The notes under the pieces were generated by a model. It was not told the origin of the DNA, did no database searches, and saw only the letters and a list, made by a program, of their open reading frames with translations. A stretch of DNA of 64,000 nucleotides from Candidatus Woesearchaeota archaeon (GTDB taxonomy: Archaea; Nanobdellota; Nanobdellia; Woesearchaeales; JACPBO01): the NCBI GenBank assembly GCA_030651135.1, contig JAUSCS010000006.1, positions 522,160 through 586,159 on the forward strand. The letters are read 5' to 3'. This document shows, in pieces, positions 1 through 64,000 of the stretch. A program made the translations under genes and the position numbers. The first letter of the stretch is position 1, and each line of letters starts with the position of its first letter.

Positions 1-620
1 ATTGGGAAGGCGAATTCCTTCGGAATAAACTTGACTTCAACTAAATCAGCTGTATTTTTGATCTCATTTCCCCTTTCTCTGTTATCCTCTGAAAACAGCA
101 TTTTAATGGGTATCTTATTTTCTGCCCTTATTTTATGCCACCTCGGAAAGTAATATTTATAGAAATACCTTACTTTTTCTACAAGCTGGGTAGAAGCGCC
201 AAAAACAAAGATTTCCTGCTTTATCTTCAGTATTTCATCCAAAGCAGACATCACGCCCTTGACCCCTTTATAAATAACCGCTTCCTGCCTTTCTTCCCCT
301 ATTTTTCTGAGCTTTTCAATATCAGGCAGAATCTTCCTGGAAAGCTCTATTTTCTCTTTAAGCTCTTTTTCCTGCTTTTCGAGCATGGTTTTTATAAAAT
401 CAGGAGAGGCAGCTTCAAAGTATTTTCTGTTGGCTTTGATTACGAAAACAGCAAGCCCTTTTTCGATCAATCTTGACAAGTTGTCATAAACTATATTTCT
501 GTGCAGCTTTGTTTTTTCGATTATTGAACCAACAGAAACAGAGCCAAGTGTCAGCAATGCAAGATAAACTGTTGACTCATTCTTCGTAAAGCCAAGCTTT
601 TCAAGATCAGCTATGTCCAT
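1..620 (-). CDS. TrmB-family transcriptional regulator (N-terminal wHTH), 5'-partial at window edge
   Basis: Reverse-strand translation from ATG at 620: MDIADLEKLGFTKNESTVYLALLTLGSVSVGSIIEKTKLHRNIVYDNLSRLIEKG..., homologous to the TrmB-like ORFs at 10501, 41827 and 47250. Runs off the window start, so absent from the ORF track. The + ORF 135..476 is its antisense. Confidence 0.6.
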   Translation of the reverse strand, partial: MDIADLEKLGFTKNESTVYLALLTLGSVSVGSIIEKTKLHRNIVYDNLSRLIEKGLAVFVIKANRKYFEAASPDFIKTMLEKQEKELKEKIELSRKILPDIEKLRKIGEERQEAVIYKGVKGVMSALDEILKIKQEIFVFGASTQLVEKVRYFYKYYFPRWHKIRAENKIPIKMLFSEDNRERGNEIKNTADLVEVKFIPKEFAFP

Positions 621-771
621 AAGGAGATCAATCAACAGCTCTTTTTAAGCTTTTCTATATTGCTACCATACATATGGTGACAAAGATTTATATAGTTGGT
701 ATATCACTACTATATCATAATAAATAAGATAAAAGTCGAGTGGACTTAAATCAATCAAGGAGGTAAATAAA

Positions 772-1569
772 ATGGAAAATCAAACAAAAATGGAAACAAA
801 AAAACCCTTGGAGATACTGGTAATAGAAGATACCCCAGAATTTATGGAAGTAGCTAAATCAGTTTATGATAATGACACGAACATTATTCCAAGATATGCT
901 TCAACATATGAAGAGGCAATAAAAATATTAAAGGAGACTGAGGTGCAGTGTGTTATTTCAGATTTATTCTTTCCTTCACAAATTGATTGGAAGGGAAAAT
1001 ATGCTGGTGAAATAGAAGAAAATAGAAACTCTTTCGTAAAAGAACAAAGGGAATTGCTTTTAACAAAGTATTCAGAAGAGGAAATTAAACAAGCAGAAGA
1101 ACAAGTTAAGCAGGGGTTAAAGCCGAAAAATCCCTTTAATTTCGGATCACCAAGAGTGCAGCTAAGTCCTGCGTACGATTTTATAGAATTGATAGAACAA
1201 CAAATCCAACGTACCAGTGAATATCAGGGCCTCCAAGAAAATCCAGCAGGATTGGGGATCGCGTCATATTGCTTGAAAAATCAAGTTCCTTTTGGAATCA
1301 TAAGCCAAGGAGAAAGGCACAGAGGAAATCTAGCTATTGTTAGACAAGCTGTACAAGAAGTCAAAGAATTTAGGAATGTAAATAATGATTTCCTACCATA
1401 CGTTCTTTTTTGCTCGAGTGATTCAAATGGTGAAATGGATAAAAGAAACCCGCAGATATGGAGAGACGCTATTTATGGGGAAGGCAGTCTTTTTGGACCC
1501 TCGCGTCAAAAAATTTTAAAAGATATGTTTGACGCTTATGAACAATTAGAAGAAAAATTAGCAAAATAA
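772..1569 (+). CDS. hypothetical protein
   Basis: 265-aa ORF with strong SD (AAGGAGGT, 7 nt upstream). No recognisable family; N-terminus LEILVIEDTPEF is vaguely receiver-like but lacks canonical motifs. Confidence 0.5.
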   Translation: MENQTKMETKKPLEILVIEDTPEFMEVAKSVYDNDTNIIPRYASTYEEAIKILKETEVQCVISDLFFPSQIDWKGKYAGEIEENRNSFVKEQRELLLTKYSEEEIKQAEEQVKQGLKPKNPFNFGSPRVQLSPAYDFIELIEQQIQRTSEYQGLQENPAGLGIASYCLKNQVPFGIISQGERHRGNLAIVRQAVQEVKEFRNVNNDFLPYVLFCSSDSNGEMDKRNPQIWRDAIYGEGSLFGPSRQKILKDMFDAYEQLEEKLAK

Positions 1570-1593
1570 AAAGGATAAAAAAGAAAGGAGGAA

Positions 1594-2049
1594 ATGAAAA
1601 TGGAAAACAAAATATCGTTGGAACAATTTGAAAGTGAACTTGGAATTTTAGACCAAAAGGAGAGTGTTGATAGGATTAGCACTCTTTTCGAGAAGGTTAG
1701 TCTAGAATCCTTACTTGACGCTTTTAAATCTGCAGAATCTGCATGGATTCAGGAAGGTACCCACGAGATGGGCTTTTCATATAAACAGGTAGTCGCAGCA
1801 AAGAAGGTAGGAAATGCTCTATATTATTTTGAAGTTAAGAAAAATGATGACCCAAATGATGACTCTATTGATATTACGAGAGATGAATCTAAAAGACAAC
1901 CTACATACGACTCCCCCGTATTTGGACCGCAAGTATCTGCGAATAAAGATATCGCGGAACGACTTGTTAGCTATGGAAAATCTTTACTTTGGGAGAATGG
2001 CGAGCTGGAGCATGAACAGATGGGTAGGCGTGTCTACAGAATCAGATAA
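1594..2049 (+). CDS. hypothetical protein
   Basis: 151-aa ORF preceded by GAAAGGAGG. No recognisable motif. Confidence 0.5.
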   Translation: MKMENKISLEQFESELGILDQKESVDRISTLFEKVSLESLLDAFKSAESAWIQEGTHEMGFSYKQVVAAKKVGNALYYFEVKKNDDPNDDSIDITRDESKRQPTYDSPVFGPQVSANKDIAERLVSYGKSLLWENGELEHEQMGRRVYRIR

Positions 2050-2116
2050 ATTGTGCCGGTCATCGGAACAAACTTAATTTTTTTTATTTTTTTAAATTAA
2101 ATCAAACAAGGAAATA

Positions 2117-3106
2117 ATGAAAATGTCAAATAAAAAGATACTTCGTGGGCTGCCTGCTCAATTAGAGGCAGAGAAGAAACTAGGAGAATCCGAGTTAGAT
2201 TATCTTCTCTTCAATCTCCCTTATGCATGTAATCTTAAATGCCCGAAATGTTTTGTAGGAGATAATAAAACAGCCTTACATCTAAGCTTAGATGAAAGAA
2301 TGAGGGTTATGCGAGAGGCAAAAGAGCTTGGCGCAAGAGTTGTTGTAATACCTGGTGAAGGCGAGCCATTGATCGCACCGGCAATAAAAAAAATAGCGAG
2401 CTACAGATATGGTTTAGGGTTAACGGCTGTTGTTTTTACAAATGCTACAATGTTAAATGAAGATTTTGCGCATTTTGCAAAAGATACCGATATTTCATTT
2501 ATAGTCAGTTTGGATTCTTTAGATAAGGGCGCATATGGGTTTTTGACAGGCAGAAAAGACTTTTTCGATGAAACAATAAAGAATATTGAAAGATGCCGCT
2601 CAATTTATGCTGATGAGAATAGCTCCACGCCAAATGGCGATAAAGTTGTAAGACTAGCAGTAAATACTGTTGTAACGAAACAAAATAAAGATGAAATAAG
2701 CAAAATTAAGGATTGGTGTGGTGATGATATGGTGTTTATATGTAATTCTCCTGTAAAAGAAGGAAGAGCAGCACAGTATTGGAAAGAACTTGCTGGGACT
2801 GAAGAAGAATATCGGGAATTAAAACAAGTTGCATTGAAAAATTCAGAAACACATGGGCCAACTTCTGCCTGTTCTGATGGAAAGTGCGCATATCTTTATT
2901 ATGGGCTTACGATAGGAACAGATGGCGATGTTCTTATATGCCCTGACGCAAGAGAAACAAGAGGGTTGATAGGAAATGTTAAAGAAGCCAGCCTCAGAGA
3001 ACTGAATAAAAAGCACAAACAACATCTGAAAGCGTTTTTTGAAGAATGTGGTTATGGGCCCTGTATTGTAAGGCATCCAAAATATAAGGGAGTCGTTAGC
3101 AAATAA
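2117..3106 (+). CDS. radical SAM enzyme with C-terminal Cys-rich auxiliary (SPASM/twitch-like) domain
   Basis: CNLKCPKC = CxxxCxxC. Gly-rich SAM-binding motif VVVIPGEGEPL. C-terminal cysteines CSDGKC...ICPD...CGYGPC. Paralog of the ORF at 42670. Confidence 0.8.
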   Translation: MKMSNKKILRGLPAQLEAEKKLGESELDYLLFNLPYACNLKCPKCFVGDNKTALHLSLDERMRVMREAKELGARVVVIPGEGEPLIAPAIKKIASYRYGLGLTAVVFTNATMLNEDFAHFAKDTDISFIVSLDSLDKGAYGFLTGRKDFFDETIKNIERCRSIYADENSSTPNGDKVVRLAVNTVVTKQNKDEISKIKDWCGDDMVFICNSPVKEGRAAQYWKELAGTEEEYRELKQVALKNSETHGPTSACSDGKCAYLYYGLTIGTDGDVLICPDARETRGLIGNVKEASLRELNKKHKQHLKAFFEECGYGPCIVRHPKYKGVVSK

Positions 3107-3218
3107 GATGTTATTAGGTATACCGTCTTGTACCCCTTTACAGGATCATATTTTACACTCAAAAAACAAAATCTTTATATAGTAGTTTATACTACACTTA
3201 TGTAGTAGGATTGATAAT

Positions 3219-3428
3219 ATGGTTTATTTCACAGATATAGAGCCAACTGATCATTATCTTGAGGAACATGAGAAAGATGTTCCATGGGACAAGGTTGTAG
3301 AGATTATATTTACCACAAAAAATCCAAGAAAGAAAGGATATAATTATGAGATTGAAAAAGACGGCTATTATATCCTGTTTGAAATGAAAGATAACATTTT
3401 GTATGTGATAAATGCCAAGAAAGAATAA
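3219..3428 (+). CDS. small protein, DUF4258-like (putative toxin component)
   Basis: 69 aa, His-x...EIEKDGYYILFEMKDNILYVINA pattern resembling DUF4258. TATA-like TTTATATA ~40 nt upstream. Confidence 0.4.
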   Translation: MVYFTDIEPTDHYLEEHEKDVPWDKVVEIIFTTKNPRKKGYNYEIEKDGYYILFEMKDNILYVINAKKE

Positions 3429-3439
3429 AAGGTGAAAAA

Positions 3440-3775
3440 ATGAAGTGCCCAAAATGCGATTCGAATTTAAATAAGGTAGAGGTCAAAGTACATGGAGCTC
3501 AAAGCAAAGCAATCAGTTATCAGTGCCCAAAATGCGATTATTTCGAGTTTGATCCTATTTCTTCTGCTCAAGTAGTTGAAGAACTGAGGGAAACTCCTTT
3601 AAAAATAAAGCAAAAGATTGTAAAGCTATCTCAGGATAGATTAGGCATCTACTTTAACAGCCATGTAGTAAGAAGCTTAAATATGAAAAAAGGAGAGGAA
3701 ATCTACGTATCTGTTCCAGATAAGAAGCACATACTTCTTGAACTAAAGGCTCCAGAAATCCCGGGCAATAATTGA
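3440..3775 (+). CDS. zinc-ribbon + AbrB/SpoVT-like DNA-binding protein (putative antitoxin/regulator)
   Basis: Two CPKC pairs at the N-terminus. C-terminal GIYFNSHVVRSLNMKKGEEIYVSV resembles a swapped-hairpin AbrB fold. 12-nt gap from the previous ORF. Confidence 0.5.
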   Translation: MKCPKCDSNLNKVEVKVHGAQSKAISYQCPKCDYFEFDPISSAQVVEELRETPLKIKQKIVKLSQDRLGIYFNSHVVRSLNMKKGEEIYVSVPDKKHILLELKAPEIPGNN

Positions 3776-3788
3776 ATAAAAAAGAATC

Positions 3789-4223
3789 CTATTTCTTCTG
3801 CTCTGCCTGCTCAGAAACCTTTGGAAGCGGTATGGGAGGCGGAAGGTTGATCTCTCTGCTCAGGATCAAGGCTTCTATGTTGCATCTCAGCAAGATGCTG
3901 TTCAGCACTTCAGCCATGATCTCCTTTGAAACATTCTTGCTCTTCTTCCATTCCTTGATGATTTCCTTCAGCTTTTTATCATCATCAATATAGATAATCT
4001 CTCCATTAAGCTCTATTTTTCCTATGTCGGGATCGTATTTAGAATCAAACTTGAACGAGAACTTAAGCCCTTTTTCATCAGCCTTGCCAAATGCCAGGTC
4101 AGTCTCTTCTATGTTCGTTATGTTTACATTGTTCGATATGTTTATCTGCCCTACTGCAGGCTGCTTTCTCTCAACTTCTATTTTTGTAAAATTAAATCCG
4201 ATCATTGTCATAAATATCACCAA
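3789..4223 (-). CDS. hypothetical protein
   Basis: 144-aa ORF, hydrophobic N-terminus, no identifiable motif. Confidence 0.4.
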   Translation of the reverse strand: MVIFMTMIGFNFTKIEVERKQPAVGQINISNNVNITNIEETDLAFGKADEKGLKFSFKFDSKYDPDIGKIELNGEIIYIDDDKKLKEIIKEWKKSKNVSKEIMAEVLNSILLRCNIEALILSREINLPPPIPLPKVSEQAEQKK

Positions 4224-4411
4224 TGCTTAATATTTTAGGATTTTATATAAAGCTTTCGGATTTTTCAGTTAATTTTATAAATAACCCTGTTTTCCCATAC
4301 TGCATGACATTATCCGATACAGTAAGGCAGTCCGGATCGTAGTCTTTTTCTTAGTTATATTTTTATTATTTTAGTTTAAATGTCAATATAAACATCAATT
4401 TGGAGGCCAAT

Positions 4412-5353
4412 ATGGAGTCTATAAAGGATCTTATCTGGAAAAGGGGAATTTCAACAAAAGATTTTGTGGATAAAATCGGGAAAGTAGGGTTTCAGAGCAT
4501 TGAGCTAGGCAAAGCTTCAAATCTTATAGTCAAGATGAAGAAAGACAGCGCAAAGATATTCCTGACATTCACATCAAATATGGTTACATCTGGATTGAGG
4601 GGATTCTTTGCTCAGTTAATAAAATTAAAAATGGCAGACATTATAGTAACAACAGTCGGCAGCATTGAAGAAGACATTATGAAAGCATTGGGTGAAAAAT
4701 TCCTTATCGGCACTTTCGATTTGGATGATGTTGAACTGCATGAAAAAGGAATGAACAGGGTTGGAAATCTGCTTGTTTCAAATGAAAGCTACTGCAGGTT
4801 TGAAGATGCCATAATGCCAATACTGGATCAGCTCTACAAAAAGAAGCCAAGGTACGCTGTATCAGAAATGTTAAAAGAAATTGGCTTGCTGTTAAACGAT
4901 GAAAATTCAATACTTTATCAGGCTGCAAAAAACAATGTTCCGATATTCTGCCCTGCAATTACAGACGGCGCATTTGGCTTTCATTTATACTTATTCCAGC
5001 AGAAGCACAAAGACTTCATAGTTGATGTTGTGGAAGACTTCAAAAACATACTGTTGAGCACAACCCATGATGAAAAGAAAGGGGTCATCTGCTTAGGCGG
5101 CGGAATTTCAAAGCACCATGCAATTTTGTCTGTTTTGCTGAATGGCGGAGCAGAATATGCGTTATACATGACAACTGCAAGAGAAAGCTCTGGCAGCATG
5201 AGCGGCGCAACAACAAGGGAAGCAAAAAGCTGGGGCAAGATAAAAGATGATTCTGACGCCGTAACTGTTATTGGAGACGTAAGCATAAACTTTCCATTGG
5301 CAATGATCGCAGCTTTGGAAACATTGTCTGAAGAAGGGTTCATCAATGAATAA
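4412..5353 (+). CDS. dys: deoxyhypusine synthase
   Basis: Conserved DHS motifs TSNMVTSGLRG and GGGISKHH. Track start 4400 is a TTG. ATG at 4412 follows GGAGG at 4402-4406. Confidence 0.85.
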   Translation: MESIKDLIWKRGISTKDFVDKIGKVGFQSIELGKASNLIVKMKKDSAKIFLTFTSNMVTSGLRGFFAQLIKLKMADIIVTTVGSIEEDIMKALGEKFLIGTFDLDDVELHEKGMNRVGNLLVSNESYCRFEDAIMPILDQLYKKKPRYAVSEMLKEIGLLLNDENSILYQAAKNNVPIFCPAITDGAFGFHLYLFQQKHKDFIVDVVEDFKNILLSTTHDEKKGVICLGGGISKHHAILSVLLNGGAEYALYMTTARESSGSMSGATTREAKSWGKIKDDSDAVTVIGDVSINFPLAMIAALETLSEEGFINE

Positions 5354-6374
5354 GGCAAGGTTTGTATTAAGCAGATCAAAAGTAATCGAGCAGTATAATA
5401 AATTAAAAGCTATTGATGCAGATATTTCCTACAGCTTTAAAACCAATGAAGAAGTCGGCAAAGTGCTGGAAGAAGAAACAGGCTGCTTGTTCAGCGTTCA
5501 TTTTGAGAATGACCTGCCTTTCCTGAAAGATAAAAGCAGGGTTATATTCTTAGCGCAGGGCTTGAATGAAGAGCAGTTAAACAGGCTTTTTAGTTTTGGA
5601 ATAAACAAGTTCGTAGTTGATAATTTAGTTGATTTGGATACTTTAACAAGATATATTGAAAAAAACAACAAAAAAATTCTCTTATTGCTTAGAATGAAAT
5701 TAAAGGAAAATACAATCCACACTGGCAAATACTTTGTTTTTGGAATGGAATCAAAATTAATAAATGAAAAAATCATTGAATTGAAAAACAATAAAAATAT
5801 AGAAAAAATTGGAATTCATGTTCACAGAAAAACCCAGAATGTAAGCGAATGGTCTTTGAAGTATGAACTGAGCGAGGCATTAGACGAAAAAACATTGAAA
5901 CTGCTTGATATCGTCTGCATTGGCGGCGGAATTCCTGGAAATTACAAGAATGTGAGCGATAAAAGCATTGAATATGTCTTTAATAAGATCGCTGAAGTTA
6001 AAGAATGGCTGAGCTCTTACAACATAAAAACCCTTATTGAGCCGGGAAGGTTTCTTGCAGCCTACCCTGTAACTTTGGAAACTGAGATAATAAACATTGT
6101 TGGCAATACGATCATTGTAAACTGCTCTGTATATAACAGCGCAATGGACACAATCATTGTTCCGATCAAGCTGCTTGTAAAGGGCGAATTGGAAGGCGGA
6201 GAAGCATACACTATAAAGGGCTACACACCCTGCTCATTGGATATTTTCAGGTATAAGGTTTTCCTTAAAAACCCAAAGATTGGAGACAAAATAATCTTCC
6301 TTAATGCAGGAGCATATAACTTCTCAACAGATTTCTGCAATCTGGAGAAATTAGAAACAATAATTGTGGATTAG
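5346..6374 (+). CDS. PLP-dependent decarboxylase, Orn/DAP/Arg decarboxylase family 2 (alanine-racemase fold)
   Basis: SYSFKTN (PLP lysine, cf. YAVKAN), GGGIPGNY glycine loop, EPGR motif, CSLD. Overlaps dys by 8 nt, so operon. Confidence 0.75.
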   Translation: MNKARFVLSRSKVIEQYNKLKAIDADISYSFKTNEEVGKVLEEETGCLFSVHFENDLPFLKDKSRVIFLAQGLNEEQLNRLFSFGINKFVVDNLVDLDTLTRYIEKNNKKILLLLRMKLKENTIHTGKYFVFGMESKLINEKIIELKNNKNIEKIGIHVHRKTQNVSEWSLKYELSEALDEKTLKLLDIVCIGGGIPGNYKNVSDKSIEYVFNKIAEVKEWLSSYNIKTLIEPGRFLAAYPVTLETEIINIVGNTIIVNCSVYNSAMDTIIVPIKLLVKGELEGGEAYTIKGYTPCSLDIFRYKVFLKNPKIGDKIIFLNAGAYNFSTDFCNLEKLETIIVD

Positions 6375-6625
6375 ATTTTAAGTTTAGCTAAAGACCTTTC
6401 CAAATTCTTTCTTGCTTGAGCTTCATATTTTTGTCTGAAAAATTCAATTAAATAAATATTTGGCCTATCAAAAAATCCTTCGAGGATAGTGGCTCTTCCA
6501 GCTTTAAACACTTCTTCTGGAACCCAGTCGTATTCTCTTCTTATTTTTTCTGTATTCTTGCTGAATTCTTCAAAACTTTTTCCAAAATAAGATAAATCAA
6601 TATCAACTAAAAATCTACTGTCCAA
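6371..6625 (-). CDS. hypothetical protein
   Basis: 84-aa ORF downstream of coaDE on the same strand. Confidence 0.35.
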   Translation of the reverse strand: MDSRFLVDIDLSYFGKSFEEFSKNTEKIRREYDWVPEEVFKAGRATILEGFFDRPNIYLIEFFRQKYEAQARKNLERSLAKLKI

Positions 6626-6650
6626 ATCCCTTGTAAATTATTCTCTTTGT

Positions 6651-7787
6651 TCATTTTACATTCAATTCATTAATTATGCTTTCAAAAACTTGGTTTATTT
6701 CTTTTGCATCGGAATTATCAGAATTATTAATTACCCAAATTTTACCTTGATTTTCCTCGTTAATTTTCTCTTGCAATTTATTTCTTTTTTGGTCAAATGT
6801 ATGCTGACTAGCAAGCCTCCTTTTAATTTGTTCAGCTGTAAGATCTTTTGACCTTAACCTTTTATTTTGTGTTGCTTTATCTACATTTAAAAAAACCACA
6901 TTATTATTGCATAAATAGGCCATCTCAGATTCAGCAATAAGTGCGGCATTCAATAATATTAGCCCTCTTTTGCCGTACAGCCCTCTTCTTAGCCTAACTA
7001 ATATGGGGGTGTACATTATTTCATTTAGTTTTTTTAATTGTTCTGTATCATTAAAAACAAGCTCACCAAGAATCTTTCTATCTATTGCTCCATCTGGGAG
7101 CCTCACACTATTTCCAAATGTTTTTGCAATGTTCTCCCTTATTTCCTCATACACAGATTCTTTTAGTTCGCCTAAAATCTGATGCCCTATGTCGTCTAAT
7201 TCAATATTATGTACAGAAATTCCTCTTTCTTTACCTAATTCCTCAAATTTCCTGCCGATATAAGATTTTCCTGATGATGGTTCTCCAGTAATACCGACAA
7301 TATACTGCCCCAACATCTTAGCTTCCAACCATTGCTTTACATAGAGAGGAACAAACTCATGCACTAGCCCCTGTTCTTTTTGCATCGCCTTAACAGAAGT
7401 AGAACTGATATGATTGAGTTCTGGCCTTGCAAACATTATGAAAGTATCGATGCCTAATTTTTGGCTTTCTCCGCATTGATGCTGGAGTTTTTCATAGTCA
7501 AAATCTAATGCAGTCCTTACCCCTTTAACAATCACCGGGATGGAATTTTCATAAGCATAATCAACTAAAAGTCCTGGAAATGCAACAACACTTACATTTT
7601 TTATTTTCTCTAGTGATTTCCTAACCATATCCATTCTTTCTTCTAAACTAAAAAGGGTTTGCTTGTTTGCATTTACACCTATTCCGACAACTAGTTCATC
7701 GAATACATTCGCAGATCTTCTTATTATATCTATATGCCCATAATGAATCGGATCTGCTGAAAATGCATAAATTGCTTTCTTCATCAT
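6651..7787 (-). CDS. bifunctional phosphopantetheine adenylyltransferase / dephospho-CoA kinase (bacterial-type CoaD–CoaE fusion)
   Basis: N-terminal YAFSADPIHYGHIDII (HxGH nucleotidyltransferase, CoaD-like). Central IVGITGEPSSGKSY P-loop matches CoaE GxTGxxGSGKST. Confidence 0.7.
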   Translation of the reverse strand: MMKKAIYAFSADPIHYGHIDIIRRSANVFDELVVGIGVNANKQTLFSLEERMDMVRKSLEKIKNVSVVAFPGLLVDYAYENSIPVIVKGVRTALDFDYEKLQHQCGESQKLGIDTFIMFARPELNHISSTSVKAMQKEQGLVHEFVPLYVKQWLEAKMLGQYIVGITGEPSSGKSYIGRKFEELGKERGISVHNIELDDIGHQILGELKESVYEEIRENIAKTFGNSVRLPDGAIDRKILGELVFNDTEQLKKLNEIMYTPILVRLRRGLYGKRGLILLNAALIAESEMAYLCNNNVVFLNVDKATQNKRLRSKDLTAEQIKRRLASQHTFDQKRNKLQEKINEENQGKIWVINNSDNSDAKEINQVFESIINELNVK

Positions 7788-7890
7788 ATGGGGTCACTAC
7801 TTAATAGGTTATAAACTTTTCCTTTTTATGTCACCATTAACAAAATCTGAATTAGCAACTTTTAAATACATATCTTGCTAAATCAGCATT

Positions 7891-8136
7891 ATGCAAAAAA
7901 GAGACTATATTTTGATCGCAATTATTTTGCTTGCCATTATCCTGGCTTCGTCCTTTTTATTTAATTATGCAAGATCCAACATAGGAAAGGCATTCCTCAG
8001 CAATCCGCAGGGGTTTGTTTCAAGCGCTTCAACATTGGTTATGGTTGGGATAATTGCAGTATTTTTCATAATATTCATTGCTGCATTGATTTTCAGCAAA
8101 GCAGGCAAAATAAAAGAGCCAAACAACAAAATATAA
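7891..8136 (+). CDS. small membrane protein
   Basis: 81 aa with two predicted TM helices. Confidence 0.4.
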   Translation: MQKRDYILIAIILLAIILASSFLFNYARSNIGKAFLSNPQGFVSSASTLVMVGIIAVFFIIFIAALIFSKAGKIKEPNNKI

Positions 8137-8162
8137 AAACAAAACTTCTTTTTCATCCATTT

Positions 8163-8957
8163 ATGATACTAGTTGACGTGCACGCGCATCTTGACCATCA
8201 TAAGTTTGAAAACAATCTGGGCAATGTTATAGAGAATTCCAGAAAAGCAGGGGTTAAAGCTATAATAACATCCGGCATAAACAGAAAAACCAACAGATTA
8301 ATCTTGGAAATAGCAAAAAAATACCCCGATATTGTAAAGTGCTCCTTCGGCCTGTATCCGATAGATGCATTGGATAAAGAGATCGAGGCAGATCCTAAAA
8401 CATTTGTCAGGGATATTGAGCCGCTAAATGTTGACGAGGAGCTTTTATGGATAGAAAAAAACAAGGACAAATGCGTTGCAATCGGAGAGTGCGGACTTGA
8501 TTTTCATTGGGTTCAGGGAAAGAATGAAGAGCAGAAAAAGGCTTTTCAGAAAATAATCGCAGTAGTTGAAAAAATAAAAAAACCGATAATAGTCCATTCA
8601 AGGAAAGCAGAGCTGGAAGCCATTGAAATGCTGGAAAGCTCTAAAATAAAAAACATTGTAATGCACTGCTTCTCAGGCAGCAAAAAGCTGATAAAAAGAG
8701 CAGCTGACAACGGCTGGAGCTTTTCAATTCCTCCCATTATTGTAAGATTGCAGCATTTCCAATTGTTAACAGAAATGGTCAATATAAATCAGTTATTGAC
8801 AGAAACAGATGCTCCTTATCTCTCGCCTTATCCGGACAAGATAAATGAGCCTGCTTTTGTGATTGAAACAATAAAAAAGATCGCTGAGATCAAGGGCTTT
8901 GATGTCGAGGAAACAGCAAACAGCATTTATTTGAATTATAAGAGAATGTTCGAATGA
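8163..8957 (+). CDS. tatD: TatD-family metal-dependent hydrolase/DNase
   Basis: DVHAHLD N-terminal motif, GECGLD, HSR motifs. Confidence 0.85.
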   Translation: MILVDVHAHLDHHKFENNLGNVIENSRKAGVKAIITSGINRKTNRLILEIAKKYPDIVKCSFGLYPIDALDKEIEADPKTFVRDIEPLNVDEELLWIEKNKDKCVAIGECGLDFHWVQGKNEEQKKAFQKIIAVVEKIKKPIIVHSRKAELEAIEMLESSKIKNIVMHCFSGSKKLIKRAADNGWSFSIPPIIVRLQHFQLLTEMVNINQLLTETDAPYLSPYPDKINEPAFVIETIKKIAEIKGFDVEETANSIYLNYKRMFE

Positions 8958-8980
8958 TTGCCAAATAATTTAAAATTGAG

Positions 8981-9226
8981 AAAAACACCACCACTGACGC
9001 AGATGCGACAGGGGTTGCTCCCCAAGTTTTTAGCAAAAACTTGGCAAAAACATATGAGGCATAAAGCCTCATGCCACGACCAGATTGTTTTGAATGCTAG
9101 TCGTGGCGTGGAGCTTCATGCTCCACATTGCGTGCCAACTGAGCGTAACCAGTTGCGGGGTGTCGCATAGGGCAAAGCGAACATAGTGAGCTTTGACCGT
9201 CTGCTGTCAGTTGTGGTGGTGTTTTT
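8981..9226. ncRNA. GC-rich, highly structured RNA candidate of unknown family
   Basis: Terminal helix CACCACCACTGACGCAGA / TCTGCTGTCAGTTGTGGTGGTG. Nested helix ATGCGACA / TGTCGCAT. At least five internal hairpins (GGGGTTGCTCCCC; AAGTTTTT-AGC-AAAAACTT; ATGAGGC-ATAAA-GCCTCAT; GTGGAGC-TTCAT-GCTCCAC; CAACTG-AGCGTAA-CCAGTTG). GC content far above the local background. Confidence 0.4.
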
Positions 9227-9259
9227 CAGAGCATCATAATCAACAAATTTACTTGACAG

Positions 9260-9332
9260 GGGCTCATGGTCTAGCAGCTATGACGTCGCTCTCACTAAGC
9301 GGAGATCGGGAGTGCAAGTCTCCCTGGGCCCA
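9260..9332 (+). tRNA. tRNA-like gene, anticodon CAC (Val) with atypical T-loop (G at position 55) and D-loop lacking GG
   Basis: Cloverleaf: acceptor GGGCTCA/TGGGCCC (identical to tRNA-Val-TAC at 62494), anticodon stem TCGCT/AGCGG, loop CTCACTA, T-arm GGGAG-TGCAAGT-CTCCC. Confidence 0.5.
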
Positions 9333-9355
9333 TCATTGTTTTTTAAATTAGAAGA

Positions 9356-10405
9356 TTAGGAATTAATTGTCTCAAGAATTTTGTCTTTTTTATTAAGTAA
9401 AAAAGGATATCTCTCGGCATACAGATTAATATTCGCCTGTACTACTTTTTCATAAATATTATGATCGCCAACCCCAAGATAATTTATTTCAGTTCTCAAT
9501 TCTTTTATTAAATTTTTAAATATTTTTTTTTGAGAAGGACTTAATTCCTTATCATTCGAATCATAAACTATAAAACTAATCGCCCTTATAGCATCTGCAA
9601 TAATAGCGGCATTCTCGTCATATAGTTCTTTTTCTTTTCCGCAATCAACTATATCCTTTAATGGTTTGATTAAAGAGATGTTATGAATTTTCTCCTTTTC
9701 TTCAAGCGCCATTAAAATCCTCTCTAACCCGAAAGCAGCTGCTATGACTTCATTTTTTGTCAAACTGATATTGTTTTGCCCATTAAAAATATATTTATAA
9801 TTTAATTGAGAAGCAATTTCAACATATCTTCCATCAACCATTTTATAATAGATTTCAAAACCCGGTCCGCCAGCACAATTTGGTATTCTTGCAATGAAAA
9901 GATTTCGCCTTCCTTTTGTTGGGATTACCTGAGCTTCTCCTAGTAGATTTTTCCAAACATTGGCTATTTTTCTAGTCTCCTGCGAAGTGATGTGGACGTC
10001 ATCAATTTTGCAGTCTTCCAGATAAGTAACTAAGAGTTTATCTTTTTTAAGTCCAAGGACATTCGTTATTAATTCATAAATTTCTTGCGTATTCTTTTCA
10101 AAATTGAGCATATCGGGATTTCCAACCTGTGTAAATTCCATCATTTCAAAGAAGCTTAAATGCCTGTTGCTAATGCCTATTTTTGAAGAATCTGTCTCGC
10201 GCAAACAGCGTTCTGCAAGTGAAAAAGTAATTGGCGGTCTAGGGCATTCATCGCGCAGTATAGGATCGACTATATGATGGCCTGCACTGGGGTTAAATTT
10301 TCCATAACCGCCTCTGGCGTAAAGCAGGCCTACAGATTTTTCTAAAGGATAACCTGACTTTTCTGCAAAGTCAATTACATTTTTGATAATGTTTTTACTA
10401 TTCAT
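9356..10405 (-). CDS. stand-alone class-II aaRS catalytic-core paralog, AlaRS-like
   Basis: [27 protein letters not shown] aligns with the window's AlaRS [34 protein letters not shown] matches motif-3 GMGLER. 349 aa, no tRNA-binding or editing domain. Confidence 0.6.
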   Translation of the reverse strand: [349 protein letters not shown]

Positions 10406-10500
10406 AAGTTATAAAATATTATGCACTTTATTAAATTTATTTGTTGCTTTTCTACAAACAAATAGAAAAATTTAAATAAGGAGCGGTTTTAGATGCCAAA

Positions 10501-11232
10501 ATGGAAGAAATATTCAAGGAATTAGGACTTTCTGATAAGGAAATAAAAGCTTATTTGAAACTCTTAGAGCTTGGGCAAGCGACAACACAGAGGCTTTCAG
10601 AGGTTACAGCAATCAACAGAATAACACTTTATGATATTCTAAGATATCTGATAGAAAAAGGTTTTGTTGGTTATACAATCATTGATAAGGTCAAATATTT
10701 TTATGCAACACCGCCAAGAAATGTGCTAAATATGCTTAAAGAAAAAGAAAGAAAATTTGTTTCTATTCTACCTGAACTAGAGTCAAAGATGGAAATTATA
10801 GGCAAAAGACCAACTTTTCAATTATTCGAAGGAAAGGAAGGCATAAATACAGTAAATGAAGATGTCCTTAGAGAAAAAAACGAGATCCTTGCCTATGGTT
10901 CTTCCCAAATCATAAATAAAATCATAAAATATCAGGCAATAGATTTCATGAAAAAAAGGATAAAAAATAAAATTAAATGGAAAGGAATAAGTGATTCTGG
11001 TTTTAAAGAGCATATTTTTTTTGAAAAACCAGAGTATAAAAAAATAACTGTATTAAAAGTTGACGATTCATTTAAAAATATTGGAACATGGAATTACATT
11101 TACAACAATAAAATTGCAATTTTATCATTTAATAAAGAAAATTTTGTTGGAATTATAATCGAGGATGAAACTATAAATAAAACAGCAAAGTTAATTTTTG
11201 AAAAACTGTGGAAGCAAGCTAAAAAATCTTAA
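10501..11232 (+). CDS. TrmB-family transcriptional regulator
   Basis: N-terminal wHTH LSDKEIKAYLKLLELGQATTQRLSEVTAINRITLYDILRYLIEKGFV. Confidence 0.7.
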   Translation: MEEIFKELGLSDKEIKAYLKLLELGQATTQRLSEVTAINRITLYDILRYLIEKGFVGYTIIDKVKYFYATPPRNVLNMLKEKERKFVSILPELESKMEIIGKRPTFQLFEGKEGINTVNEDVLREKNEILAYGSSQIINKIIKYQAIDFMKKRIKNKIKWKGISDSGFKEHIFFEKPEYKKITVLKVDDSFKNIGTWNYIYNNKIAILSFNKENFVGIIIEDETINKTAKLIFEKLWKQAKKS

Positions 11233-11239
11233 TTATAGA

Positions 11240-12412
11240 ATGATCCAAAAAACAAGCTTTTATTCATGGAAAACAGGCAATCTGGCAAAAGGCTGCAGGC
11301 TTTGCGTAGAAGGATCTAAATTAGTTTTATTTGCAACTGGGCTTTGCCCCAGAAGCTGCTTTTACTGCCCTTTATCAGAGCAGAAAAAGAACAAAGATGT
11401 TGTTTATGCAGATGAGTGGAAGATCGAAAAAGACAGAGACATAATTGCAGAAGCAAAATCAATAAGCGCAAAAGGAGCTTCTTTGACTGGAGGCGATCCG
11501 TTCATAGTTTTAAACAGAAGCATTAAATACATTAAATTATTAAAAAAAGCCTTTGGAAAGAAATTTCATATACATCTTTACACACTTCCTGAATTATTAA
11601 CGCTCAATAAATTAAAAAAATTCTATAATGCGGGTTTGGACGAGATAAGGCTGCATCCTGATATTTTCAACAGGAAGAATTGGAATAAAATAGATTTAGT
11701 CAAGAAATTTAAATGGCAGATTGGAGTTGAAATTCCAGTCATTCCCGGTCACAAAAAGAAAATCATGGAACTGATTGATTATTTTGCGGATAAAATCAAT
11801 TTTTTAAATCTAAATGAACTGGAAATATCAGACACAAATGCAGACAAATTATTGAAAATGGGCTTTAGGTGCAAAGACGAAGTTTCTTATGGAATAAAAG
11901 GAAGCGAAGAGCTGGCTTTTGAATTATTAAAACACATCAGTAAAAAACATCCAAAGCCGAATGTCCATTACTGCACTGCAACTTTAAAGGACAAAGTTCA
12001 GTTGGCAAACAGGATAAAAAGAAGGGCAAAAAACACTGCAAAAGCTTATGACATTGTCAGTGAAGAAGGCATGCTGATCAGGGGCGCTGTTTATTTGCCT
12101 GATTTAAAGCCAGGATTTAGTTATAGAAAAAGATTGGAAAATATTTTAAAAAATAAAAAAATTAAAAATAAGCTTATAAAGAAATTAAACACAATAAAAA
12201 ATAATTTAAAAAAAGACTTTAAAATAAAAAACAGCTTAATAGATATTGACGAGCAGAAATTAAGGATATTGGCATCAATGAAAATAATTGATAAAATAAA
12301 AAATAAAATAATATTGAAAGGCCTCTGCCCGGCAATTGTTGAAGAATATCCTACATGGGATCAGACTGAAATAGATATCGAGTTTTTGCGCAATAAAGCA
12401 AAAACTATTTAA
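11240..12412 (+). CDS. radical SAM domain protein (pyruvate formate-lyase-activase-related, COG2108-like)
   Basis: CPRSCFYC = CxxxCxxC, TGGDPF. ATG at 11240 is in frame and avoids overlap with the upstream gene (track start 11198). Confidence 0.65.
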   Translation: MIQKTSFYSWKTGNLAKGCRLCVEGSKLVLFATGLCPRSCFYCPLSEQKKNKDVVYADEWKIEKDRDIIAEAKSISAKGASLTGGDPFIVLNRSIKYIKLLKKAFGKKFHIHLYTLPELLTLNKLKKFYNAGLDEIRLHPDIFNRKNWNKIDLVKKFKWQIGVEIPVIPGHKKKIMELIDYFADKINFLNLNELEISDTNADKLLKMGFRCKDEVSYGIKGSEELAFELLKHISKKHPKPNVHYCTATLKDKVQLANRIKRRAKNTAKAYDIVSEEGMLIRGAVYLPDLKPGFSYRKRLENILKNKKIKNKLIKKLNTIKNNLKKDFKIKNSLIDIDEQKLRILASMKIIDKIKNKIILKGLCPAIVEEYPTWDQTEIDIEFLRNKAKTI

Positions 12413-12434
12413 ATTATAAGAATAAAGAAACAGC

Positions 12435-12707
12435 ATGATCATCACAATCAACACGAAAGACGACTCGCACGAGGATATAAGGAAAGTGATAAGGATGCTG
12501 CAGCATCTTTTAGGAGAGCATGAAACATTCACGAACAGGAATATATTTGATTCTCCCTCTCCAAGTTTGGATCCGCATCAGCCAACAAGCGCTTTTGGAG
12601 CAATGTTTGGCAGTGAAAACACAGCATTAACTGATTCATCCGCAGCTGAAATCAAAGAAAAAAAAGACGATGAAGAAACTCCTGAGGTAATCGTTTATGA
12701 CTATTGA
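12435..12707 (+). CDS. hypothetical protein
   Basis: 90 aa, acidic C-terminus. Overlaps the next ORF by 11 nt. Confidence 0.3.
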   Translation: MIITINTKDDSHEDIRKVIRMLQHLLGEHETFTNRNIFDSPSPSLDPHQPTSAFGAMFGSENTALTDSSAAEIKEKKDDEETPEVIVYDY

Positions 12708-13122
12708 GCAGGAAGAGCCGGAGTATTTTTCAGCAAAAGACCTTGTGAGGTCGTTTTTTGGCTCTTTATTTTTCGGATTTGCATTCATCTTCAGCAAGGC
12801 ATTGATTGATTTAAGCGCAACATTGGATAAGATTCATATCGTCCTGATTCTGCTTTCGACTTTTCTGCTCCTCACATTTGAGATATACTTCATCGGTTAC
12901 CAGAGGGTAAGCGACAGGAAAAGAAGGCCGTTCTGGGAGTTCTGGCTCAAAAGATTCGCAACATTCTACGTAATAACTGTCTTGGTTTCGCTCTATCTTG
13001 TTTATATTTACAATTTTCAGGTTTATCTGACAACATACATGGAAATAATAAAGCTCGTAGTTGCAGTTTCACTGCCCTGCGCAACAGGCGCTGCAATCGC
13101 AGACTTATTGAAAAAATACTAA
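12697..13122 (+). CDS. membrane protein, hypothetical
   Basis: 141 aa with multiple hydrophobic segments. Confidence 0.45.
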   Translation: MTIEQEEPEYFSAKDLVRSFFGSLFFGFAFIFSKALIDLSATLDKIHIVLILLSTFLLLTFEIYFIGYQRVSDRKRRPFWEFWLKRFATFYVITVLVSLYLVYIYNFQVYLTTYMEIIKLVVAVSLPCATGAAIADLLKKY

Positions 13123-13146
13123 GGTTTTTATATCGAGCTTTTTTCT

Positions 13147-13566
13147 TTGTCTTTTATGGAAAAATACAAATTTTTTGAGCACACAGCAGATGCAAAATTC
13201 CAGGCATACGGCAAAACTCTTGAAGAAGCATTCTCGAATGCAGCCTTAGCCATGTTTTCTGTGATGACAGACATCAAAAAAATAAAGCCAAAGATAAAAA
13301 AAGAAATAAGTGTTGAAGGAATAGACCAAAAGCAGCTTCTTTATAATTTTCTGGAAGAATTCTTGTTTTTAATGGATACAGAATTTTTGCTGTTAAGCAA
13401 TGTTGAAAAGATAAAGATAAACGCCAATAAATTAACTGCAACAGCCTTTTTTGACAAAGCAGAAAACTACGAAACCCATGGTGATGTAAAAGCAGTTACA
13501 TACCAGGAAATGGAGATAAATCAGGAAAAAGACAAGGTCATGGTGCAGGTTGTTGTGGACATATAA
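13147..13566 (+). CDS. archease (RtcB cofactor)
   Basis: FEHTADAKFQAYG signature. Sits immediately upstream of rtcB. Confidence 0.8.
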   Translation: MSFMEKYKFFEHTADAKFQAYGKTLEEAFSNAALAMFSVMTDIKKIKPKIKKEISVEGIDQKQLLYNFLEEFLFLMDTEFLLLSNVEKIKINANKLTATAFFDKAENYETHGDVKAVTYQEMEINQEKDKVMVQVVVDI

Positions 13567-13607
13567 TCTTAGCAAACTATTTAAACTGATTAAATTTACC
13601 CTTCTTT

Positions 13608-16538
13608 ATGGAGCTAAAAAAAATAAACGAATTTACGTGGCAGATACCGAAAACAGGCAACATGAAGGTTCCTGCAATAATCTATGCTTCAGAGAAGCTG
13701 ATAGAGAAGATAAAGCAGGACTTGACATTAAAGCAGTCGGAGAATGTTGCAGCATTGAAAGGGATCCAGACAGCATCATATACAATGCCAGATGCTCATC
13801 AAGGATATGGGTTTCCTATCGGTGGTGTTGCTGCGTTCGACATGGATGAAGGCATTATAAGCCCTGGCGGTGTTGGTTATGATATTAATTGTTTAACGGA
13901 AGATGCAAGAATATTGACTGAGCAAGGATATTTCAAAGAAATAAGAGAGTTCGAACATGATTTTATAGAAGTTGAGAACCTTAATTCAAAATATGCCTTG
14001 AAATCAAAAATGTGCCAATTAAAGGTAATTTCATTTGACTCTTCCCAAAATTGTTTTTCTTCCAAACAAGTTAATTATTTTATGAAGAAAAAACATTTTG
14101 GTTCAATTGTCAACATCAAAACTAAATTAGGATATGCCATTCAGTTAACAGAAGAACACCCGATATTATCAAAGTCAGGTATGATTGAATCTAAACTATT
14201 AAATCAAGGAGAACAAATAGCAATAAATCCTTTTGAAGGGGTTGAGTTTGAAAAGACTAAAGAGGATTTTATTTTAGCCACAGAAAATGAATTTGAAAAA
14301 AAACAGAGAGAAGAACTAATAAAAAGGGAGATTTTACCATTAAGATTAACTAATAGTAAGCTTCCAATCATAACAAAATTGTTCGGATATTTGCTAGGAG
14401 ATGGAAGTATCTATATAAGCAATGGCAAGGGAAGGATATGCGCATTTGGTCAGAAAGAAGATCTTTTGGAAGTAAAAAGCGATTTTGAAAAACTTGGATT
14501 TTCTGCAAGGATTTATGGTAGAACAAGAGAACACACTATTGAAACTCAATATGGGAAAAAAATATTTTCAGCTAAAAATTATGAATTGCATGTATCTTCT
14601 ATAGCATTAACCAATTTATTCTTTAAATTGGGGTACCCTAAAGGAATAAAAACTTCAACTAAATTTTTAATACCTAGCTGGATAGTAGGGAGCCCTAAAT
14701 GGATGAAGCGATTGTTTATATCAGCCCTATTTGGAGCAGAGTTATCTAGCCCAAGAACCCATACAAAAACAGGTTTCGATTGCCCTGTCCTATCAATAAA
14801 TAAAATAGAAAATCGAGTAGAAAATGGAAGAGAATTTTGCATCCAATTGATGAATTTGCTTGAAGAATTTGAAGTAAAAACAGATAAAATAATTGAAAGA
14901 AAAGAATATAAAAACAAACAAGGAGTGACCTACAGGATAAGACTTCAAATTTCTTCAGAAGAAGATAATCTGATTAAGCTTTGGTCAAAGATTGGTTTTT
15001 CCTATAATCGAAAGAGAGATATTCTGTCCAAAATAGCAATACTGTACATTAAAGAAAAAAAGAACCTTGCTGGAATACGATCAGAAATTGCTGTCAAGGT
15101 AAAAGATTTTAAGAAGAAAGGGTTAAAGCTCAAAGAAGTCCAAAATTTATTAAAAAATGAATATGTGAATGATCGCTTTATAGAACGACATTATTACGAA
15201 AACGCAGGACAGAGAATTTCTTTAAATTTCATATCCTTCGAAGAATTCAAAAGATTGAAATTAAATGAATTTGAAAAATATGGCTTATTTTTTGATTTTG
15301 TCATTTCTGTTTCAAAAGTACCATATGAAGGAGATGTGTACGATCTAAATATAGATAAAACACATAATTTTGTAGCAAATAATATCATAGTTTCGAATTG
15401 CGGCGTCAGACTATTAGCAACAGACTGGGCTGAAAAAGACATTGCTGCAAAAAGAAAAGAATTGCTTAATGAGATCTTCAAAGAAGTCCCTGCAGGAGTT
15501 GGAAAGTCAGGAATCACAAAATTAAGCAAAGATATTTTGATGGAAATTCTGAAGAAAGGCGCAAGATGGGCTTTAGAGCAGGGTTATGGGACAAAAGAAG
15601 ATCTGGAAAGAACAGAAGAAAACGGCTGCATGAAGGCTGCTGATCCAGGCACAGTTTCTCAAAGAGCTTTAGAAAGGGGAATGCCGCAGTTGGGAACATT
15701 AGGAAGCGGAAATCATTTTCTGGAAATACAGAAAGTTGATCAAATCTATGACATAGAAACTGCAAAAGATTTTGGAATAACTGAAAAAGGCCAGATAACT
15801 GTTATGATACACTGCGGATCCAGAGGATTGGGGCATCAGGTTGCTTCTGATTATATCAAGGAAATGGAAGAAAAGCACGGGATAAAAGATCTGCCGGACA
15901 GGGAACTAGTTAATGCTCCTATTAATTCAGAAACAGGCCAGAGATACTATAAGGCAATGTGCTGCGCAATAAATTATGCTTTTGCAAACAGGCAGATGAT
16001 AGAGCACTGGACAAGGGATGTTTTCAATAGAATAATGGGCAGCTCAGATGGGATGAAGCAAGTTTATGATGTCTGCCACAATCTTGCTAAATTTGAAAGG
16101 CACAATGTTGATGGAAAGCAGAAATTAGTCTGCGTTCACAGAAAAGGCGCAACCAGAAGCTTTGGTCCAGGAAGAGAGGAGATTCCTGATGTTTACAGAA
16201 GCATTGGACAGCCGGTGATAATCCCTGGATCAATGGGAACTGCTTCGTATTTATTGGTTGGAACGAAAAAAGCAGAGGAGATCTCCTGGGGATCAACAGC
16301 CCACGGCGCAGGAAGAGTTGCATCAAGGAGTGAAGGATTAAGAACATTAAGAGGAGAGCAGGTTGCGCATGATCTTGAAAAGAAAGGCATAGAAGTCAAG
16401 GCAACATCATGGAAAGGGATCGCAGAAGAAGCTCCCCAGATGTACAAGGACATTGATGAAGTTGTCAGAGTTTCTCATGCGCTTGGGATCGGGAATATGG
16501 TCGTAAGATTAGTGCCGTTGGCAGTGATGAAAGGCTAG
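13608..16538 (+). CDS. rtcB: tRNA-splicing ligase RtcB, intein-containing
   Basis: Extein motifs PDAHQGYGFPIGGV and GGVGYDIN|CGVRLL are split by a 503-aa insertion. The extein total of 473 aa is normal for RtcB. Confidence 0.9.
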   Translation: MELKKINEFTWQIPKTGNMKVPAIIYASEKLIEKIKQDLTLKQSENVAALKGIQTASYTMPDAHQGYGFPIGGVAAFDMDEGIISPGGVGYDINCLTEDARILTEQGYFKEIREFEHDFIEVENLNSKYALKSKMCQLKVISFDSSQNCFSSKQVNYFMKKKHFGSIVNIKTKLGYAIQLTEEHPILSKSGMIESKLLNQGEQIAINPFEGVEFEKTKEDFILATENEFEKKQREELIKREILPLRLTNSKLPIITKLFGYLLGDGSIYISNGKGRICAFGQKEDLLEVKSDFEKLGFSARIYGRTREHTIETQYGKKIFSAKNYELHVSSIALTNLFFKLGYPKGIKTSTKFLIPSWIVGSPKWMKRLFISALFGAELSSPRTHTKTGFDCPVLSINKIENRVENGREFCIQLMNLLEEFEVKTDKIIERKEYKNKQGVTYRIRLQISSEEDNLIKLWSKIGFSYNRKRDILSKIAILYIKEKKNLAGIRSEIAVKVKDFKKKGLKLKEVQNLLKNEYVNDRFIERHYYENAGQRISLNFISFEEFKRLKLNEFEKYGLFFDFVISVSKVPYEGDVYDLNIDKTHNFVANNIIVSNCGVRLLATDWAEKDIAAKRKELLNEIFKEVPAGVGKSGITKLSKDILMEILKKGARWALEQGYGTKEDLERTEENGCMKAADPGTVSQRALERGMPQLGTLGSGNHFLEIQKVDQIYDIETAKDFGITEKGQITVMIHCGSRGLGHQVASDYIKEMEEKHGIKDLPDRELVNAPINSETGQRYYKAMCCAINYAFANRQMIEHWTRDVFNRIMGSSDGMKQVYDVCHNLAKFERHNVDGKQKLVCVHRKGATRSFGPGREEIPDVYRSIGQPVIIPGSMGTASYLLVGTKKAEEISWGSTAHGAGRVASRSEGLRTLRGEQVAHDLEKKGIEVKATSWKGIAEEAPQMYKDIDEVVRVSHALGIGNMVVRLVPLAVMKG
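13890..15398 (+). mobile_element. intein with LAGLIDADG homing-endonuclease domain inside rtcB
   Basis: Begins at Cys (CLTEDARIL) right after GYDIN. Ends ...VANNIIVSN before the C-extein CGVR. LAGLIDADG blocks LFGYLLGDGSIY and LFISALFGAE. Confidence 0.8.
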
Positions 16539-16539
16539 A
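16505..16539 (+). repeat. 35-bp direct repeat copy 1 (3' end of rtcB)
   Basis: AGATTAGTGCCGTTGGCAGTGATGAAAGGCTAGAG. Second copy at 17846..17880 with one mismatch. Confidence 0.8.
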
Positions 16540-17335
16540 GCTGCTTCGCTTTAACATTTTTTCTATAAATGAAGACAATAGAAACCAGATATCCGAAGTA
16601 AGAAATAATTTCTAACAACGAAGGATCTCCATTATATCCGAACAGTGATTTCAAAATACTCCCAAAATTGCCATTCTCGTTTATGATGTTGTTCGTATTC
16701 CAAACATGTTCAATTGTAATGGGCAACAAGCTTGCTTCTTGAAACTCATGAACGCCATGCGCAATAAGACCGGCTGCAAATAATGTAAGCAGAATGCTCG
16801 TTATATTGAAAAATAACTTCAAATTGATCCGTTTTATGCTGAAGAAAAACAAATAACCCAAAATTAATGCGCTGACAATTCCGATTAAGGCCCCTATGAG
16901 ATTGTTCTCTTTACTGACAAAATTAGCTGCTCCGAGAAAAATAACAGTTTCAACACCCTCTCTTAATACTGCAACCAGGCTAAGAAAGAACAATCCAAGC
17001 TCATGCTCCATCTCCACCTTTTTGGATACTTTCTCTCTTATCTCCTTAACATGGCTCTTTTTCATCATCCAAAATATCATATAAGTCAGTAGAATCGCAG
17101 CTGCAAACATTGATATGCCTTCAAATATCTGCTCAGCTTTGCCTTCAAATTCCCCAATAAAAAACTTAAAAATAAATGCAGTTATAACGCTTAAAACCAA
17201 ACCAGAAATCACCCCAAACCATACAAATTTAGCATAGTCTTTCCTTTTTATTTCATAAAGATATGCGAGAATTATTCCTATAACCAATACTACTTCTAAA
17301 GTTTCCCTGAATGTTATTATTGCGCTGGTTAGCAT
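16535..17335 (-). CDS. FTR1-family high-affinity iron permease
   Basis: Two RExxE motifs (RETLEVV, REGVETV) and multiple TM segments. Start set at the internal Met (MLTSAII) to avoid overlap with the regulator gene. Confidence 0.8.
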   Translation of the reverse strand: MLTSAIITFRETLEVVLVIGIILAYLYEIKRKDYAKFVWFGVISGLVLSVITAFIFKFFIGEFEGKAEQIFEGISMFAAAILLTYMIFWMMKKSHVKEIREKVSKKVEMEHELGLFFLSLVAVLREGVETVIFLGAANFVSKENNLIGALIGIVSALILGYLFFFSIKRINLKLFFNITSILLTLFAAGLIAHGVHEFQEASLLPITIEHVWNTNNIINENGNFGSILKSLFGYNGDPSLLEIISYFGYLVSIVFIYRKNVKAKQL

Positions 17336-17739
17336 TGGATTCGCACCTTTATTGGCTTCCCATGGGGGCAATAAGCTGGGTTTTTCATAATTAAGCTCAT
17401 CTTTTTAACAGCCAAGTCAGATAATGCATGCTCTATCTTGTTTGCTTCATTATGCACCTGGCTTAATTTTAAGCCCAGTATCTTGCTTAAAAATAATTCA
17501 ATAATCCTGTGTTTGTATGTTAATTGCCTGCCTTCAATCAATCCTTTTTTTGTTAGCTTTAAAGGCCCGTATGGCTTTACAGAGATTAATTTATATTTTG
17601 ACAGCTTGCTTAACATCTCAGAAACACTGGCTTTTGATATATTCAGGTATTTTGCCAGATCAATGGATCTGACCTCTCCTTTAGACTCCTCGCTAAGATG
17701 GTATGCTGCCCTGATATAATCTTCTTTTGAAAAGTTCAT
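17329..17739 (-). CDS. DtxR/MntR-family metal-dependent transcriptional repressor
   Basis: N-terminal HTH (IRAAYHLSEE...SIDLAKYLNISKASVSEMLSKL) and metal-binding region. Confidence 0.8.
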   Translation of the reverse strand: MNFSKEDYIRAAYHLSEESKGEVRSIDLAKYLNISKASVSEMLSKLSKYKLISVKPYGPLKLTKKGLIEGRQLTYKHRIIELFLSKILGLKLSQVHNEANKIEHALSDLAVKKMSLIMKNPAYCPHGKPIKVRIQC

Positions 17740-17742
17740 AAA

Positions 17743-17758
17743 GTTAGGTATGCCTAAC
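17743..17758. promoter_or_regulatory. DtxR-box-like palindrome 4 nt upstream of the DtxR start
   Basis: GTTAGGTATGCCTAAC (arms GTTAGG/CCTAAC), resembling the TTAGGTTAGCCTAACCTAA iron-box consensus. Confidence 0.5.
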
Positions 17759-17845
17759 TCATATATAAATGTTGCGGTTTAAGCATGCTTTATTTTGGCA
17801 TATGAAGCTGCCAGGCTTTCACATCAGTCAGGGATATAGTTGTCA

Positions 17846-17880
17846 GATTAGTGCCGTTGGCAGTGATGAAAGGGTAGAGA
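17846..17880 (+). repeat. 35-bp direct repeat copy 2 (duplicate of rtcB 3' end)
   Basis: AGATTAGTGCCGTTGGCAGTGATGAAAGGGTAGAG. 34/35 identical to 16505..16539. Confidence 0.8.
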
Positions 17881-17968
17881 AGCCATGATTTGCTTAACTA
17901 TTGGTAAAATCTATTTTTGTACAGATCTTTAAGTAAAATTTATATATCCTATTATATATCGGTTATGT

Positions 17969-18682
17969 ATGCATGATGCAATCCGTAAACACACACAAAA
18001 TATTAAGAAATTTCATGACAATAAAATACGCAGATATTATAAGTTCATACCCCTAATTGGGTTGATATTGTTATTAATGTTATTCTCATCTCAAAAAAAT
18101 CAACCTGACTCCACACCTATAGTAAAGCAAAGCTTCGTTGAAAGATTATCTGATTCGTGGTATGATGTTTCAAACTCATTCAAATTTGATGGATTAATTG
18201 ATGTTTTAATAACAACAATACTTTTAATAACTATATGGACTGGGTATAAGTATTGGCTTCTTAGATTAAGATACATACGAAATAACGCTAACCTGCTACA
18301 GAATATAATTATTGTAATTATGCTTTTCATTTTTGTTGACAGGCACATTAAACTTGATTCCTTTTTAGGTCAGTACATAGATTGGATATTATTTTTGATA
18401 TTCCTTTACATAATCTTAGCTGGAAGCTGGTATCTTGCAAAAACTATTGATAGAATCGACCTGACATCTGATTTATATTGTTGGGGTTTAAGGATAATCG
18501 CAACAATAGTCATCTTTATTGGCGTAAATCTATTCTTTTCAAGTGCATTTGTACTAACATTTTCTAATTCTAAACTAGTATTTGATAACATTTATTGGAT
18601 ATTGAGCATATGCTTAATACTTCTAGGAGCATTCATGGGTTTCAGATCTGTCAGAAGGTATCCGATGATTAAGATATGGTAG
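17969..18682 (+). CDS. polytopic membrane protein, hypothetical
   Basis: 237 aa with ~6 hydrophobic helices. Confidence 0.5.
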   Translation: MHDAIRKHTQNIKKFHDNKIRRYYKFIPLIGLILLLMLFSSQKNQPDSTPIVKQSFVERLSDSWYDVSNSFKFDGLIDVLITTILLITIWTGYKYWLLRLRYIRNNANLLQNIIIVIMLFIFVDRHIKLDSFLGQYIDWILFLIFLYIILAGSWYLAKTIDRIDLTSDLYCWGLRIIATIVIFIGVNLFFSSAFVLTFSNSKLVFDNIYWILSICLILLGAFMGFRSVRRYPMIKIW

Positions 18683-18724
18683 GTCTGAACAAAACTTTTC
18701 TCAGAAAAAATAAGAATTCCTGTT

Positions 18725-18791
18725 TAGGTGACTACAAAATAGCCTAAATGTAGTCACCTAATACCAAAACATTTAAATATGTAGTCACCTA
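18725..18791. promoter_or_regulatory. three copies of the 12-nt motif TGTAGTCACCTA (one inverted) upstream of the Fic gene
   Basis: TAGGTGACTACA at 18725-18736 (inverted), TGTAGTCACCTA at 18749-18760 and 18780-18791. Confidence 0.5.
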
Positions 18792-18800
18792 TATTATTCT

Positions 18801-19751
18801 ATGCACGTTGAGAAAAGAAAGGCAGGAAAGCGAATAAAGTATTTTTTGGCGCATTCTTACAGGGAGGGCGCTAAGGTTTACAAATTCAGAAAATATCTGG
18901 GGCAGGACATAGATTTGCTGGAGGAAAGGAAAAAAATAGCTGAAAAGCTTATCCTTGAAGAAATACACAAATACAAAATCATAAAAGATCCGCTTCAGGT
19001 GGAACTTTCAGAAGAAGAGATAGCTTCAATAAGAAAGCTTGAAGCTCAAATACCCTTAAAAATAAGCCATTTATCAGAAGGAGACTGGAAAGAATTCTCA
19101 GAAATATTCACATACAATACCAATGCCATAGAAGGAAGCAGATTAAATCAGGAAGAAGTGAAAGAGCTGCTGGAAAAAGACAAATGGCCCAATAAGTCAA
19201 AAGAGGATATTGCAGAAGCATTTGGAGTGGATGAATCAATTTCATATATTCGAAACACAAAAGAGCATATCTCATTAGAGCTCATAAAAAAAATGCATAA
19301 GATTGTGTTCAAAAATTCCAAGCCATTTGCCGGAAAACTGAGAAAAAGAGGTGAAGAAGTAGTTGTCATGGGCAGCGGGGGAAATGTTGTCCATGAAGGA
19401 GCGCCGCAGGCAAGAATAAATCATCTTCTGCGCGGTTTGGCAGAATGGTATGAAAAGAACAAAAATAGGTATCCTGGATTGATTCTCGGGGCAGTTGTAC
19501 ATAACCAATTTGAGAATATTCATCCGTTCAGGGATGGAAATGGGCGAGTGGGAAGAATCTTGCTAAATAATATCCTCATCAAGCATAATCTGCCCCCGAT
19601 AAACATAGATTTCAGGAACAGGGCAGAATACTATGCATCTTTGCAGGCATATGAAAAAAACCATGATTTAAAGCCCACAATAGAGCTTTATATGAAAGAA
19701 TACAATGAATTAAAGAAAAAACTTGGCAACCACAAAACAAAGAAAGCCTAA
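18801..19751 (+). CDS. Fic/DOC-family protein (putative AMPylase)
   Basis: Canonical HPFRDGNGRVGR motif. Confidence 0.8.
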   Translation: MHVEKRKAGKRIKYFLAHSYREGAKVYKFRKYLGQDIDLLEERKKIAEKLILEEIHKYKIIKDPLQVELSEEEIASIRKLEAQIPLKISHLSEGDWKEFSEIFTYNTNAIEGSRLNQEEVKELLEKDKWPNKSKEDIAEAFGVDESISYIRNTKEHISLELIKKMHKIVFKNSKPFAGKLRKRGEEVVVMGSGGNVVHEGAPQARINHLLRGLAEWYEKNKNRYPGLILGAVVHNQFENIHPFRDGNGRVGRILLNNILIKHNLPPINIDFRNRAEYYASLQAYEKNHDLKPTIELYMKEYNELKKKLGNHKTKKA

Positions 19752-19771
19752 ATAGATGAATCAGCTCTTTT

Positions 19772-20398
19772 TTATATCTCAATAATCTTCCCTTTCTTCC
19801 CGACATTTATGACCCTTGTCTTCCCAACCATTTCTTCTATGCCTTCTGCCTCATGCACATGGGAGCAGAGCAGAATGTCAGGATGGAATTTTTCTATTGC
19901 TCTCTTTATTCCTGAGCTGCCTGGAAAGAACTGCGTGAACTTCTCCATTTTTGTTCCTGAAGGATGCACATGTGTAACCATTATCTTCTTGCTTAACTCC
20001 TTTATTTTGTCAAAGCCTTTCTTCAGCAGATCATAAATCTCTTTTTCATCCATCTGAAACAATCCAATATTGGCGCCGCCTGCTCCAAAGATTCCTACAT
20101 TGCCGTATTTCACAGAATAGCCATGAATATTCTTCACTCCATAAACTTCAGCAAGAAAATCCGCTGTTGCAACTGTTTCATGATTTCCTGGAATAAGCAA
20201 AACTTTCTCATTCCTTTTTTTAAAAGGACCGATTAAGTTTGTTGTTGACCTGTCTCCCATTGTCAGATCGCCGCAAAGAATAACCAAATCAACATTTTCC
20301 CTTTTTGCCTGCTCTGCCAGCTTCTCAGCCAGGCTCATGTCGCCGTGTATATCTCCAGCGGCAAGTATCTTCAGTTTTTTATCAGTTTTCTTTTCCAT
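19772..20398 (-). CDS. calcineurin-like metallophosphoesterase
   Basis: GDIHGD, GDL, GNHE motifs. Confidence 0.8.
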   Translation of the reverse strand: MEKKTDKKLKILAAGDIHGDMSLAEKLAEQAKRENVDLVILCGDLTMGDRSTTNLIGPFKKRNEKVLLIPGNHETVATADFLAEVYGVKNIHGYSVKYGNVGIFGAGGANIGLFQMDEKEIYDLLKKGFDKIKELSKKIMVTHVHPSGTKMEKFTQFFPGSSGIKRAIEKFHPDILLCSHVHEAEGIEEMVGKTRVINVGKKGKIIEI

Positions 20399-20433
20399 AA
20401 TGCAAAATAATAGAACGTAATTTAAAAAACTTC

Positions 20434-21048
20434 CTATCTTTTTATGACCTTTTCATTGTCAGTCAGATCAATTATTGTTGAAGGCCTGCCTTTTTTCTCT
20501 CCTTCATATAGTATGAAATCAATCTTCACCTTTATTTCAGGATCAAGATTATCAAGCGATGTCATGAAATCCTTGCCAATTACATTGGCAGATGTTGTCA
20601 CAATCGGAGCATTCAGCTCAGCAGCAACCTCACTGAACCAATGGTTTGGAATTCTAATGCCCAGAGTATCAAGATCAGAATTCACATTTGGAGAAACCGC
20701 ATCCTTTTTTTTCAGTTTTAGAATCAGGGTATATGGTCCGGGCAATTTATTAATCCATTTTTCTGCTTCTTTTGAGACTTCGCAGTTTTCCCTGATCCAT
20801 TCTTTGGAAGGGGCAATAATTGAAAAAGGCCTTGTATATCGCTGCTTCGCTTCCCTTACTTTTTTTACCGCTCCAAAATGCCTTGCATTGCAGCCGATTC
20901 CATAGATTGTGTCAGTAGGATGAATAAATGTAGCGCCATTTAATATCCCCCTCAAAATTGCTTCCTTGTTTATCTTGAATTCATCTTTATTTATGATTTC
21001 CATGATTTTCAGGAATGCCTTATGGTTTATAAAGCTTGTTATATGCAC
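20434..21048 (-). CDS. tsaC: L-threonylcarbamoyladenylate synthase (Sua5/YrdC/TsaC family)
   Basis: YrdC-domain pattern TDTIYGIG...TLGIRIP...SAN. Confidence 0.75.
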   Translation of the reverse strand: MHITSFINHKAFLKIMEIINKDEFKINKEAILRGILNGATFIHPTDTIYGIGCNARHFGAVKKVREAKQRYTRPFSIIAPSKEWIRENCEVSKEAEKWINKLPGPYTLILKLKKKDAVSPNVNSDLDTLGIRIPNHWFSEVAAELNAPIVTTSANVIGKDFMTSLDNLDPEIKVKIDFILYEGEKKGRPSTIIDLTDNEKVIKR

Positions 21049-21057
21049 TATATACCC

Positions 21058-21399
21058 TTAGAATTCTATTTTGTCATTGATCTTTGTTTTGCCAATAATG
21101 CCGCAAGGTAATTCAACAGCATATTTTGCTCTTTTAACACTATTATAAATAGCAAAGGGCCTAAAGTTTTTTTTCCTCTCAACAACTCTTTTATCTCTAT
21201 TTAAAAACAGCACATCAATCGGATAAAAAACAAAGAACATATGCAGTGAAATCCTTTTTTCTTCATCAAAAGCAAGGACCAATGCAAAATCCTTTATTTT
21301 CTTTGAAAACATTAATCCAATTGCCTTTGAAAACAGACTTTTACAGATTTTATGTTTTTCAGCCAGAATTATTTTTTGCGATACGTTCTTAATTGCCAT
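21058..21399 (-). CDS. DUF192-family protein
   Basis: 113 aa, GLMF...PIDVLFL...YAVELPCG pattern typical of DUF192 (COG1430). Confidence 0.55.
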   Translation of the reverse strand: MAIKNVSQKIILAEKHKICKSLFSKAIGLMFSKKIKDFALVLAFDEEKRISLHMFFVFYPIDVLFLNRDKRVVERKKNFRPFAIYNSVKRAKYAVELPCGIIGKTKINDKIEF

Positions 21400-23016
21400 T
21401 TATTTTATTGCTGCTTTTACAAATCCGTAAAATAATGGAGCCGGATCTTCAAGCCTTGATTTAAGTTCAGGATGTGCCTGCGTGGCTATAAAAAACTTGT
21501 GTTTTGAAAGCTCTATAAACTCAACTAATCTTCCGTTAGGTGACATTCCGCTGAACATCAATCCTTTTTCCTCCAGTATTTTATGATAGTCTGGATTGAC
21601 TTCATAGCGGTGCCTGTGCCTTTCAGAAGCTTCATCTGAATTGTAAAGTTTCTGGACAATGCTTCCTTTCTTCAAAACTGCCTTGCAGGCGCCGAGCCTC
21701 ATTGTAGCTCCTTTCTCTTTTACATTTTTCTGCTCAGGCAAAATATCTATGACTGGATTATTTGTTTTCTCGTCATTCTCGCTTGTGCCTGCATCTTTCA
21801 AGCCGCAGACATTTCTTGCAAATTCAATAACTGCTAACTGCAATCCATAGCACAATCCAAGGAAAGGAATGTCATTTTCACGGGCATATTGTATCACTTT
21901 TATTTTTCCTTCTGTTCCTCTTGCTCCAAATCCGCCAGGAACAATAACGCCATTAACATCCTTTAAAGCATCTTCAACTTTTACCTTTCCATTTTCTATC
22001 TCTGTTGTTTCAATCCATTTCAGTTCAACTTTTGCATTGAGATGCGCCCCTGCGTGCATCAACGCCTCTATAATGCTTGCGTAAGAGTCCATCAATGCAG
22101 TGTATTTGCCGCAGATTGCGATCTTGACCTTGTTTTTAGGATTTTTTATATTTGCAACTAATTTTTTCCACTCAACTAAATCATTTATGTTCCTGAGAGC
22201 TAATTTTTCTTTTAAAACTTTCAGCAATCCTTCCTTTTCAAAAATAATCGGCAGTTCATAAGTTGTCTCCACTTTCGGGTCTGATATCACTTCCTCTTTC
22301 CTTACATTGGAAAACAGGGCAATCTTTTCTTTTATCTTGTCCTGCAAATAATCTTCTGATCTGCCTATCACAATATCCGGCTGTATTCCTCTCTGCTCGA
22401 GCATTGAAACGCTCTGCTGCGTTGGCTTGCTTTTCTGCTCTTCCACACCGCCGACAACAGGCACGAATGCAAGATGGACATATAGAATATTTTCCCTGCC
22501 AACCATTGACTTTAACTGTCTTGCTGCTTCTATAAAGAGCATATTTTCTATATCGCCGACTGTGCCGCCGATTTCAATAAGCATGATGTCTGCTTTTTCC
22601 TCATTTGCAATCTCAAAAAGCCTGTTTTTAATTTCATCTGTAACATGCGGTATCATCTGCACTGTCTTGCCCAGGTAATCTCCTCTTCTTTCGCGGTCAA
22701 TCACCGCTTTGAAAACCTTTCCAGAAGTCAGGTTCCATTTGAATTTGCAGTTTATATTCAGGAATCTTTCATAATGGCCGAAATCCATGTCAACCTCTCC
22801 ACCGTCATCAAGAACAAATACTTCGCCATGCTCTATCGGATTCATTGTGCCCGGATCAACATTAAGATAGCCGTCGCACTTTACCGGGATCACTCTATAA
22901 GTTGAATTGAGAAGCCTTCCGATAGAAGCAGTTACGATTCCCTTGCCTAATCCAGAAAGAACACCGCCAGTTACAATGATCCACTTCGTTTTATTAGTGA
23001 GCACAACTAAGAACAT
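21400..23016 (-). CDS. pyrG: CTP synthase
   Basis: N-terminal IIVTGGVLSGLGKG. C-terminal glutamine amidotransferase GLCYGLQ and His region. Confidence 0.9.
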   Translation of the reverse strand: MFLVVLTNKTKWIIVTGGVLSGLGKGIVTASIGRLLNSTYRVIPVKCDGYLNVDPGTMNPIEHGEVFVLDDGGEVDMDFGHYERFLNINCKFKWNLTSGKVFKAVIDRERRGDYLGKTVQMIPHVTDEIKNRLFEIANEEKADIMLIEIGGTVGDIENMLFIEAARQLKSMVGRENILYVHLAFVPVVGGVEEQKSKPTQQSVSMLEQRGIQPDIVIGRSEDYLQDKIKEKIALFSNVRKEEVISDPKVETTYELPIIFEKEGLLKVLKEKLALRNINDLVEWKKLVANIKNPKNKVKIAICGKYTALMDSYASIIEALMHAGAHLNAKVELKWIETTEIENGKVKVEDALKDVNGVIVPGGFGARGTEGKIKVIQYARENDIPFLGLCYGLQLAVIEFARNVCGLKDAGTSENDEKTNNPVIDILPEQKNVKEKGATMRLGACKAVLKKGSIVQKLYNSDEASERHRHRYEVNPDYHKILEEKGLMFSGMSPNGRLVEFIELSKHKFFIATQAHPELKSRLEDPAPLFYGFVKAAIK

Positions 23017-23045
23017 GCACTTTTATTTATAAAGTTTTCTCTAAT

Positions 23046-23669
23046 TCAAAATATGATCTGAAAAATAGACCTATAAACACTAAACCCATCAATGCCAGGG
23101 ATCGGAAGCATGTTCAATATAAATAAAAACATATTGATCTGCTTTGTCAGATACAATATTGAATAATATTTTTTATTCACTTTTTTATTTTTCAAAACAA
23201 GCCATGATCCGATCCAGAGCACTAGATTTACAAAAGGCCCGGCAAATGCTATCACTCCGCTCTGCATGGAAGTTAAAGGCTGAAGCGGCACTACAAATCC
23301 TGGAATGAAAAAAATAAATCCAAATCCAACAATCTTCAAAAATATCCCGATTAACAGCCATCCATAAGCTGCGAAAAATGTTGCTGAAACTCCAAAAAGC
23401 ATTGCAGCAAACTTATGGCCAAGCTCATGCAGCACAATTGCAGGAGCAACAACTGCGACAGCAAATTTAAAGTTGGAAAAATTGAATTTTCCGTAATGTT
23501 TCAAGGGATCGTATGATCCAACAGCAGGCATTCTGAAAATATCTTTGAAAATAAAGCCAATCACAATGCTCATAATTATTATATCAATTATCTCAAGAAT
23601 GGGCGAATTAAAAGGAATGCTGATATTAAACATCCGCAATATATCCAGTCTTGTAAAGTCGAAGATCAT
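23046..23669 (-). CDS. membrane zinc metalloprotease, site-2 protease (M50)-like
   Basis: HELGH (HExxH) in a TM helix plus LNMLPIPGIDG (M50 LDG motif). Confidence 0.7.
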   Translation of the reverse strand: MIFDFTRLDILRMFNISIPFNSPILEIIDIIIMSIVIGFIFKDIFRMPAVGSYDPLKHYGKFNFSNFKFAVAVVAPAIVLHELGHKFAAMLFGVSATFFAAYGWLLIGIFLKIVGFGFIFFIPGFVVPLQPLTSMQSGVIAFAGPFVNLVLWIGSWLVLKNKKVNKKYYSILYLTKQINMFLFILNMLPIPGIDGFSVYRSIFQIIF

Positions 23670-23743
23670 AGATTAAAAATAAACACATATTATTTATATA
23701 CTTTCCCATAACATTTATATATTACTCTTTAAAATCTTTTCTT

Positions 23744-24730
23744 ATGTTCGAAATAATATTATTATTAGTCATTATGATCTTTTTGAGTATAATCTTCATT
23801 ACTTTGGGATCTGACTGGGCAACTGATTCTTTGATCCCTCTGGCGCAGAAGCTCGGAACAACGCATGTTGCTATCGGCCTGATACTTGTTTCAATAATGG
23901 TCAGTTTGCCTGAAATAATAATTGCTATTTGGGCTGCAAAGCTGGGTCATATAAACATAAGCTTGGGCGTTATAATTGGATCAATAATATGCAACATCGG
24001 CTTAATGACCGGCTTATCAGCAATGATAAAGCCGCTTAAGGTCAGCAGATCTCTGATTTTAAGGGACAGCATATTTGCCGTGTGCGTTGCTATTGTTGTT
24101 CTTGTTTTAAGCACAGATTACCAGATCACAAGATCTGAAGGCTGGGCATTCATCCTTATTTTTATACCATACTTAATTAATGTCTGGGTGCAGGAAAAAT
24201 CAAAGCATGAAGCCCAGAAAGAGAAAGAATTGAAAGAAGTGGAGATAGAGCTGGACTTTATCGGTCTGCAGTTTGGCAAAATAAAAGCAGGAGTTTTGAG
24301 CTTTATTCTCGGGATGATCCTTCTCTTGATAGGATCCTATCTTTTTTCAAAATCATTAACATGGATATCTGGCGCATTTGGCTTTTCAGATCTGCTCATT
24401 GGCCTGACAATAGGCGCAATCGGACCATCAATACCCAATATAGCGGCTGCAATCCAGGCAACATTGAAAAACATGGAAGAGGTTGCTGTTTCAGAAACTC
24501 TTGGTTCTAATATTTTTACATTGCTGATTACATTAGGAATTTTATCAATCATACAGCCTATTACAATAACAGCAGGATGGCTGCGCTTTGACATTCCTAT
24601 AATGGTTGCAATGAGCATACTGCTGCTCACCTTTATGGTTTACAAGCAGAGGATTTCAAGGGCAGAAGGATGGATTTTGTTTTTGAGCTACATAGCTGTT
24701 TTAATAATGAACATATTTATACATATGTGA
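23744..24730 (+). CDS. Ca2+/cation antiporter (CaCA/YrbG family)
   Basis: Two alpha-repeat regions (GLILVSIMVSLPE..., LTIGAIGPSIPN) and ~10 TM helices. Confidence 0.8.
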   Translation: MFEIILLLVIMIFLSIIFITLGSDWATDSLIPLAQKLGTTHVAIGLILVSIMVSLPEIIIAIWAAKLGHINISLGVIIGSIICNIGLMTGLSAMIKPLKVSRSLILRDSIFAVCVAIVVLVLSTDYQITRSEGWAFILIFIPYLINVWVQEKSKHEAQKEKELKEVEIELDFIGLQFGKIKAGVLSFILGMILLLIGSYLFSKSLTWISGAFGFSDLLIGLTIGAIGPSIPNIAAAIQATLKNMEEVAVSETLGSNIFTLLITLGILSIIQPITITAGWLRFDIPIMVAMSILLLTFMVYKQRISRAEGWILFLSYIAVLIMNIFIHM

Positions 24731-24736
24731 TGCAAA

Positions 24737-25093
24737 ATGACTGAACTAATAGCTTGCTTGTCGCCGGCAAAAATAACGCAGGATTATCTGGTTAAATTAA
24801 TCAACAGCCAGCAGTGGGAAAAGGTTTTTCTTGTGGCAGATGATCTCTGCAGAAAGGATTTTCCGAAAATGAAAAATGTTGAATTTATAATTGCAGATCC
24901 AAAAGAGCCGCTGCAGAAACTGAGCGAAAACATAAAAAAACAGCTCGAGAAAAAGATAACGGGCATTGAAGTTGCCTTCAACATGATAGCAGGATCAGGA
25001 AAAGAGCATATGGCTGTGCTGTCAGCATTGCTGAAGCTTGGAGTGGGGATAAGATTGATTGTTCTTACTGAAAATGGAGCTCTAGAATTGTAA
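24737..25093 (+). CDS. hypothetical protein
   Basis: 118 aa. Starts 7 nt after the antiporter gene. Confidence 0.4.
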   Translation: MTELIACLSPAKITQDYLVKLINSQQWEKVFLVADDLCRKDFPKMKNVEFIIADPKEPLQKLSENIKKQLEKKITGIEVAFNMIAGSGKEHMAVLSALLKLGVGIRLIVLTENGALEL

Positions 25094-25094
25094 T

Positions 25095-25796
25095 TTATTT
25101 CATTATCCTATAAAGCTGATAAAGCAATCTGTCAGTTGACCTAACCAAATCAACATCCTTTCCATTAATCACAACACAATTCCCTTTCAGCTCGACTTCT
25201 GCTTTATCGTTTTCTTTCAAATAAATAACCGGCTCATCTGTGTTTGTGCAGTTGATGATCGGCCTTTCAGCGCAGTAGATTGTTTTGTTTTCAGAGCACG
25301 CCGCAACTGGCAGCAAGCCCAAACCCTGCACCATGTTTAAGCTCAATTCAGCAGCAGCCAGCGCAATATAGCCTGCCCCGGATTCTGCCGGATCAGATGT
25401 CAAATAGATGCTTTTGCTGAAATTAAACCTATCATCAATTTTTCCAACAACTGATATATTCTTTACTTCCCCGGGATTGTAATGCAGCGGAATGTTGAAA
25501 ATATTGTTTTCATTCTGTATTTGCGTGTACCACATGCCGCCGATTTTCGTGAATTTATACGCGCCGTATTTGTATTCCTGAAGGCTTTCTTCTTTACTGT
25601 AAAAATACTTTACGCTGAATATTAATGCAAACACAATAATTAGAGCAATAATTGCTATTAGAAAAACCCTTGTTGTCTTTTTTTCATCAAATTTTTCTGT
25701 TTCCTCTTTTTCTTCAGGCTCGTCTTCTAATCCTTTTTCTATTTCAGAAACATCTTTAATTACTTCTTCATCTTTGGATTTAGCTTTATCTTTCAT
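25095..25796 (-). CDS. membrane-anchored hypothetical protein (paralog pair, member 1)
   Basis: Acidic N-terminus, one TM helix. C-terminal EGNC...DRLL motif shared with the next ORF. Confidence 0.45.
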   Translation of the reverse strand: MKDKAKSKDEEVIKDVSEIEKGLEDEPEEKEETEKFDEKKTTRVFLIAIIALIIVFALIFSVKYFYSKEESLQEYKYGAYKFTKIGGMWYTQIQNENNIFNIPLHYNPGEVKNISVVGKIDDRFNFSKSIYLTSDPAESGAGYIALAAAELSLNMVQGLGLLPVAACSENKTIYCAERPIINCTNTDEPVIYLKENDKAEVELKGNCVVINGKDVDLVRSTDRLLYQLYRIMK

Positions 25797-26371
25797 TTAA
25801 TTATTCCAAATAACCCAAATAACAATCTGTCTTTCAATCTTATCAACTCTGCTTCATTAGTTGAATAAACAAATATGCAGTTTCCTTCCAAACTGGCTCC
25901 TGTTTCATTAGAGTAAGAGAGCTCCATAACAGGCACAGATGCTGTTGCATTCCTGCAGCTGACAACAGGAAGATTATAACTGCTTTCATTCATCAGCGAG
26001 GCTGCCGCATATATCTTGAAATTCTGCCACAACGCATTTTGAAGGTCATACTGTGTTTTTCCCATTATCTTGCGCGTGTCCTGTGAAATATCATAAGTGA
26101 TATAAAGCATTTTCGTGTTTGATATTCTGCTTACAATATCGCTGCTTAAATTTATGTCTTCGACATTTTTTGGAAAATTGTCAAAATAAACATTATTTCC
26201 GTTTATCTTTGTTGCAAAAAGATTTCCATTTTGTGAGAAACTATGGCCGTTATACTTCAGCTTTACAACATTCGTGTATCTGTCAAAAATAACGGCAAAA
26301 GTGCTGAACACCATTATAAATGCTAAAAATAATGTTACAAGGACCTGTTTGTTCATTCTCCGCTTTTTCAT
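25793..26371 (-). CDS. membrane-anchored hypothetical protein (paralog pair, member 2)
   Basis: N-terminal TM helix. C-terminus ...EGNCIFVYS...DRLLFGLFGIIK parallels the 25095 ORF. Confidence 0.45.
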   Translation of the reverse strand: MKKRRMNKQVLVTLFLAFIMVFSTFAVIFDRYTNVVKLKYNGHSFSQNGNLFATKINGNNVYFDNFPKNVEDINLSSDIVSRISNTKMLYITYDISQDTRKIMGKTQYDLQNALWQNFKIYAAASLMNESSYNLPVVSCRNATASVPVMELSYSNETGASLEGNCIFVYSTNEAELIRLKDRLLFGLFGIIK

Positions 26372-26510
26372 AAGCGAATGAAGAAATGGCTTATTTATAT
26401 GTTTTTCTAAAGCTTCATTGCATTTTTCTCAGGCTATGTCTGCTGGACTCAGGTATGAAACGTATGATTAATACGAAAAGTTTATAAAGTATGAAAAATC
26501 ATACTCAAAA

Positions 26511-26750
26511 ATGCTTGAGGACAAGTCATTTGAATATTACGGAAGCACGATCATTGGTGAAAGAGGGCAGATGGTGCTGCCGTCAAAGCTTAGGAAAAAA
26601 TTAGGAATAGGCAAAGGCGAAAAATTTCTGGTTTTAAGCGGTGAAAAAATGGGAGCCCGCGGAATCATTCTGGTCAAAGCTGATGTAATGACTAAATTGC
26701 TGTCAAAATTTTTCGGCGGGGATATAAATAAAATGCTGAAGGAAAAATGA
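26511..26750 (+). CDS. AbrB/SpoVT-family DNA-binding protein
   Basis: GQMVLPSKLRKKLGIGKGEKFLV swapped-hairpin signature. Confidence 0.55.
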   Translation: MLEDKSFEYYGSTIIGERGQMVLPSKLRKKLGIGKGEKFLVLSGEKMGARGIILVKADVMTKLLSKFFGGDINKMLKEK

Positions 26751-27439
26751 GCGCAATAATCGAATTGAGGAATGTCTGGAAAACATACAGGATGGGTGAA
26801 GTTGAGGTTAATGCATTGTGCGGCCTCAACCTTAAGATCAAAAAGGGCGAGTTTGTTGCAATACAGGGCCCGAGCGGCAGCGGAAAAAGTACAGCAATGA
26901 ACATGGTTGGCTGCTTGGATATTCCCACAAAAGGCGACATATTCCTTGAAGGCCAGAATATTGCTAAATTGCATGAATCAGATCTTGCCCAGATAAGAGG
27001 CAGAAAAATAGGATTCATATTCCAGCAGTTTAATTTAATACCTACATTAACAGCCCTTGAGAATGTTGCCCTGCCAATGACTTTCCAGGATGTGCCGGCA
27101 GATGAGCGCATAAAAACTGCAAAAGAGCTTTTGGCAATAGTGGGCTTAAATGACAGGATGCGCCACAAGCCTTCAGAAATGAGCGGAGGGCAGCAGCAGA
27201 GAGTGGCAATTGCCAGATCACTTTCAAATAAGCCAGAGGTGATATTGGCTGATGAGCCGACAGGAAATCTCGACAGCAGAAGCGGCAGGGACATAATACA
27301 CTTTTTAAAAAAGATGCACGAAAAAGAAGGCAAAACTTTCATTTTGGTCACTCATGATGCAGCTCTTGCAAAAGAGGCAGACAGGATTGAATATCTCAGA
27401 GATGGAAAAATTGTAAAAAGCTTGAATGGGGTGGGTTAG
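26747..27439 (+). CDS. ABC transporter ATP-binding protein (MacB/LolD-type)
   Basis: Walker A GPSGSGKST, signature LSGGQQQRVAIARSL, Walker B ILADEPT. Confidence 0.9.
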   Translation: MSAIIELRNVWKTYRMGEVEVNALCGLNLKIKKGEFVAIQGPSGSGKSTAMNMVGCLDIPTKGDIFLEGQNIAKLHESDLAQIRGRKIGFIFQQFNLIPTLTALENVALPMTFQDVPADERIKTAKELLAIVGLNDRMRHKPSEMSGGQQQRVAIARSLSNKPEVILADEPTGNLDSRSGRDIIHFLKKMHEKEGKTFILVTHDAALAKEADRIEYLRDGKIVKSLNGVG

Positions 27440-28696
27440 ATGAATAAGAAAATAGCGTATGCGATTTTGGTTTTTGTTTTGTTGGCAATTTCAATAAACA
27501 TTGCTTATGCCATAACAACCACTACAACTGTTGCGAATCCTGAAAGCAGGGATATAAAAATAACCCTGATAAGCCAGGAGCCTGACCCTGCAGAGCCTGC
27601 GGGATATGTTGACCTGCGCTTTAAAGTTGAAAATTGGGGAACGAGGGCAGCCTCTAATGTAACGCTTGATATTATTCCGCAATATCCATTTTCAATAGGC
27701 TCCGGAGACAGCACAGCTAAAAACCTCGGCAGCATATCCGGAATACAGCTTGGCTCAGAAGGAGTTATTGCAAAATTCAGGCTTAAGGTTGATGAGAATG
27801 CTGTTGACGGTGAAAATGAAATCAAGGTCCGCTACAAAACAGCATCAGGCTCTGAGTGGGTTACAACAAGAGCATTTAATATAAGCATACAGGCGCATGA
27901 AGCAATAATATCAGTTGAATCAGCCAATTCAACACCAAGGATAATTGTGCCCGGGAATGAAGCTTTGCTGAATATTGTAATCAAGAATATTGCAAGCTCT
28001 CTCTTAAAAGATATCCGGATAAAGCTTAACTTAAATGATACGCCTTTTGCGCCAATTGATTCTTCAAATGAAAAAACAATAAAAAATCTTGATGCAGGAT
28101 TAAAGGAAACAATAACATTCAAGGTGATAACAGCGCCTGGAACAAAAGCAGATGTATATAAAATGCCGCTGGAAATAAATTATATAGACCGGCTTGGAAA
28201 GAATTACACAAAATCGCATTTAATCGGCTTGGTTGTCGGCTCAGTTCCAGACCTTTACATCAGCATAGACAGCTCAGCAATATACAAGGTCGGAAGCTCA
28301 GGCAAGATAATCATTAAATTTGTTAATAAAGGATTGACAGACATAAAATTTGTGAATGCAAAACTGAAAGAAACAAATGATTATGAAATAGTCTCCCCAG
28401 ATGTTGTGTATGTGGGAAATGTGGATTCAGATGATTACGAAACAGCAGAATTCAGGCTGTTCCTGAAAAATGCAAAAGACAGCAAGGTAATACTTCCTCT
28501 TTTAGTTGATTACAAGGATGCAAACAACAAGGATTATTCTGCAAATGTCAGCCTGGAGCTTAAATTAATCAGCCCTGAAAAACTCGGCATAGAGCAAGGC
28601 AATGGCTTTTGGGGAATTGTTTTGCTGATCATCATTGCCGTAGCAGCATGGTGGGGCTATGGGAAATGGAAAAAGAGCAGAAGAAAAAAAGCTTAG
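27440..28696 (+). CDS. secreted cell-surface protein with C-terminal TM anchor
   Basis: N-terminal signal/TM, Thr-rich stretch, beta-rich repeats, C-terminal hydrophobic helix plus a KWKKSRRKKA tail. Confidence 0.55.
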   Translation: MNKKIAYAILVFVLLAISINIAYAITTTTTVANPESRDIKITLISQEPDPAEPAGYVDLRFKVENWGTRAASNVTLDIIPQYPFSIGSGDSTAKNLGSISGIQLGSEGVIAKFRLKVDENAVDGENEIKVRYKTASGSEWVTTRAFNISIQAHEAIISVESANSTPRIIVPGNEALLNIVIKNIASSLLKDIRIKLNLNDTPFAPIDSSNEKTIKNLDAGLKETITFKVITAPGTKADVYKMPLEINYIDRLGKNYTKSHLIGLVVGSVPDLYISIDSSAIYKVGSSGKIIIKFVNKGLTDIKFVNAKLKETNDYEIVSPDVVYVGNVDSDDYETAEFRLFLKNAKDSKVILPLLVDYKDANNKDYSANVSLELKLISPEKLGIEQGNGFWGIVLLIIIAVAAWWGYGKWKKSRRKKA

Positions 28697-28733
28697 TTTT
28701 ATTTTTTCTTTTTGATTGAAAAAAGGAATAAAA

Positions 28734-29957
28734 ATGCTCAAAGACTACATTAAGTTTGCATACAGCAATTTTTTGCATAGAAAGAAAAGAGGGATTCTTA
28801 CAATTATCGGCATATTAATAGGAATAGCTGCCATTGTTGCGCTTATCTCATTAAGCATGGGCATGAAAGCTGCGCTTAATGAAGAATTTAAAAAAGTAGG
28901 GTCGAACAGGGTGATCATTGAAGCCGGCGGCATTGCATTTGGCCCGCCAGGAGCAGGCTCTTCGCTTTCTGCATCCGAATTGACAAAAGATGACCTTGAT
29001 GTCGTAAGCAAAGTGGCTGGAGTGGATTTTGCAACCGGGATTCTTTCAGAAACAGCAAGAATTGAATTTCATGATGAAATTAAGCATACACTTGTTTTTG
29101 GCACTTCAACTGACGCAGAAACAAGAAAAAGATTAGAGGAAATAGGGCTTTTTGAAATAGGTGAAGGCAGGCAGCTGAAGCAGACTGATAAATACAAGGC
29201 AGTTCTGGGCTACAAAGTTGTGCATGATCTCTTCGATACAGATATAAAACTGGGAGATAAAATAAAAGTTGAGGACAAGGAATTTGAGGTTGTCGGCATT
29301 CAAGAATTGATTGGAACAGGTGTTCACGATCTTCTCGTCAGACTTCCTCTTGATACGGCAAGGGAGATATTCAGCGAGCCTGAAAAAATATCCTCGATAA
29401 TGGTTACAACATCAATTGGATTTGAGCCGGTCAAAGTTGCTGAGGCAATAAAGAAAGAGCTAAGAAAATTCAGGAATGTTAAAGAAAATGAAGAAGATTT
29501 CACAGTGCAGACAGTAGAGCAGAGAGTTGCAACAGTTACAGTTATTCTTGATGTTGTGCAGGCTGTTTTGATTGGCATTGCTGCAATAAGTCTATTAGTT
29601 GGCGGAATCGGCATAATGAATACCATGTACACTTCTGTTTTGGAGAGAACAAATGAAATCGGCATAATGAAAGCTATTGGCGCTAAAAATTCAGATATTG
29701 CAAAAATATTTTTAATAGAATCAGGGCTGCTAAGTTTGGCTGGCGGCGCTATTGGCATTGTTATCGGCATTTCAATAGCAAAGGCAGTTGAATTTGCTGT
29801 GCAGGGCTATGGCATAACATTGTTCAGGGCAGACATAAGCCCTTTACTGATAATCAGCGCTTTGGCATTTTCATTTTTAATAGGATCTGTTTCAGGCTCT
29901 TTGCCGGCAAGGCAGGCAGCATTGCTAAGCCCGGTAGATGCATTGAGGAAAAAATGA
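28734..29957 (+). CDS. ABC transporter permease, FtsX/MacB-type (copy 1)
   Basis: N-terminal TM, large extracytoplasmic domain, C-terminal 3-TM FtsX domain (GIMNTMYTSVLERTNEIGIMKAIGA). ATG at 28734 follows AGGA. Track start 28716 is a TTG. Confidence 0.8.
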   Translation: MLKDYIKFAYSNFLHRKKRGILTIIGILIGIAAIVALISLSMGMKAALNEEFKKVGSNRVIIEAGGIAFGPPGAGSSLSASELTKDDLDVVSKVAGVDFATGILSETARIEFHDEIKHTLVFGTSTDAETRKRLEEIGLFEIGEGRQLKQTDKYKAVLGYKVVHDLFDTDIKLGDKIKVEDKEFEVVGIQELIGTGVHDLLVRLPLDTAREIFSEPEKISSIMVTTSIGFEPVKVAEAIKKELRKFRNVKENEEDFTVQTVEQRVATVTVILDVVQAVLIGIAAISLLVGGIGIMNTMYTSVLERTNEIGIMKAIGAKNSDIAKIFLIESGLLSLAGGAIGIVIGISIAKAVEFAVQGYGITLFRADISPLLIISALAFSFLIGSVSGSLPARQAALLSPVDALRKK

Positions 29958-31168
29958 TCAAAGATTATGTAAAATACGCTTTCCTTAATCTAAGGGAAAG
30001 AAAGACCAGGACATGGCTCACAATGCTTGGCATTTTCATAGGCATAGCCTTGGTTGTTGCATTGATCAGCCTTGGCCAGGGATTGCAGGAGACAATAAAT
30101 GAGCAGTTCAAGATGCTTGGCGTGGATAAGATAATCGTAAGCCCTGGCGGAACTTTTTCAGGTGTTGGCGGAAGCTCTGCAGCATCAGAGCTGAAAGAGA
30201 AAGATATTGATACAATAAAAAAAGTCAGAGGAGTTGATCTTGCTGCCGGTTTTATATATAAATTGGCAAGAATGAAAAGCGGCAATGAATTCAAATACAG
30301 CTGGGCAACTGGAATGCCGACAGATGAATCCAGGAAGATAATCGAAAGCATGCAGTCTTTTAAAATTACGGAAGGAAAGGACTTGAAGAAAGGCGATAGC
30401 TATAAGGCATTGGTCGGCATAATGTTCAGCGAAGGCAAAGTGTTCAAAAAAAAGCTTAATGTGGGAGACAAGATAGAAGTTGAAGGAAAAGATTTTGAGA
30501 TCATCGGAATATTGGGCAGGATAGGCAATCCCCAGGATGATTCGCAGATACTTATTCCATTGGATGTTGCAAGAGCAGTTTTAAATGAGCCTGAAAAATA
30601 TGATACAATAATAGTGCAGATAAAGGAAGGAGAAGATGCAAATGCAATTGCAGAAAGCATTAAAAAAAGGCTTCGTGACGAAAGGAATGTGAAGGAGGGC
30701 GAAGAGGATTTCTCAATACAGACATCAGCCCAGCTATTGGAAACTTTCAAAACAGTGTTTACAATTGTCCAGGCTGTTCTCATTGGAATTGCCGCAATAA
30801 GTTTGCTGGTTGGCGGAATAGGGATAATGAATACAATGTACACTTCTGTCTTAGAGAGAACGCAGGAGATTGGCGTTATGAAGGCAATAGGAGCTAAAAA
30901 CTCTGATATTGCGCAGATCTTCCTGATAGAATCCGGATTATTGGGATTAACTGGAGGCATAATCGGTGTGTTGATCGGAGTTGGATTGAGCAATATTGTA
31001 GTTTACATCACAACCCAGATGGGAGTGTCGATCCTGAAGGCATATTTCCCATGGTATTTGATTGTTGGATCGCTGTTGTTTTCCGTTGCTGTAGGAATTG
31101 CTTCAGGAATGCTTCCAGCAAGGCAGGCTGCGCTTATGAGGCCTGCGGATTCGCTGAGGTATGAATAA
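29954..31168 (+). CDS. ABC transporter permease, FtsX/MacB-type (copy 2)
   Basis: Paralog of the preceding gene with the same FtsX motif. 4-nt overlap. Confidence 0.8.
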   Translation: MIKDYVKYAFLNLRERKTRTWLTMLGIFIGIALVVALISLGQGLQETINEQFKMLGVDKIIVSPGGTFSGVGGSSAASELKEKDIDTIKKVRGVDLAAGFIYKLARMKSGNEFKYSWATGMPTDESRKIIESMQSFKITEGKDLKKGDSYKALVGIMFSEGKVFKKKLNVGDKIEVEGKDFEIIGILGRIGNPQDDSQILIPLDVARAVLNEPEKYDTIIVQIKEGEDANAIAESIKKRLRDERNVKEGEEDFSIQTSAQLLETFKTVFTIVQAVLIGIAAISLLVGGIGIMNTMYTSVLERTQEIGVMKAIGAKNSDIAQIFLIESGLLGLTGGIIGVLIGVGLSNIVVYITTQMGVSILKAYFPWYLIVGSLLFSVAVGIASGMLPARQAALMRPADSLRYE

Positions 31169-31280
31169 ATTGTTGTGGAAAATGGCAAAGCCGTAGGTAA
31201 AATATTTAAGTAATTCATTACTCATATGAGTAAAACAGTACAAATAGAAATGTTTTTATTTAAGCTGTTTTTTAATCTTC

Positions 31281-31565
31281 ATGATGAAACAAAACGAATT
31301 GAACCAAAAGCTTGTAAAGCACGCAAAATACTTCCAGAAGGAAGTGAGGAAAAACATAGCTATTGCAATATCTGCTGCATTTGCCTTTATCCTCGCATTG
31401 TACTGGAAGGATCTCATAACTGAAGGCGTCAATAAAGTCCTTGATTATCTTAAGTTAAGCGGCAACAGCTTTTATTTCAGGGTGTTTGTTGCTTTAATTG
31501 TGACATTGATCTGCGTATTGGGAATAATAATCATAACAAGATGGGGTCAGATAAAGAACAAATAG
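31281..31565 (+). CDS. small membrane protein
   Basis: 94 aa, 2 TM helices. Confidence 0.4.
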   Translation: MMKQNELNQKLVKHAKYFQKEVRKNIAIAISAAFAFILALYWKDLITEGVNKVLDYLKLSGNSFYFRVFVALIVTLICVLGIIIITRWGQIKNK

Positions 31566-31566
31566 A

Positions 31567-31926
31567 ATGGAGCAGAAAATAAGCGCATTGGTGACTGTTT
31601 TTCTTGTATTTGCAATCCTGCTTACAGGAGCAGCAGTTTATCATAATATGGAGAAATGGTCGTGGGTTGATTCATTTTACTTTTCAACCACAACATTGAC
31701 AACAATCGGATTTGGGGATCTTCATCCGACAACAAATGCATCAAAAATATTTACGATTTTTTACATACTCATAGGCGTAGGCGTAGTTTTTTATATGCTT
31801 TCCACAATAATCCTGAACTATGTCGAGGGCCATAAAAGAACAATAACAAAGTCGCTTTTAGGCACATTAAGCATGAAAAAAGAGCCCGAAAGGTGGATTG
31901 AGCTTAAAGTTAAGAAAGAGAAGTAG
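31567..31926 (+). CDS. minimal 2-TM potassium channel
   Basis: Selectivity filter TTIGFGD (TxGYGD-like) between two TM helices. Confidence 0.7.
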   Translation: MEQKISALVTVFLVFAILLTGAAVYHNMEKWSWVDSFYFSTTTLTTIGFGDLHPTTNASKIFTIFYILIGVGVVFYMLSTIILNYVEGHKRTITKSLLGTLSMKKEPERWIELKVKKEK

Positions 31927-32860
31927 GAGTTAGATTTCTCAGATACAGCTCAAGCTTGTTTTTTACTTTTTCTTTCAGGTTTTCATCAATTTTTAGTCTT
32001 TTAACCTCTTTATCAACATCAAACCTTTTGAATTCTGTTAAAGTTCCTTTAAACTTTCTTCCTGCAATCTTTGCCTGTTTTTCAATTTCTTTCGCATATT
32101 CTGAGCCAAAGTAGCGTATTACAGGAAACTTGCTTATTGAATTTGCTCCTGCTTTCAGCAGATCAGAAACATAGTCGACCCTGTCCAGCCATATTCCTGC
32201 CTGTATGTCTATTTTTGGGAATTCTTTTCTTGTGAGCTTTATCCATTCTGCCATATATTCTTTTTTCGGAGGGCTTGATTTTTCAAAGATTGTGCCTTTC
32301 TGCGGGTTTAAGCCATAGAAGTGTATTTTTGATATTTTGTATTTTTTAATGAACACTTTTAATTTTTTAAAATCATCAATATTTTCTCCTAAGCCGAGTA
32401 TTATTGTCATTGCAGTCTTTAGCTTCAGCTTCAGGGCTTCTTCAAGCATTTTTTCAAATGGCTTAATTGGCTTTGAAGGGCAGACAAAAGAATGTACTTT
32501 GGGATTGATAGTTTCTATAGATGCAACAACGCCTTTAATGTACGGCTTGAATTTTGTTAATTCTCTTTTTTTTATTGGGCCTATATTGATCCATATCTTT
32601 TCATTAATGGTTTTTTTTATTAATTTCAATAATTCTAAAAAATCCGTTGCTGCATACGCATTATGGCCGCCTGACAGGAAGCCGATATCCCAGCCGAGCT
32701 TTTTGCACAGGATGAATTCAGCCAAGATCGAAGCAAATGATCTTACAGCCATCTTTTGGCCTTTCGGTTGGGTGCTCATATAGCAGAACTTGCAGTCAGC
32801 AGTGCTGCAGTACCAGCTGAAGAAAATTGCGCGCTCGAAATTCGTTTTAGTTAGTTTCAT
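31910..32860 (-). CDS. radical SAM superfamily protein (BioB/ThiH-like) with non-canonical Cx4Cx2C
   Basis: YCSTADCKFCYMS cysteine cluster. TIM-barrel-like length. Confidence 0.55.
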   Translation of the reverse strand: MKLTKTNFERAIFFSWYCSTADCKFCYMSTQPKGQKMAVRSFASILAEFILCKKLGWDIGFLSGGHNAYAATDFLELLKLIKKTINEKIWINIGPIKKRELTKFKPYIKGVVASIETINPKVHSFVCPSKPIKPFEKMLEEALKLKLKTAMTIILGLGENIDDFKKLKVFIKKYKISKIHFYGLNPQKGTIFEKSSPPKKEYMAEWIKLTRKEFPKIDIQAGIWLDRVDYVSDLLKAGANSISKFPVIRYFGSEYAKEIEKQAKIAGRKFKGTLTEFKRFDVDKEVKRLKIDENLKEKVKNKLELYLRNLTPTSLS

Positions 32861-32894
32861 TTAAAAGCCCCCAAAGGGATTTGCACCCTTGATC

Positions 32895-33902
32895 TTATAA
32901 ATCTTTAATTTTATCTAAATGTTTTTTATTGGAAAAGCCAATTTCTTTTATAAATTTATTAACGTTTTCAAAGCCATTAATTTGAATAACATGTTTTCTG
33001 CCATTAATATATGCTCTTGGATTTAAATTAAGGTTTTTTAATATATTGTAAACTTGGTTCATTAAAGGTACACTTACCGTGCCTAGTTGTACTCTTAAAT
33101 ATGGCGTTTTGTAAATTTTTCTTTTATCATAAAAAATACAGCCGTCAGTATCATAAATGCCCCTAATACAATTAGTAATTGATTTTTGATCCTCAGAATT
33201 AACAATTTCATCAGGTATTGTTACAGTATATGATTTTTTACCAGATGGAAATTTGAATCTTTTTGTCAATAAATTATAAAATTCCTTGGAGTATATTGTC
33301 ATTCTCATCGTATTATCTTTTTCCGTAATGATTGGATTTGAATTTGGGCTCATTTCTTTAATAATTGGTTTTAGAGTTTCAACAATGTATTCTTTATCGA
33401 GTTTAGAATGTCCTGTAAATTGAATCATATACATGCCGCCATATTTATTGGTAAACCCATCTCCTATAAATGCGCCAATTAATTCGCATAATTGCGGGGT
33501 TAGAGGCGTATCAAATTGAAAATTATACCTGCCGCATCTAGCACTTTTAGCTCCAATCTTTCTTCCTTTTTCAAAAATATATCTGTGTTTTTTATAAGTA
33601 GCAAGCCCCCCTTTAATCATCCCCCAATTTCTATCTTTTAAGAAGATTTGTTTATTAAAGAAGTTGTTATCATCTGTGCTTAAATGAGACAATAAATCTA
33701 AGAAAGTAGAATAAGGTATTGAAATATCACCATCTCTTAAATGTTCTAGTCTTGATTTATAAATGCCAAAATGCTTTCTTAATTCTTTCCATGTACCGAA
33801 CTGAGCCTTAAGCTTAGCAAAGAATTCATCCCTGATAGTATCATCTCTAAAGAAGACTCTTTTAGAAAGCAATTCTTCATTGAGTGATTTTTTATTTTTC
33901 AT
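32895..33902 (-). CDS. free-standing double-motif LAGLIDADG endonuclease-like protein
   Basis: LCELIGAFIGDGF and IRGIYDTDGCIFYD motifs. Paralog of 39122..39880. Confidence 0.7.
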   Translation of the reverse strand: MKNKKSLNEELLSKRVFFRDDTIRDEFFAKLKAQFGTWKELRKHFGIYKSRLEHLRDGDISIPYSTFLDLLSHLSTDDNNFFNKQIFLKDRNWGMIKGGLATYKKHRYIFEKGRKIGAKSARCGRYNFQFDTPLTPQLCELIGAFIGDGFTNKYGGMYMIQFTGHSKLDKEYIVETLKPIIKEMSPNSNPIITEKDNTMRMTIYSKEFYNLLTKRFKFPSGKKSYTVTIPDEIVNSEDQKSITNCIRGIYDTDGCIFYDKRKIYKTPYLRVQLGTVSVPLMNQVYNILKNLNLNPRAYINGRKHVIQINGFENVNKFIKEIGFSNKKHLDKIKDL

Positions 33903-33927
33903 AATAATGCTTTTTGGAAAAATAAAA

Positions 33928-34016
33928 AGCCCCGGAGGAGATTTGCACTCCCGACCTGCTGATTACGAATGCTGATCAATTGCTGTCAGCCGCAATAGCT
34001 ACTATGCTACCGGGGC
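33928..34016 (-). tRNA. tRNA-like gene with ~16-nt insertion (probable intron) in the anticodon loop and atypical T-loop (G55); anticodon unresolved (GCA or CGT)
   Basis: Acceptor GCCCCGG/CCGGGGC, D-arm GCAT-AGTAGCTA-TTGC, anticodon stem GCTGA/TCAGC enclosing 23 nt, variable AGGTC, T-arm GGGAG-TGCAAAT-CTCCT. Confidence 0.45.
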
Positions 34017-34021
34017 ATTTA

Positions 34022-34180
34022 TCATCTAATATTCTTCAGCAGTTCTTCCTTGCTCTGAAACTTCTTCTGGCATTCAAAGCAGAAATAATGCTGCTTCCCC
34101 TTCTCATCTTTTGCCATTGTCCCGATTATCTTCTTCAAAAATGTTTCATTCACCTTGTTGCCGCATATTTCGCATTTCAT
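34022..34180 (-). CDS. small zinc-ribbon protein
   Basis: MKCEICGNK...CFECQKK (two CxxC pairs). Internal Met chosen because the track start abuts the divergent ABCE1 start. Confidence 0.4.
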   Translation of the reverse strand: MKCEICGNKVNETFLKKIIGTMAKDEKGKQHYFCFECQKKFQSKEELLKNIR

Positions 34181-34258
34181 AGGATGATTAATTTTTGTCT
34201 GTTTATAAACGTTTTTAAAATCGTAAGCTTTATTAAACAATAAACAAAAACAGACCAT

Positions 34259-36013
34259 ATGGCAAGAATCGCTGTTGTTGAAAAGGACAAATGCAACCCG
34301 GAAGGCTGCGGAAACTATCTTTGCATTAGAGTGTGCCCTGTCAACAGGATCGGCAAGGACTGCATAGTTAAAGGCCTAACCACAAAAGCGCAGATTGATG
34401 AAGAGCTTTGCACAGGCTGCGGCATATGCGTCAACAGATGCCCTTTTGGAGCGATACACATCATTAACCTTCCAGAGGAATTGAAAGAAGGCCCAATACA
34501 CCGCTACGGCAAAAATGGATTTGCTTTATACAGGCTGCCAATCCCAATATTCGGCAAAGTTGTCGGAATTTTGGGAGTCAATGGAATCGGAAAAACAACG
34601 GCATTAAAAATATTAGCAGGATTGCTGAAGCCAAATTTTGGAAAGGAAGAAGAAGCAACTTATGACGAGCTGATATATCATTTCAAAGGCAGCGAAGCCC
34701 AGTCTTTCTTTGAGAAAATAAAGAAAGGCCAGATAAAGATAAGCTATAAGCCGCAGCAGGTTGATGCAATCCCGAAAACAGCAAAAGGAAAGGTAATTGA
34801 TCTTTTAAAAAAAGTGGATGAAAAAAAAGAATTGAGCAGGGTTGCAAAGCAGCTGGAGATTGAAAAAATACTCGACAATAACATCAATGAAATCTCTGGA
34901 GGAGAGCTGCAGAGAGTTGCAATTGCAGCAACTGTCTTGAAAAAAGCGAATCTCTATGTTTTTGACGAGCCATCTTCTTATTTGGATATAAAGCAAAGAA
35001 TTAAAGTAAGCAAATTCATCAAAAGCCTTGCAGATGAAAACACAGCAGTAATGGTTGTTGAGCATGATCTGATTATTCTGGATTACATGACTGACCTGAT
35101 TCACATGATGTACGGCAGGGAAAGCGTTTATGGAGTTGTTTCGCAGCCAAAGGCAACTAGGAACGGAATAAATATTTACTTGGATGGCTATCTGAAAGAA
35201 GAAAATGTCCGCTTTAGGGATAAAACAATAAAATTTTCTGTAAAGCCGCCAACAGAATCCAAAAAAAGAATGCTGCTGACAGGCTGGCATGATATTGAAA
35301 AAAAGCTTGGAGCCTTTAAGTTGAAAGCTGAAAAAGGCGAGTTGCACAGGCACGAAACAATAGGCATTTTGGGAGAGAATGGAATCGGAAAAACAACATT
35401 TGTGAAAATATTGGCAGGAGCCTTAAAGCAGGACAAAGGAATTGTTGACCAAAACATTAAAGTAAGCTATAAGCCCCAGTACATCGAAACAAAATCAGAT
35501 GAGCTTGTAATGGTTGCTTTAAAGGAAGCAATGCAGAAATACGATGTTCAATTAATGAGGCCTCTAAATCTTAAGCATTTACTGACTAAAAAGATAAGCG
35601 AGCTTTCAGGCGGGGAATTGCAGAGAGTTGCTATTGCGCATTGCCTTTCGCAAAAAGCAGATCTTTATCTTTTAGACGAGCCTTCTGCTTATCTTGATAT
35701 TGAGCAAAGGCTGGTTGTTTCAAAAGTCATACACGATATAATGGAAGAAAGGGGAACATCAGCATTGGTTGTTGATCACGATTTGCTGTTTATTGATTAT
35801 TTGTCAGAGGGGTTAGTTGTGTTTATAGGTGAGCCTGCTGTCCATGGCGAGGCAAAAGGCCCATTTAACATGAAAGACGGGATGAATATGTTTTTAAGAG
35901 AACTGGGCGTTACATTAAGGCGCGACAAAGAATCAAACAGGCCAAGGATCAACAAGGAAGGATCCCAGCTTGACAGGGAGCAGAAAGATCAGAATAAATT
36001 GTATTATGGCTAA
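34259..36013 (+). CDS. abcE1: ribosome recycling factor ABCE1 (RNase L inhibitor homolog)
   Basis: N-terminal 2x[4Fe-4S] ferredoxin cysteine clusters plus two ABC cassettes. Confidence 0.9.
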   Translation: MARIAVVEKDKCNPEGCGNYLCIRVCPVNRIGKDCIVKGLTTKAQIDEELCTGCGICVNRCPFGAIHIINLPEELKEGPIHRYGKNGFALYRLPIPIFGKVVGILGVNGIGKTTALKILAGLLKPNFGKEEEATYDELIYHFKGSEAQSFFEKIKKGQIKISYKPQQVDAIPKTAKGKVIDLLKKVDEKKELSRVAKQLEIEKILDNNINEISGGELQRVAIAATVLKKANLYVFDEPSSYLDIKQRIKVSKFIKSLADENTAVMVVEHDLIILDYMTDLIHMMYGRESVYGVVSQPKATRNGINIYLDGYLKEENVRFRDKTIKFSVKPPTESKKRMLLTGWHDIEKKLGAFKLKAEKGELHRHETIGILGENGIGKTTFVKILAGALKQDKGIVDQNIKVSYKPQYIETKSDELVMVALKEAMQKYDVQLMRPLNLKHLLTKKISELSGGELQRVAIAHCLSQKADLYLLDEPSAYLDIEQRLVVSKVIHDIMEERGTSALVVDHDLLFIDYLSEGLVVFIGEPAVHGEAKGPFNMKDGMNMFLRELGVTLRRDKESNRPRINKEGSQLDREQKDQNKLYYG

Positions 36014-36390
36014 GTTTTCTCTTGAAGCTTTAATTTTTCAATAACAGATTTAGCAAATCCGCTTACATTTTGATCTAAGTCATTTGTATAATGTTCAATG
36101 GCTTTGTAATAGTTATCGTCATTCATGCATTTGTATGCTCGTTTAAGATATTTTATAAAATATTTTTTAGCCAATTCTGGCTTAAAAGACAGGCCATGTC
36201 CTTGAGGATCGCCTGCCAGCTCTATACATCTGCCAATAACATATTCTGAACCATAAAGTTTATGAGTTTCGAGCATAGCCCTGTACATAATTCTACCGAG
36301 GCCTCTTTCGCCAAATCTTGTCAGCAAGCCTGTCAAGTCCGCATATTTCAGTTTCTTTATTATCATGTTGTTTTTTATTTCTTTCATCAA
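36010..36390 (-). CDS. hypothetical protein
   Basis: 126-aa ORF. Confidence 0.4.
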   Translation of the reverse strand: MMKEIKNNMIIKKLKYADLTGLLTRFGERGLGRIMYRAMLETHKLYGSEYVIGRCIELAGDPQGHGLSFKPELAKKYFIKYLKRAYKCMNDDNYYKAIEHYTNDLDQNVSGFAKSVIEKLKLQEKT

Positions 36391-36494
36391 ATAACACTAC
36401 TAAAAAGGAGTAATTCAAATTTATATAAAACTTTTCACCATTTTTTACGCTAAATACGAAAGATTTAAATAAAATAAGCTTAATTAGATTAAAA

Positions 36495-37577
36495 ATGACT
36501 GATTTTATTGGCATGGTTGTTGAATCAGACTATGGCAGGGAGATTAAAGTAGATCTTAAAGATAAAAAAATCCTCGGCGCATTGGCTGTGAATGCCAGGC
36601 TAAGCCCTAGCGAGATTGGAAGAATCGTTGGGCTGTCGAAAGATGCTGTAAGATACAGAATCATTCAGCTTGAGAAAAAAGGCATAATAAGGGGCAGCGT
36701 TGTCATCGCAAACCCGTCAAAAGTGGGCTATTACCTGCATACAGTATTACTGAAGCTTGAAAACCTGTCTGAGGAGCGGGAGAACGAGCTAATCAAATTT
36801 TTCGCAGCTTTTCCTTTAGGAATATGGTTCGGCAAGTGCAGCGGCAGGTGGGATTTTGTTTTTGAAGTCATAGCTAAGGACATGAAGCAATTTGACAAGA
36901 TAATGCAGAAGATAAAATCAGTCTGCGGAAAAAACTTAAGAGATTATGAAAGCTTAACTGCATTTAACTTAGTTAAATATGTGGATTTGCCAGATGATTT
37001 CTACAAAGATCTTGGATTAAAGTTTGAATTCGAAAGAAAAAGCGTTGCATTCGCAAAGGAGATCAAAAAAGGGATAATCGAATTCGACTATGAAAAGCAA
37101 ATAAAGCTCGATTTAACTGATGCCAGAATATTGAAAGCTTTGTCTGAAAATGCTTGTGCTCAAATATCTGAAATAGCCAATAGAACTAGAATTCCAAGGG
37201 ATACAGTTGTTAATCGCATAAGGAGCATGGTCAATAATGGATTAATAATTGCATTCAACCCGATTATAAATCTCACTTATCTGAAATATCATCTGTATGT
37301 TGTGTTTTTTCACTTGGCTAACCTGACAGATGAAAAAGAGAAGGAATTTTTCAATTACATGTCTGTGCACTCTTTTGTTGCATACGGCGCAAAGCTGATG
37401 GGAAAATACGAAGCCCAGATATTCCTGATCGTAAAGGATCCAATGCACATGCACGAAATAATGATGGAATTCAGAAGAAAGTTTTCAGGCATTATTGAAG
37501 ACTATGAGCCTCTGCTGGTCATAAAAGACTATAAATATAATTTCCTGCCGGAAGGTGTTTTTCCTAAAATTATCTAA
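36495..37577 (+). CDS. tandem Lrp/AsnC-like wHTH transcriptional regulator
   Basis: Two HTH_AsnC-type segments (LKDKKILGALAVNARLSPSEIGRIVGLSKDAVRYRI and LTDARILKALSENACAQISEIANRTRIPRDTVVNRI). Confidence 0.6.
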   Translation: MTDFIGMVVESDYGREIKVDLKDKKILGALAVNARLSPSEIGRIVGLSKDAVRYRIIQLEKKGIIRGSVVIANPSKVGYYLHTVLLKLENLSEERENELIKFFAAFPLGIWFGKCSGRWDFVFEVIAKDMKQFDKIMQKIKSVCGKNLRDYESLTAFNLVKYVDLPDDFYKDLGLKFEFERKSVAFAKEIKKGIIEFDYEKQIKLDLTDARILKALSENACAQISEIANRTRIPRDTVVNRIRSMVNNGLIIAFNPIINLTYLKYHLYVVFFHLANLTDEKEKEFFNYMSVHSFVAYGAKLMGKYEAQIFLIVKDPMHMHEIMMEFRRKFSGIIEDYEPLLVIKDYKYNFLPEGVFPKII

Positions 37578-38137
37578 GCCCTTCCTTTGCTTTCTCCCAT
37601 TGCAATCCCTGCTGCGATCAAATGCGCCACTCTAAGCGGCTCTGGAATGTAAGAATGAGTGCAGCTGATCTTCAGGATCTGTTTTGCTTGCTCTAAATTT
37701 AAACCAGCTAGCTGCACATAGATCTTCCCAGCCTTGATCACGTCGCCTGCTTTCTTTATACGTTTTATTTTGCTTTCTTTTTTTATCTTTTTCAAAGCAT
37801 CGAATATTTTTTTAAAATCCGGGTAATCCCTTATGACAATAATAACGGGGATTTTTGTTTTTTTATTTAATTCATTAACATCAACAACATTAAAGCCGCC
37901 CATTGCAATTCCGTTAAGGGCAATGCATCTTATCTGCGATTTAAACTTAGACTTTTTGATCATTTTAATCAGCTTGCTAGTTGAATCACCGCCATCAACC
38001 TTTATCTTGGTTGACATAACGCCGTCCATGAAATTGCCGCCTCTGAACAGAACACCGATAACCAGATTATCGCCTTTCTTGAATTTTTCAAAAGGTGAAT
38101 CATCTATTCCTAAAATGCGGATTTCTTCTTTCATCAT
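37574..38137 (-). CDS. DUF99 (UPF0215) family protein
   Basis: RILGIDDSPF...VIGVLFRG...KVDGGDST pattern of archaeal DUF99. Confidence 0.55.
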   Translation of the reverse strand: MMKEEIRILGIDDSPFEKFKKGDNLVIGVLFRGGNFMDGVMSTKIKVDGGDSTSKLIKMIKKSKFKSQIRCIALNGIAMGGFNVVDVNELNKKTKIPVIIVIRDYPDFKKIFDALKKIKKESKIKRIKKAGDVIKAGKIYVQLAGLNLEQAKQILKISCTHSYIPEPLRVAHLIAAGIAMGESKGRA

Positions 38138-38300
38138 CTCATCGCTTTTAATTTAGGTATTACAAAATACGCTATAAATGCGCACAATATTATTATAAAC
38201 CAGAAATAAAAGGTGCTTATTACGCCAAAAGCAAAAAGGATCATGTTAATGACAACCACCACTGTAAAAATTATTGCCATCAGCTTAATCGGTTCTTTTG

Positions 38301-39089
38301 TCATTTTATCTTCCTGCAGAAGCTCAAAAATCCTGTGTGACCGATGCCTTTTGTCTTTGGCCTTACTTTCCTTTCATCAACCTCCCATTCCCTTTCGATT
38401 ATTTCAATGGTTTTTACATGGATAAACCTTTCGTCCTTATTGATCACATTTACAAAATCCATCATCTGCGGAACTGAGGGCGAGTAGGAAATAACAAAGC
38501 CGCCAACCTTTAACGCTGCATAAGCGCTTTTTATAGCATTCCACGGCGAAGGCAGGTCTAATGTAATTAAATCAACATCTTTCTCGTCAATTCCATTGTA
38601 AATGTCTTTGTTTTTTATTTTTAAGTTATTTAAATTTAAAAATTCTTTATTCCTTTTAACAATTTTTAAAAAATCCTCCCTTATATCGTAGGTTATGACT
38701 TCCTTGCATAAATGAGCCAAGAAACAAGCCAATGCGCCTGATCCAGCTCCAGCATCTACAACAACAGAATTCTTGTTTATTCCTGTTTTTGCGATTATTG
38801 CTGCAATGTCTTTTAATGAAATTATCTGTGCTTCTCTTGCAATTCTTTTATAATCATCCATAAAGCCGGATGTGAAAATGCAGAATTTCTTTCCTGTATT
38901 TGTTGCTATTTCGCTTCCGTCTTTCTTTTTCAGGTCAGCTTTGGAAATAACGCCGTCTGCTGTATGAAAATCCTTGGTCAAATCCTCAACAAAGTATGCC
39001 TTTTCTTTTGAAATAACAACATCTCTGTTTAATTCTGCAATATGCTCTTTTTTCTCTTTTTTTATCAGAACTTTTCTTATTGGTTTCAT
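38301..39089 (-). CDS. trmI: tRNA (adenine-N1)-methyltransferase TrmI (GCD14 family)
   Basis: SAM motif VVDAGAGSGALACFLA. Start at the internal Met so the ORF does not overlap the tRNA at 39104..39210. Confidence 0.8.
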   Translation of the reverse strand: MKPIRKVLIKKEKKEHIAELNRDVVISKEKAYFVEDLTKDFHTADGVISKADLKKKDGSEIATNTGKKFCIFTSGFMDDYKRIAREAQIISLKDIAAIIAKTGINKNSVVVDAGAGSGALACFLAHLCKEVITYDIREDFLKIVKRNKEFLNLNNLKIKNKDIYNGIDEKDVDLITLDLPSPWNAIKSAYAALKVGGFVISYSPSVPQMMDFVNVINKDERFIHVKTIEIIEREWEVDERKVRPKTKGIGHTGFLSFCRKIK

Positions 39090-39103
39090 GTTTTTAAAAT
39101 AAA

Positions 39104-39210
39104 AAGGGCCCGGTGGGACTTTCAAAGCCAAAGTTTTGAACCTTCAGCCAATTTGAACCCACAATCTTCCGCTCTGCAGGCAGACGCCTTGCCGGATTCG
39201 ACCACGGACC
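39104..39210 (-). tRNA. tRNA-Cys (GCA) with ~33-nt intron in the T-loop
   Basis: Acceptor GGGTCCG/CGGGCCC, anticodon stem TCTGC/GCGGA, loop CTGCAGA, variable AGATT, T-stem GTGGG/CCCAC enclosing a 40-nt loop that begins TTCAAAT. Confidence 0.6.
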
Positions 39211-39880
39211 CTTTCAGTAACCACAATCGACTTCTTAATGTTATTTTCGGCTTATAATAACCCAATCTCCTCCAAAGTAAATATTTTGTTAAATTTTTTT
39301 CTGTACTGAATCCAATCTCATTTACCCATTTCTTTAACATCATTGGCCCACTTAAATAGAGCCTTATCGTAGTATCAGATACTACAGAATTGCTAGTTAC
39401 TTTAAAATCTTTTTGTTTTAAGATGTTTTTTATTTGATTTAACAATTTTTCACTGCATGTCTTTATTTCTATTCTTGGGTAAGTGGGGTATTTGAATTTT
39501 TTACTTTTTGAAAAATATAAAGAGCCATCTGTTTCAAATATTCCGCGAATTATATGTTTGGAATATTTCCATTGTAAAAATTGTTTAGGTATTTCTGTAT
39601 TATGAGATTTATTTTTAAATTTTATTTTAATCTCATTTATCAAATATTCTACAAACTTTTTATTATTGAACTCTAATCTTAAGGATTCACCAAGTTTTTC
39701 TTTTTTGATTCTGGTTAGCGGCCTTTTTTTTGTTAGTTTATAAAGCAAGTTTGAAATCTTTAAAAAGTAATCTTTTTGCTCTTTGGCATTACCAGCGAAT
39801 TCAACCCTATATGTTCTGGGAGGGTTATAAATAATAGAACCATCTCCTATAAAAGCACCAATAAATTCATAAAAGTTCAT
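39122..39880 (-). CDS. free-standing double-motif LAGLIDADG endonuclease-like protein; 3' end overlaps tRNA-Cys
   Basis: FIGAFIGDGS and IRGIFETDGSLYF. Paralog of 32895..33902. The last ~30 codons read through the tRNA-Cys gene. Confidence 0.65.
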   Translation of the reverse strand: MNFYEFIGAFIGDGSIIYNPPRTYRVEFAGNAKEQKDYFLKISNLLYKLTKKRPLTRIKKEKLGESLRLEFNNKKFVEYLINEIKIKFKNKSHNTEIPKQFLQWKYSKHIIRGIFETDGSLYFSKSKKFKYPTYPRIEIKTCSEKLLNQIKNILKQKDFKVTSNSVVSDTTIRLYLSGPMMLKKWVNEIGFSTEKNLTKYLLWRRLGYYKPKITLRSRLWLLKGSVVESGKASACRAEDCGFKLAEGSKLWL

Positions 39881-39889
39881 TTTATAAAG

Positions 39890-39988
39890 CGGGCCTAGGA
39901 GGATTTGAACCCCCGACCTTCAGCTTAGAAGGCTGCCGCTCTATTTGCCTGAGCAAAGTTAGTTGCTCACCAGACTGAGCTATAGGCC
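39890..39988 (-). tRNA. tRNA-Arg (TCT) with ~25-nt insertion in the D-loop
   Basis: Acceptor GGGCCTA/TAGGCCC, D-arm GCTC-AGTCTGGT[insert]TAGAGC, anticodon loop CTTCTAA, T-arm GGGGG-TTCAAAT-CCTCC. Confidence 0.6.
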
Positions 39989-40036
39989 CATAAGAACAAG
40001 AATTGGTTTTTTGTTTATAAATGTTATCAAAGAAAT

Positions 40037-41824
40037 TTATGCTTTAATCAAAACCGCCTTTATCCTTCTCACACCGGCAGCAACGCTTTCTTCCTTTATT
40101 ATCTTGAAATGCCCCAATTCAGAAGTATTTTTGACATGCGGACCGCCGCAGATCTCAACAGAAAAATCTCCAATGGAATAAACAAAGACTTTTTCTCCGT
40201 ATTTGTGCTCAAACACGCCCTGCGCCCCTTTTTTCTTTGCCTCATCCACAGTCATCTCTTCCTGCTTAACAGGCAGTGCTTCCTTTATTTTTTCATTAAT
40301 CAAATCTTCAACTTCTTTAAGCTCTTGCTCTGTCAATTTCCGGTCAAAATTAAAATCAAATCTTAATCTTTCCGGCGTTATGTTTGATCCTCTCTGGAAA
40401 ATATCCTTTTTCCCCAAAACAACTCTTAATGCCTGATTCAGCATATGAGTTGCTGTATGCAGCTTTGTTGTCTCTTCTGAAGAATCTGCAAGTCCGCCTT
40501 TGAATTTTTTCTCAGCCCCGATCCTGCTCAATTCCTGGTGCTTCTCAAATTCTTTATTAAATCCAGTTACATCAACGCTGACATTTTTTTCTTTTGCCAG
40601 CTCAGCTGTCATTTCAATCGGAAAGCCAAAGCTCTGGAATAGCAGGAATGCATTCTCGCCATCAATCTCTTTTTTATTTTTTATGATTTTTTCAAATTCT
40701 TTCAGCCCATTTTCAAGAGTTTTCCTGAATTTTTCATCTTCTTTTTTCAGTTCATCCAATATAAAATCCTTATTTTTTTCCAGTTCTTTATAATCGCTTT
40801 TGTGCAGCTCAATAGTTATTTTTGCCAATTCTGACAGAAATTCCTTTTCAATGCCCAATAGCTTTCCGTGCCTTATTGATCTTCTGATAAATCTCCTTAA
40901 GATATATCCCTGGTCAACATTCGAGGGAGCAATTGCCTTTTCATCTCCCAATATGAAAGTTGCAGCTCTTATATGGTCTGTTATGATTCTTACTGATTTT
41001 AGCTGCTCTTCATTTGGCTCCTTGATCTTGGCAATTTCCTTTATTTTGTCAATTATCGGCTTGAATGTCTCAATTTCATAGACTATTTTCTTTCCCTGCA
41101 GGACAGCAGCTGTCCTTTCAACACCCATTCCAGTATCAACATTTTGCTGCTTTAGCTTCTCGAATCTTCCATCTTTTGTTTTGTTGTACTGCATGAAAAC
41201 ATCATTCCATATCTCAAAATATTTCCCGCAAAAGCAGCCAGGCTTGCAATCATTGCTGCATTTTTCTTTTCCTGTATCGTAAAACATTTCACTATCTGGG
41301 CCGCAAGGACCGGTTTCGCCAGCAGGACCCCACCAATTATCTTTTTTCGGCAAAAAATAAATTCTTTCTTTCGGAATTCCAACTGAGAGCCAGATCTTGG
41401 CAGATTCCTCGTCTTTTGGCGCATCATTATCCCCTTTAAAGCACGTTACTGATATCTTTTCCTTATTTATTCCAAGCCATTTTCTGTCTGTCAGGAATTC
41501 ATAGCTCCATTCTATTGCTTCCTTTTTCCAGTAATCCCCTAATGACCAGTTTCCAAGCATTTCAAAGAAAGTAAGATGAGAAGAATCTCCGACTTCATCA
41601 ATATCATCTGTTCTTAAGCATTTCTGAACATCCACAAGCCTTTTTCCCTGTGGATGCGGCTGGCCTATTAAAAAAGGAACTAAAGGATGCATTCCAGCTG
41701 CTGTGAACAATACAGTGGGATCATGCTCCGGGATCAAAGAAGCAGAAGCTATTAGCTTGTGGCCTTTTTCGCTGAAAAACCCGAAATACAGATCTTTCAG
41801 CTCTTTTGATGTTAGTTGTTTCAT
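40037..41824 (-). CDS. alaS: alanyl-tRNA synthetase (catalytic + tRNA-recognition + editing domains; lacks C-Ala domain)
   Basis: Class II motifs (HLTFFEMLGNWS, GMGVERT). Editing-domain HTATHMLNQAL and CGGPHV. Confidence 0.9.
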   Translation of the reverse strand: MKQLTSKELKDLYFGFFSEKGHKLIASASLIPEHDPTVLFTAAGMHPLVPFLIGQPHPQGKRLVDVQKCLRTDDIDEVGDSSHLTFFEMLGNWSLGDYWKKEAIEWSYEFLTDRKWLGINKEKISVTCFKGDNDAPKDEESAKIWLSVGIPKERIYFLPKKDNWWGPAGETGPCGPDSEMFYDTGKEKCSNDCKPGCFCGKYFEIWNDVFMQYNKTKDGRFEKLKQQNVDTGMGVERTAAVLQGKKIVYEIETFKPIIDKIKEIAKIKEPNEEQLKSVRIITDHIRAATFILGDEKAIAPSNVDQGYILRRFIRRSIRHGKLLGIEKEFLSELAKITIELHKSDYKELEKNKDFILDELKKEDEKFRKTLENGLKEFEKIIKNKKEIDGENAFLLFQSFGFPIEMTAELAKEKNVSVDVTGFNKEFEKHQELSRIGAEKKFKGGLADSSEETTKLHTATHMLNQALRVVLGKKDIFQRGSNITPERLRFDFNFDRKLTEQELKEVEDLINEKIKEALPVKQEEMTVDEAKKKGAQGVFEHKYGEKVFVYSIGDFSVEICGGPHVKNTSELGHFKIIKEESVAAGVRRIKAVLIKA

Positions 41825-41826
41825 TG

Positions 41827-42594
41827 TTAAGGGATTTTTATAGGCGTATTTAAATGTTTTTTATTTTTATAAGGCCTTGCTATGTTCCACATTAATTCAA
41901 ACTGTTTCCTATATGACTCAGCAACTTCTTTATTTCTTATGATAATTAAATAATCAGGATTTCCCCAGACAATTGTTTGTACGTTATCTCTATAAATCTG
42001 TACGGGATTAGGGTTAAAATATCTCTTAGGAATTTTTCTATATTTAGATGTTCCTCTTTGAAATATTCCTTTATCGCCCTCCTTGATAATCACTCTCTCT
42101 TTTATTTTAAACCTAATCATATCTCTTTCATATTGGTCGCAAATCGTTTTGTATTTTGCGAAGGGTATAGATTCCTCAACTGCAGTGCAAAGAATTTCTC
42201 CTCCAATTGATTTCAAATTATCTATTATATCTCTAAGAGCAATTCTAACAACATTTTTTCCTTTGTAGGTTTCTACGGAAAGAGATTGTTGTGCTTGTTC
42301 ATTTAATTTTGTTAGTTGAGGAAGAATTTGCTTATAATTCTCTGTTCTTTCATTAAGGAATTCTAAGATTAATTTTGGATCTATTGCTTTGAATAATTTT
42401 GTTTTTCCCTCTTGAACAGAACTAACAAAACCTTTTTCCATTAATCTTTTGAGGGAATCATATGTAACTTGTCTGTATAATCCTGCTTTTTCTGCTAATT
42501 CATAGGCCGACATTTGTCCATTTGTAAGCAGAGCTAAGTATACTTCGGCTTCATAATTTGTTAATCCAATTTGAGTTAAAACTGCTTTATCCAT
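41827..42594 (-). CDS. TrmB-family transcriptional regulator
   Basis: LTNYEAEVYLALLTNGQMSAYELAEKAGLYRQVTYDSLKRLMEKGFV. Divergent from the radical SAM gene at 42670. Confidence 0.7.
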   Translation of the reverse strand: MDKAVLTQIGLTNYEAEVYLALLTNGQMSAYELAEKAGLYRQVTYDSLKRLMEKGFVSSVQEGKTKLFKAIDPKLILEFLNERTENYKQILPQLTKLNEQAQQSLSVETYKGKNVVRIALRDIIDNLKSIGGEILCTAVEESIPFAKYKTICDQYERDMIRFKIKERVIIKEGDKGIFQRGTSKYRKIPKRYFNPNPVQIYRDNVQTIVWGNPDYLIIIRNKEVAESYRKQFELMWNIARPYKNKKHLNTPIKIP

Positions 42595-42669
42595 ATTAGT
42601 ATGATATCATACGAATTAAGTATATATAAATCTGTCTGACTACTTCTTAGTGGATAAAGGTGAATAAAT

Positions 42670-43671
42670 ATGGAAAAAACAAAAAAATTACTTGTTGGAA
42701 ATCCAAACCAACTTGAAGTAGATGGACAAATAGGAGAAGATGAATTATCTTATGTAGTTATGAACTTGCCGTTTGGCTGTAATTATAGCTGTTCTAAATG
42801 TTACAGAGATGATAATAAGTCTTTTGATAGTGTTAATCTGGACACAAGATTGGACATTATTTCACAAGCAAGAGATTTAGGCGCAAAAGTTTTTTGTATT
42901 CCTGGTGAAGGGGAGCCATTAACAAATAAAGATTTAACAATGCAGTTAATAGATCATGCCAATGCAGTAGGATTAATAGCCATCCTATATACCAATGGCA
43001 GTTTTCTTAATCAGGAGACAGTAAATGAATTATTCAATAAGAACGTGACTTTAATTACAAGTTTTGACTCATTAAATCCCGAAACGTATCTTAAATTAAC
43101 AGGATTTAAGGGATTTGATAGAGTGATGAGAAATCTTGAAAATGTCAGAGGAACATACAAAACAGGAAATAGAACAAGAGAAAATGGTTTGATTGAGACA
43201 AGATGGGGAGTAATCACAATCATTAACCAGCACAATAAAGGAGAAATTCCGAAGATAAGGGAATTTTGCGGAGATGATGCATTTTTTATCTGTAATTATC
43301 CCATAAACAAGGGCAGAGCAAAAAGTGTTTGGGATTCGTATGTAGGTACTCAGGAGAATCTAATAGAATTAATTAGAACTGCAAATATGTATACTGATAC
43401 ACTTGTAGCAGGACTTAGTTCGCCAACAAGAAGCGGACAATGTATAATGCTAAATAATGGCATTACGATTGATACTAATGGAAATGCTCATGCATGCCCG
43501 GCTATGGTCGATACAAACTTAGGAAATATAGCAGATACTTCTGTTGGTGAGATTTGGCGGAAAACCAAAGAATACACACAGTCTAAAGGAAATCCTCTTT
43601 GCTTAGCCAGAGACATAAAGCAGTATTGTAAAAAAGCCAACATCTTGAGTGTTGGAGAGATGGTTATTTAG
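42670..43671 (+). CDS. radical SAM enzyme with C-terminal Cys-rich auxiliary domain (paralog of 2117..3106)
   Basis: CNYSCSKC, VFCIPGEGEPL. C-terminal Cys at CIML, ACPAM, CLARD, YCKK. Confidence 0.8.
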   Translation: MEKTKKLLVGNPNQLEVDGQIGEDELSYVVMNLPFGCNYSCSKCYRDDNKSFDSVNLDTRLDIISQARDLGAKVFCIPGEGEPLTNKDLTMQLIDHANAVGLIAILYTNGSFLNQETVNELFNKNVTLITSFDSLNPETYLKLTGFKGFDRVMRNLENVRGTYKTGNRTRENGLIETRWGVITIINQHNKGEIPKIREFCGDDAFFICNYPINKGRAKSVWDSYVGTQENLIELIRTANMYTDTLVAGLSSPTRSGQCIMLNNGITIDTNGNAHACPAMVDTNLGNIADTSVGEIWRKTKEYTQSKGNPLCLARDIKQYCKKANILSVGEMVI

Positions 43672-43784
43672 GCGACCCCATTAGTTTTTTAGAAATTGCC
43701 CTTTTCTATTTCAGGACTTCAAATTAGCAATAACAAATAAAACAACAAAAGTAGGCGGGCTTAAAACGCAGGAGTAAAATAAAA

Positions 43785-44429
43785 ATGAAGCAAGACATAG
43801 TTGTGTTTGATGTGTTAGGTCCGATATACCAGTATGCTGAAGTAAATGGCAGACTTGAGAACTGCATTCCATTTGCATATGAAAAAATAAAAGAGCTGCA
43901 TCCAGAGGAATATGAACGTGCAAAAAATGATTTTGCTTTTGCAGCAGAAATGGAATTTAGGCTTTTTAAAGAAGGCGCAATTACCTGCATTGCAACGCCA
44001 TTTGCAGTCGATACTTTGCTTTATCTAAAGGAAAAAGGCATTATGCCTGTTGTTGCTTCTGCCGGAACTGATGAAACTCTTAGATTCACTTTGGACACAA
44101 TAGTTGATAATTATAACAGGCAGAATGGAACAAAGCTAGTTGCAAATGAGGTAATTCCTTACAAAAATCTTATCTCAACAAGCCCCATAGGGAGCAAAAA
44201 AGATCCTAAGACGTGGCAGACAGCAGTTTATGATAATTTTGGAGCAAATAATAGGATATTGCTTGGTTATGAAGACAGCATTAATAATTGCCTTGCTCTG
44301 GCCAATGGGCTGAATTGCACAGGATTGCATATCGTCTCTGAAAATTGTAATTTGTCAATTGTGCAATATAACCCTACGATAATCAGGGGAACAATGGAGC
44401 AGCATTATAAAATGTTAAGAGGCGGATAA
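43785..44429 (+). CDS. hypothetical protein (possibly HAD-like)
   Basis: 214 aa. N-terminal VVFDVLGPI is weakly HAD motif-I-like. Confidence 0.45.
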   Translation: MKQDIVVFDVLGPIYQYAEVNGRLENCIPFAYEKIKELHPEEYERAKNDFAFAAEMEFRLFKEGAITCIATPFAVDTLLYLKEKGIMPVVASAGTDETLRFTLDTIVDNYNRQNGTKLVANEVIPYKNLISTSPIGSKKDPKTWQTAVYDNFGANNRILLGYEDSINNCLALANGLNCTGLHIVSENCNLSIVQYNPTIIRGTMEQHYKMLRGG

Positions 44430-44430
44430 A

Positions 44431-44802
44431 ATGAGGCTCATAGCAAAAGGTCTTGGTGTAAGCAAAGGGGGAGTGCAAGGCAGAGTTAAGATCATAAAAA
44501 GTGTTAAAGATTATGCAAAGCTAAAGAAGGGCGATATCCTTGTAACCAGGTTGACAGACCCAACAATGACTGCCATCATGGGCAGAGCTGCCGGAATAAT
44601 CTGCGACATTGGCGGCCTTACATCACACCCTTCTGTTTTGAGCAGGGAAATGGGAATTCCGTGCATTGTATCTGCAAAAGGCATAATTACAGGAAAGCCA
44701 ATAACTGAGCTTTTAAAAGAGGGTCAGGAAATTGAAATGAATGGTGAAAATGGAGAAATCTTTCTTAAAGATGAATCATGGAATTTGAGGTGGAAATTAT
44801 GA
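44431..44802 (+). CDS. stand-alone PEP-utilizing enzyme mobile (swivel phosphohistidine) domain protein
   Basis: GGLTSHPSVLSREMGIPCIV matches the PEP-utilisers phosphohistidine motif (GGxTSHAAIxARExGIP). Starts 2 nt after the previous ORF. Confidence 0.7.
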   Translation: MRLIAKGLGVSKGGVQGRVKIIKSVKDYAKLKKGDILVTRLTDPTMTAIMGRAAGIICDIGGLTSHPSVLSREMGIPCIVSAKGIITGKPITELLKEGQEIEMNGENGEIFLKDESWNLRWKL

Positions 44803-45863
44803 ACTGGCTTGATTTGTGGATGGACTCCATAGCCGCTTCATTGGGGAATATGGATCTGGCTACTTTGGAGCCTTTTAACTTTGATAATATGCATTCTCTT
44901 TATTCAAAAGAATGGGTCAATAGATTCCTTCTTGCCATAAGCAGAAGAAAACAATTAGATGTTTCTTTTGCAAGGCTTGCAAAAATGATAACAGGGCCTT
45001 CGCATCTCAGAGCCCAGTATTATTTCATGCTTGCCGACTTAAAGTTTGCAGGAATAAAAAAGGAGGAAAGATTGGAAATTGCAAAATTTTTTGATAGCAT
45101 TATAAATGAAAAGTCAAAGGGGGATATTTATGGTTTCAGAAGCAACATTGCTCATACAGGCAAAGAGATCGTAGAATTATGCAGAAAAATAAGTTTTGAA
45201 AAAGCAAATCCTGAAATTGCAAGATTTCTTGGGAAGCTGTATACAGCGGCATTTCATCTTGTAAATGGGCTTTATACAGACATATATACAGATTATGGCA
45301 TCGAAAACTTTGGAGAATATGATGTAAGCAGTGTTTTTGGGCCTGGCCACATGATGGTCATAAAGTCATTTAGCGATCTTAAGCCAATGGGCATATGGCC
45401 TGAGATAAGAGATTCGCCGTGTAAAACACTTAACATCTATGCCATATATAAAAATGTAAAATTCAGGTGTGATTCGATATCCTGCCATTCTGTTTACGAA
45501 GGAGATCCTATTGCTGGCATGGCCTATTATGCTGTCGGTGTTGATGGCATTCTCATTAACTCAATAGAAAAATTGGAAAAAATAAGAGAAGCCATAGAAA
45601 GGTGCTCAATAGAGCAATGGAAGAGGCTCATAAGCCAAGAAAAAGAGCAGCTTAAAATAAAAGCGCTTATGCAAAGATGCTATGTTCTGAAAAACATGTT
45701 CGAATTGCTGGGCATAGAATGGAAACCAAGCACAGGCATGATCAATGCTGTTAAAGATAAGCCGCTTAGCTCCCCTTTCAAAATCATACCGAAAGATGAA
45801 AAAGAGAGAAGGTTATTTTGGAAGAAATTTTTTGATCCAAGACTCGAGATTTATCCTTCATAG
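44778..45863 (+). CDS. hypothetical protein
   Basis: 361 aa. Overlaps the preceding ORF by 25 nt, suggesting translational coupling. Confidence 0.45.
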   Translation: MEFEVEIMNWLDLWMDSIAASLGNMDLATLEPFNFDNMHSLYSKEWVNRFLLAISRRKQLDVSFARLAKMITGPSHLRAQYYFMLADLKFAGIKKEERLEIAKFFDSIINEKSKGDIYGFRSNIAHTGKEIVELCRKISFEKANPEIARFLGKLYTAAFHLVNGLYTDIYTDYGIENFGEYDVSSVFGPGHMMVIKSFSDLKPMGIWPEIRDSPCKTLNIYAIYKNVKFRCDSISCHSVYEGDPIAGMAYYAVGVDGILINSIEKLEKIREAIERCSIEQWKRLISQEKEQLKIKALMQRCYVLKNMFELLGIEWKPSTGMINAVKDKPLSSPFKIIPKDEKERRLFWKKFFDPRLEIYPS

Positions 45864-45930
45864 CTACTAAAATCCAAATATATTCTTCATCATAATAAAA
45901 TTTAAATACTTCTACTCCAAAATAACAAAT

Positions 45931-46311
45931 ATGGCAAGCAATTTTGTCGATCTGATCATTGAAAAAGGGATGGACAAGGTAAACATTTCTATGCTGGATG
46001 AAAAGAACAGGAAAATGATCCTTGGCGATGCAGGCAGCCAGCTGGTTAGAATGGGCAAGTTTGAAGATGGTGTGAAAGCACTTGCATTGGCTGGAGAAAA
46101 AGAAAAACTGATTAAACTGGCAGAAGACTTTGCGAAAGAGAAGCAGATAAGGCTGGCAGCATTGGCAATAGAGAATTCCGGCGATATTGCAAGGATCGAA
46201 GCCATTGCAGCAGAATGTGTAAACCTCGGATTAATGGCAGAGGCATTAAAGCTCTACAAGGCAGCAGGGAATGAGATGATGACCAATTTCGTGCTTGAGA
46301 ATTTTAAGTGA
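45931..46311 (+). CDS. hypothetical protein
   Basis: 126 aa, Ala/Leu-rich helical. Confidence 0.35.
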   Translation: MASNFVDLIIEKGMDKVNISMLDEKNRKMILGDAGSQLVRMGKFEDGVKALALAGEKEKLIKLAEDFAKEKQIRLAALAIENSGDIARIEAIAAECVNLGLMAEALKLYKAAGNEMMTNFVLENFK

Positions 46312-47161
46312 ATTTGATGTTTTGTTCCTGATTTCTTGAAAACTCTTCTACTAGCTTTAGTATGGTGTAGCTTACAATTTCTGAAGGGTTATCTAAAAGT
46401 CTTAGTTTAAAATTTGCAACCATCCCTATGGAGTTAGCGAAAGTATTGGAAAAGTAAGTATATCCTTTAAGGAAATATCCATCAAAATTATTAATGATAT
46501 TTTTAATGTTGTCAGCAGAGTCAAAAAACAGCTCTTTTTCCATAATTGTGGGGTGATGCACACAATGGACGGTTCTAACAGCATTCACAAACTTTGCCCT
46601 AAGCCTTGATCTTTCATGGCCAAACTTCATAGGTTTAACAAAAAAGGCATTGCCCAAGTCAAAAGCCAAATCATTACATCTAGACCCCTTAATATGCACA
46701 TATTCTTCATAGTTGCAAAATACTCTATTAAGAACAATCAATGGCCCTATTGGCCCTCCTTCAGAATATTTGAATGTCCTGTTAGTTTTGTCAATCTCGT
46801 ATCTGTTGATAGTTTCTTCATACGATAAAGTGCTATAGACATTTTTGAAATCTTTAGATAAAAACAAAGCATTACCGGTACCAACGATGCCTTCAACTTC
46901 ACCAAATTGAGAGAATGCCTCTAAAATGTTTATTGAACCGACGCCCAGGGTCAGATATACTCTGCGCTTATACAAAAATCCTGCACCTTGCATAAGTGTG
47001 CAGTTGTCACGCTCGCTGCTTTTGTAAAGCAGTTTCCGCTGTGCATCTTTATGCCCCATTAATTTCATATCTGTAAGGTCTTGTTCGTGTAGAGGGCATT
47101 TTGTCAATCTGGATCTCCAAGCATACTGGTCATAAGATGCATCAATAATGCAGTTTATCAT
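46304..47161 (-). CDS. hypothetical protein
   Basis: 285 aa with conserved-looking Cys/His (HCVHHP, GSRCND) but no confidently recognised family. Confidence 0.45.
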   Translation of the reverse strand: MINCIIDASYDQYAWRSRLTKCPLHEQDLTDMKLMGHKDAQRKLLYKSSERDNCTLMQGAGFLYKRRVYLTLGVGSINILEAFSQFGEVEGIVGTGNALFLSKDFKNVYSTLSYEETINRYEIDKTNRTFKYSEGGPIGPLIVLNRVFCNYEEYVHIKGSRCNDLAFDLGNAFFVKPMKFGHERSRLRAKFVNAVRTVHCVHHPTIMEKELFFDSADNIKNIINNFDGYFLKGYTYFSNTFANSIGMVANFKLRLLDNPSEIVSYTILKLVEEFSRNQEQNIKFT

Positions 47162-47249
47162 AATGGAATGATAACATGTATGTATTTTAATTTATGTTGT
47201 ACCATCATAGTACAACTATAGTAAACTTTAAAAACTCCAACATATTTCA

Positions 47250-47984
47250 ATGCCCATGTTTGATGGCAATATTTTAAAAAGTGCAGGACTTACCGAGAAT
47301 GAAACCGAGGTTTATGTCATATTATTGCAGTTAAACGAATGTTTGGCTTCAGATATTGCCAGACGTACAAAAATATCCAGACCCCACGTTTATGATGCGC
47401 TAAATAAATTACTGCATAAGGGTTTGGCATCTTATGTATTGAAGAATGGTAGCAGATACTTTATGCCTACAGATCCCAATAAACTTCTAGAACATCTTAA
47501 GGACCAAGAAAAAATTCTTCAACAAAAATACCTATCTATACAATCCATAATGCCGCAACTCAAATCACTGCGCCAACCTTTGGCGAATAAGCCGCTAGTT
47601 GAAGTCTTGGAAGGTAGTGAGGGCATTAAGACTATACTCAATGATATAATCAAGACTGGAAAAGAGATGTTGGCTTTTAATACTCTAGGCGAGGAATTTA
47701 AGAAGTATGTTCCAGAACACTTCCTTAAACGGTATTTTATTGAACGTGAAAAATATCATATTAGATCTAGGCAATTCTATGTCGAGGGTGCCCAAATATA
47801 TCGGCATACCATGGTTACTTACAAAAAATTGCAACAATCCTTTAATCCAGTAGCATTATTTGTTTATGGCAATAAGGTTGTAATGTTTGTACTGACAGAT
47901 ACGCCATTAACTATAAGAATAGAAAGCAAGGATGTTGCCAAACTGTATAAAGAACAATTTGAAAAGATGTGGAAAGAACTCTGA
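47250..47984 (+). CDS. TrmB-family transcriptional regulator
   Basis: LTENETEVYVILLQLNECLASDIARRTKISRPHVYDALNKLLHKGLA. Confidence 0.7.
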   Translation: MPMFDGNILKSAGLTENETEVYVILLQLNECLASDIARRTKISRPHVYDALNKLLHKGLASYVLKNGSRYFMPTDPNKLLEHLKDQEKILQQKYLSIQSIMPQLKSLRQPLANKPLVEVLEGSEGIKTILNDIIKTGKEMLAFNTLGEEFKKYVPEHFLKRYFIEREKYHIRSRQFYVEGAQIYRHTMVTYKKLQQSFNPVALFVYGNKVVMFVLTDTPLTIRIESKDVAKLYKEQFEKMWKEL

Positions 47985-48024
47985 TTGCTTTTTTAATTAA
48001 AAAAGAAAAAATAAAATAATAAAC

Positions 48025-48177
48025 TTATGCCTTTCCTAGAATCCTGCACACTGTTGTTGTGCATTTAGGGCATTTGCCTTTCAGGATCTTCTTTTTATTC
48101 GAAGTAACAGACTCTTTTCCGCCTTGTATATCCACTTTCTTTTTGCACTTCACGCAATATCCTTGAATTCCAGCCAT
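48025..48177 (-). CDS. small zinc-ribbon protein (50 aa)
   Basis: Manual reverse translation: MAGIQGYCVKCKKKVDIQGGKESVTSNKKKILKGKCPKCTTTVCRILGKA (CxxC...CxxC). Below the ORF-track size cutoff. Confidence 0.45.
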   Translation of the reverse strand: MAGIQGYCVKCKKKVDIQGGKESVTSNKKKILKGKCPKCTTTVCRILGKA

Positions 48178-48372
48178 TTTATTCACCTCAATATTTAGAT
48201 TTTAAAGCCAATATACAGCTTAGCAACTTAAAAATACCCATTATTTATAAATCTTTGGGAAAGTAAAGTATAAAGTGGCATTTTTCATGCAGTATTATGG
48301 TACTTTGTAACATCACCTTGCAAAAAAATAAATCTTTATATATTAGTGGATAATTAGAAGCCTTGGGGGAAA

Positions 48373-49002
48373 ATGGAAAGCGATAAGGAAGTTATTATAA
48401 CTCTTGAAACTCTGTTCGATCTTCTCAGAAGGGAAAAGGAAAGAGAGGACTTGCAGAAGTTGGACGATTCTTTCTTCGGAGACGTTGTGAATTATCTGAA
48501 GGATAAAAGGCAGATAATGCTTAAAGCAGAAAGCGAACTGTTTGCTGAAGAGGAAAAAGAGAAGACAACCAAGCAGCTTGCAAACTTAAGCAAGATATTA
48601 AGAGAGTTCTATGAGAGAAGGGAGAAGAAGATAATAAGCATGGCATTGGCCAAATCAAGGATTAAATCCAGCCTGATAGACGCTTCAGCGTTTTTGGATG
48701 AAGAAAAGATGCTTTTCGACCAGCTTTTGCTTGTCTTTGACAATTTCAGGGATAAAGTGCTCTTTAGCGTTCTTAATGAAAAACTGCCTTTGTTTGAGCA
48801 TGCCAAAGAAGAACCTGAAAAAAAAGAAATTCAGGCTAAAGAAACAAAAACAATAAGGTTCCTAAGCTCTGTGCCGAAGTTTGTTGGAAAAGAGCTTGAA
48901 GTTTACGGCCCCTTTGAAGAGGAGAATATTGCAAACCTTCCTTCAGAAATTGCAGATCTTCTTATAAGCAAGGGGAGGGCTGAAGAGATTGAAGGAGAAT
49001 GA
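48373..49002 (+). CDS. GINS-like DNA replication protein (Gins51-like), tentative
   Basis: N-terminal helical TLETLFDLLRREKE...DDSFFGDVVNYLK resembles the GINS A-domain. Small C-terminal B-domain. Confidence 0.4.
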   Translation: MESDKEVIITLETLFDLLRREKEREDLQKLDDSFFGDVVNYLKDKRQIMLKAESELFAEEEKEKTTKQLANLSKILREFYERREKKIISMALAKSRIKSSLIDASAFLDEEKMLFDQLLLVFDNFRDKVLFSVLNEKLPLFEHAKEEPEKKEIQAKETKTIRFLSSVPKFVGKELEVYGPFEEENIANLPSEIADLLISKGRAEEIEGE

Positions 49003-50663
49003 AAAGAAAAGACATTCCTGTTTTGATGTACCACGAAATAGCGCCTGTTATAAAGAACAAGTGGACAATCTCGCCATCAATGTTCAGGGAGCAGATCAAC
49101 TATCTTGTCAAAAACAAATTTCAGGCAATAACCCCTGACGATATTTACGAATTTCTTGTAAACAACAAAAACCTTCCTGAAAAGCCAATAATGCTGACTT
49201 TCGATGACGGAAGGGAAGGCACAAAAAAATATGCAGCTCCATTGCTTGAAGAAAACAACTTTAATGCGGTTTTTTACATCACCTCAGACTGGGCAGATGG
49301 AAAGAACATTCCGGAGAGCGAAGCATATTCTGCTTTTATGAGCTGGAATGATATACAAGAGCTGTCTGAAAAAGGTTTTGTTATTGGCTGCCATGGAAAA
49401 ACCCATAACGATCTGACAAAATCAGATGAAAACAGCTTAAATGATGAAATAAAAAATTCAAAAAATATCATCGAAGAAAAAATAAACAAAAAAGTTGAAG
49501 ATTTTTCTTATCCCTATGGCCTTTTCAATGAGAATGTTGTTAAAAAAGTAGAAGAATCAGGCTATAAGACTGCTGTTACAATAAGAAGCACACTGAACAA
49601 TAAATTTCTGCCGCCATTAGAGCTATCCAGAAGATGGGTAACAAATGATGTTTTTCTTGGAAAATTCATAAAATTGCTGGCAACCCCTACTTTAAGCGCC
49701 TGCATGATTGTAAAAAATGAAGAAAACGTTATTAAAAGATGCCTGGACAGCATCAAAGATATTGCTGACGAAATAATCGTTGTTGATACAGGCTCAGAAG
49801 ATAAAACAATTGAGATTGCAGAAAGTTTTGGCGCAAAAATAATAAAGCACGAGTGGAAAAATGATTTCAGCGAAGCAAGGAATGCTTATCTGCAGAGTGC
49901 AGCATCAGACTGGATATTGACAATAGATGCCGATGAGGTTATTGACAGGAAAGATCTGCTGAACATAAAAAGAATAATGGAATTCGAGGATTTTGATGCC
50001 TTCAGGCTCATGTTATTTAATTATTCCAATAATGAAAACGATGTCGGCTGGGTGAAATTAAGCGAAAAAAGAGAAGGCTATTCAGGATATCTGCCAATAG
50101 AGCTTGCAAGATTGTTCAGGAATAATAAAAAATACAGATATGAAGGGGCAGTCCATGAAGCAATTGAAAATTCCATTATGAAGAATAAAGGCAGAATATC
50201 GAGCATAGACATCCCAATACACCATTTTGGGGGCTTTGATGAAACACTGAAAGAAAAGCAGTTGAAATATCTGGAATATTCTAAAAAAAGGCTGGAAAAA
50301 AACCCAAAAGATGTAAAGGCATGCTGCGACATTGCGCTGATAAATTTTAAATTCTTAAACAACACTGAAGAAGCAATAAAGAGTTTAAGCAGGGCAGTAG
50401 AAGCTGATAAAAAGTACATAAGATCCTACATCATCCTTGGCGAAATCTATGTTCATCTGAAAAAATACGAAGACGCAATTTCGTGCTATGAAAAAATCAT
50501 CAAAATTGACAATAAAAACAGCGATGCTTATTTCAATTTGGGGCAGGTTTATTTTGAATTAAAAAAATACAAAGAATCTGGTGAATTCTACAAGAAAGCC
50601 CTGGAATTCGGATGCATTCATTCAGAAGAGATATATCGCAGGCTAAAAGCCATCAGCGCTTAA
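48999..50663 (+). CDS. multidomain polysaccharide deacetylase / family-2 glycosyltransferase / TPR protein
   Basis: LTFDDGREG (NodB deacetylase), MIVKNEENVIKRCLDSIKDIADEIIVVDTGSEDKT (GT2), C-terminal TPR-like repeats. Confidence 0.75.
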   Translation: MKRKDIPVLMYHEIAPVIKNKWTISPSMFREQINYLVKNKFQAITPDDIYEFLVNNKNLPEKPIMLTFDDGREGTKKYAAPLLEENNFNAVFYITSDWADGKNIPESEAYSAFMSWNDIQELSEKGFVIGCHGKTHNDLTKSDENSLNDEIKNSKNIIEEKINKKVEDFSYPYGLFNENVVKKVEESGYKTAVTIRSTLNNKFLPPLELSRRWVTNDVFLGKFIKLLATPTLSACMIVKNEENVIKRCLDSIKDIADEIIVVDTGSEDKTIEIAESFGAKIIKHEWKNDFSEARNAYLQSAASDWILTIDADEVIDRKDLLNIKRIMEFEDFDAFRLMLFNYSNNENDVGWVKLSEKREGYSGYLPIELARLFRNNKKYRYEGAVHEAIENSIMKNKGRISSIDIPIHHFGGFDETLKEKQLKYLEYSKKRLEKNPKDVKACCDIALINFKFLNNTEEAIKSLSRAVEADKKYIRSYIILGEIYVHLKKYEDAISCYEKIIKIDNKNSDAYFNLGQVYFELKKYKESGEFYKKALEFGCIHSEEIYRRLKAISA

Positions 50664-50704
50664 ACAACAAAAGGTTTTTAAATAGTCCGCAATTTCTTTG
50701 AAGC

Positions 50705-51016
50705 ATGAAGCTGCCAAAAACAACAAAGCGCTACTGCCCTTATTGCAAAAAGCATACAGAGCATGCTATAATCTTCGGCAAGAAGAGAAGCCCGTCTTCA
50801 ATGTCCTATGGTTCTAAGTACAGAGCCAGAAAAAGAGGCCAGGCAAGAGGCCATGGCAATCTTGGCCGTTATTCAAAGCCCGCTGTCACAAAATTCAAGA
50901 TGACAGGCAAGAAGCAGACAAAGAAGACTGATCTGAGATACGAATGCAAGGTCTGCAAGAAGCAGCATGTCCAGAAGAAGGGAATAAGGGCCAAAAAAGT
51001 GGAATTCAAGCAATAA
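50705..51016 (+). CDS. rpl44e: 50S ribosomal protein L44e
   Basis: KRYCPYCKKHTEH...CKVCKK zinc-binding L44e pattern. Confidence 0.85.
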   Translation: MKLPKTTKRYCPYCKKHTEHAIIFGKKRSPSSMSYGSKYRARKRGQARGHGNLGRYSKPAVTKFKMTGKKQTKKTDLRYECKVCKKQHVQKKGIRAKKVEFKQ

Positions 51017-51077
51017 GTTCGAAAACTATATAAATAGCTCTCTTTTTTCTCTTTTCAATATCGAGGGGGTTTTAAAC

Positions 51078-51260
51078 ATGAAACTAAAAGAGCCAACAAG
51101 CAAATTCATAAAAATAAGATGCGCCAAATGCAAGAATGAGCAGATATGCTTTGGAAAGGCAACTTCTGTTGTCAACTGCCTTGTCTGCGGTAAGCCATTG
51201 ATAGAGCCGACTGGAGGCAAGACGCGTGTAAAAGGCCGCGTTCTAGAGGTGCTGGAGTAA
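51078..51260 (+). CDS. rps27e: 30S ribosomal protein S27e
   Basis: C4 zinc finger CAKCKNEQ...CLVCGK, ~60 aa. Confidence 0.85.
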   Translation: MKLKEPTSKFIKIRCAKCKNEQICFGKATSVVNCLVCGKPLIEPTGGKTRVKGRVLEVLE

Positions 51261-52033
51261 TGTTTTTCAAAAAAACAGGTTTTCCCGAAGAGGATGAACT
51301 CGTTTTATGCACTGTAACTGACATCCAATATCATTCTGTTTTCTGCGGCCTTGATGAATATGGAAGAATGGGCATGATTCATATTTCAGAAGTTGCTCCT
51401 GGAAGAATAAGGAACATCTACGATTTTGTAAAGAAGGACAAAAAAGTTGTCTGCAAAGTACTGAGAATTGACTCAGAAAAAGGCCATATTGACCTTTCTT
51501 TAAGAAGAGTCACAGAAACTCAAAAGAAAAACAAGCTGGACCAGGTCAAAAAAGAGCAGCTGGCTGAAAAGATAATCGAGCAGGCTGCAAAAGAGCTGAG
51601 CATCGATGTTACAAAATTATATGATTCAATTGCAGGCATTATTCTTAAAAAATATTCCCGTATCTATGCCTGCTTTTATGACATTGTTGAAGGCAAAACA
51701 AGCTTGGAATTATTGGGCATTGAGAAAAAAACTGCAAAGAGCTTGGAAGAGCTTGTAAAATCAAGAATAAAAAAACAGCAGGTTGCAATAAACGGAGAGC
51801 TTATGCTGAAAAGCTACCAGCCGAATGGGATCGAAATAGTAAAAGATGCCTTAAAAAATGCAAAGATATCTGACAAGCTCACAATAAGATACAAGGGAGG
51901 CGGCAAATATGTTGTTGATGTAAATGCCGATGATTACAAGGAAGCTGAGAACCTGCTTAACACGGCAATGGATAATGCTACATCATTTATCAAGAAAAAG
52001 AATGGCGAAGGTGCATTCGTCAGAATAAAATGA
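51260..52033 (+). CDS. eif2a: translation initiation factor 2 alpha subunit
   Basis: N-terminal S1 domain. Conserved L44e–S27e–aIF2alpha order. Confidence 0.85.
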   Translation: MFFKKTGFPEEDELVLCTVTDIQYHSVFCGLDEYGRMGMIHISEVAPGRIRNIYDFVKKDKKVVCKVLRIDSEKGHIDLSLRRVTETQKKNKLDQVKKEQLAEKIIEQAAKELSIDVTKLYDSIAGIILKKYSRIYACFYDIVEGKTSLELLGIEKKTAKSLEELVKSRIKKQQVAINGELMLKSYQPNGIEIVKDALKNAKISDKLTIRYKGGGKYVVDVNADDYKEAENLLNTAMDNATSFIKKKNGEGAFVRIK

Positions 52034-52206
52034 GTGCGCATATTTTGAAATGCATTGGATGCGGAAAATATACATTAAAAGAAGTTTGCGATTGCGGCGG
52101 CAAGGCAGTAAGCGCAAGGCCGCCAAAATATTCTCCTGAAGACAAGTATGGGGAATACAGGCGAAAGGCAAAAAAAGAAGAGTTTGAGAAAAAGGGGCTG
52201 GTATGA
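52030..52206 (+). CDS. nop10: H/ACA ribonucleoprotein component Nop10
   Basis: Manual translation: MSAHILKCIGCGKYTLKEVCDCGGKAVSARPPKYSPEDKYGEYRRKAKK... ATGA overlap with the aIF2alpha stop. Below the ORF-track cutoff. Confidence 0.7.
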   Translation: MSAHILKCIGCGKYTLKEVCDCGGKAVSARPPKYSPEDKYGEYRRKAKKEEFEKKGLV

Positions 52207-52997
52207 TGTGGGAGATTAAAAAGGTTGCAGCAATTCCGAAGCTCAACAATCCTATTCTGATAGAAGGCATGCCCGGCATCGGCAATGTCGGAAAAATAGC
52301 AGAGGATTTTCTGATAGATGACCTCAAGGCAAAAAAAGCCTACGATTTCTTCTCTTATGATTTTCCCCATTCTGTTTTTGTGAATGAAGACAATCTTGTC
52401 GAGCTGCCCAAAATAGGCATGTATTATAAAAAGTTCAATGATAAAAGGAACGATCTTCTGCTTCTGGGAGGCGATATACAGCCTGTCAACGAAGGGGCAT
52501 GTTTTGAGTTCTGCGACAAAGTGCTTGACATAATTGAAAAGAACAATGTAAAGGAAATAATAACTCTTGGCGGGATTGGCCTGCAGTCTGCCCCTAAAAA
52601 ATCAAAAGTTTATTGCACTGGCAATTCAAAGGAAATAATAAAGAAATACAAAGAAGGCGTTGATGTCGAAGACAAGATTTACGGCACTGTCGGCCCGATA
52701 ATCGGCGTATCAGGCGTTTTGCTTGGCATGGCTAAAAGAAGAAACATAAATGCTGTTACTTTCCTTGCTGAAACATTTGGCCATCCAATGCATATAGGCA
52801 TCAAAGAAAGCCAGGAGATATTGAAAGTCCTTGATAAAAAACTGAAACTCGGCCTTAATTTGAAAAAGCTTGAAAAAGACATAAATAACCTTGAAAAAGA
52901 GATGATTCAGAAGACAAAAAATTTAAGCGAAGCTATAAAGCAGACAAGCTTAAAGGGGATGAAAAGCAAGTTCAAGGACACTAATTATATCGGATAA
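52203..52997 (+). CDS. PAC2-family (proteasome assembly chaperone-like) protein
   Basis: IEGMPGIGNVG motif. Conserved position after Nop10 in archaea. Confidence 0.65.
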   Translation: MMWEIKKVAAIPKLNNPILIEGMPGIGNVGKIAEDFLIDDLKAKKAYDFFSYDFPHSVFVNEDNLVELPKIGMYYKKFNDKRNDLLLLGGDIQPVNEGACFEFCDKVLDIIEKNNVKEIITLGGIGLQSAPKKSKVYCTGNSKEIIKKYKEGVDVEDKIYGTVGPIIGVSGVLLGMAKRRNINAVTFLAETFGHPMHIGIKESQEILKVLDKKLKLGLNLKKLEKDINNLEKEMIQKTKNLSEAIKQTSLKGMKSKFKDTNYIG

Positions 52998-53022
52998 TTA
53001 AATTTCATAAAAAGGTGATAAT

Positions 53023-54384
53023 ATGGCGAATGAAATTAAGGCAATAAAGGCAAGAGAAATACTAAGTTCTGGCTCAACTCCATCAATTGAAGTTAAATGC
53101 GAATTGGAATCAGGCGCTGTTGGCATAGCTTCTGTCCCTTACGGTGCTTCTGCTGGAATTCATGAGGCTTTTGTTCTTTTAGACGGGGACAAGAAAAGAT
53201 ATGATGGAAAAGGGATGCTCAAGGCTGTTGAAAATGTAAATGTAAAAATAGCATCTGTACTAAAAGGCAAAGATGCTTCAAATCAGCTTGAAATAGACAA
53301 GACAATGATTAAATTAGACGGCAGCGAGAATAAGAAAAATCTGGGAGCTAATGCAATACTTGGTGTGAGTGTGGCTGTAGCAAGGGCAATGGCTAATGAA
53401 AAAAAAGTGCCTCTTTATAAATATATAAGAGAAGCGTTTAAGCTGGATATAAAAGATTGGAGACTGCCAAATCCTATGATGGTGGTTATTGAAGGCGGAA
53501 AGCATGCAGATAAATCAACCGACTTCCAGGAGTATATGGTTTCTCCAATAGGCGGCCGGTCTGTGAAAGAGAATGTAAGAGCCGGGATTGAAGTTTATTT
53601 GCAGTTAAAAAAAGTTTTCAAGGAAATCGGGCTTAACACAAATGTTGGGAATGAGGGGGCCTTTGCAACATCTTTAAATATCAAACAGCCAGATGTAACA
53701 ATAACAGGAGCATTTGCTCCAGCATCAATGGGATCTAATGAGATGCCTTTTGATCTTATCTTAAAAGCAATAAAAGACGCAGGCCACCAGGCAGGCAAGG
53801 ACGTTGCTATTTCCATAGACCCGGCCGTCTCTGAACTATTTGACAAAGAAAAAGGGAAGTATGTTCTTAATAATGAAGGCGGCAAAGAGTTTACTTCAGA
53901 AGAGCTTATCGATTATTTCTCAAGATGGATTGAAAAATACCCAATAATTACATTAGAAGATGGTTTAAGTGAAGATGATTGGGATGGCTGGGTAAAATTA
54001 ACAAAAAAATTAGGAAATAAAATATCTGTTATTGGTGATGATCTTACAGTAACCAATTCAAAAAGACTGCAAAAAGCCATTGATATGAAAGCAATGAATG
54101 CAATTTTGATAAAATTAAATCAAATAGGAACATTATCAGAGACTATTGAGTGTTGTATGCTGGCGAGAAAACATGGCTTTATGACAGTTATAAGCCATCG
54201 TGGCGGCGGTGAAACAAATGATACAGCAATGGTTGATCTGGCTGTCGCTGTTAACTCTGGCTTTATCAAGGTAGGTCCTTCTCGTGGGGAAAGAGTGGAA
54301 AAATACAACAGATTAATGGAAATAGAGGACGAATTAGGAAGCAAAGCAAAAGTGGCAGGAAAGGATTTTAGGAAGATTGTCTGA
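53023..54384 (+). CDS. eno: enolase
   Basis: N-terminal AREILSSGSTPSIEV. Active-site region ISHRGGGETNDT. Confidence 0.9.
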   Translation: MANEIKAIKAREILSSGSTPSIEVKCELESGAVGIASVPYGASAGIHEAFVLLDGDKKRYDGKGMLKAVENVNVKIASVLKGKDASNQLEIDKTMIKLDGSENKKNLGANAILGVSVAVARAMANEKKVPLYKYIREAFKLDIKDWRLPNPMMVVIEGGKHADKSTDFQEYMVSPIGGRSVKENVRAGIEVYLQLKKVFKEIGLNTNVGNEGAFATSLNIKQPDVTITGAFAPASMGSNEMPFDLILKAIKDAGHQAGKDVAISIDPAVSELFDKEKGKYVLNNEGGKEFTSEELIDYFSRWIEKYPIITLEDGLSEDDWDGWVKLTKKLGNKISVIGDDLTVTNSKRLQKAIDMKAMNAILIKLNQIGTLSETIECCMLARKHGFMTVISHRGGGETNDTAMVDLAVAVNSGFIKVGPSRGERVEKYNRLMEIEDELGSKAKVAGKDFRKIV

Positions 54385-54462
54385 TTTCTTTATTGTTTGC
54401 ACATTGAACAAAAGTTTTATATATTAAACATCTCGTAAAAGCAGGATATAGGAGGCGCATAG

Positions 54463-55125
54463 ATGAAATTGAAGATTTATATTTTTAGGCATGCTCAGAC
54501 ATACTATAATAGAAGGCATTATTTTACAGGCTGGAAGGACTCCAAATTAACCCCGTTCGGCATAAAACAAGCCAAAGCATTAGCAAAAAAATTAAAGAAT
54601 AAAGAAATAGATGTTTCTTATCGCACTCATCTTTTACGATCGAAGGACACATTGAAAGAAATATTAAAATATCACCCTGAGTGTAAAAAAATCATTGAAG
54701 ATGACCGGATGATTGAGCGCTCATATGGTGATTTAGAGGGAAAGTCGCACAAAGAGTTCATACAAACCGAAGGCGAAGATTCTTATAAAACATTGCTGCA
54801 TTGGCATAAAATAGACCATCTGCATGGGAAAGAAAGAGAAAATTTCATTCAGCAAGTGGGGGAATCTGAGTTGCACATTATACGAAGATCTTATAGTGTT
54901 TCCCCGCCGCACGGAGAGAGCATTAAGATGGTTGAAAAACGAGTTCTGCAATTTATTAAAGATCTCTTGAAAAAAATGAAAAAAGAGAAGATTAATGTTG
55001 CCATTTCTGCCCATGGTAATTCAATGAGGCCGTTCAGAAGATATTTTGAGCATCTCAGCAAGGAAGAGATGATGAAGCTGGAAAATCCGTTTGACGATTA
55101 TTTTGAGTATGCTATCAATGCTTAA
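54463..55125 (+). CDS. histidine phosphatase superfamily (phosphoglycerate mutase-like) protein
   Basis: IFRHAQT (RHG catalytic motif) and a downstream His. Confidence 0.7.
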   Translation: MKLKIYIFRHAQTYYNRRHYFTGWKDSKLTPFGIKQAKALAKKLKNKEIDVSYRTHLLRSKDTLKEILKYHPECKKIIEDDRMIERSYGDLEGKSHKEFIQTEGEDSYKTLLHWHKIDHLHGKERENFIQQVGESELHIIRRSYSVSPPHGESIKMVEKRVLQFIKDLLKKMKKEKINVAISAHGNSMRPFRRYFEHLSKEEMMKLENPFDDYFEYAINA

Positions 55126-55188
55126 ATTAAAAAAAGACCAAGGAGTGGCAGGCGAAAGTTTAATAATGCGTTAGTTTTTCTTTATGCT

Positions 55189-55869
55189 ATGCACCTTAAC
55201 GATATCAAATCAAAAATCCCCAAAGACTTATTTAGCACGCTGGAACAGTTAGACATAAAAGAACTGCGTCCCTGCCAGGAAAAATCAATAAGCAAAGGCC
55301 TTCTTGAAGGAAAGAATCTTCTGGTTTGCACGCCAACTGCATCCGGAAAAACATTGGTTGCAGAGTTGGCTGCCATAAGCTCAATAATGGAAGGCAGGGG
55401 AAAAGCCATCTACATCGTTCCTCTGAAAGCATTGGCAAATGAAAAATTCAAAGAATTTTCAAATAAATACGGCAAATTCATTAAAATCGCATTATCAATA
55501 GGCGACATTGATTCTGCAGACTCCTATCTCATTGATTATGACTTCATAATATGCACTGCTGAAAAGCTGGATTCATTGATAAGGCATCATACTCCGTGGC
55601 TTAAGTATGTCAGAACAATCATCATAGATGAAATCCATCTGATGAATGATCCGGGCAGAGGCCCGACTTTGGAGATCCTGCTCACAATCCTGAGGGAGAT
55701 TCTGAAAAATGTGCAGCTGATCGCCCTCTCCGCAACAATAGGCAACCCGGAGGAGCTTGCAGAATGGCTCAATGCAGAACTCATCATTGACAGCTGGAGG
55801 CCTGTAGAGCTGCGCAAGGGGATTTATTTAGATGGAAAAATAGAATTTAAAGAAAAAGAAGAAAAATAA
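55189..55869 (+). pseudogene. truncated Ski2/Hel308-like DExH helicase (N-terminal RecA-1 domain only)
   Basis: Walker A TPTASGKT and DEIH box, but the ORF stops after 226 aa with no helicase C-terminal domain downstream. Confidence 0.5.
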
Positions 55870-55876
55870 CTTAGTT

Positions 55877-56125
55877 CTAGCTTGCCTGCTGCAATATCTG
55901 TATTCCTGTTACTAAAGCCCAGATCCACATTGCCACCATTAACACTAAGCCAAGCCCAAAGGCAAATATCAAAGGTATTCCAATTATGTAAAGCACAAGC
56001 TGTATCACTCCTGTTTTTGTCCTTCCTGCTATTATTGTTCCCAATCCCGGCAATATTACTATGTTTAGGATCAACCCAACTATTGCCAATGTCTTATCCG
56101 GTTTTTTATCAGCCATAAATAACAC
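55877..56125 (-). CDS. TM2-domain-like small membrane protein
   Basis: 82 aa, two TM helices with Gly-rich packing. Confidence 0.45.
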   Translation of the reverse strand: MLFMADKKPDKTLAIVGLILNIVILPGLGTIIAGRTKTGVIQLVLYIIGIPLIFAFGLGLVLMVAMWIWALVTGIQILQQAS

Positions 56126-56237
56126 CTCCGTGTTGTTTTTGTATGATTTCGATGTTTCATTATATAAATCTTTCCGAAATCAAGTCTCTCAGCGAATTTT
56201 TATGATGGTGTTTCAATACCGCACCATAACATTTATA

Positions 56238-57800
56238 ATGGCTGAATTAAATATGCAGGATATGCAGCAATATGATGTCATTCTGGTAAGCGGGGAATAT
56301 TATGCAGATCATCCGATGTCTGCTGCCGGCATCCTGGTCAGAGTTTTACAAGACAAAGGCTATTCTGTGGCTGTAATTGAAAAGCCGGATTGGAAAACAG
56401 ATAAAGATTTCTTAAAATTCGGCAGGCCTAAATTATTTTTCGGAGTTACTTCCGGCTCAATTGATTCGATGCTGGTTAATTATACCCCTTTGAAAAAATT
56501 AAGGTCTGAAGACAAAAAACACCCGTATTATTCAGGAATCCCTGACAGGGCTGTAATTGTATATTGCAATAAGCTGAGGCAGTTATTTAAGGATTCTGTT
56601 CTGGTGATCGGCGGAATAGAAGCTTCTATGAGGAGATTTACGCATTATGACTATTGGAATAATGGCCTGAGAAAGAGCATATTGTTTGATTCAAGGGCAA
56701 ATATCCTTGTTTATGGAAGCGGGGAATACCAGATAATTGAGATAGCTGATAAGCTAAAACAAGGAAAAAGCATTGAAAATATAGAGGGCACCTGCATTGT
56801 TTCAGATAATGCTCCAAAAGATTTTGAAATAATTCCCTCCTATGAAGAAGCCTCAGAAGACAAAAAAGTTTTCTGCAGGATGCAGCTGATGTTTTCGCAA
56901 AAAAAGAATATTGCGCAAAAAACAGCAGATAAATACGTTTTGCAGTATAAGGCGCACAATTATACAGCTCAGGAATTGGATTACATCTATGGATTAGATT
57001 ATTCAAGGGATATCCCGAAAAAATTCCCGGAATTCAGGATGGCTCAGTTCAGTGTTGTAACCCATCGCGGCTGCATAGGTGATTGCAATTTCTGCTCAAT
57101 TTCCCTGCATCAGGGAAGCAGGATCGTTTCAAGAAGCGAAAAATCAATTTTAGATGAATTGAAAAAAATTACAAAACACAAAGATTTCAAAGGATACATT
57201 GATGATTTTGGCGGGGCTTCCGCAAATATGTACGGCATGGATTGTGTGAAATGCGATAATAGCATTTGTATGAGCTGCAAACATTTAGATAAATCGCATT
57301 CAAGGCTCGTGCATCTTATGAGAGAAGCCAGGAAAATACCCGGGATAAAAAAGATTTTCATAAGATCGGGAATAAGATATGATCTGGCTGTTGAAAGCGA
57401 AGAATATGTAAAAGAATTATCAAAATATCACATAAGCGGATGCTTAAAAATAGCACCGGAGCATTTTTCTGAAAAAGTGCTTAAGCTTATGAACAAATCA
57501 AGCAAAAGTTTTGATAAGTTTAAGCAGATGTTTGATAAATATAATCTGCCTTTAAATCAGTCTTTAAAATACTATTTCATGACAGGGCATCCAGGAAGCA
57601 CTCTTGATGAAGTTGAGGTATTGGCTGCAAAATTAGGCAAACTAAAAAATACAGAAAGCGTTCAATTATTTACGCCAACACCGATGACAGTATCAACATG
57701 TATGTATTATACCGGATTAAATCCCTACACCTTGGAAAAGGTTTACATTCCCTATACTTATAATGAGAAGAAAAAGCAAAAAAATATTCTTTACAGCTAA
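56238..57800 (+). CDS. YgiQ-family radical SAM protein (UPF0313)
   Basis: HRGCIGDCNFCSI CxxxCxxC. N-terminal DUF3362-like region. ATG at 56238 (MAELNMQ) is in frame. The track ORF starts further upstream. Confidence 0.75.
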   Translation: MAELNMQDMQQYDVILVSGEYYADHPMSAAGILVRVLQDKGYSVAVIEKPDWKTDKDFLKFGRPKLFFGVTSGSIDSMLVNYTPLKKLRSEDKKHPYYSGIPDRAVIVYCNKLRQLFKDSVLVIGGIEASMRRFTHYDYWNNGLRKSILFDSRANILVYGSGEYQIIEIADKLKQGKSIENIEGTCIVSDNAPKDFEIIPSYEEASEDKKVFCRMQLMFSQKKNIAQKTADKYVLQYKAHNYTAQELDYIYGLDYSRDIPKKFPEFRMAQFSVVTHRGCIGDCNFCSISLHQGSRIVSRSEKSILDELKKITKHKDFKGYIDDFGGASANMYGMDCVKCDNSICMSCKHLDKSHSRLVHLMREARKIPGIKKIFIRSGIRYDLAVESEEYVKELSKYHISGCLKIAPEHFSEKVLKLMNKSSKSFDKFKQMFDKYNLPLNQSLKYYFMTGHPGSTLDEVEVLAAKLGKLKNTESVQLFTPTPMTVSTCMYYTGLNPYTLEKVYIPYTYNEKKKQKNILYS

Positions 57801-57869
57801 AATTTAGGGCTTTTTTATCTAGCCCTGCATTGAAGCTTTCCAAATCCGATTGATGAGCTTTTCTTTACT

Positions 57870-58388
57870 TTACAAAGTCTTTGATACGATCTCTCTCGTT
57901 TTGTTTATCGCTTCTTTGCACATTTCAACCAGTTTATTAAATTTCTCTTTTTCTTTAAAATCCAAATCAGCAGTGTACTGGAAATTCTCCCTTAAGGCGA
58001 TTATATTGCTCTCCTGCCTTTCTTCTATCTTTTCTATCTTTAAGGCATCTATGAACTTTTGGTCAATATCTATTTTCCCTTCCTCTTTAAGCATTTCTAT
58101 TACCGCCAGGGTGCATTCTTGATTTCTTGATGCATAACCAAATTTTATGAGGATGGCCAGGAAACAATGATAGATGCAATAAAAGAATGCTGATACAGAC
58201 CAGTCTGAAAACCCTCCTTTTTCAAGATAAAGGGCAGCTTTTAAGTTATGCTCTGCTTTCGTTATGTGCCTTCTAGCCAATTCATCATCTTTTTCTGTTT
58301 CAACTAGCCCTCTATGCAGATTAGAGTCCTGAAGCTCTTTTTTTGCCTTATCTAAACACCATTTAACCTTATTGGTTGCTTCTGACAT
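57870..58388 (-). CDS. HEPN-domain protein (toxin-like partner of nucleotidyltransferase)
   Basis: Rx4-6H-type motif (RRHITKAEH). Overlaps the upstream MNT gene by 20 nt. Confidence 0.6.
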   Translation of the reverse strand: MSEATNKVKWCLDKAKKELQDSNLHRGLVETEKDDELARRHITKAEHNLKAALYLEKGGFSDWSVSAFFYCIYHCFLAILIKFGYASRNQECTLAVIEMLKEEGKIDIDQKFIDALKIEKIEERQESNIIALRENFQYTADLDFKEKEKFNKLVEMCKEAINKTREIVSKTL

Positions 58389-58965
58389 TTTTTAGCGCCT
58401 CCACTAATTTACTATATCCGTGCAATACATAACAGGAGCCGATTATATTTAAAATCACTTCATCTCTTCTTTTTAAGCTTGCATTTAAATCCTCGGGAGT
58501 CATCTTTATCACATGGATCGGTCTTGTAGAAATTGTTCTTCTTTCTTTTATTATTTTGTCTATGACGCCATTATCTTCTTTTTTAGCTATCATCAATAAA
58601 TCAATATCATTTGCATTTTTCGGATCATTAACTATGGAGCCGAATATTATTGCAATCTCTGCATGGCCATATAAATCTGTAAACTCGTGCAGCCACCTTG
58701 AAGCCTTTTCCCTTGCTTCATTGATAAGCAGAGTTTCTATAACCCTGAATGCATAATAATCATCTAAATTCGCTTTATAAAATATTGCTTTGCCCATTCT
58801 TTTTCCTGCAATCAGCTTTTGTCTTTCCAGTCTTTTCATTGCCTTAAACGCACCGGCAGAAGTGATCTTTATCTTTTTGGTTATATTATTTGAATTGTAA
58901 TCATTGGAAATATCTTTAACTAAAAGAAGCAATATTTCAATTTCCTTGTCAGCCAGCCCTTTCAT
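58369..58965 (-). CDS. minimal nucleotidyltransferase (MNT) with N-terminal wHTH
   Basis: AIIFGSIVNDPKNANDIDLLMI (GSx...DxD NTase motif). Confidence 0.7.
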   Translation of the reverse strand: MKGLADKEIEILLLLVKDISNDYNSNNITKKIKITSAGAFKAMKRLERQKLIAGKRMGKAIFYKANLDDYYAFRVIETLLINEAREKASRWLHEFTDLYGHAEIAIIFGSIVNDPKNANDIDLLMIAKKEDNGVIDKIIKERRTISTRPIHVIKMTPEDLNASLKRRDEVILNIIGSCYVLHGYSKLVEALKNVRSNQ

Positions 58966-59003
58966 ATTAACTCGTAGTTAGTATATCTTAACTCGCAGTT
59001 AGT
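58963..59003. promoter_or_regulatory. tandem ~21-nt direct repeats upstream of the MNT–HEPN operon
   Basis: TTAACTCGTAGTTAGTATAT / TTAACTCGCAGTTAGTATAT, adjacent copies. Confidence 0.5.
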
Positions 59004-59095
59004 ATATAAAACTTTCGGTTTTTTGAAGAAATAAATCACATTCCACAATCATCATAAATTATCAAGCTTCTTCTGCTTCTTTTTGCGTCAGATAT

Positions 59096-59656
59096 TCAGG
59101 CATTTATCCCCACCTTCACAAAGTCCATATCGCCTTTAATAAGATTGCCTTTAATAATGTTTCTGATCAATCCAAGCCCAAATTTATGCAGTTCTTGCTG
59201 GTTATGGCAAATAAAGAGCTGTATATTCCTGCTGAGCTTCATTTCATAATTTCCTATCTTCAAGCCCTCTGGATCACCGTAAATAAACAGATCTATATCG
59301 CTGTTCTTGTACCAGTCTGAGCGCGCAAAACTGCCAAAAAGTATGACTGTTTTAGCTTTTCTTAACGAGCTTAAATGATTCAGAAATCCGCTGTCATAAA
59401 GCTTGTTTAATGCGAACAATTTCTTCCTGTTTTTGTAAGCGGGAGACTCATAATTGCCTGTGTAATATGGCATTTTGCCCCTTTCTTTTACTCTTTTAAC
59501 CAGCTTTTCTTTAGTAAACTGTTTAAGCCATCTGTCTGCCTTGCTTCTCGCAAGTTTTGCCTCTTTTAATATCTCTTCAAAATGCCACTCTTTAGTCGGA
59601 TTTTCAAAAAACAATTCAAGAACGTGATCTTCTTTGCTTTTCATAATAGTTCCCAT
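59096..59656 (-). CDS. nucleotidyltransferase (MNT family) with N-terminal HTH, solo
   Basis: VILFGSFARSDWYKNSDIDLFIYGD motif. Confidence 0.7.
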   Translation of the reverse strand: MGTIMKSKEDHVLELFFENPTKEWHFEEILKEAKLARSKADRWLKQFTKEKLVKRVKERGKMPYYTGNYESPAYKNRKKLFALNKLYDSGFLNHLSSLRKAKTVILFGSFARSDWYKNSDIDLFIYGDPEGLKIGNYEMKLSRNIQLFICHNQQELHKFGLGLIRNIIKGNLIKGDMDFVKVGINA

Positions 59657-59687
59657 AATAGGAACTAATATTTAAATCTTTCCAAAT

Positions 59688-61037
59688 TCAAGTTTCCAAT
59701 CCCAATCCCCTAACAACCATCTCAGGCTCAAAAACTTTCAGATCATCATACTTCTGCCCAACTCCAATGAACAAGATCGGCTTCTTTGTAATGTAGCTTG
59801 TTGAGATCGCAGCCCCTCCTTTCTCATCAACATCAGCCTTTGTCAGTATTATTCCGTCAATGCCGATTGACTCGTTGAACTGCTTGGCCTGCTCAACAGC
59901 GTCATTTCCTGTTAAGGAATCGCCAACAAATATCTTGAGGTCAGGCTTTGTAACCCTCACAATCTTTTTCATTTCATCCATTAAATTTTCATTGCTGTGC
60001 TGCCTTCCGGCAGTATCTATCAGCACAACATCTTTCTTGTTTGCTCTTGCATGCTGTATTGCATCAAACGCAACAGCAGCTGCATCTGCCCCATAACCGT
60101 GCTTTATCATCCTGACATCAAGCGCTTCGCAGTGCTTCTCCAATTGCTCGATTGCTGCAACCCTGAATGTGTCCGATGCTGCAACAATACAGCTTAAGCC
60201 ATTCTTTTTAAAAAAATTAATCACTTTTGCCAGATTAGTTGTCTTGCCGGCTCCATTCACTCCAAAAAATATCATCACATATGGCTTTTCTTTTTTCTCC
60301 TTTATTTTTTTGATCAAATCAATATTTTCGACCTTGAACAAGTCTTCAATGCTGTTTTTAAGGGTTCTTTTGATTACGTCCTCAATCTTAAATCTGTCAA
60401 TCTTCTTTTCAACAACCTCTTTTTTCATATCGTTCTTTATTTTTTCTATAACTTCAACAGCAACATTATTCTCCAGTAAAACAACCTCAAGATCCCAGAA
60501 CAGCTCATCAAATCTTTCCTCGGAAATAGCTTTCTTAGTTATTGCCTCGGATATTTTCTTGAAAAATCCTTTTTTCTCAGGCTCTTCTTCAATTTCTTTT
60601 TCTTCAGCTTTTGCCTCTTCTTTTATTTCTTCGTGCTCTTTCTCTTCTTCAGTTGGCTCTATTTTTTTAATTTCTTTTTCAGCAGGCTTTTCTTTTATCT
60701 CCTCTTTTTCTTCTGGCTTGGTTTCAGGCTCTTCTTTAGTTTCTTTCTTTTTAGCAAATGTTTCTTTTATTTTCTGAAAAAACGATTTTGGCTTTTCCAA
60801 ATCTGTCATATCTTCGTCTTCAGCCGCTTTCTCTTTTACTTTTAATTCCTCTTTTATTTCCTTTTTTTCAGCCTGTTTTTCTTCTTTTTCAATGCGCTTT
60901 TCTTCGGTTTTTATTTCTTCTTCAGCAGGCTTTTCTTTTATCTCCTCTTTTTCTTCAATCTCTTCTTCAGCCTTTTTGCTGAATATAGAAACAGCCTTCT
61001 GCAGCTTTTCCTTTAGAAATTTAAACATTAAGCTCAC
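59688..61037 (-). CDS. ftsY: signal recognition particle receptor FtsY
   Basis: NG domain with FFGVNGAGKTT, DTAGRQ. Acidic repetitive N-terminus. Confidence 0.9.
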   Translation of the reverse strand: MSLMFKFLKEKLQKAVSIFSKKAEEEIEEKEEIKEKPAEEEIKTEEKRIEKEEKQAEKKEIKEELKVKEKAAEDEDMTDLEKPKSFFQKIKETFAKKKETKEEPETKPEEKEEIKEKPAEKEIKKIEPTEEEKEHEEIKEEAKAEEKEIEEEPEKKGFFKKISEAITKKAISEERFDELFWDLEVVLLENNVAVEVIEKIKNDMKKEVVEKKIDRFKIEDVIKRTLKNSIEDLFKVENIDLIKKIKEKKEKPYVMIFFGVNGAGKTTNLAKVINFFKKNGLSCIVAASDTFRVAAIEQLEKHCEALDVRMIKHGYGADAAAVAFDAIQHARANKKDVVLIDTAGRQHSNENLMDEMKKIVRVTKPDLKIFVGDSLTGNDAVEQAKQFNESIGIDGIILTKADVDEKGGAAISTSYITKKPILFIGVGQKYDDLKVFEPEMVVRGLGLET

Positions 61038-61462
61038 TCTTTGGATTCTTTTACAAGATCTTGCAGCTCATCATCCAGCTGCTGCACCCTTTCGCCAGCC
61101 ATCTGCAGATTAGCCAGCATTTCCTGCTGAACAGCATTCATCTGCCCTAATTGGTCGCTTAATAATGTTTTAACGTCATCTATTGGCTTTTTAATAACAA
61201 CTCCTGCACCAACATTGACAAGTACATCCTCGCTGTCCAATAACTTTGCTTTTGCAAAAACACCGCCTGTAATGGGAACAAACAGATCATTCTCTTTCCC
61301 TATCTTTTTAAAATCATCAAGATTGCCAATAGTATTGTTTAGTTCAATGCCCTGCTGCATTATCATCTGCAGCTGCTCCTGCAGCTTTTTAAACTGCTCA
61401 TTCATCAGCTGGAACTCCATATATTTCTCTTTCAGCTCCTTCTGTTTTTCATTCTTCTCCAA
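61034..61462 (-). CDS. pfdA: prefoldin alpha subunit
   Basis: Coiled-coil with central hairpin VLVNVGAGVVIKK. Conserved pfdA–ftsY adjacency. Confidence 0.65.
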   Translation of the reverse strand: MEKNEKQKELKEKYMEFQLMNEQFKKLQEQLQMIMQQGIELNNTIGNLDDFKKIGKENDLFVPITGGVFAKAKLLDSEDVLVNVGAGVVIKKPIDDVKTLLSDQLGQMNAVQQEMLANLQMAGERVQQLDDELQDLVKESKE

Positions 61463-61520
61463 TTAAACCACCAAGAAGCAGGAAGATATGTTTATTTATA
61501 AGTTTATTGATTATTAAGAA

Positions 61521-62285
61521 TCAAATCATCCCAAGCTCTTTATCCGCCTGTCTTTGCGTCCTCAACAGCTCAACTTCAATCTCCCCGAAATGCTCGTACT
61601 GCCAAAGGTCTATTTTCCTCTGGTGAGTCAGATGAAGCAGCGGAATAAATGTATATACTTTGTCTTCCTTGCTTTGCGAAGGCACAAGATTCGAGAATGT
61701 CAGCTTTGATCTTTTATGAAATACAAAGAAATCCTTGATCTTCCTGTAAACATCCCTTACAACAAGAGTCATATCAACGCCCTTTTTAGGGATTTCAAAA
61801 TCAGTTACAGGCATTCTGCTCAGAACCCTTCTTCTTTTGACTTCCAATGCCTGTTCTAATGCGCCCACAAGGTCATAAATCGAAACCTTTCTTTTCCTTG
61901 GCTGCGGAGTCCTTGGAATCAGCTTTGCCTTTTCAGCATCCGGCTCCCCTCTTGTTTCCTCCAGCACATCAAGGAATGCCTCATCATCGCCCTGCTCGCT
62001 TACTGAAATCAGCCGGTCTAATACATCTAAATCTTCTCCAACTAAGCGGTTTGACTTTATTTTAAGAAGTATGGCGGCAGCAAGCAGCACTTTCCCGGAA
62101 ATCCTGAAATCCATTTGCTTTAGCTGTTTGACCAGCCCTATGTATTTCTGGGTCAGAAGCGAAATATCAATGTCCCAGGGGTCCATCTGCTCTGTCCTGA
62201 CAAGATCATAAAGAATCGTCTGCCATGTCAACTCATCTTCTTCGACGATCATCTTGAAGATACTCTCGTTGTTTGGCATTTTCAC
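61521..62285 (-). CDS. scpA: segregation and condensation protein A (ScpA kleisin)
   Basis: N-terminal WQTILYDLVRTEQMDPWDIDISLLTQKYI and C-terminal winged-helix region. Confidence 0.7.
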   Translation of the reverse strand: MKMPNNESIFKMIVEEDELTWQTILYDLVRTEQMDPWDIDISLLTQKYIGLVKQLKQMDFRISGKVLLAAAILLKIKSNRLVGEDLDVLDRLISVSEQGDDEAFLDVLEETRGEPDAEKAKLIPRTPQPRKRKVSIYDLVGALEQALEVKRRRVLSRMPVTDFEIPKKGVDMTLVVRDVYRKIKDFFVFHKRSKLTFSNLVPSQSKEDKVYTFIPLLHLTHQRKIDLWQYEHFGEIEVELLRTQRQADKELGMI

Positions 62286-62330
62286 CTTTTTTAATTTTAA
62301 TTTTATTCAAAGTTTATAAGGTTTTTGATA

Positions 62331-62455
62331 TGTCGGAAATATCATCAGTCTTTTACTGATATATTTCCGAGCATGCTCAAAAACCACTTCAATGTAAGGT
62401 ATGGCTTAAAGGCGTACTGCACAATATGCCACCCGTCTGTAAGAGGTGGTTTTTG
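62331..62455. other. two inverted-repeat/hairpin elements between scpA and the tRNA cluster
   Basis: TCGGAAATATCATCAGT...ACTGATATATTTCCGA hairpin, and an element closed by AAAAACCAC/GTGGTTTTT enclosing ~60 nt. Confidence 0.35.
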
Positions 62456-62493
62456 ATAAAGTTTAAATATCATTCAAGAAATCTCCATATTAT

Positions 62494-62566
62494 GGGCTCA
62501 TAGTTCAGTGGCTAGAACGTCGCCCTTACAAGGCGAAGGTCGCCGGTTCGAGTCCGGTTGGGCCCA
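62494..62566 (+). tRNA. tRNA-Val (TAC)
   Basis: Canonical cloverleaf, anticodon loop CTTACAA, T-loop TTCGAGT. Confidence 0.85.
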
Positions 62567-62570
62567 TTTG

Positions 62571-62642
62571 CGCCAGTGATCTAGTGGCTATGATAGGGCC
62601 TTGCCAAGGCTCTCACCCGAGTTCGACTCTCGGCTGGCGCAT
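62571..62642 (+). tRNA. tRNA-Gly (GCC)
   Basis: Acceptor GCGCCAG/CTGGCGC, anticodon loop TTGCCAA, T-loop TTCGACT. Confidence 0.85.
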
Positions 62643-62690
62643 TTTTTAAAGCACAAATTTTATAAACAGATTGGCAATAATCATTCTCAA

Positions 62691-62874
62691 GAGTCCGTAG
62701 CTCAGTCTGGTTAGAGCGCCGTGTTTAAGAAATATCTTAAACGCGTAAGTCTTATATGAGATTTTTGGACGCAATGCGAAAATCCAAAAATTCTCTAAGC
62801 CAGCCGGCGGTCTGGGGTTCAAATATCCCGGAGGGAACCAAATTCCTCGGGATTTGAAAGTCCCTGCGGACTCA
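62691..62874 (+). tRNA. 184-nt tRNA gene with multiple/large non-canonical introns (T-loop intron evident; possibly Leu-TAA)
   Basis: Acceptor GAGTCCG/CGGACTC. Canonical D-arm GCTC-AGTCTGGTTA-GAGC. 5' anticodon half CCGTG-TTTAAG. T-stem TGGGG/CCCTG enclosing TTCAAAT + ~37 nt ending TTTGAAAGT (same architecture as the tRNA-Cys T-loop insert). Confidence 0.5.
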
Positions 62875-62877
62875 TAT

Positions 62878-62955
62878 GCCCCCATGGTGTAGTCCGGCCA
62901 ATCATTCGGCCTTTTCGAGGCTGAGACACGGGTTCGAATCCCGTTGGGGGCACCA
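62878..62955 (+). tRNA. tRNA-Glu (TTC), CCA encoded
   Basis: Acceptor GCCCCCA/TGGGGGC, anticodon loop TTTTCGA, T-loop TTCGAAT, 3' CCA at 62953-62955. Confidence 0.85.
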
Positions 62956-62963
62956 TTTTCAAC

Positions 62964-63722
62964 ATGAAACCAAAAAACGCAGCAGTTGTTTACCATTTTA
63001 AAGACAAATCTTTCAAATCAATCTGCAATGTTCTGAAGAAAAACAACATAAAATTCAGCATTTTCTCAAGAGAAAACTTGAATGAAAACAGTTTTAAAAA
63101 TAAGGATATGGTTATTGCACTAGGCGGCGACGGAACGTTTTTAAGGGCATCGCATTTCATTGTAAATTCCACCATAATGGGCGTTAACGCAGATCCCAAA
63201 AATAAAGAAGGATTTTTCATGTGCTGCAGCATTAAGGGCTTTGAAAATAAATTCAGAAGTATTTTACAGAATAAATTTAAAAAAATAAAACTGAACAGGC
63301 TTGAACTTAAAATAAACAATGAAAAAATAAGCACTCCGGCGTTAAACGAAGTTTACATCGGTTCTGCCAAAGCATACCATACATCAAATTACGAGCTTTC
63401 AGTTGACGGTAAAAAAGAGATTCAAAAAAGCTCAGGCATTTTGGTTGCAGCAGCTGCAGGAAGCACAGCATGGATCAAAAGCTCAGGCGGCAAAAAACTA
63501 ATCTTAAATTCTAAAAAGATGCAATATCTTATTAGAGAGCCTTACAGCGGCAGAATTTATAAATTTAGCCTTAAAAAAGGATTTGCCAGCAAAATAAAAA
63601 TAAAGGCATTAAAACGCGATCTTGTTGTTGTTATTGATTCTTTGACAGAAGAGCATTCATTGAAAAAAGGAAGTTCTGCAGAAATTTCAGCATCCAACAG
63701 ACCTTTAACAATAATAAAATAA
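62964..63722 (+). CDS. ppnK: NAD+ kinase
   Basis: GGDGT motif (ALGGDGTFLRA) and NAD kinase C-terminal beta domain. Confidence 0.85.
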   Translation: MKPKNAAVVYHFKDKSFKSICNVLKKNNIKFSIFSRENLNENSFKNKDMVIALGGDGTFLRASHFIVNSTIMGVNADPKNKEGFFMCCSIKGFENKFRSILQNKFKKIKLNRLELKINNEKISTPALNEVYIGSAKAYHTSNYELSVDGKKEIQKSSGILVAAAAGSTAWIKSSGGKKLILNSKKMQYLIREPYSGRIYKFSLKKGFASKIKIKALKRDLVVVIDSLTEEHSLKKGSSAEISASNRPLTIIK

Positions 63723-64000
63723 GTGGGAAGACGCACCAGAGAATTGACATAAAAATTGACCATCAGTTACCTTGAACTTTTCTTAACTCCGCTACCCTTT
63801 GAGCACCGATATCAAAGCTTAAGGCTGCCTAATGTAAGCTTTTGGCTTATTTCATTCCTGATCTGACCTCTTTCACTAAGACACCAATCCCGAAGGACAG
63901 AGTCTCATTGTCCAGCTCAAGACCAATAGCCAAAATATATGCCGTTCCTCTGATTTCAGCTCCGTCTAAAGCGTGTTTACGGTAACAGGAGAGCGCTAAC
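63723..64000 (-). ncRNA. ffs: signal recognition particle RNA (7S/SRP RNA), 5'-partial at window edge
   Basis: Reverse strand contains AGGTCAGATCAGGAATGAAATAAGCCAAAAGC, closely matching the universally conserved helix-8 core AGGUCAGGUCCGGAAGGAAGCAGCCAAGGC. CCTTCGGG tetraloop hairpin. GC-rich relative to the flanks. Confidence 0.55.

Follow-up and report, generated by a model that had tools for sequence, protein, structure and literature searches.

An AlaRS-like gene, a tRNA gene and a structured RNA lie within 1.4 kb of one another in the 64-kb window analysed here (by which we mean the whole stretch of 64,000 nucleotides), and the three are independent features that form no functional unit; the tRNA and the structured element stand outside the AlaRS-like module. 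With moderate confidence, we read the locus as a module that would encode an AlaRS-derived, adenylate-forming ligase for a substrate other than alanine, set beside a genuine tRNA and an expanded copy of an RNA element. A first-pass annotation had proposed the same three features and had taken them for a possible unit. Each is present where it was placed:

8163..8957, plus strand: TatD-family hydrolase, the left-hand syntenic anchor for orthologous loci
8981..9226, plus strand: structured RNA element of 246 nt, found by folding
9260..9332, plus strand: tRNA-Val(CAC), found by ARAGORN and Rfam
9356..10405, minus strand: AlaRS-like gene, 349 aa, ATG start, NCBI name 'alanine--tRNA ligase-related protein'
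10438..10464, no strand assigned: inverted repeat, candidate operator, in the AlaRS-like/TrmB-like intergenic region
10501..11232, plus strand: TrmB-like transcription regulator of 243 aa, transcribed divergently to the AlaRS-like gene
11240..12412, plus strand: radical-SAM gene, whose probable true start is the ATG at 11240
40037..41824, minus strand: genuine AlaRS, 595 aa, of the short bacterial PRK01584 type, our reference for comparison
62493: tRNA-Val(UAC), whose acceptor stem was compared with that of tRNA-Val(CAC)

The AlaRS-like ORF is a truncated AlaRS paralog, as the first-pass annotation had it. The protein matches Pfam tRNA-synt_2c (PF01411, E=1.3e-15, residues 62-348), is 26% identical to the genuine AlaRS of the window, and shares with it the motifs CLRxxD, HL(S/T)FFEM and G(F/M)GLER. 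It is not a second AlaRS: its profile scores stay well below the cutoffs, at 68.6 bits against 457 for NCBIfam alaS (TIGR00344) and 61.1 against 529 for NF002436; no GlyQ match was found in Pfam or NCBIfam. The annotation had also described the protein as lacking the tRNA-recognition and editing domains. The editing domain is indeed absent, but the tRNA-recognition domain is only half lost: the alignment reaches AlaRS residue ~360, with the helical first half kept and the second half (Mid2) missing, as is C-Ala. An AlphaFold model (pLDDT 93.3, pTM 0.91) confidently predicts an AlaRS catalytic-core fold. The top 19 Foldseek matches to this model are all AlaRS catalytic fragments (TMq 0.79-0.85, E ~1e-21), and the fragments from E. 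coli (3HXU), A. aeolicus (1RIQ) and human (4XEM) have the same fold at TMq 0.8-0.85, whereas GlyQ folds reach TMq 0.41-0.43 with rmsd >12 Å.

AlaRS and the AlaRS-like family have in common R69, FFEM, E183, E209, GxER, the ADHxRAxxF helix and the helical subdomain to ~360. They differ at N212, which becomes S or T in the family, at D235, which becomes small or hydrophobic, and at W211 (G or A), M43 (H) and M216 (Y). In the protein encoded in the window, the alanine-binding residues Asn212, Asp235 and Trp211 (E. coli numbering) are replaced by Ser199, Ala222 and Ala198, and the Asn303-type motif NEGRGY reads SQxKIL; the genuine AlaRS of the window keeps W211, N212, D235 and G237. Functional AlaRS has Mid1 and Mid2, with Asn303 and Asp400 as readers of G3:U70, and an editing domain, a set that the AlaRS-like protein does not have in full. 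Deletion of the motif-2 loop (no GGKH/Lys73) might be taken as an argument against tRNA binding; we dropped it because the genuine AlaRS of the window lacks the same loop.

The AlaRS-like family is rare, conserved, and common to DPANN archaea and Patescibacteria. Homologues named by NCBI (n=56, 345-384 aa) occur in Woesearchaeota and Patescibacteria, and the family alignment has 34 invariant columns, including R69 and G226-E228-R229. Across 97 stand-alone homologues, R69, D76, E183, E209, G239 and R242 are kept without exception, N212 is S or T in all but one (96/97), W211 is replaced by G or A, and position 235 is never D or E. A separate subfamily of 405-420 aa carries D235E. We found 82 clusters at E<=1e-30 among 1.84 billion representatives, and family members in 4 of 185,579 species genomes; three loci from the genome scan (L005-L007) encode ordinary full-length AlaRS and were left out of the family.

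The conserved partner of this family is a TrmB-like regulator and no RNA. The two genes are divergently paired in five independent contexts (the window, L008/9, L003, L020/21 and L022/23), and the TrmB-like protein of the window is 56% identical to its counterpart in L008 and 34% to that in L003. It has an N-terminal winged-helix domain (PF01978, E=8e-14); characterised TrmB equivalogs match only its N-terminal ~80 residues, far below cutoffs. The 95-nt intergenic region contains the inverted repeat TATTTGTT-N11-AACAAATA, and inverted repeats occur at the matching place in L008, L022 and L003. On this pattern, the repeat is probably the operator of the TrmB-like regulator. Family contexts that have no TrmB gene are heterogeneous: one member lies between fusA and tuf (L001), one inside a radical-SAM/carbamoyltransferase cluster (L004) and one beside an amino-acid-binding-type protein (L024). 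No conserved candidate acceptor or biosynthetic partner emerged across the family contexts. PADLOC models gave no anti-phage defence match to the AlaRS-like, TrmB-like or radical-SAM proteins, and phage and plasmid searches were negative or returned alaS only.

Close relatives separate the AlaRS-like module from its neighbours. In two relatives whose TatD proteins are 91-92% identical to that of the window, compared from short contigs with the source genome represented by the 64-kb window, there is no AlaRS-like or TrmB gene between tRNA-Val(CAC) and the radical-SAM gene. In L019, TatD is followed by tRNA-Val and, 2 nt later, by the radical-SAM gene; in L015+L018 the order is TatD, element, tRNA-Val, inverted element, radical-SAM gene. 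Because these relatives carry the same tRNA at the same place without the AlaRS-like and TrmB genes, the three features do not make up a functional unit. From this synteny, a ~1.9-kb insertion (9333..~11232) appears to have brought in the AlaRS-like and TrmB-like genes, with the radical-SAM gene at its right-hand edge. No att duplication of the tRNA end was found around the insertion, the only repeats of at least 9 nt being AT-rich strings. In a database that includes the relatives' assemblies, we found no homologue of the AlaRS-like protein above 56% identity.

The same comparison indicates that tRNA-Val(CAC) is a genuine tRNA, under selection and ancestral at the locus. It scores 50.6 bits in Rfam (RF00005) against a threshold of 29. 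The atypical character first noted for this gene is borne out: beside the anticodon CAC it has an acceptor stem (GGGCUCA/UGGGCCC) identical to that of tRNA-Val(UAC), a D loop (AGCAGCUA) with no GG, and a T loop (UGCAAGU) with G at position 55. Two traits go unmentioned in the first-pass annotation: U at 37, in the anticodon loop CUCACUA, and a U13·U22 mismatch. Position 18 is A (or position 19 is C under another alignment). The near-universal G18, Psi55 and purine 37 are all departed from. As aligned, the elbow pair 18-55 appears to have changed on both sides, from G.Psi to A.G, and G19-C56 is probably kept. The ValRS identity elements A35, C36 and A73 are intact, and the acceptor stem has G3-C70, not G3:U70. 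Across three genomes (the window, L018 and L019) the tRNA shows 3 and 5 differences in 73 nt, among them the pair-preserving changes U27.G43 to U-A and G50-C64 to G.U. A18/G55, U37 and U13·U22 are unchanged in all three, and the D, anticodon and T loops are identical. An exact-pattern scan of JGI metagenomes for the atypical T arm and acceptor (AGRTCNNNNGTGCAAGTCNNNNTGGGCCCA) found nothing; that pattern would miss the close relatives, in which the variable loop reads AGGCC.

In the 246-nt RNA we recognise an enlarged version of a three-way-junction element of ~100 nt that is specific to the lineage. That a structured RNA occupies 8981..9226, as had been suggested, is well founded: the predicted fold has a free energy of -116.4 kcal/mol (z = -8.9, 0 of 200 shuffles as stable), which is far beyond chance and among the two strongest structure outliers of the whole window, and its GC content is ~0.51 against ~0.3-0.4 in the flanks. 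Inward from a 14-bp outer stem come a 4-bp helix, set off by a bulge of 3 nt, and, past a bulge of 1 nt, a helix of 6-7 bp that closes the junction. The junction holds a conserved hairpin A (GGGGUUGCUCCCC) and a hairpin B (GGGCAAAGC...GCUUUGACC). In the window, an expansion of ~140 nt (~9024..9160) adds four to five hairpins, whereas in organism B, a close relative, the orthologous copy spans 108 nt. The family comprises three copies from two genomes, with z-scores of -5.8 to -8.9. Aligned manually by structure, since MAFFT mis-registered the outer stem, the three copies give 54 comparisons of base pairs, of which 27 are identical, 26 changed on both sides and one changed on one side. All of the compared pairs are canonical, with four G.U and no A.C on the sense strand. 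The stems thus covary strongly. The element may be a transcribed RNA.

Alternatively, the element could be a DNA-level mobile palindrome of the MITE or REPIN kind, with hairpins that arise from transposition or recombination and have no RNA function. Near relatives differ in whether they have the element and in which direction it lies (it is missing from L019 and L016 and inverted elsewhere), nearly all of its pairs are Watson-Crick, and its GC content exceeds that of the genome. On either side of one copy stands a 9-bp direct repeat (GAATGATCG), which points to mobility at the level of DNA. However, the terminal stem sequences differ wholly between copies, even in one genome, while the pairing, bulge positions and internal motifs are kept; inverted repeats recognised by a transposase would keep their sequence. 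Two-sided changes outnumber one-sided changes by 26 to 1, and all four wobbles are G.U on one strand. Moreover, there is a single strict copy in 64 kb, and no match was found in plasmids, phages or JGI metagenomes, where an exact-pattern scan for the core CATAGGGCAAAGNGAACATAG also found nothing. We consider the mobile palindrome unlikely, and continue to treat the element as a candidate structured RNA.

The element falls outside known RNA families, with no Rfam match even at E<=10. It resembles RNase P, SRP and Y RNAs in that its 5' and 3' ends meet in a long bulged stem around a multi-helix core, and in being GC-rich in an AT-rich genome and adjoining a tRNA gene. It differs from them in its lack of an Rfam match, its 108-nt orthologue and its absence from other relatives. 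RNase P RNA was considered: the topology is P1-P2-P3...P4'-like, and a 9-bp P4-like pairing of AAAG[C]CUCAU with GUGAGCUUU is flanked by CR-I/CR-V-like strings. We rejected this reading because the short orthologue in organism B has no candidate P4 region, because the GCUUU segment lies in a covarying local hairpin (CAAAGC/GCUUUG against CAAAAUUUC/GAAAUUUUG), and because L019 and L016 do not have the element. The motifs required for SRP RNA, C/D and H/ACA RNAs, a K-turn, a hammerhead core or an integron attC site are absent on inspection, as is a canonical bulge-helix-bulge, and both bulges are on the same strand.

What, then, does the AlaRS-like protein do? Most likely, it would be an accessory ATP-dependent ligase that acts on a substrate other than alanine and is encoded beside the tRNA and the element by chance. 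We infer a non-alanine adenylating ligase because the ATP side of the active site is kept, the alanine pocket is rebuilt, and nothing remains of the editing domain, C-Ala or the second half of the tRNA-recognition domain. The ATP-binding and acyl-adenylate machinery would consist of the motif-2 Arg, the motif-3 GxER and Glu183/Glu209. With the residues that hold alanine in AlaRS apparently remodelled, the enzyme may adenylate another carboxylate, probably one without a canonically held alpha-amino group, and may then load the acyl group onto something other than tRNA-Ala. Its gene would be expressed as part of a two-gene accessory module with the divergent TrmB-like regulator, which would probably bind the inverted repeat between the two genes; here the module would have been inserted at the 3' end of the tRNA gene. 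Both catalysis and substrate class are proposed here from residue conservation. The protein still has the helical subdomain with which AlaRS touches the acceptor stem, and it may therefore bind tRNA.

Several synthetase cores are known to have been freed from their tRNA-recognition modules. EpmA/PoxA, GluQRS, AsnA, HisZ and the SerRS-like amino-acid:carrier-protein ligases derive from LysRS, GluRS, AspRS, HisRS or SerRS, and most of them keep adenylation. None of these paralogs comes from AlaRS, and none is known to be paired with a TrmB-type regulator.

A closer comparison is AcmF, a truncated AlaRS derivative that stands alone and has given up Ala-tRNA synthesis (PMC12945691), and which shows that the AlaRS scaffold can be reused for new chemistry. 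The AlaRS-like protein could likewise be a transferase that takes a tRNA charged by a normal synthetase and passes its aminoacyl group on to a protein or small molecule, with no activation of its own, as AcmF does in ascamycin biosynthesis (PMC12945691). The retained helical part of the tRNA-recognition domain would suit this role, as would the biosynthetic-looking cluster around the L004 member. However, AcmF is reported to be without most ATP-binding residues and to have N->Q and D->E replacements, with a carboxylate kept for the alanyl amine (PMC12945691). By this published description, with which we made the comparison, AcmF has lost the ATP side that the AlaRS-like family keeps in full, and the family has nothing acidic at position 235; the 405-420-aa subfamily with D235E looks the better AcmF analogue. 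Replacement of the Asn303-type motif by SQxKIL also speaks against the transferase. The settings differ as well, AcmF belonging to an actinomycete antibiotic cluster and the AlaRS-like family standing beside a TrmB-like regulator in DPANN/CPR genomes. We consider an AcmF-like transferase improbable.

To a similar degree, we doubt that the protein is a non-catalytic, regulatory paralog of the HisZ kind that binds ATP or another ligand and either cooperates with the TrmB-like regulator or sends it a signal. A transcription regulator is its sole conserved partner, the substrate pocket is remodelled, and the family contexts yielded no conserved acceptor gene, all of which a regulatory role would accommodate. 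Yet both catalytic arginines, the two glutamates and motif 3 are fully kept across ~100 divergent sequences, a pattern more like that of an active enzyme, and several family members have no TrmB neighbour.

The proposal that prompted this analysis, in which the paralog acts on the adjacent tRNA-Val(CAC) or the 246-nt RNA, or both, as a non-canonical acceptor, fares much worse, and we regard it as very improbable. Beyond the proximity of the three features, it draws on the departures of the tRNA from the near-universal positions 18/19, 37 and 55, on the adenylation residues kept in the paralog, and on a precedent in Staphylococcus. There, according to the available part of the report, proteinogenic tRNA-Gly has G18, G19, U55 and C56, and among the tRNA-Gly species that serve outside translation NP2 has U19 in place of G19; loss of U55/C56 in the three species outside translation is only implied in that part (PMC4574755). 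To the extent described there, the staphylococcal tRNA-Gly and tRNA-Val(CAC) both depart from the G18G19 elbow consensus, but the former supplement canonical isoacceptors and supply Fem transferases (PMC4574755), whereas tRNA-Val(CAC) has no linked transferase and a two-sided 18-55 change. Against an acceptor role, two close relatives have the same tRNA at the same locus with no AlaRS-like gene there, and at 12 other family loci neither a tRNA-Val nor the structured element lies nearby; nor does any family locus elsewhere have an atypical tRNA. L019 and L016 do without the element. The tRNA has full ValRS identity and G3-C70 where AlaRS reads G3:U70, and the AlaRS-like protein has lost the Mid2/Asp400 half of acceptor-stem recognition, in a family that lacks Asp235 and Asn212. 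Of the two findings that the first-pass annotation named as refuting it, half is borne out: the tRNA behaves as a conserved tRNA-Val(CAC) gene, and the protein is no conventional alpha subunit.

Indeed, a split-AlaRS half or GlyRS alpha subunit with its partner encoded elsewhere, which the size and domain content of the protein recall and for which split AlaRS in Nanoarchaeum is a precedent, is effectively refuted by the complete AlaRS in the window (948 bits against the NF002436 cutoff of 529), the loss of Asp235 and Asn212, the poor agreement with GlyQ folds (TM 0.42, no GlyQ Pfam match) and the absence of the AlaRS-like gene from the loci of close relatives.

Stand-alone descendants of aminoacyl-tRNA synthetases have repeatedly given unexpected chemistry, including EF-P lysylation, tRNA glutamylation, carrier-protein loading and antibiotic aminoacylation. 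The AlaRS architecture is unusually conservative in this respect; AcmF is its only known catalytic-domain offshoot. If the non-alanine ligase that we favour is real, the AlaRS-like enzyme would add a third functional type to the descendants of AlaRS, beside AlaX and AcmF. The family, which occurs in genome-reduced DPANN and CPR organisms and has its own regulator, is a concrete target in the search for new activities, and it is a mark of genes exchanged between episymbionts of the archaeal and bacterial domains. Removing the tempting but wrong inference from gene adjacency leaves two further leads: a conserved tRNA with a two-sided 18-55 change and U37, and a covarying three-way-junction RNA beyond the Rfam models. 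A bolder joint reading, which we offer tentatively and hold to be less likely than not, is that the locus brings together a mobile, cross-domain AlaRS-like/TrmB-like module encoding a new adenylating enzyme, a tRNA with an extra-decoding role and a new class of small RNA. On that reading, tRNA-Val(CAC), with its co-varied A18.G55 and its U37, might be kept as an isoacceptor with a function apart from normal decoding, and the module would be a mobile one common to the ultra-small symbionts of both domains, DPANN archaea and Patescibacteria.

The AlaRS-like gene of the window lies divergent to a TrmB-like gene, in a neighbourhood that also holds an archease gene and the following features:

8163..8957, TatD
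8981..9226(+), 246-nt structured RNA candidate, here called the element
9260..9332, tRNA-Val(CAC)
9356..10405(-), AlaRS-like protein, 349 aa
10438..10464, inverted repeat
10501..11232(+), TrmB-family regulator
11198 onwards, radical-SAM ORF called from TTG 11198, whose real start is probably ATG 11240
13608..16538(+), RtcB, apparently intein-containing

The AlaRS paralog is real and truncated. It matches Pfam tRNA-synt_2c (E=1.3e-15), aligns with the window's genuine AlaRS at 26% identity, and has a 100% identical NCBI entry, named 'alanine--tRNA ligase-related protein', in a Candidatus Woesearchaeota MAG. The woesearchaeotal source of the window is a DPANN archaeon. When a confident AlphaFold model built with 32 homologues as input (pLDDT 93.3, pTM 0.91) was used for structural searching, the top matches (TMq 0.79-0.85) were catalytic fragments of AlaRS from bacteria and eukaryotes, whereas GlyQ reached only 0.42. 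The protein thus derives from AlaRS, and identity as a GlyRS alpha subunit is ruled out. A second or split AlaRS is ruled out as well, with 68.6 bits against a cutoff of 457 for the curated alaS model; the 595-aa AlaRS gene at 40037..41824(-), 30 kb away, scores 948 bits against a curated-model cutoff of 529. That enzyme is of the short bacterial PRK01584 type, without C-Ala and without the GGKH/Lys73 loop in motif 2. The first-pass annotation had described a paralog without tRNA-recognition and editing domains, a description that fails for tRNA recognition: the helical first half of that AlaRS domain is kept.

We mapped active-site residues onto E. coli AlaRS numbering in 97 stand-alone homologues. 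On the ATP/adenylate side, R69, D76, F90, E183, E209, G239 and R242 are kept in 97/97. Alanine-holding N212 has become Ser or Thr in 96 of the 97, W211 is replaced by Gly or Ala, and D235, which in AlaRS binds the alpha-amino group, is never Asp or Glu; His43, Arg167, Tyr203 and Asn218 are new invariants specific to the family. The window's genuine AlaRS retains all mapped residues on both sides. Since the ATP side is kept and the alanine-holding residues are replaced, the protein would still bind ATP and stabilise an acyl-adenylate, with some other substrate in place of alanine. As described (PMC12945691), AcmF, the only offshoot of the AlaRS catalytic domain to have been characterised, has the opposite pattern: its ATP-binding residues are lost and it has N->Q and D->E. 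A distinct subfamily of 405-420 aa in the representative search carries D235E and may, from its residues, be the better AcmF analogue. Its stand-alone members keep N212 and combine D235E with G237V; tandem double copies occur in proteins of 910-1488 aa, in two cases fused to GAF and histidine-kinase-like regions. The sequences behind these two statements are P0227, P0240, P0245, P0247, P0248, P0250; P0200, P0217, P0220.

Homologues of the AlaRS-like protein form a tight family of 345-384 aa in Woesearchaeota and Patescibacteria (56 matches), with 34 invariant alignment columns. The family is rare: searches returned 82 clusters at E<=1e-30 among 1.84 billion representatives, and 4/185,579 species genomes contain it. 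Three further loci from the genome scan encode ordinary AlaRS and fall outside this count. The recurrent neighbour is a divergent TrmB-like gene of ~243 aa, present in the window and at L008/9, L003, L020/21 and L022/23, with orthologues of the window's gene at 56% and 34% identity. An inverted repeat, read as a candidate operator, occupies a comparable position in every AlaRS-like/TrmB-like intergenic region. Where TrmB is lacking, family members have contexts unrelated to one another. Two are patescibacterial: in L001 (2584..10360) the gene lies between fusA and tuf, which encode elongation factors, and in L004 (2495..11872) it belongs to a co-directional cluster of four radical-SAM genes (one with SPASM), TsaD/Kae1-like, Sua5/YrdC and carbamoyltransferase genes that looks biosynthetic. 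In L024 it directly follows a gene for an amino-acid-binding-type protein. L001 also has two companion genes between fusA and tuf, neither confidently annotated: one product (244 aa) matches adh_short below threshold and nothing else, and the other (468 aa) has no match.

Close relatives, found through TatD and DUF2391 homologues, indicate how the module arrived. In L019 (TatD 92% identical), tRNA-Val(CAC) directly follows the TatD stop codon and the radical-SAM gene begins 2 nt past the tRNA. Organism B (L015 and L018, joined by a 30-nt overlap; TatD 91%) has the order TatD, 108-nt element, tRNA-Val(CAC), second element reversed, radical-SAM gene. The radical-SAM start that the gene caller chose there (L018 321..344) lies within the reversed element; judged by L019 and the window, the real start is ATG 345 (MIKKTKY...). 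The AlaRS-like and TrmB-like genes are absent from this locus in both relatives, and a database that includes their assemblies holds no homologue above 56% identity. More distantly, L016 (TatD 68%) is missing the tRNA, radical-SAM gene and element at the locus. Because relatives have the tRNA without either gene, the pair is best read as a ~1.9-kb insertion, from 9333 to ~11232, beside the 3' end of a pre-existing tRNA, and its adjacency to the tRNA as incidental. The first-pass interpretation is thus partly borne out: the truncated paralog, the odd tRNA and the structured RNA are real, but their implied union in one functional triad is not supported. We found no tRNA-Val, atypical tRNA or element copy near the other family loci, and no link between tRNA-Val(CAC) and the AlaRS-like gene.

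The tRNA itself is as odd as first described. ARAGORN and Rfam both call tRNA-Val(CAC) (50.6 bits against a threshold of 29), and U37 and a U13.U22 mismatch add to its oddities. The three orthologous copies, the window's included, show only 3 and 5 differences in 73 positions, among them U27.G43 to U27-A43 and G50-C64 to G50.U64, within intergenic DNA that is unalignable among the relatives. Every unusual position is unchanged in all three, so the gene is under selection and is no pseudogene. An ungapped alignment of the 8-nt D-loop (AGUGGCUA, against AGCAGCUA in tRNA-Val(UAC)) points to a retained G19 and an A at position 18; G19-C56 would then survive, and both partners of the 18-55 tertiary pair would have changed, giving A.G in place of G.Psi. 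A35, C36 and A73 are compatible with ValRS, and G3-C70 rules out canonical AlaRS recognition. Among staphylococcal tRNA-Gly species that function outside translation, NP2 carries U19 where the consensus has G19, and the source implies that such species lack U55/C56 too (PMC4574755). Departure from the elbow consensus is common to both, and by analogy tRNA-Val(CAC) may have a special role.

The element is a genuine structural outlier (-116 kcal/mol, z=-8.9) that ranks in the top two when the whole window is scanned with GC correction, and Rfam has no matching family even at E<=10. The window copy and organism B's B1 and B2, the last on the opposite strand, have one architecture, which runs inward from an 8-14-bp outer stem through a 3-4-nt bulge in the 3' strand, a 4-bp helix, a 1-nt bulge and a 6-7-bp helix to a junction with hairpins A (GGGGUUGCUCC) and B (GGRCAAA...UUUGWCC, then GUC). 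In the window, extra hairpins within the junction make a ~140-nt expansion. On a manual structural alignment of the three copies, 54 base-pair comparisons gave 27 identical pairs, 1 one-sided and 26 two-sided changes; all pairs are canonical, and on the shared sense strand all four wobbles read G.U. This pattern speaks for a single folded strand with a defined polarity, RNA being the simplest case, and counts against a mobile, DNA-level origin. That origin nevertheless stays a serious rival, since near relatives have gained, lost or inverted the element and a 9-bp direct repeat flanks one copy. The repeat (GAATGATCG; L015 3655..3663 and L018 93..101) encloses the 108-nt element plus 29 nt, its first copy overlapping the TatD stop codon. 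A reduced RNase P RNA is refuted by the comparison with organism B.

Several other features of the window deserve record. The second-strongest structure outlier, 62328..62456(+), lies 36 nt upstream of tRNA-Val(UAC) and its cluster; it contains a ~17-bp hairpin (UCGGAAAUAU...AUAUUUCCGA), then an 80-nt inverted-repeat element (CAAAAACCACUUC...GAGGUGGUUUUUG), and its tail (CCGUCUG...GGUGGUUUUUG) resembles that of the 246-nt element. Directly downstream of the genuine AlaRS gene, a tRNA at 39898..39990(-), missed by ARAGORN and matched only partially by Rfam (model positions 10-63), reads GGGCCUAUAGCUCAGUCUGGU[GAGCAACUAACUUUGCUCAGGCAAA]UAGAGCGG...CUUCUAA... and appears to have an intron in the D-loop region and anticodon UCU. 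Between tRNA-Gly and tRNA-Glu, a ~184-nt tRNA-like gene undetected by callers (62692..62875(+); begins GAGUCCGUAGCUCAGUCUGGUUAGAGCGCCGUG, finishes ...CUGCGGACUCA) probably has two or more introns at non-canonical sites. An intein insertion would explain why RtcB has 976 aa in the window and 473 aa in L016 and L018; a 52-nt copy of the gene's 3' end (17828..17879, 88% identical) lies 1.3 kb downstream. ORF 6651..7787(-), 378 aa, fuses cytidylyltransferase-like (CoaD-type) and dephospho-CoA kinase (CoaE) domains, a bacterial-style pair unusual in an archaeon.

Stand-alone aaRS-core paralogs are a known kind, to which the AlaRS-like family belongs; our literature search found no study of any of its members. 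The family is the most valuable item at this locus, a rare cross-domain accessory module with a regulator, and its kept adenylation residues and rebuilt substrate pocket make it worth biochemical work.

Follow-up and report, generated by a model that had tools for sequence, protein, structure and literature searches.

How does a two-gene metal-uptake operon come to stand between two copies of the end of a tRNA-splicing ligase gene, with no integrase beside it? DPANN archaea have tiny, reduced genomes with few recognisable mobile elements, and for this reason their acquisition of accessory genes is poorly understood. The locus lies in a 64-kb stretch of DNA from a Candidatus Woesearchaeota archaeon; this stretch is called the window here. 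An earlier note on this DNA had read the locus as the footprint of site-specific integration into the 3′ end of rtcB, leaving either a small mobilised module or the remnant of a larger element.

Repeat copies and the operon between them

The insertion target, rtcB (13608–16538, plus strand; Pfam RtcB, E = 3e-165), encodes the tRNA-splicing ligase. A LAGLIDADG intein of 503 aa (nt 13890–15398; Pfam Intein_splicing and LAGLIDADG_3) splits the gene, its limits following from the DIN/C...SN/C junctions. The insertion has left the rtcB frame and stop codon undamaged. The first, attL-like repeat copy (16489–16540, plus strand) comprises the functional last 16 codons of rtcB, the stop and 2 nt. The core of the second, attR-like copy lies at 17845–17879 on the same strand and matches 16506–16540 at 34 of 35 positions; the 35-nt repeat announced in the earlier note (16505–16539 and 17846–17880) thus exists, one base away from where it had been placed. 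Ungapped similarity extends over 52 nt (16489–16540 versus 17828–17879, 88%), and with one 7-nt gap the repeat grows to 78 nt (17802–17879 versus rtcB 16456–16540). Copy 2 still reads in frame as the RtcB C terminus, ...VRDIVVRLVPLAVMKG followed by a stop. Allowing up to 3 mismatches, the 35-mer has no third copy in the 64-kb window, so it is not a generic repeat, and it found 0 matches in 100 dinucleotide shuffles. Direct repeats of the att type, made of target sequence, therefore bracket the insert.

The two copies differ in an informative way. The identical core of copy 1 spans 16506–16534 and is followed by C16535, which completes a GGC codon and yields CTAG, the stop common to rtcB on the plus strand and the FTR1 gene on the minus strand. 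Copy 2 ends in GGG TAG AG, the GGG state being that of the relative L001. Outside the core, the remnant continues as a decayed rtcB-like segment (the P arm; 17802–17844, plus strand) that matches rtcB 16456–16505 with 13 mismatches in 43 positions, mostly non-synonymous, and a 7-nt frame-breaking deletion. The remnant is thus a mosaic, with 13/43 mismatches outside the core versus 1/35 inside it (Fisher p = 0.002). The left junction of the P arm with the dtxR promoter region is common to two cassettes that are 17% diverged (83% identical), L064 and L066, and the left neighbour of the L064 cassette is not rtcB, a context read from a 1.8-kb contig alone; for these two reasons the P arm appears tied to the cassette. 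The rtcB–FTR1 junction of copy 1 occurs in three independent assemblies (the window, L062 and L063) and the dtxR–remnant junction likewise in three (the window, L064 and L066), so the structure is not an assembly artefact.

Between the copies lie exactly two genes, ftr1 and dtxR, in a cassette of 1.3 kb. Pfam bears out the permease and repressor that had been named as its only genes, and the earlier statement that no integrase is present stands with them. The ftr1 product (16535–17335, minus strand; 266 aa) is assigned to the FTR1 family of iron permeases by PF03239 (E = 1.7e-49; 169 bits against a cut-off of 25.3) and by two intact REXXE motifs, RETLE at residue 10 and REGVE at residue 125, and is a predicted transporter. 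The first gene of the operon, dtxR (17329–17739, minus strand; 136 aa), carries PF01325 and PF02742, with 8pvt, SloR, ScaR and MntR as nearest solved relatives and DtxR also among its relatives in the PDB. Both domains, and a palindrome of the TTAGG...CCTAA type as putative operator, place its product in the DtxR/MntR family of metal-dependent repressors. The candidate promoter and operator, read from the sequence, occupy 17742–17769 on the minus strand: the DtxR-box-like palindrome AGTTAGGTATGCCTAACT (17742–17759) lies between a TATA box (17762–17769, minus strand) and the dtxR ATG (17739). It is the only such palindrome in the window, and the palindrome, TATA box and ATG keep this layout in four related cassettes (L064, L065, L066 and L150), in agreement with the box proposed earlier at the start of dtxR. 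In ATGCTAA the ftr1 start and the dtxR stop overlap, which makes translational coupling of the pair probable.

These features predict a leaderless, autoregulated operon on the minus strand, equipped with a TATA box and a DtxR operator of its own. By analogy with the family, metal-loaded DtxR would bind the operator, which would overlap the transcription start, and switch its own operon off; under iron limitation the repressor would let go and the FTR1 permease would be made. MDR1 of Archaeoglobus fulgidus is reportedly also a DtxR-family autoregulator encoded by the first gene of a metal-uptake operon. In MDR1 and other archaeal DtxR-family repressors, as predicted for the cassette, the operator or operators follow the TATA box and lie over the transcription start. 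The transporter under MDR1 control is of the ABC type, whereas the partner here is an FTR1 permease, with Fe or Mn as candidate metal. The cassette would thereby supply a self-regulated iron or metal importer to a host that lives in iron-variable groundwater.

Empty sites and the polarity of the insertion

A comparison with cassette-free relatives, which the earlier note had suggested, turned up about 135 related rtcB loci without FTR1 or DtxR at the rtcB 3′ end, the closest being L001; the target site is thus empty in related genomes. The gene order rSAM-DUF2391-archease-rtcB...MPE-Sua5 is conserved among related loci. On the right, a metallophosphoesterase gene (MPE, 19772–20398) and Sua5/YrdC (20434–21048) form a conserved anchor (19772–21048, minus strand), which directly abuts rtcB in several relatives; in L059, L017 and L020, MPE lies 0–55 nt past rtcB. 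In the window, the variable stretch that separates rtcB from this pair continues past the displaced flank (17969–19751, plus strand) with a 237-aa membrane ORF of no known family (17969–18682, plus strand), an inverted-repeat motif (18728–18761) and a Fic/DOC gene (18801–19751, plus strand). L065 lacks both the membrane ORF and the Fic/DOC gene and keeps the cassette and the inverted-repeat motif.

The sequence past each repeat copy gives the polarity. The 40 nt that follow copy 2 (17880–17919, plus strand) match the 40 nt past the L001 rtcB stop at 25 of 40 positions in fixed register (p = 6e-5), while those past copy 1 match the same L001 sequence at 13 of 40, the chance level. The L001 flank is thus homologous to the flank past copy 2 and not to that past copy 1, and 17880–17919 is the ancestral downstream flank of rtcB, displaced by the insertion. 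Mismatches between L001 and the window cluster weakly in the last 40 nt of rtcB (p = 0.04), which is not unusual along the gene. Together, the comparison shows a genuine insertion of dtxR-ftr1 at the rtcB 3′ end, placed precisely at the stop codon, with the target duplicated and reconstructed.

How recently the cassette moved is a separate matter. Between the window and L065 it is 92.9% identical in nucleotides and the flanking MPE gene 91.5%, a nearly equal divergence that fits vertical inheritance within the genus, not recent mobility. We found no cassette-free chromosome nearer than about 92% nucleotide identity and no circular or free form of the cassette, nor a match in IMG/VR, plasmid or phage collections, so recent excision or integration is not demonstrated. 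The cassette could accordingly be an old, immobile insertion, acquired a single time by a remote ancestor through whatever mechanism and passed on vertically since, with short-tract gene conversion by the adjacent rtcB tail keeping the core; relatives without a cassette would have split off before that entry or deleted it when the repeats recombined. The similar divergence of cassette and MPE gene, and the remnant junction common to the 83%-identical cassettes L064 and L066, agree with this account. It would nevertheless need many independent losses, as none of the about 135 loci carries the cassette, including those whose RtcB is 82% identical in amino acids; L064 has something other than rtcB on its left, and the origin of the duplicate is left unexplained. 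We regard a single old entry as quite improbable.

Recombinase searches and recurrence at other gene tails

No integrase gene lies inside the element next to the att-like site. An integrase of matching att specificity, which the earlier note had proposed to look for, was found neither in the cassette nor among 30 integrase-sized ORFs of the window nor in 1.5 Mb of related loci, and phmmer searches that took the recombinases of SSV1, lambda and psiM2 and Cre as queries detected nothing among 2663 ORFs. Within 6–10 kb downstream of rtcB at about 135 loci, a search that was not exhaustive, there was no integrase-bearing element either. These searches used single-sequence phmmer, motif regular expressions and partial Pfam tallies and covered DNA near rtcB only.

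The same architecture recurs elsewhere. At rtcB, a PIN and AbrB pair is bracketed by a 62-nt repeat (L041/L141) and a nucleotidyltransferase pair by a 43-nt repeat (L134); at archease, a Fic gene lies between copies of a 94-nt repeat (L041), and at oapB two SPFH genes lie between copies of a 68-nt repeat (L110/L111), the empty oapB site being visible in L026 and L102. Small, integrase-less operons at gene 3′ ends, flanked by gene-tail duplicates of 43–94 nt whose right limit is the stop codon, are thus a recurrent pattern in DPANN archaea. Each of these independent cassettes is one clean operon that comes within 0–90 nt of both repeats and leaves hardly any DNA to spare. Since archease and oapB show the architecture too, around cargo of other kinds, there is no need for a single rtcB-specific integrase.

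The recurrence bears on whether the cassette is the remnant of a larger element, as the earlier note had also entertained; in this account, an integrase-bearing virus or plasmid would have integrated site-specifically into the rtcB tail and decayed, with the att sites and selected cargo left behind. Archaeal elements are known to integrate into protein genes at 3′-distal positions, crenarchaeal att sites measure 29–69 bp, and att-like repeats of 35–62 nt at such gene ends are typical of archaeal integrated elements (PMC6563490). Streptococci commonly harbour CIMEs of 1.2–13 kb that lack recombination genes, located at the 3′ ends of rpsI, rpmG and fda (PMC7563491). Toxin-antitoxin cargo, present in two of the other cases, would resist deletion. 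The cassette does have the att sites without recombination and transfer genes that mark a CIME. However, an ICE or IME parent at the same att site did not appear in the non-exhaustive survey of 6–10 kb downstream of rtcB at about 135 loci, nor did any full-size element; none of the cassettes, and none of about 150 loci surrounding rtcB, yielded an integrase or a fragment of one. Five independent cassettes that are each one intact, trimmed operon would be an improbable outcome of random decay. A larger-element origin thus seems decidedly unlikely, and we do not favour it.

The repeat copies differ at 14 synonymous versus 3 non-synonymous positions (P about 1e-6 against neutral decay), which indicates that two functional alleles recombined, rather than a target being duplicated in the manner of a transposon. 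Duplication of a target site on one molecule, by transposase or casposase stagger or by template switching, would also leave direct repeats around an insert without an integrase, but these repeats are far longer than known ones and, at P about 1e-6, carry the synonymous differences of two alleles. The uniqueness of the 35-mer, with 0 expected, counters a chance or generic repeat, and junctions that recur in independent assemblies counter an assembly artefact; this whole class of explanations is scarcely credible. A transposon or casposon insertion was also rejected on the repeats of 35–94 nt, the allele-type differences and the lack of terminal inverted repeats and a transposase, and an integron gene cassette on the presence of a promoter and operator of its own, on bounds made of rtcB tail and not attC, and on the lack of intI.

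Two alleles could also have met through homology-facilitated illegitimate recombination of linear foreign DNA. The donor would have carried the 3′ part of rtcB with ftr1-dtxR as its natural neighbours; a homologous crossover in rtcB would have joined one side and an illegitimate event in the last 85 nt or so of the recipient's gene the other, so that copy 1 would stem from the donor and the entire remnant from the recipient. This route needs no recombinase, and it accounts for mainly synonymous differences, for a right limit at the stop codon in every repeat, where homology between donor and recipient would end, and for a remnant still joined to the ancestral flank. Yet it predicts uniform decay of the remnant, against the observed 13/43 versus 1/35 (p = 0.002), and it sits poorly with a left junction common to cassettes 17% apart, of which one has a left neighbour other than rtcB. 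Illegitimate joins should also scatter along the gene, whereas all five remnants measure 43–94 nt and none is longer, and no junction holds a truncated gene fragment. We consider this route unlikely.

A model for integration through a carried gene tail

In Campbell-type integration, a circle enters by single-crossover homologous recombination, so that the duplicated homology brackets the insert in mosaic copies with no dedicated enzyme. This predicts exactly the topology of the rtcB cassette, although such events are usually seen with hundreds of bases of homology, in the laboratory. At roughly even probability, we hold that the dtxR-ftr1 cassette entered by an att-like integration of this type, through an rtcB-tail mimic that it carried, with the enzyme supplied by the host or in trans. 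The incoming DNA would have been the cassette joined to the mimic, and one reciprocal crossover between mimic and resident rtcB tail would have fallen within the identical core of 29–35 nt. The attL product is an intact rtcB whose last base before the stop now also serves the FTR1 stop (CTAG); the attR product is a non-coding rtcB pseudo-tail, in which the old decayed arm, carried along by the cassette, is followed by a fresh core and then by the original flank. GGC in copy 1, which the FTR1 stop needs, and GGG in copy 2, as in L001, fit a reciprocal exchange inside the core. The catalyst would be host homologous recombination acting on about 30–60 nt of identity, or a recombinase in trans; we slightly favour the former, because neither the targets nor the limits of the repeats are constant from case to case. 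Besides the lack of a free form and the near-equal divergence of cassette and MPE gene, two points count against Campbell-type entry: the remnant is absent beside the L065 cassette, and the identity of the core could come from short-tract gene conversion by the neighbouring rtcB tail, without re-integration. Of the integration footprint first proposed, the insertion at the rtcB 3′ end and the reconstructed target stand, while enzymatic site-specificity is something we infer rather than observe; host recombination through a carried mimic would fit at least as well.

Among known systems, Thaumarchaeota iMGEs likewise show a target-tail repeat, a gene rebuilt at attL, an old tail displaced at attR and empty sites in relatives, and the repeat here falls within the length range reported for archaeal att sites; those elements are multigene, measure 5–100 kb and carry a tyrosine integrase beside att, whereas the rtcB cassette is a 1.3-kb operon without a recombinase (PMC6563490). 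Streptococcal CIMEs at the 3′ ends of rpsI, rpmG, fda and rplL are also att-flanked, devoid of recombination and transfer genes and equipped with adaptive cargo (transporters, metal-related genes) at conserved housekeeping genes, but they are bacterial, derive from ICEs and IMEs at the same sites and are mobilised by accretion, whereas the rtcB cassette has no known parent element (PMC7563491). Unlike in CIMEs, the several target genes of the DPANN cassettes argue against one integrase specificity. Prochlorococcus tycheposons resemble the cassette in that they occupy streamlined genomes, carry genes for nutrient uptake (iron among them), integrate repeatedly at the end of one gene, leave partial target copies and form variable islands past the target; they differ in using tRNA genes, tyrosine recombinases with replication modules, and a bacterial host (bioRxiv 10.1101/2020.12.28.424599). 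In the literature searched, we found no description of natural, recurrent operon delivery through 30–90 nt of gene-tail homology in DPANN archaea.

More tentatively, DPANN archaea (Woesearchaeota, Nanoarchaeota) may host a class of undescribed minimal mobile units, each a single operon without a recombinase that carries a 40–90-nt tail mimic of rtcB, archease or oapB. Such units would enter and leave through the mimic, the core being refreshed by each host allele and the outer arm decaying, and would allow enzyme-free gene gain, driven by host recombination, in ultra-small genomes largely without integrases. Their cargo would comprise iron uptake, toxin-antitoxin, Fic or SPFH genes.

The rtcB locus and its independent counterparts show in concrete and repeatable form what gene gain leaves behind at conserved gene tails with no element-encoded recombinase, and the recurrence at gene ends in related archaea suggests a repeated gene-gain route for tiny genomes. 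If the mechanism is confirmed, a tail duplicate around a small operon, with synonymous-only differences, would be a searchable signature of recent transfer in uncultivated archaea, and the region downstream of rtcB would stand out as a hot spot where accessory genes and defence genes collect.

Two copies of the rtcB tail around a dtxR-ftr1 operon

The 3′ end of rtcB in this Woesearchaeote, a member of the DPANN archaea, is present twice: as the functional gene tail (copy 1, 35-nt core at 16506-16540, + strand) and as a displaced remnant (copy 2, core at 17845-17879, + strand). Sequence comparison shows both copies of the repeat claimed in the earlier note, with 34/35 positions identical. No other copy of the 35-mer occurs in the 64-kb window at ≤3 mismatches, and the chance expectation is zero. 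The similarity runs beyond the 35 nt first noted, to 52 nt without gaps (88%; 16489-16540 versus 17828-17879) and to 78 nt with one 7-nt gap (17802-17879 versus rtcB 16456-16540). In the rtcB frame copy 2 ends in ...VRDIVVRLVPLAVMKG and a stop, which identifies it as a fragment of the RtcB C terminus.

The locus order is radical-SAM, DUF2391, archease, rtcB, FTR1 (−), DtxR (−), remnant, a 237-aa membrane ORF, Fic, metallophosphoesterase (MPE, −) and Sua5 (−). The copies enclose exactly two genes, as first claimed. The dtxR stop overlaps the ftr1 start (ATGCTAA). FTR1 retains both REXXE motifs, and DtxR is a two-domain family member whose closest solved structures are 8pvt, SloR, ScaR and MntR; an exact-protein look-up with this DtxR matched no record. 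The palindrome reported at the dtxR start, AGTTAGGTATGCCTAACT (17742-17759), is confirmed and lies between a TATA box (17762-17769, − strand) and the dtxR ATG (17739). Judged by sequence, this is the layout of a putative leaderless, autoregulated archaeal operon, and it is preserved in the related loci L064, L065 and L066 and in L150, a dtxR-ftr1 pair elsewhere (55% identical). The composition profile shows no GC anomaly across the cassette, and Rfam and promoter/terminator scans gave no relevant match.

Upstream of Fic, the window holds an inverted repeat, AGGTGACTACA...TGTAGTCACCT (18728-18761), with a third half-site at 18781-18790. In L065, which lacks both Fic and the membrane ORF, the motif (723-758) is 97% conserved and directly adjoins the dtxR promoter; it may serve as an operator, or it may be a scar left by recombination. 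The window rtcB also contains a 503-aa LAGLIDADG intein (13890-15398) at the catalytic DIN|C motif, and in the fetched loci the length of many related rtcB genes varies, suggesting intein presence or absence. Two free-standing LAGLIDADG-domain ORFs occur at 32895-33902 (−) and 39122-39880 (−). Immediately upstream of the second is a partial tRNA match at 39898-39954 (−; Rfam model positions 10-63, 33.5 bits); together they might be a tRNA gene that holds an intron or is disrupted, with an ORF for a homing endonuclease.

The displaced end of the rtcB locus

Loci lacking the cassette, the comparison proposed in the earlier note, are common: among 61 species-representative genomes and 80 metagenome contigs carrying related rtcB, none has FTR1 or DtxR adjoining rtcB. 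The frame radical-SAM-DUF2391-archease-rtcB ... MPE-Sua5 is widely conserved, with rtcB directly abutting MPE in some genomes, and the region 3′ of the rtcB stop is hypervariable across relatives. The nearest cassette-free relative, L001, has an rtcB 98% identical in amino acids and 91.8% in nucleotides, followed by quite different genes. A protein search with the RtcB C terminus returned no match above 82% identity and gave no cassette-free relative nearer than L001. In fixed register, the first 40 nt following the L001 stop agree with those following copy 2 at 25/40 positions (p = 6e-5), versus only 13/40 for those following copy 1; copy 2 with its flank is therefore the original end of the locus, now displaced. 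The DNA 3′ of copy 1 begins CTGCTTCGC... (from 16541), and an empty site would run from the rtcB core into G-TAG-AGAAGCCATG.... Since copy 2 precedes the ancestral flank and not a second FTR1 end, tandem duplication followed by deletion was rejected. Clustering of window-L001 mismatches in the rtcB tail, a possible sign of a foreign tail (p = 0.04), was dropped as evidence because other 40-nt windows were worse. After rtcB, L001 has an island (783-3845) with a defence-type look at this same hot spot: besides a 243-aa membrane protein and two small ORFs, it holds a 401-aa QueC-like PP-loop protein and a weakly HEPN-like ORF.

The remnant itself is of two parts. Outside the core it carries 13 mismatches in 43 nt, mostly non-synonymous, and a 7-nt deletion that breaks the frame; the 35-nt core has a single mismatch (Fisher p = 0.002 for the contrast, with the cut chosen post hoc). 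L064 and L066, whose cassettes are just 83% identical to that of the window, share its junction of the dtxR promoter region with the outer arm. In L064 the arm ends ahead of the core, and a gene other than rtcB lies to the left of FTR1. The outer arm is thus old and cassette-linked, and the core young. A rival reading of the locus is an old, fixed insertion in which gene conversion preserved the core. We looked for a flanking direct repeat in L064 and found none; a candidate second rtcB remnant in its left flank was rejected (best local score 22 versus a shuffled mean of 24.8).

The rtcB-FTR1 junction is reproduced in contigs L062 and L063, from other groundwater samples (95.5% nt). Between the window and L065 the cassette is 92.9% and MPE 91.5% identical, and from these sequences the cassette looks vertically inherited within the genus; L065 has the cassette and has lost the remnant. 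Scans of the 29-mer core, FTR1 and RtcB against viral contigs gave no match, nor did BLAST against plasmid and phage collections. In L065 (656-730, reverse orientation), the MPE 3′ end has a 14-nt pseudo-copy, TATATCTCAATAAT, with the same sequence as the MPE tail of the window. It lies ~45 nt from the functional MPE stop, separated from it by a perfect 7-bp hairpin, and repeats the tail-duplication pattern in miniature.

Cassettes at gene tails in other loci

Self-comparison of all fetched DPANN loci and the window (1.54 Mb) revealed the same architecture several times independently. At rtcB, a 62-nt repeat encloses a PIN toxin and AbrB/MazE antitoxin in L041 and L141, and a 43-nt repeat encloses a nucleotidyltransferase and its partner in L134. 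The L134 remnant codes for an alternative but valid RtcB end, and ATTATTAAT comes next, as found 3′ of rtcB in the nearest relative, L133. In L041 the archease 3′ end is also a target, with a 94-nt repeat (98%; 1758-1851 / 3012-3105) enclosing a Fic/DOC gene between archease and rtcB. At the 3′ end of oapB (origin-associated protein B), a 68-nt repeat (8864-8931 / 11258-11325) encloses two SPFH/Band-7 genes in L110, and likewise in L111, with the empty site seen in relatives L026 and L102. Every counted repeat ends 0-3 nt from the stop codon and every cassette is a complete operon, with scant spare DNA at most of the junctions. Where repeat copies differ, 14 changes are synonymous (stop-to-stop ones included) and 3 non-synonymous (P ~1e-6 under neutral remnant decay), an excess indicating that each pair of copies goes back to two functional alleles of its target gene. 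This origin excludes duplication from a single molecule, whether by transposase-type target duplication or template switching.

A 36-nt repeat in L109 was not counted, being the gene's own tail duplicated upstream of the gene. A distant relative (30% aa) of the L041 Fic occurs in the rtcB-MPE variable region of the window. Identity between L041 and L141 is 98.1% from rtcB across the PIN-AbrB cassette to the remnant, and their homology ends exactly at the last base of the remnant (L041 7414 / L141 2086). Past it, L141 carries NUDIX (+) and L041 a P-loop protein, a Dam-like methyltransferase and then NUDIX inverted (87% nt); the remnant end is again a rearrangement breakpoint.

Gene-tail repeats do not accompany every cassette insertion in these genomes: a VapB-PIN cassette between VIT1 and PfkB in L149 (7386-8180), preceded by four consecutive, different hairpins, is absent from its relative L148 (7414-7454), and comparison of the two finds no such repeat. 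Directly 3′ of the rtcB stop, a 40-nt tandem repeat occurs in four copies in L140 (2489-2650) and two in L139 (7451-7535). Its unit contains a small hairpin and ends in the rtcB-tail-like gattgcaattaaaggctaa, and it is a copy-number-variable gene-tail duplication. Non-coding direct repeats flank archease-rtcB in L061 (185 nt, 99.5%, two hairpins; 3917-4101 / 6673-6857) and a gene pair including prepilin peptidase in L133 (65 nt; 16729-16793 / 18940-19004), and are possibly related footprints of insertion, or else MITE-like elements.

A proposed exchange within the core, and the iron module

The anatomy best supports integration through one reciprocal exchange, in Campbell or att topology, in which a cassette-borne tail mimic recombined with the tail of the resident gene. 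Incoming DNA of the form arm-core-C-TAG-FTR1 end would have recombined inside the core with a resident rtcB of the form core-G-TAG-flank, which is expected to leave GGC in copy 1 and GGG in copy 2. This is the pattern observed: the single core difference is GGC in copy 1 and GGG in copy 2, the latter shared with L001. A rival explanation starts from linear DNA, joined by homologous recombination at one end and illegitimate recombination at the other.

The earlier note had proposed site-specific integration with target reconstruction. Insertion and reconstruction are borne out; an integrase-mediated mechanism is not. No cassette encodes a recombinase gene, a tyrosine-recombinase motif regex found none over 1.54 Mb, and Pfam tallies for 129 representative ORFs ≤3 kb downstream of rtcB gave no recurrent integrase. 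No integrase or transposase is among 30 window ORFs of 230-540 aa, and phmmer queries with Cre and with the integrases of SSV1, lambda and psiM2 had no match even at E ≤ 10 among 2663 ORFs. The recombinase screens cover DNA near rtcB and are not exhaustive. Decay of a larger, integrase-bearing element, similar to a CIME (PMC7563491), is another rival. For the reciprocal exchange, the catalyst could be host homologous recombination, as the targets vary, the repeat limits at rtcB vary (82, 60 and 43 nt before the stop), the right limit is the point where homology ends, and integrase screens near rtcB are empty. It could also be a site-specific enzyme acting in trans, given the repeated use of rtcB and repeat lengths within a narrow 35-94-nt range, matching archaeal att sites, for which PMC6563490 cites 29-69 bp in Crenarchaea.

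The rtcB stop (TAG, +) and the ftr1 stop (TAG, −) share one CTAG (16535-16538). Without GGC as the last rtcB glycine codon ftr1 would have no stop here; the GGG state of the remnant and L001 would permit ftr1 readthrough. FTR1 lies in a fixed chromosomal context without DtxR in other Woesearchaeota (L148, L149) and is paired with Rrf2 in CPR bacteria (L156), which marks dtxR-ftr1 as a distinct module found in several contexts. From what is known of the two families, metal-bound DtxR would repress dtxR-ftr1 through an operator overlapping the transcription start, and metal limitation would relieve this repression so that the FTR1 permease imports iron. The locus is an att-flanked, integrase-less cassette at a protein-gene tail, of a kind recurrent in DPANN archaea, and by analogy with these families its function would be metal-controlled iron import.

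What the first reader, a model, noticed from the sequence alone, without database searches (positions are those of the whole stretch)
32895..39988. Intron-bearing tRNA genes interleaved with free-standing paralogous LAGLIDADG ORFs
Three minus-strand tRNA genes here carry insertions at non-canonical positions: tRNA-Arg(TCT) in the D-loop, tRNA-Cys(GCA) in the T-loop, and a tRNA-like gene at 33928..34016 in the anticodon loop. Two paralogous double-motif LAGLIDADG proteins (32895..33902 and 39122..39880) sit immediately 3' of or between these tRNAs, and the second ORF reads through ~90 nt of tRNA-Cys. LAGLIDADG genes normally reside inside introns or inteins. Free-standing copies next to intron-split tRNA genes suggest either tRNA-targeting mobile endonucleases that seeded these introns, or domesticated maturase-like factors.
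Basis: partly seen in the sequence, partly recalled or inferred. Interest (0 to 1): 0.75.

Follow-up and report, generated by a model that had tools for sequence, protein, structure and literature searches.

The report
Homing-endonuclease cassettes lodged in archaeal tRNA genes
In this DPANN archaeon, two stand-alone LAGLIDADG nuclease genes sit in or against tRNA genes, and related genomes show that one is a roughly 1-kb, probably mobile cassette that inserted into the tRNA-Thr gene while supplying a replacement tRNA end, an arrangement I could not find reported for tRNA genes.

Summary
Three minus-strand tRNAs (Thr-CGT, Arg-TCT, Cys-GCA) carry short insertions at 32/33, in the D-loop and in the T-loop. 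Each has a bulge-helix-bulge-like motif and becomes a canonical cloverleaf once the insertion is removed. Two paralogous double-motif LAGLIDADG ORFs abut them, and ORF2 reads 90 nt into tRNA-Cys.

Comparative data change the meaning. The ORF1 family (an N-terminal domain found only in this family, plus an I-DmoI-like core) occurs at 261 loci across DPANN species and almost always touches a tRNA-Thr gene. Each endonuclease clade is tied to one isoacceptor and one geometry. Relatives with the same synteny (ABCE1, Zn-ribbon gene, tRNA-Thr, radical-SAM gene) lack the ORF. In the window, a displaced tRNA-Thr 3' fragment lies directly after the ORF1 stop and keeps the native junction with the radical-SAM gene. 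Most related loci show such remnants.

ORF1 is therefore best read as a free-standing homing-endonuclease cassette that invades a tRNA gene and carries a replacement gene end, like fungal mitochondrial "mORFs". ORF2 orthologues keep the Arg–ORF–Cys arrangement and include frameshifted copies.

The short introns are not linked to the nucleases, because empty sites have them too. I found no published description. Cleavage activity is untested.

The parts
33928..34016 (-). Intact tRNA-Thr(CGT) gene. It is 73 nt mature plus a 16-nt intron. The acceptor stem GCCCCGG/CCGGGGC pairs 7/7. The T-loop is the unusual TGCAAAT.
   Evidence: ARAGORN in intron mode. The spliced form is called as a canonical tRNA.
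33969..33984 (-). 16-nt intron at position 32/33 of tRNA-Thr. The motif is a relaxed hBH: central helix GCTG/CAGC, bulges ACA and ATT, and a 6-bp outer helix.
   Evidence: BHB search, MFE fold, shuffle control 265/20000.
33903..33927 (-). 25-nt T/A-rich spacer, TTTTATTTTTCCAAAAAGCATTATT. It probably holds the tRNA terminator and a TATA-like promoter for a leaderless ORF1 mRNA (inferred).
   Evidence: Sequence. The spacing is 5-42 nt in related loci.
32895..33902 (-). ORF1, 335 aa. Residues 1-135 form a helical N-terminal domain found only in this family. The rest is a monomeric double-motif LAGLIDADG endonuclease core (D148 in motif 1; D in motif 2).
   Evidence: Pfam. 338 homologues. Alignment A1. 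AF2 model with pLDDT 92. Best PDB matches are I-DmoI and I-Tsp061I. The N-domain occurs only in this family.
32866..32895 (-). Displaced remnant of a tRNA-Thr 3' part (variable loop, T arm, acceptor 3' strand, discriminator): AGATC AAGGG TGCAAAT CCCTT TGGGGGC T. It starts at the last base of the ORF1 stop codon and ends 5 nt before the radical-SAM start codon.
   Evidence: It has the same 6-9-nt junction to the radical-SAM ATG as the intact tRNA has in the empty sites L161, L167, L168 and L171. It pairs only 6/7 with the 5' acceptor strand.
39890..39989 (-). tRNA-Arg(TCT) gene with a 25-nt D-loop intron at 39945-39969. Central helix GTCT/AGGC, bulges GGT and AAA, inner 6-bp hairpin GAGCAA/TTGCTC.
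   Evidence: 1/20000 shuffles. Partial Rfam tRNA hit.
39122..39880 (-). ORF2, 252 aa, a double-motif LAGLIDADG endonuclease without the N-terminal domain. The conserved core ends near residue 222. The last ~30 codons are tRNA-Cys sequence, and the stop codon lies in the tRNA-Cys intron.
   Evidence: (variable tRNA-derived tails in orthologues).
39105..39211 (-). tRNA-Cys(GCA) gene with a 33-nt T-loop intron at 39119-39151 (position 59/60). Central helix TTCA/TGAA, bulges AAT and AGT, outer helix equal to the T stem, inner 8-bp helix.
34022..34180 (-). 51-aa zinc-ribbon gene, used as the left synteny anchor. It ends 5 nt before tRNA-Thr. The 78-aa ORF listed by the ORF listing is probably over-extended at its 5' end.
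   Evidence: homologues of 51-52 aa. (synteny).
31910..32860 (-). Radical-SAM gene, used as the right synteny anchor. In cassette-free relatives it starts 6-9 nt after the tRNA-Thr(CGT) 3' end.

Best explanation
ORF1 and ORF2 are free-standing LAGLIDADG homing-endonuclease genes whose home sites are tRNA genes.

ORF1 is the only gene of a ~1.06-kb cassette (window ~33957..32896) that sits inside what was a contiguous tRNA-Thr(CGT) gene. The cassette brings its own copy of the tRNA 3' part. An intact tRNA-Thr is therefore rebuilt on its left, and the resident 3' part is pushed to the right of the ORF as a dead remnant.

Inferred mechanism, not shown here: the nuclease cuts cassette-free tRNA-Thr alleles within the gene body. 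Double-strand-break repair then copies the cassette from an occupied allele, using tRNA sequence on both sides as homology. The conserved tRNA sequence makes the target durable and transferable between lineages. The cassette-linked tRNA copy escapes cutting through sequence differences or an intron.

Sister clades of the same family use mirror-image versions of this arrangement at the D-loop and T-arm of tRNA-Thr(GGT).

ORF2 belongs to a sister family lodged between tRNA-Arg(TCT) and tRNA-Cys(GCA).

The short tRNA introns are ordinary archaeal BHB-type introns removed by the splicing endonuclease. They are not produced by these nucleases.
For: Shown by tool results:
1. LAGLIDADG identity and retained catalytic acids across both families. 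The fold is closest to the archaeal intron-encoded I-DmoI and I-Tsp061I, TM 0.69-0.78 normalised to the target.
2. Adjacency to tRNA genes in 68/80 ORF1-family loci and 51/80 ORF2-related loci, against 4-7% expected, p<1e-50.
3. Endonuclease clades coincide with tRNA-Thr isoacceptor and geometry.
4. Cassette-free sites with the same synteny: ABCE1 / Zn-ribbon gene / tRNA-Thr(CGT) / radical-SAM gene in L161, L167, L168, L171 and L172. Their ABCE1 is 67-70% identical to the window's, against 64-67% for occupied relatives, so occupied and empty genomes interleave.
5. The window remnant at 32895..32866 keeps the native junction with the radical-SAM gene. By my reading of the local alignments and downstream sequences, about 29 of 33 CGT-type loci show a tRNA 3' remnant after the stop, some degenerate or truncated; the strict T-arm scan alone recovers about 20. 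In several loci the ORF stop TAA is tRNA positions 36-38.
6. The intact copy always pairs 7/7 in the acceptor stem, while remnants pair 4-7/7 with it. Alleles are swapped between lineages: the window remnant resembles the intact T arm of L002 and L008, and the L008 remnant resembles the window's intact T arm.
7. GGT-type loci have a 15-nt tRNA 5' remnant plus a TATA-like motif upstream of the ORF in the loci inspected; the L054 copy is decayed.
8. Frameshifted or truncated ORF2-family copies: L103-L106 and L117.
9. A published precedent has the same architecture with a biochemically proven endonuclease: fungal mitochondrial mORFs and Allomyces atp6 (PMC3630166).
Against: - No cleavage activity or target site has been demonstrated.
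- The ORF1 family is intact and full length over 35-86% identity. The Zn-ribbon gene/tRNA-Thr/ORF block is inherited vertically in at least 13 loci. A purely selfish gene would be expected to decay more often.
- The rebuilt tRNA contains the same region as the presumed target, so self-immunity is unexplained.
- Empty sites could reflect precise loss by recombination between the repeats rather than absence of gain.
- For ORF2 in the window, no remnant and no empty site were found. Its start codon lies only 9 nt from the end of tRNA-Arg, and its stop lies inside the tRNA-Cys intron, so its expression is uncertain.
- No close copies occur in viral contigs, so no transfer vector is known.
Confidence: 0.7

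Rival explanations
1. The LAGLIDADG proteins are domesticated host factors. They would act on the neighbouring tRNA gene or transcript (regulator, processing or splicing helper), and adjacency would be kept for co-expression.
For: The ORF1 family is conserved at full length, including an N-terminal domain found only in this family, across several DPANN phyla. There is local vertical inheritance with conserved upstream synteny. WhiA is a precedent for a domesticated LAGLIDADG fold and appears among the fold hits.
Against: Relatives at the same ABCE1 distance lack the gene at the same site. The catalytic acids are conserved, unlike in WhiA-type domestication. Displaced tRNA fragments flank the ORF. 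Frameshifted ORF2-family copies exist. The ORFs are not inside group I introns, so the maturase analogy has no substrate.
Confidence: 0.12
2. The complete-plus-partial tRNA pattern is the scar of integrase-mediated integration of a larger virus or plasmid. The LAGLIDADG gene is a surviving passenger.
For: Integrative elements typically leave one complete and one partial tRNA copy at their two ends (PMC9897764). A Caldiarchaeum tRNA-Thr(GGU) fragment flanks a 1.8-kb recombinase element (PMC3293823).
Against: In dozens of independent loci the unit between the intact tRNA and the remnant is only the LAGLIDADG ORF, with the remnant 0-20 nt after the stop. No integrase or recombinase was evident next to the LAGLIDADG ORF in the gene lists seen, and in the window ORF1 fills the whole interval between tRNA and remnant. 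Endonuclease clades follow the insertion geometry. No close homologues occur in viral contigs.
Confidence: 0.05
3. The ORF is, or recently was, carried in a giant BHB intron of tRNA-Thr. The distal 3' fragment would be a usable 3' exon, so the locus would yield tRNA by alternative splicing, and the excised RNA would serve as the endonuclease mRNA, as with archaeal rRNA introns.
For: The closest structures are archaeal intron-encoded enzymes. In many loci the remnant begins in the anticodon loop at positions 36-38, next to the canonical 37/38 intron site. Many remnants keep a fully paired T stem.
Against: A complete tRNA with a perfect acceptor stem precedes the ORF in every CGT-type locus examined, whereas remnants mismatch the 5' acceptor strand. 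Some remnants are truncated (window, L006, L035). No BHB at the distal junction was established.
Confidence: 0.06
4. The adjacency is coincidental or an annotation artefact. The insertions would mark pseudo-tRNAs.
For: Default tRNA finders miss these genes. ARAGORN in intron mode gives some spurious anticodons in related loci.
Against: The spliced sequences are canonical tRNAs. The BHB controls argue against chance. Adjacency is significant at p<1e-50.
Confidence: 0.01

Closest known systems
Fungal mitochondrial mobile ORF elements (mORFs): Allomyces macrogynus atp6, Glomus atp6/atp9/cox2/nad3 hybrids (PMC3630166 and the work cited there)
   Same: A free-standing LAGLIDADG (or GIY-YIG) endonuclease gene is inserted in a host gene and carries a replacement copy of the gene's terminal segment. 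The result is an intact hybrid gene, then the endonuclease ORF, then a displaced and diverged native end. The ORF often runs in phase into the flanking gene sequence.
   Different: The host here is an archaeal chromosome, not an organelle. The target is a tRNA gene, not a protein-coding gene, so the replaced part is 15-38 nt. 5'-end, 3'-end and inverted versions all exist. The ORF1 family has an extra N-terminal domain found only in this family.
Archaeal intron-encoded LAGLIDADG homing endonucleases (I-DmoI, I-Tsp061I, I-PorI) in rRNA BHB introns
   Same: Monomeric double-motif LAGLIDADG fold. These are the best structural matches. The host domain is Archaea and the target is a conserved stable-RNA gene.
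   Different: Those enzymes sit inside a spliced intron that restores the RNA. Here the ORF is not inside an intron, and gene integrity is kept by duplicating part of the gene.
Free-standing phage homing endonucleases in tRNA clusters (T4 SegB, T5 F-Tfl enzymes) and 'intronless homing' (from my own knowledge, not checked in the library)
   Same: A free-standing endonuclease gene lies next to tRNA genes and spreads by cleavage of a nearby site and co-conversion of flanking markers.
   Different: Those are GIY-YIG or HNH enzymes in phage genomes, lying between genes without partial duplication of the tRNA. Here the enzymes are LAGLIDADG enzymes in cellular archaeal genomes with a gene-end replacement architecture.
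Integrase-mediated integration into tRNA genes (SSV/pNOB8-type elements, genomic islands; PMC9897764, PMC3293823)
   Same: An intact tRNA lies at one end of the inserted DNA and a partial tRNA copy at the other. The breakpoints lie in the anticodon loop or T loop.
   Different: No integrase is present. The inserted unit is about 1 kb with a single LAGLIDADG gene. The repeats are diverged alleles (54-79% identical) rather than identical att sites.
Non-canonical BHB introns of archaeal tRNAs (Thermoproteales, ARMAN/Micrarchaeota; epsilon2 and alpha2beta2 EndA, PMC3488258, PMC5829648)
   Same: Short introns at 32/33, in the D-loop and in the T-loop, with relaxed hBH / HBh' motifs.
   Different: Nothing unusual beyond their position. 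They occur with or without a neighbouring LAGLIDADG gene.

Membership tests
LAGLIDADG homing endonuclease (monomeric, double-motif) | Two LAGLIDADG motifs, each ending in a conserved acidic residue | tested here: met
   ORF1 has GAFIGDG and RGIYDTDG. ORF2 has GAFIGDG and RGIFETDG. D148 is invariant, and the second-motif acid is D or E in all 27 sequences of A1. D13 and D118 are invariant in A2.
LAGLIDADG homing endonuclease (monomeric, double-motif) | Tandem alpha-beta-beta-alpha-beta-beta-alpha fold | tested here: met
   AF2 model with pLDDT 92. Foldseek matches I-DmoI at E 7e-9 with target-normalised TM 0.76, and I-Tsp061I. This was done for ORF1 only. ORF2 is inferred from 30% identity and Pfam.
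LAGLIDADG homing endonuclease (monomeric, double-motif) | Site-specific double-strand cleavage of the cassette-free allele | not testable with these tools
   Needs an in vitro cleavage assay.
LAGLIDADG homing endonuclease (monomeric, double-motif) | Presence/absence polymorphism at a fixed genomic site among relatives | tested here: met
   For ORF1, the occupied window and L001-L011 contrast with the empty L161, L167, L168, L171 and L172 at the same synteny. This was not tested for ORF2.
LAGLIDADG homing endonuclease (monomeric, double-motif) | Residence inside a self-splicing intron, BHB intron or intein (the usual but not obligatory location) | tested here: not met
   Complete tRNAs flank the ORFs. 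The tRNA introns are 16-33 nt and contain no ORF.
mORF-type gene-end-replacement element | Intact hybrid host gene, then endonuclease ORF, then displaced and diverged native gene end | tested here: met
   For ORF1: intact tRNA-Thr 34016..33928, ORF, then remnant 32895..32866. No remnant was found for ORF2 in the window. L102 in the ORF2 family has one.
mORF-type gene-end-replacement element | The native remnant resembles the allele of cassette-free relatives more than the inserted copy does | tested here: inconclusive
   The window remnant keeps the native junction to the radical-SAM gene, and its T arm (AAGGG/CCCTT) matches the intact alleles of L171 (cassette-free; its T loop differs by one base), L002 and L008. 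With about 30 nt, no robust phylogeny is possible.
Archaeal BHB-type tRNA intron | Two 3-nt bulges separated by a 4-bp helix at the exon-intron boundaries (strict hBHBh' or relaxed form) | tested here: met
   Relaxed forms occur in all three: Thr hBH, Arg HBh', and Cys with a 4-nt 5' bulge or a 5-bp central helix.
Archaeal BHB-type tRNA intron | Removal gives a canonical cloverleaf with an intact anticodon loop | tested here: met
Archaeal BHB-type tRNA intron | Splicing in vivo, and a broad-specificity EndA in the genome | not tested
   There is no RNA data. The window was not searched for EndA, and the rest of the 731-kb contig is not available.
Integrase-type integrative element in a tRNA gene | A tyrosine or serine recombinase gene within the inserted DNA | tested here: not met
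   The DNA between the intact tRNA and the remnant is filled by the LAGLIDADG ORF alone.
LAGLIDADG maturase | Encoded in, and assisting the splicing of, a group I intron | tested here: not met
   Rfam finds no group I intron in the window, and the ORFs are free-standing.

The most novel reading that the evidence does not exclude
tRNA genes of DPANN archaea are under sustained attack by a diversified guild of gene-body-targeting LAGLIDADG endonucleases (Thr x3, Cys, and probably Glu, Gln, Phe, Lys). The unusually frequent non-canonical D-loop, anticodon-arm and T-loop introns of these tRNAs would then be maintained, at least in part, because they split the nuclease recognition sites and so act as immunity. 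Alternatively, they would be the decayed residues of such cassettes. The three insertion positions of the cassettes (D-loop ~15/16, anticodon loop ~35-38, T arm ~52) coincide with the three loops that hold the introns in this window. The window's Thr intron at 32/33 lies 3 nt from the cassette junction seen in sister loci.
Probability: 0.15. Interest if true: 0.88.

Novelty: new variant of a known kind. Interest (0 to 1): 0.72.

Why it matters
If the cassettes are active, three things follow.

1. Homing endonucleases would have a third way, besides introns and inteins, of colonising an essential stable-RNA gene in cellular genomes: they carry a spare gene end. That strategy has so far been documented for protein-coding genes of fungal mitochondria.

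2. Many tRNA-gene fragments and mis-called or missed tRNAs in DPANN genomes would be explained.

3. It would provide a natural set of monomeric LAGLIDADG nucleases, each clade tied to a defined, highly conserved 20-30-bp tRNA-gene target. The ORF1 family also has an accessory N-terminal domain found only in this family. Both are useful for studying specificity and for engineering.

It also makes the long-standing proposal that tRNA gene disruption (introns, split genes) protects against invading elements directly testable. One could express the nucleases and compare cleavage of intron-containing and intron-less alleles.

Tried and rejected
- An exact-sequence lookup of ORF1 found no record, so the window's own contig could not be extended.
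- Rfam at gathering threshold and default ARAGORN were not informative for these tRNAs.
- I looked for a tRNA-Cys or tRNA-Arg remnant around ORF2 in the window and in orthologous loci. None was found except in L102, with a possible one in L100.
- I tested whether introns go with the LAGLIDADG gene. Empty sites carry introns in 3 of 6 distinct alleles, and occupied sites in roughly 12 of 40 by my count over, so the link was rejected.
- The N-terminal domain gave no Pfam hit at E<=10. PDB sequence hits were insignificant at E 0.35-0.42. It occurs in no other protein context. Its function remains inferred.
- Viral contigs hold only 22-32% identical LAGLIDADG relatives.
- Four literature searches for a prior description found nothing linking LAGLIDADG genes to tRNA genes in DPANN archaea. 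Subscription journals are not covered.
- TGT-type (divergent) loci show no convincing remnant.
- I considered ARAGORN's odd anticodons next to ORFs (Stop, Pyl, aat and so on). By eye most are mis-modelled multi-intron tRNA-Cys or tRNA-Thr genes, and I did not use them as isotype evidence.

Full report
**Origin and setting.** The window comes from a Candidatus Woesearchaeota (DPANN) metagenome-assembled genome. ORF1 is 100% identical to an NCBI protein from a 731-kb contig. G+C is about 36%. The genes around the finding are ordinary archaeal housekeeping genes: ABCE1, endonuclease dU, a Trm61/GCD14-like methyltransferase, an Lrp-type regulator, a radical-SAM protein and AlaRS.

- Default ARAGORN finds no tRNA in 32.9-40 kb. 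Rfam at gathering threshold finds only a partial tRNA hit at 39898-39954.
- ARAGORN in intron mode, reading by hand and a search for bulge-helix-bulge (BHB) geometry give three minus-strand genes:
  - tRNA-Thr(CGT) 34016..33928, with a 16-nt intron 33984..33969 at position 32/33.
  - tRNA-Arg(TCT) 39989..39890, with a 25-nt D-loop intron 39969..39945.
  - tRNA-Cys(GCA) 39211..39105, with a 33-nt T-loop intron 39151..39119 at position 59/60.
- Deleting these segments gives sequences that ARAGORN calls as canonical tRNAs.
- Each intron has a 4-bp central helix flanked by 3-nt bulges at exactly the positions that produce the mature tRNA, in relaxed forms. Shuffled introns reach the same quality in 265, 1 and 188 of 20000 trials.
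- ORF1 (33902..32895, 335 aa) and ORF2 (39880..39122, 252 aa) both match Pfam LAGLIDADG_3 and are 30% identical.
- ORF2 runs through the first 90 nt of tRNA-Cys and stops inside its intron.
- No other LAGLIDADG ORF is present in the window.

**What the proteins are.**
- ORF1 has 338 detectable homologues, nearly all 320-360 aa and aligned end to end at 38-86% identity. They come from Woese-, Pace-, Nano-, Iain- (Diapherotrites) and Micrarchaeota.
- The acidic residue of both LAGLIDADG motifs is conserved.
- An AlphaFold model (pLDDT 92) places residues ~136-335 closest to the archaeal rRNA-intron enzymes I-DmoI and I-Tsp061I.
- Residues 1-135 form a helical domain with no Pfam or PDB relative. 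This domain occurs only at the N-terminus of this family (87 clusters).
- ORF2 belongs to a sister family of 220-280-aa proteins without that domain. Their conserved core ends near residue 222. Their C-terminal tails are variable translations of tRNA sequence, for example the recurrent GTAATAVD, WPSG and ASACRA strings.

**The tRNA link is a property of the families, not of this window.**
- In 80 ORF1-family loci from GTDB species representatives, 68 have a tRNA touching the ORF. Among 80 ORF2-related metagenomic loci, 51 do. The expectation from the tRNA density of the flanks is 4-7% (p<1e-50).
- For the ORF1 family the partner is almost always tRNA-Thr, in four geometries:
  - Thr(CGT) on the same strand, 5-42 nt upstream of the start codon.
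  - Thr(GGT) on the same strand, overlapping the stop codon.
  - Thr(GGT) convergent, overlapping the 3' end of the ORF.
  - Thr(TGT) divergent, 74-91 nt upstream.
- A neighbour-joining tree of the proteins separates exactly these four groups. This is what is expected of homing-endonuclease lineages that each keep one home site.
- ORF2 orthologues (43-60% identity) keep tRNA-Arg(TCT) 58-150 nt upstream. tRNA-Cys(GCA), often with several introns, starts 2-40 nt after the conserved core.
- More distant relatives abut Glu, Gln, Phe, Lys and other tRNAs.

**Empty sites.**
- I used the 51-aa zinc-ribbon gene that precedes tRNA-Thr as an unbiased anchor. I then looked up seven of its homologues on long contigs.
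- None of these loci contains a LAGLIDADG gene. This was checked by profile search for L161-L166 and from the Pfam gene tables for L167-L172.
- Five loci (L161, L167, L168, L171, L172) keep the window's synteny: ABCE1 divergent, the zinc-ribbon gene, tRNA-Thr(CGT), then the radical-SAM gene. In these, the radical-SAM start codon lies 6-9 nt after the tRNA 3' end. L161 has an extra 311-aa ORF between the zinc-ribbon gene and the tRNA.
- In the window, ORF1 lies between that tRNA and that gene.
- ABCE1 of the empty-site genomes is 67-70% identical to the window's. ABCE1 of occupied relatives (L001, L002, L006, L008) is 64-67% identical. Occupied and empty genomes are therefore interleaved.

**The remnant.**
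- The window reads AGATC AAGGG TGCAAAT CCCTT TGGGGGC T at 32895..32866, starting at the last base of the ORF1 stop codon. This is followed by TTTAA and then the radical-SAM ATG. The segment is the variable loop, T arm, acceptor 3' strand and discriminator of a tRNA-Thr. It has the same spacing to the radical-SAM gene as the intact tRNA has in the empty sites.
- It differs from the 3' part of the intact upstream tRNA (GGGAG…CTCCT CCGGGGC) by compensatory T-stem changes. It pairs only 6/7 with the 5' acceptor strand.
- The inserted unit is therefore about 1.06 kb (33957..32896). It consists of a replacement tRNA 3' part, a 25-nt T/A-rich spacer and the ORF.
- The same arrangement recurs in CGT-type loci. 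By my reading of the alignments and downstream sequences, about 29 of 33 show a remnant, some degenerate or truncated; the strict T-arm scan alone recovers about 20. In L013, L024, L038, L045 and L059 the ORF stop codon TAA is tRNA positions 36-38, and the remnant continues through position 73. In L029 the remnant starts at about position 27. In L006 and L035 only the last ~15 nt survive.
- Intact copies always have 7/7 acceptor pairs. Remnants have 4-7/7. The two copies are 54-79% identical over 24 compared positions.
- Alleles are exchanged between lineages. The window's remnant T arm equals the intact T arm of L002 (and the T stem of L008). The L008 remnant resembles the intact copies of the window and L001. 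This argues for repeated invasions rather than one ancient event.
- GGT-type loci are the mirror image. A ~15-nt tRNA 5' remnant (GCCTCTGTAGCTCAG) and a TATA-like ACACAAAATATATAAA motif precede the ORF. The intact tRNA overlaps the ORF's last codons. The remnant is recognisable in all six loci inspected, although the L054 copy is decayed.
- Convergent loci L046 and L066, and the ORF2-family locus L102, have a 21-30-nt 3' remnant in inverted orientation.

**Interpretation.**
- The pattern is an intact gene, an endonuclease ORF, then a displaced and diverged gene end. This is the architecture of fungal mitochondrial mobile ORFs (Glomus atp6, atp9, cox2 and nad3). For the Allomyces atp6 prototype the endonuclease was shown biochemically to drive mobility (PMC3630166).
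- It also resembles the scars of integrase-mediated integration into tRNA genes (PMC9897764; PMC3293823). Here, however, the only gene present is the LAGLIDADG enzyme.
- I therefore read ORF1 as a free-standing homing-endonuclease cassette whose home site is the body of the tRNA-Thr(CGT) gene. I read ORF2 as a related element housed between tRNA-Arg(TCT) and tRNA-Cys(GCA).
- Five ORF2-family loci carry frameshifted or truncated copies. This fits the invasion, decay and loss cycle of such genes.
- Shown here: protein identity and fold, retained catalytic residues, target-linked clades, presence/absence at one site, and the flanking remnants.
- Inferred, not shown: DNA cleavage, the exact target, repair-mediated copying, self-immunity of the rebuilt tRNA, and the promoter role of the spacer.

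**Points against, and rivals.**
- The ORF1 family is remarkably intact, and the zinc-ribbon gene/tRNA-Thr/ORF block is inherited vertically in at least 13 loci. A host function therefore cannot be excluded (rival, 0.12).
- Empty sites could arise by recombination between the repeats, so individual gains and losses cannot be polarised.
- For ORF2 in the window there is no remnant and no empty-site test. Its ATG lies 9 nt after tRNA-Arg, and its stop lies in the tRNA-Cys intron. If the flanking tRNAs are processed, the mRNA would lack a stop codon.
- Passenger-of-an-integrated-element and giant-intron readings are possible but poorly supported.

**The introns.**
- They look like ordinary non-canonical BHB introns of the kind known from lineages with broad-specificity splicing endonucleases (PMC3488258, PMC5829648; seen).
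- Cassette-free tRNA-Thr(CGT) genes have them (L161, L163-166, L167/171/172). Most cassette-linked ones do not.
- The data therefore give no support to the idea that the endonucleases seeded them.
- One coincidence is worth testing. Cassette junctions fall in the D-loop, anticodon loop and T arm, the same three places that hold introns here. The window's Thr intron lies 3 nt from the junction used in sister loci. An intron there would split a 20-22-bp LAGLIDADG site.

**Novelty.** Searches of the open literature found no paper that links LAGLIDADG genes to tRNA genes in DPANN archaea. The mechanism class is known (homing endonuclease, mORF-like gene-end replacement). Its use on tRNA genes in cellular archaeal genomes, by a large family with target-specific clades and an N-terminal domain of its own, appears to be a new variant.

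Noticed in passing
L170 3236-3340 versus L169 3236-3245: Two otherwise near-identical loci differ by a ~94-nt insertion immediately after the tRNA-Thr(CGT) 3' end. It is flanked by a 9-nt direct repeat, TCTCGAGGC, which is the acceptor 3' strand. This looks like a small non-coding mobile element that also targets this tRNA end.
   Followed up: no
window 33928-34016; also L001-L011, L168, L169: tRNA-Thr(CGT) of this lineage has the T-loop TGCAAAT/TGCAACT (G at position 55 instead of the near-universal U) and a D-loop AGTAGCTA without the GG pair. This may be a D-loop/T-loop covariation. It occurs with and without the LAGLIDADG cassette.
   Followed up: partly
L083, L084, L093, L097, L099, L106 (100-140 nt after the ORF2-type core): tRNA-Cys(GCA) genes downstream of ORF2 orthologues appear to carry two or three separate insertions. 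ARAGORN mis-calls them as Stop, Pyl, Leu or Lys tRNAs.
   Followed up: partly
window 39880-39890 and 39119-39124: ORF2 starts 9 nt after the tRNA-Arg discriminator, directly behind a TTTATAAA box, and its stop codon lies inside the tRNA-Cys intron. If both tRNAs are processed from a common transcript, the released mRNA would have almost no leader and no stop codon.
   Followed up: no
window 39089-39131: The TTG start listed for the Trm61/GCD14-like methyltransferase ORF (39131) overlaps tRNA-Cys. The ATG at ~39089 is the more likely start. A tRNA m1A58-type methyltransferase gene directly follows a tRNA whose T-loop is interrupted.
   Followed up: no
L053, L007, L010, L015 (record titles): Contigs carrying the DPANN-type LAGLIDADG/tRNA-Thr locus are deposited under 'Candidatus Falkowbacteria bacterium' and 'uncultured Methanosarcinales archaeon'. 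These are probably mis-binned or mislabelled contigs.
   Followed up: no
window 32895-40000: Standard tRNA detection (default ARAGORN, Rfam gathering threshold) misses all three tRNA genes here. Automated annotation of such genomes will under-count tRNAs and over-extend neighbouring ORFs. Examples are the 78-aa call for the 51-aa zinc-ribbon gene and the ORF2 tail.
   Followed up: yes
L161 3662-4597: In one cassette-free relative, a 311-aa ORF with no Pfam hit lies on the opposite strand between the zinc-ribbon gene and tRNA-Thr(CGT). This is another indel at the same hotspot. It is not a LAGLIDADG protein by profile search.
   Followed up: partly
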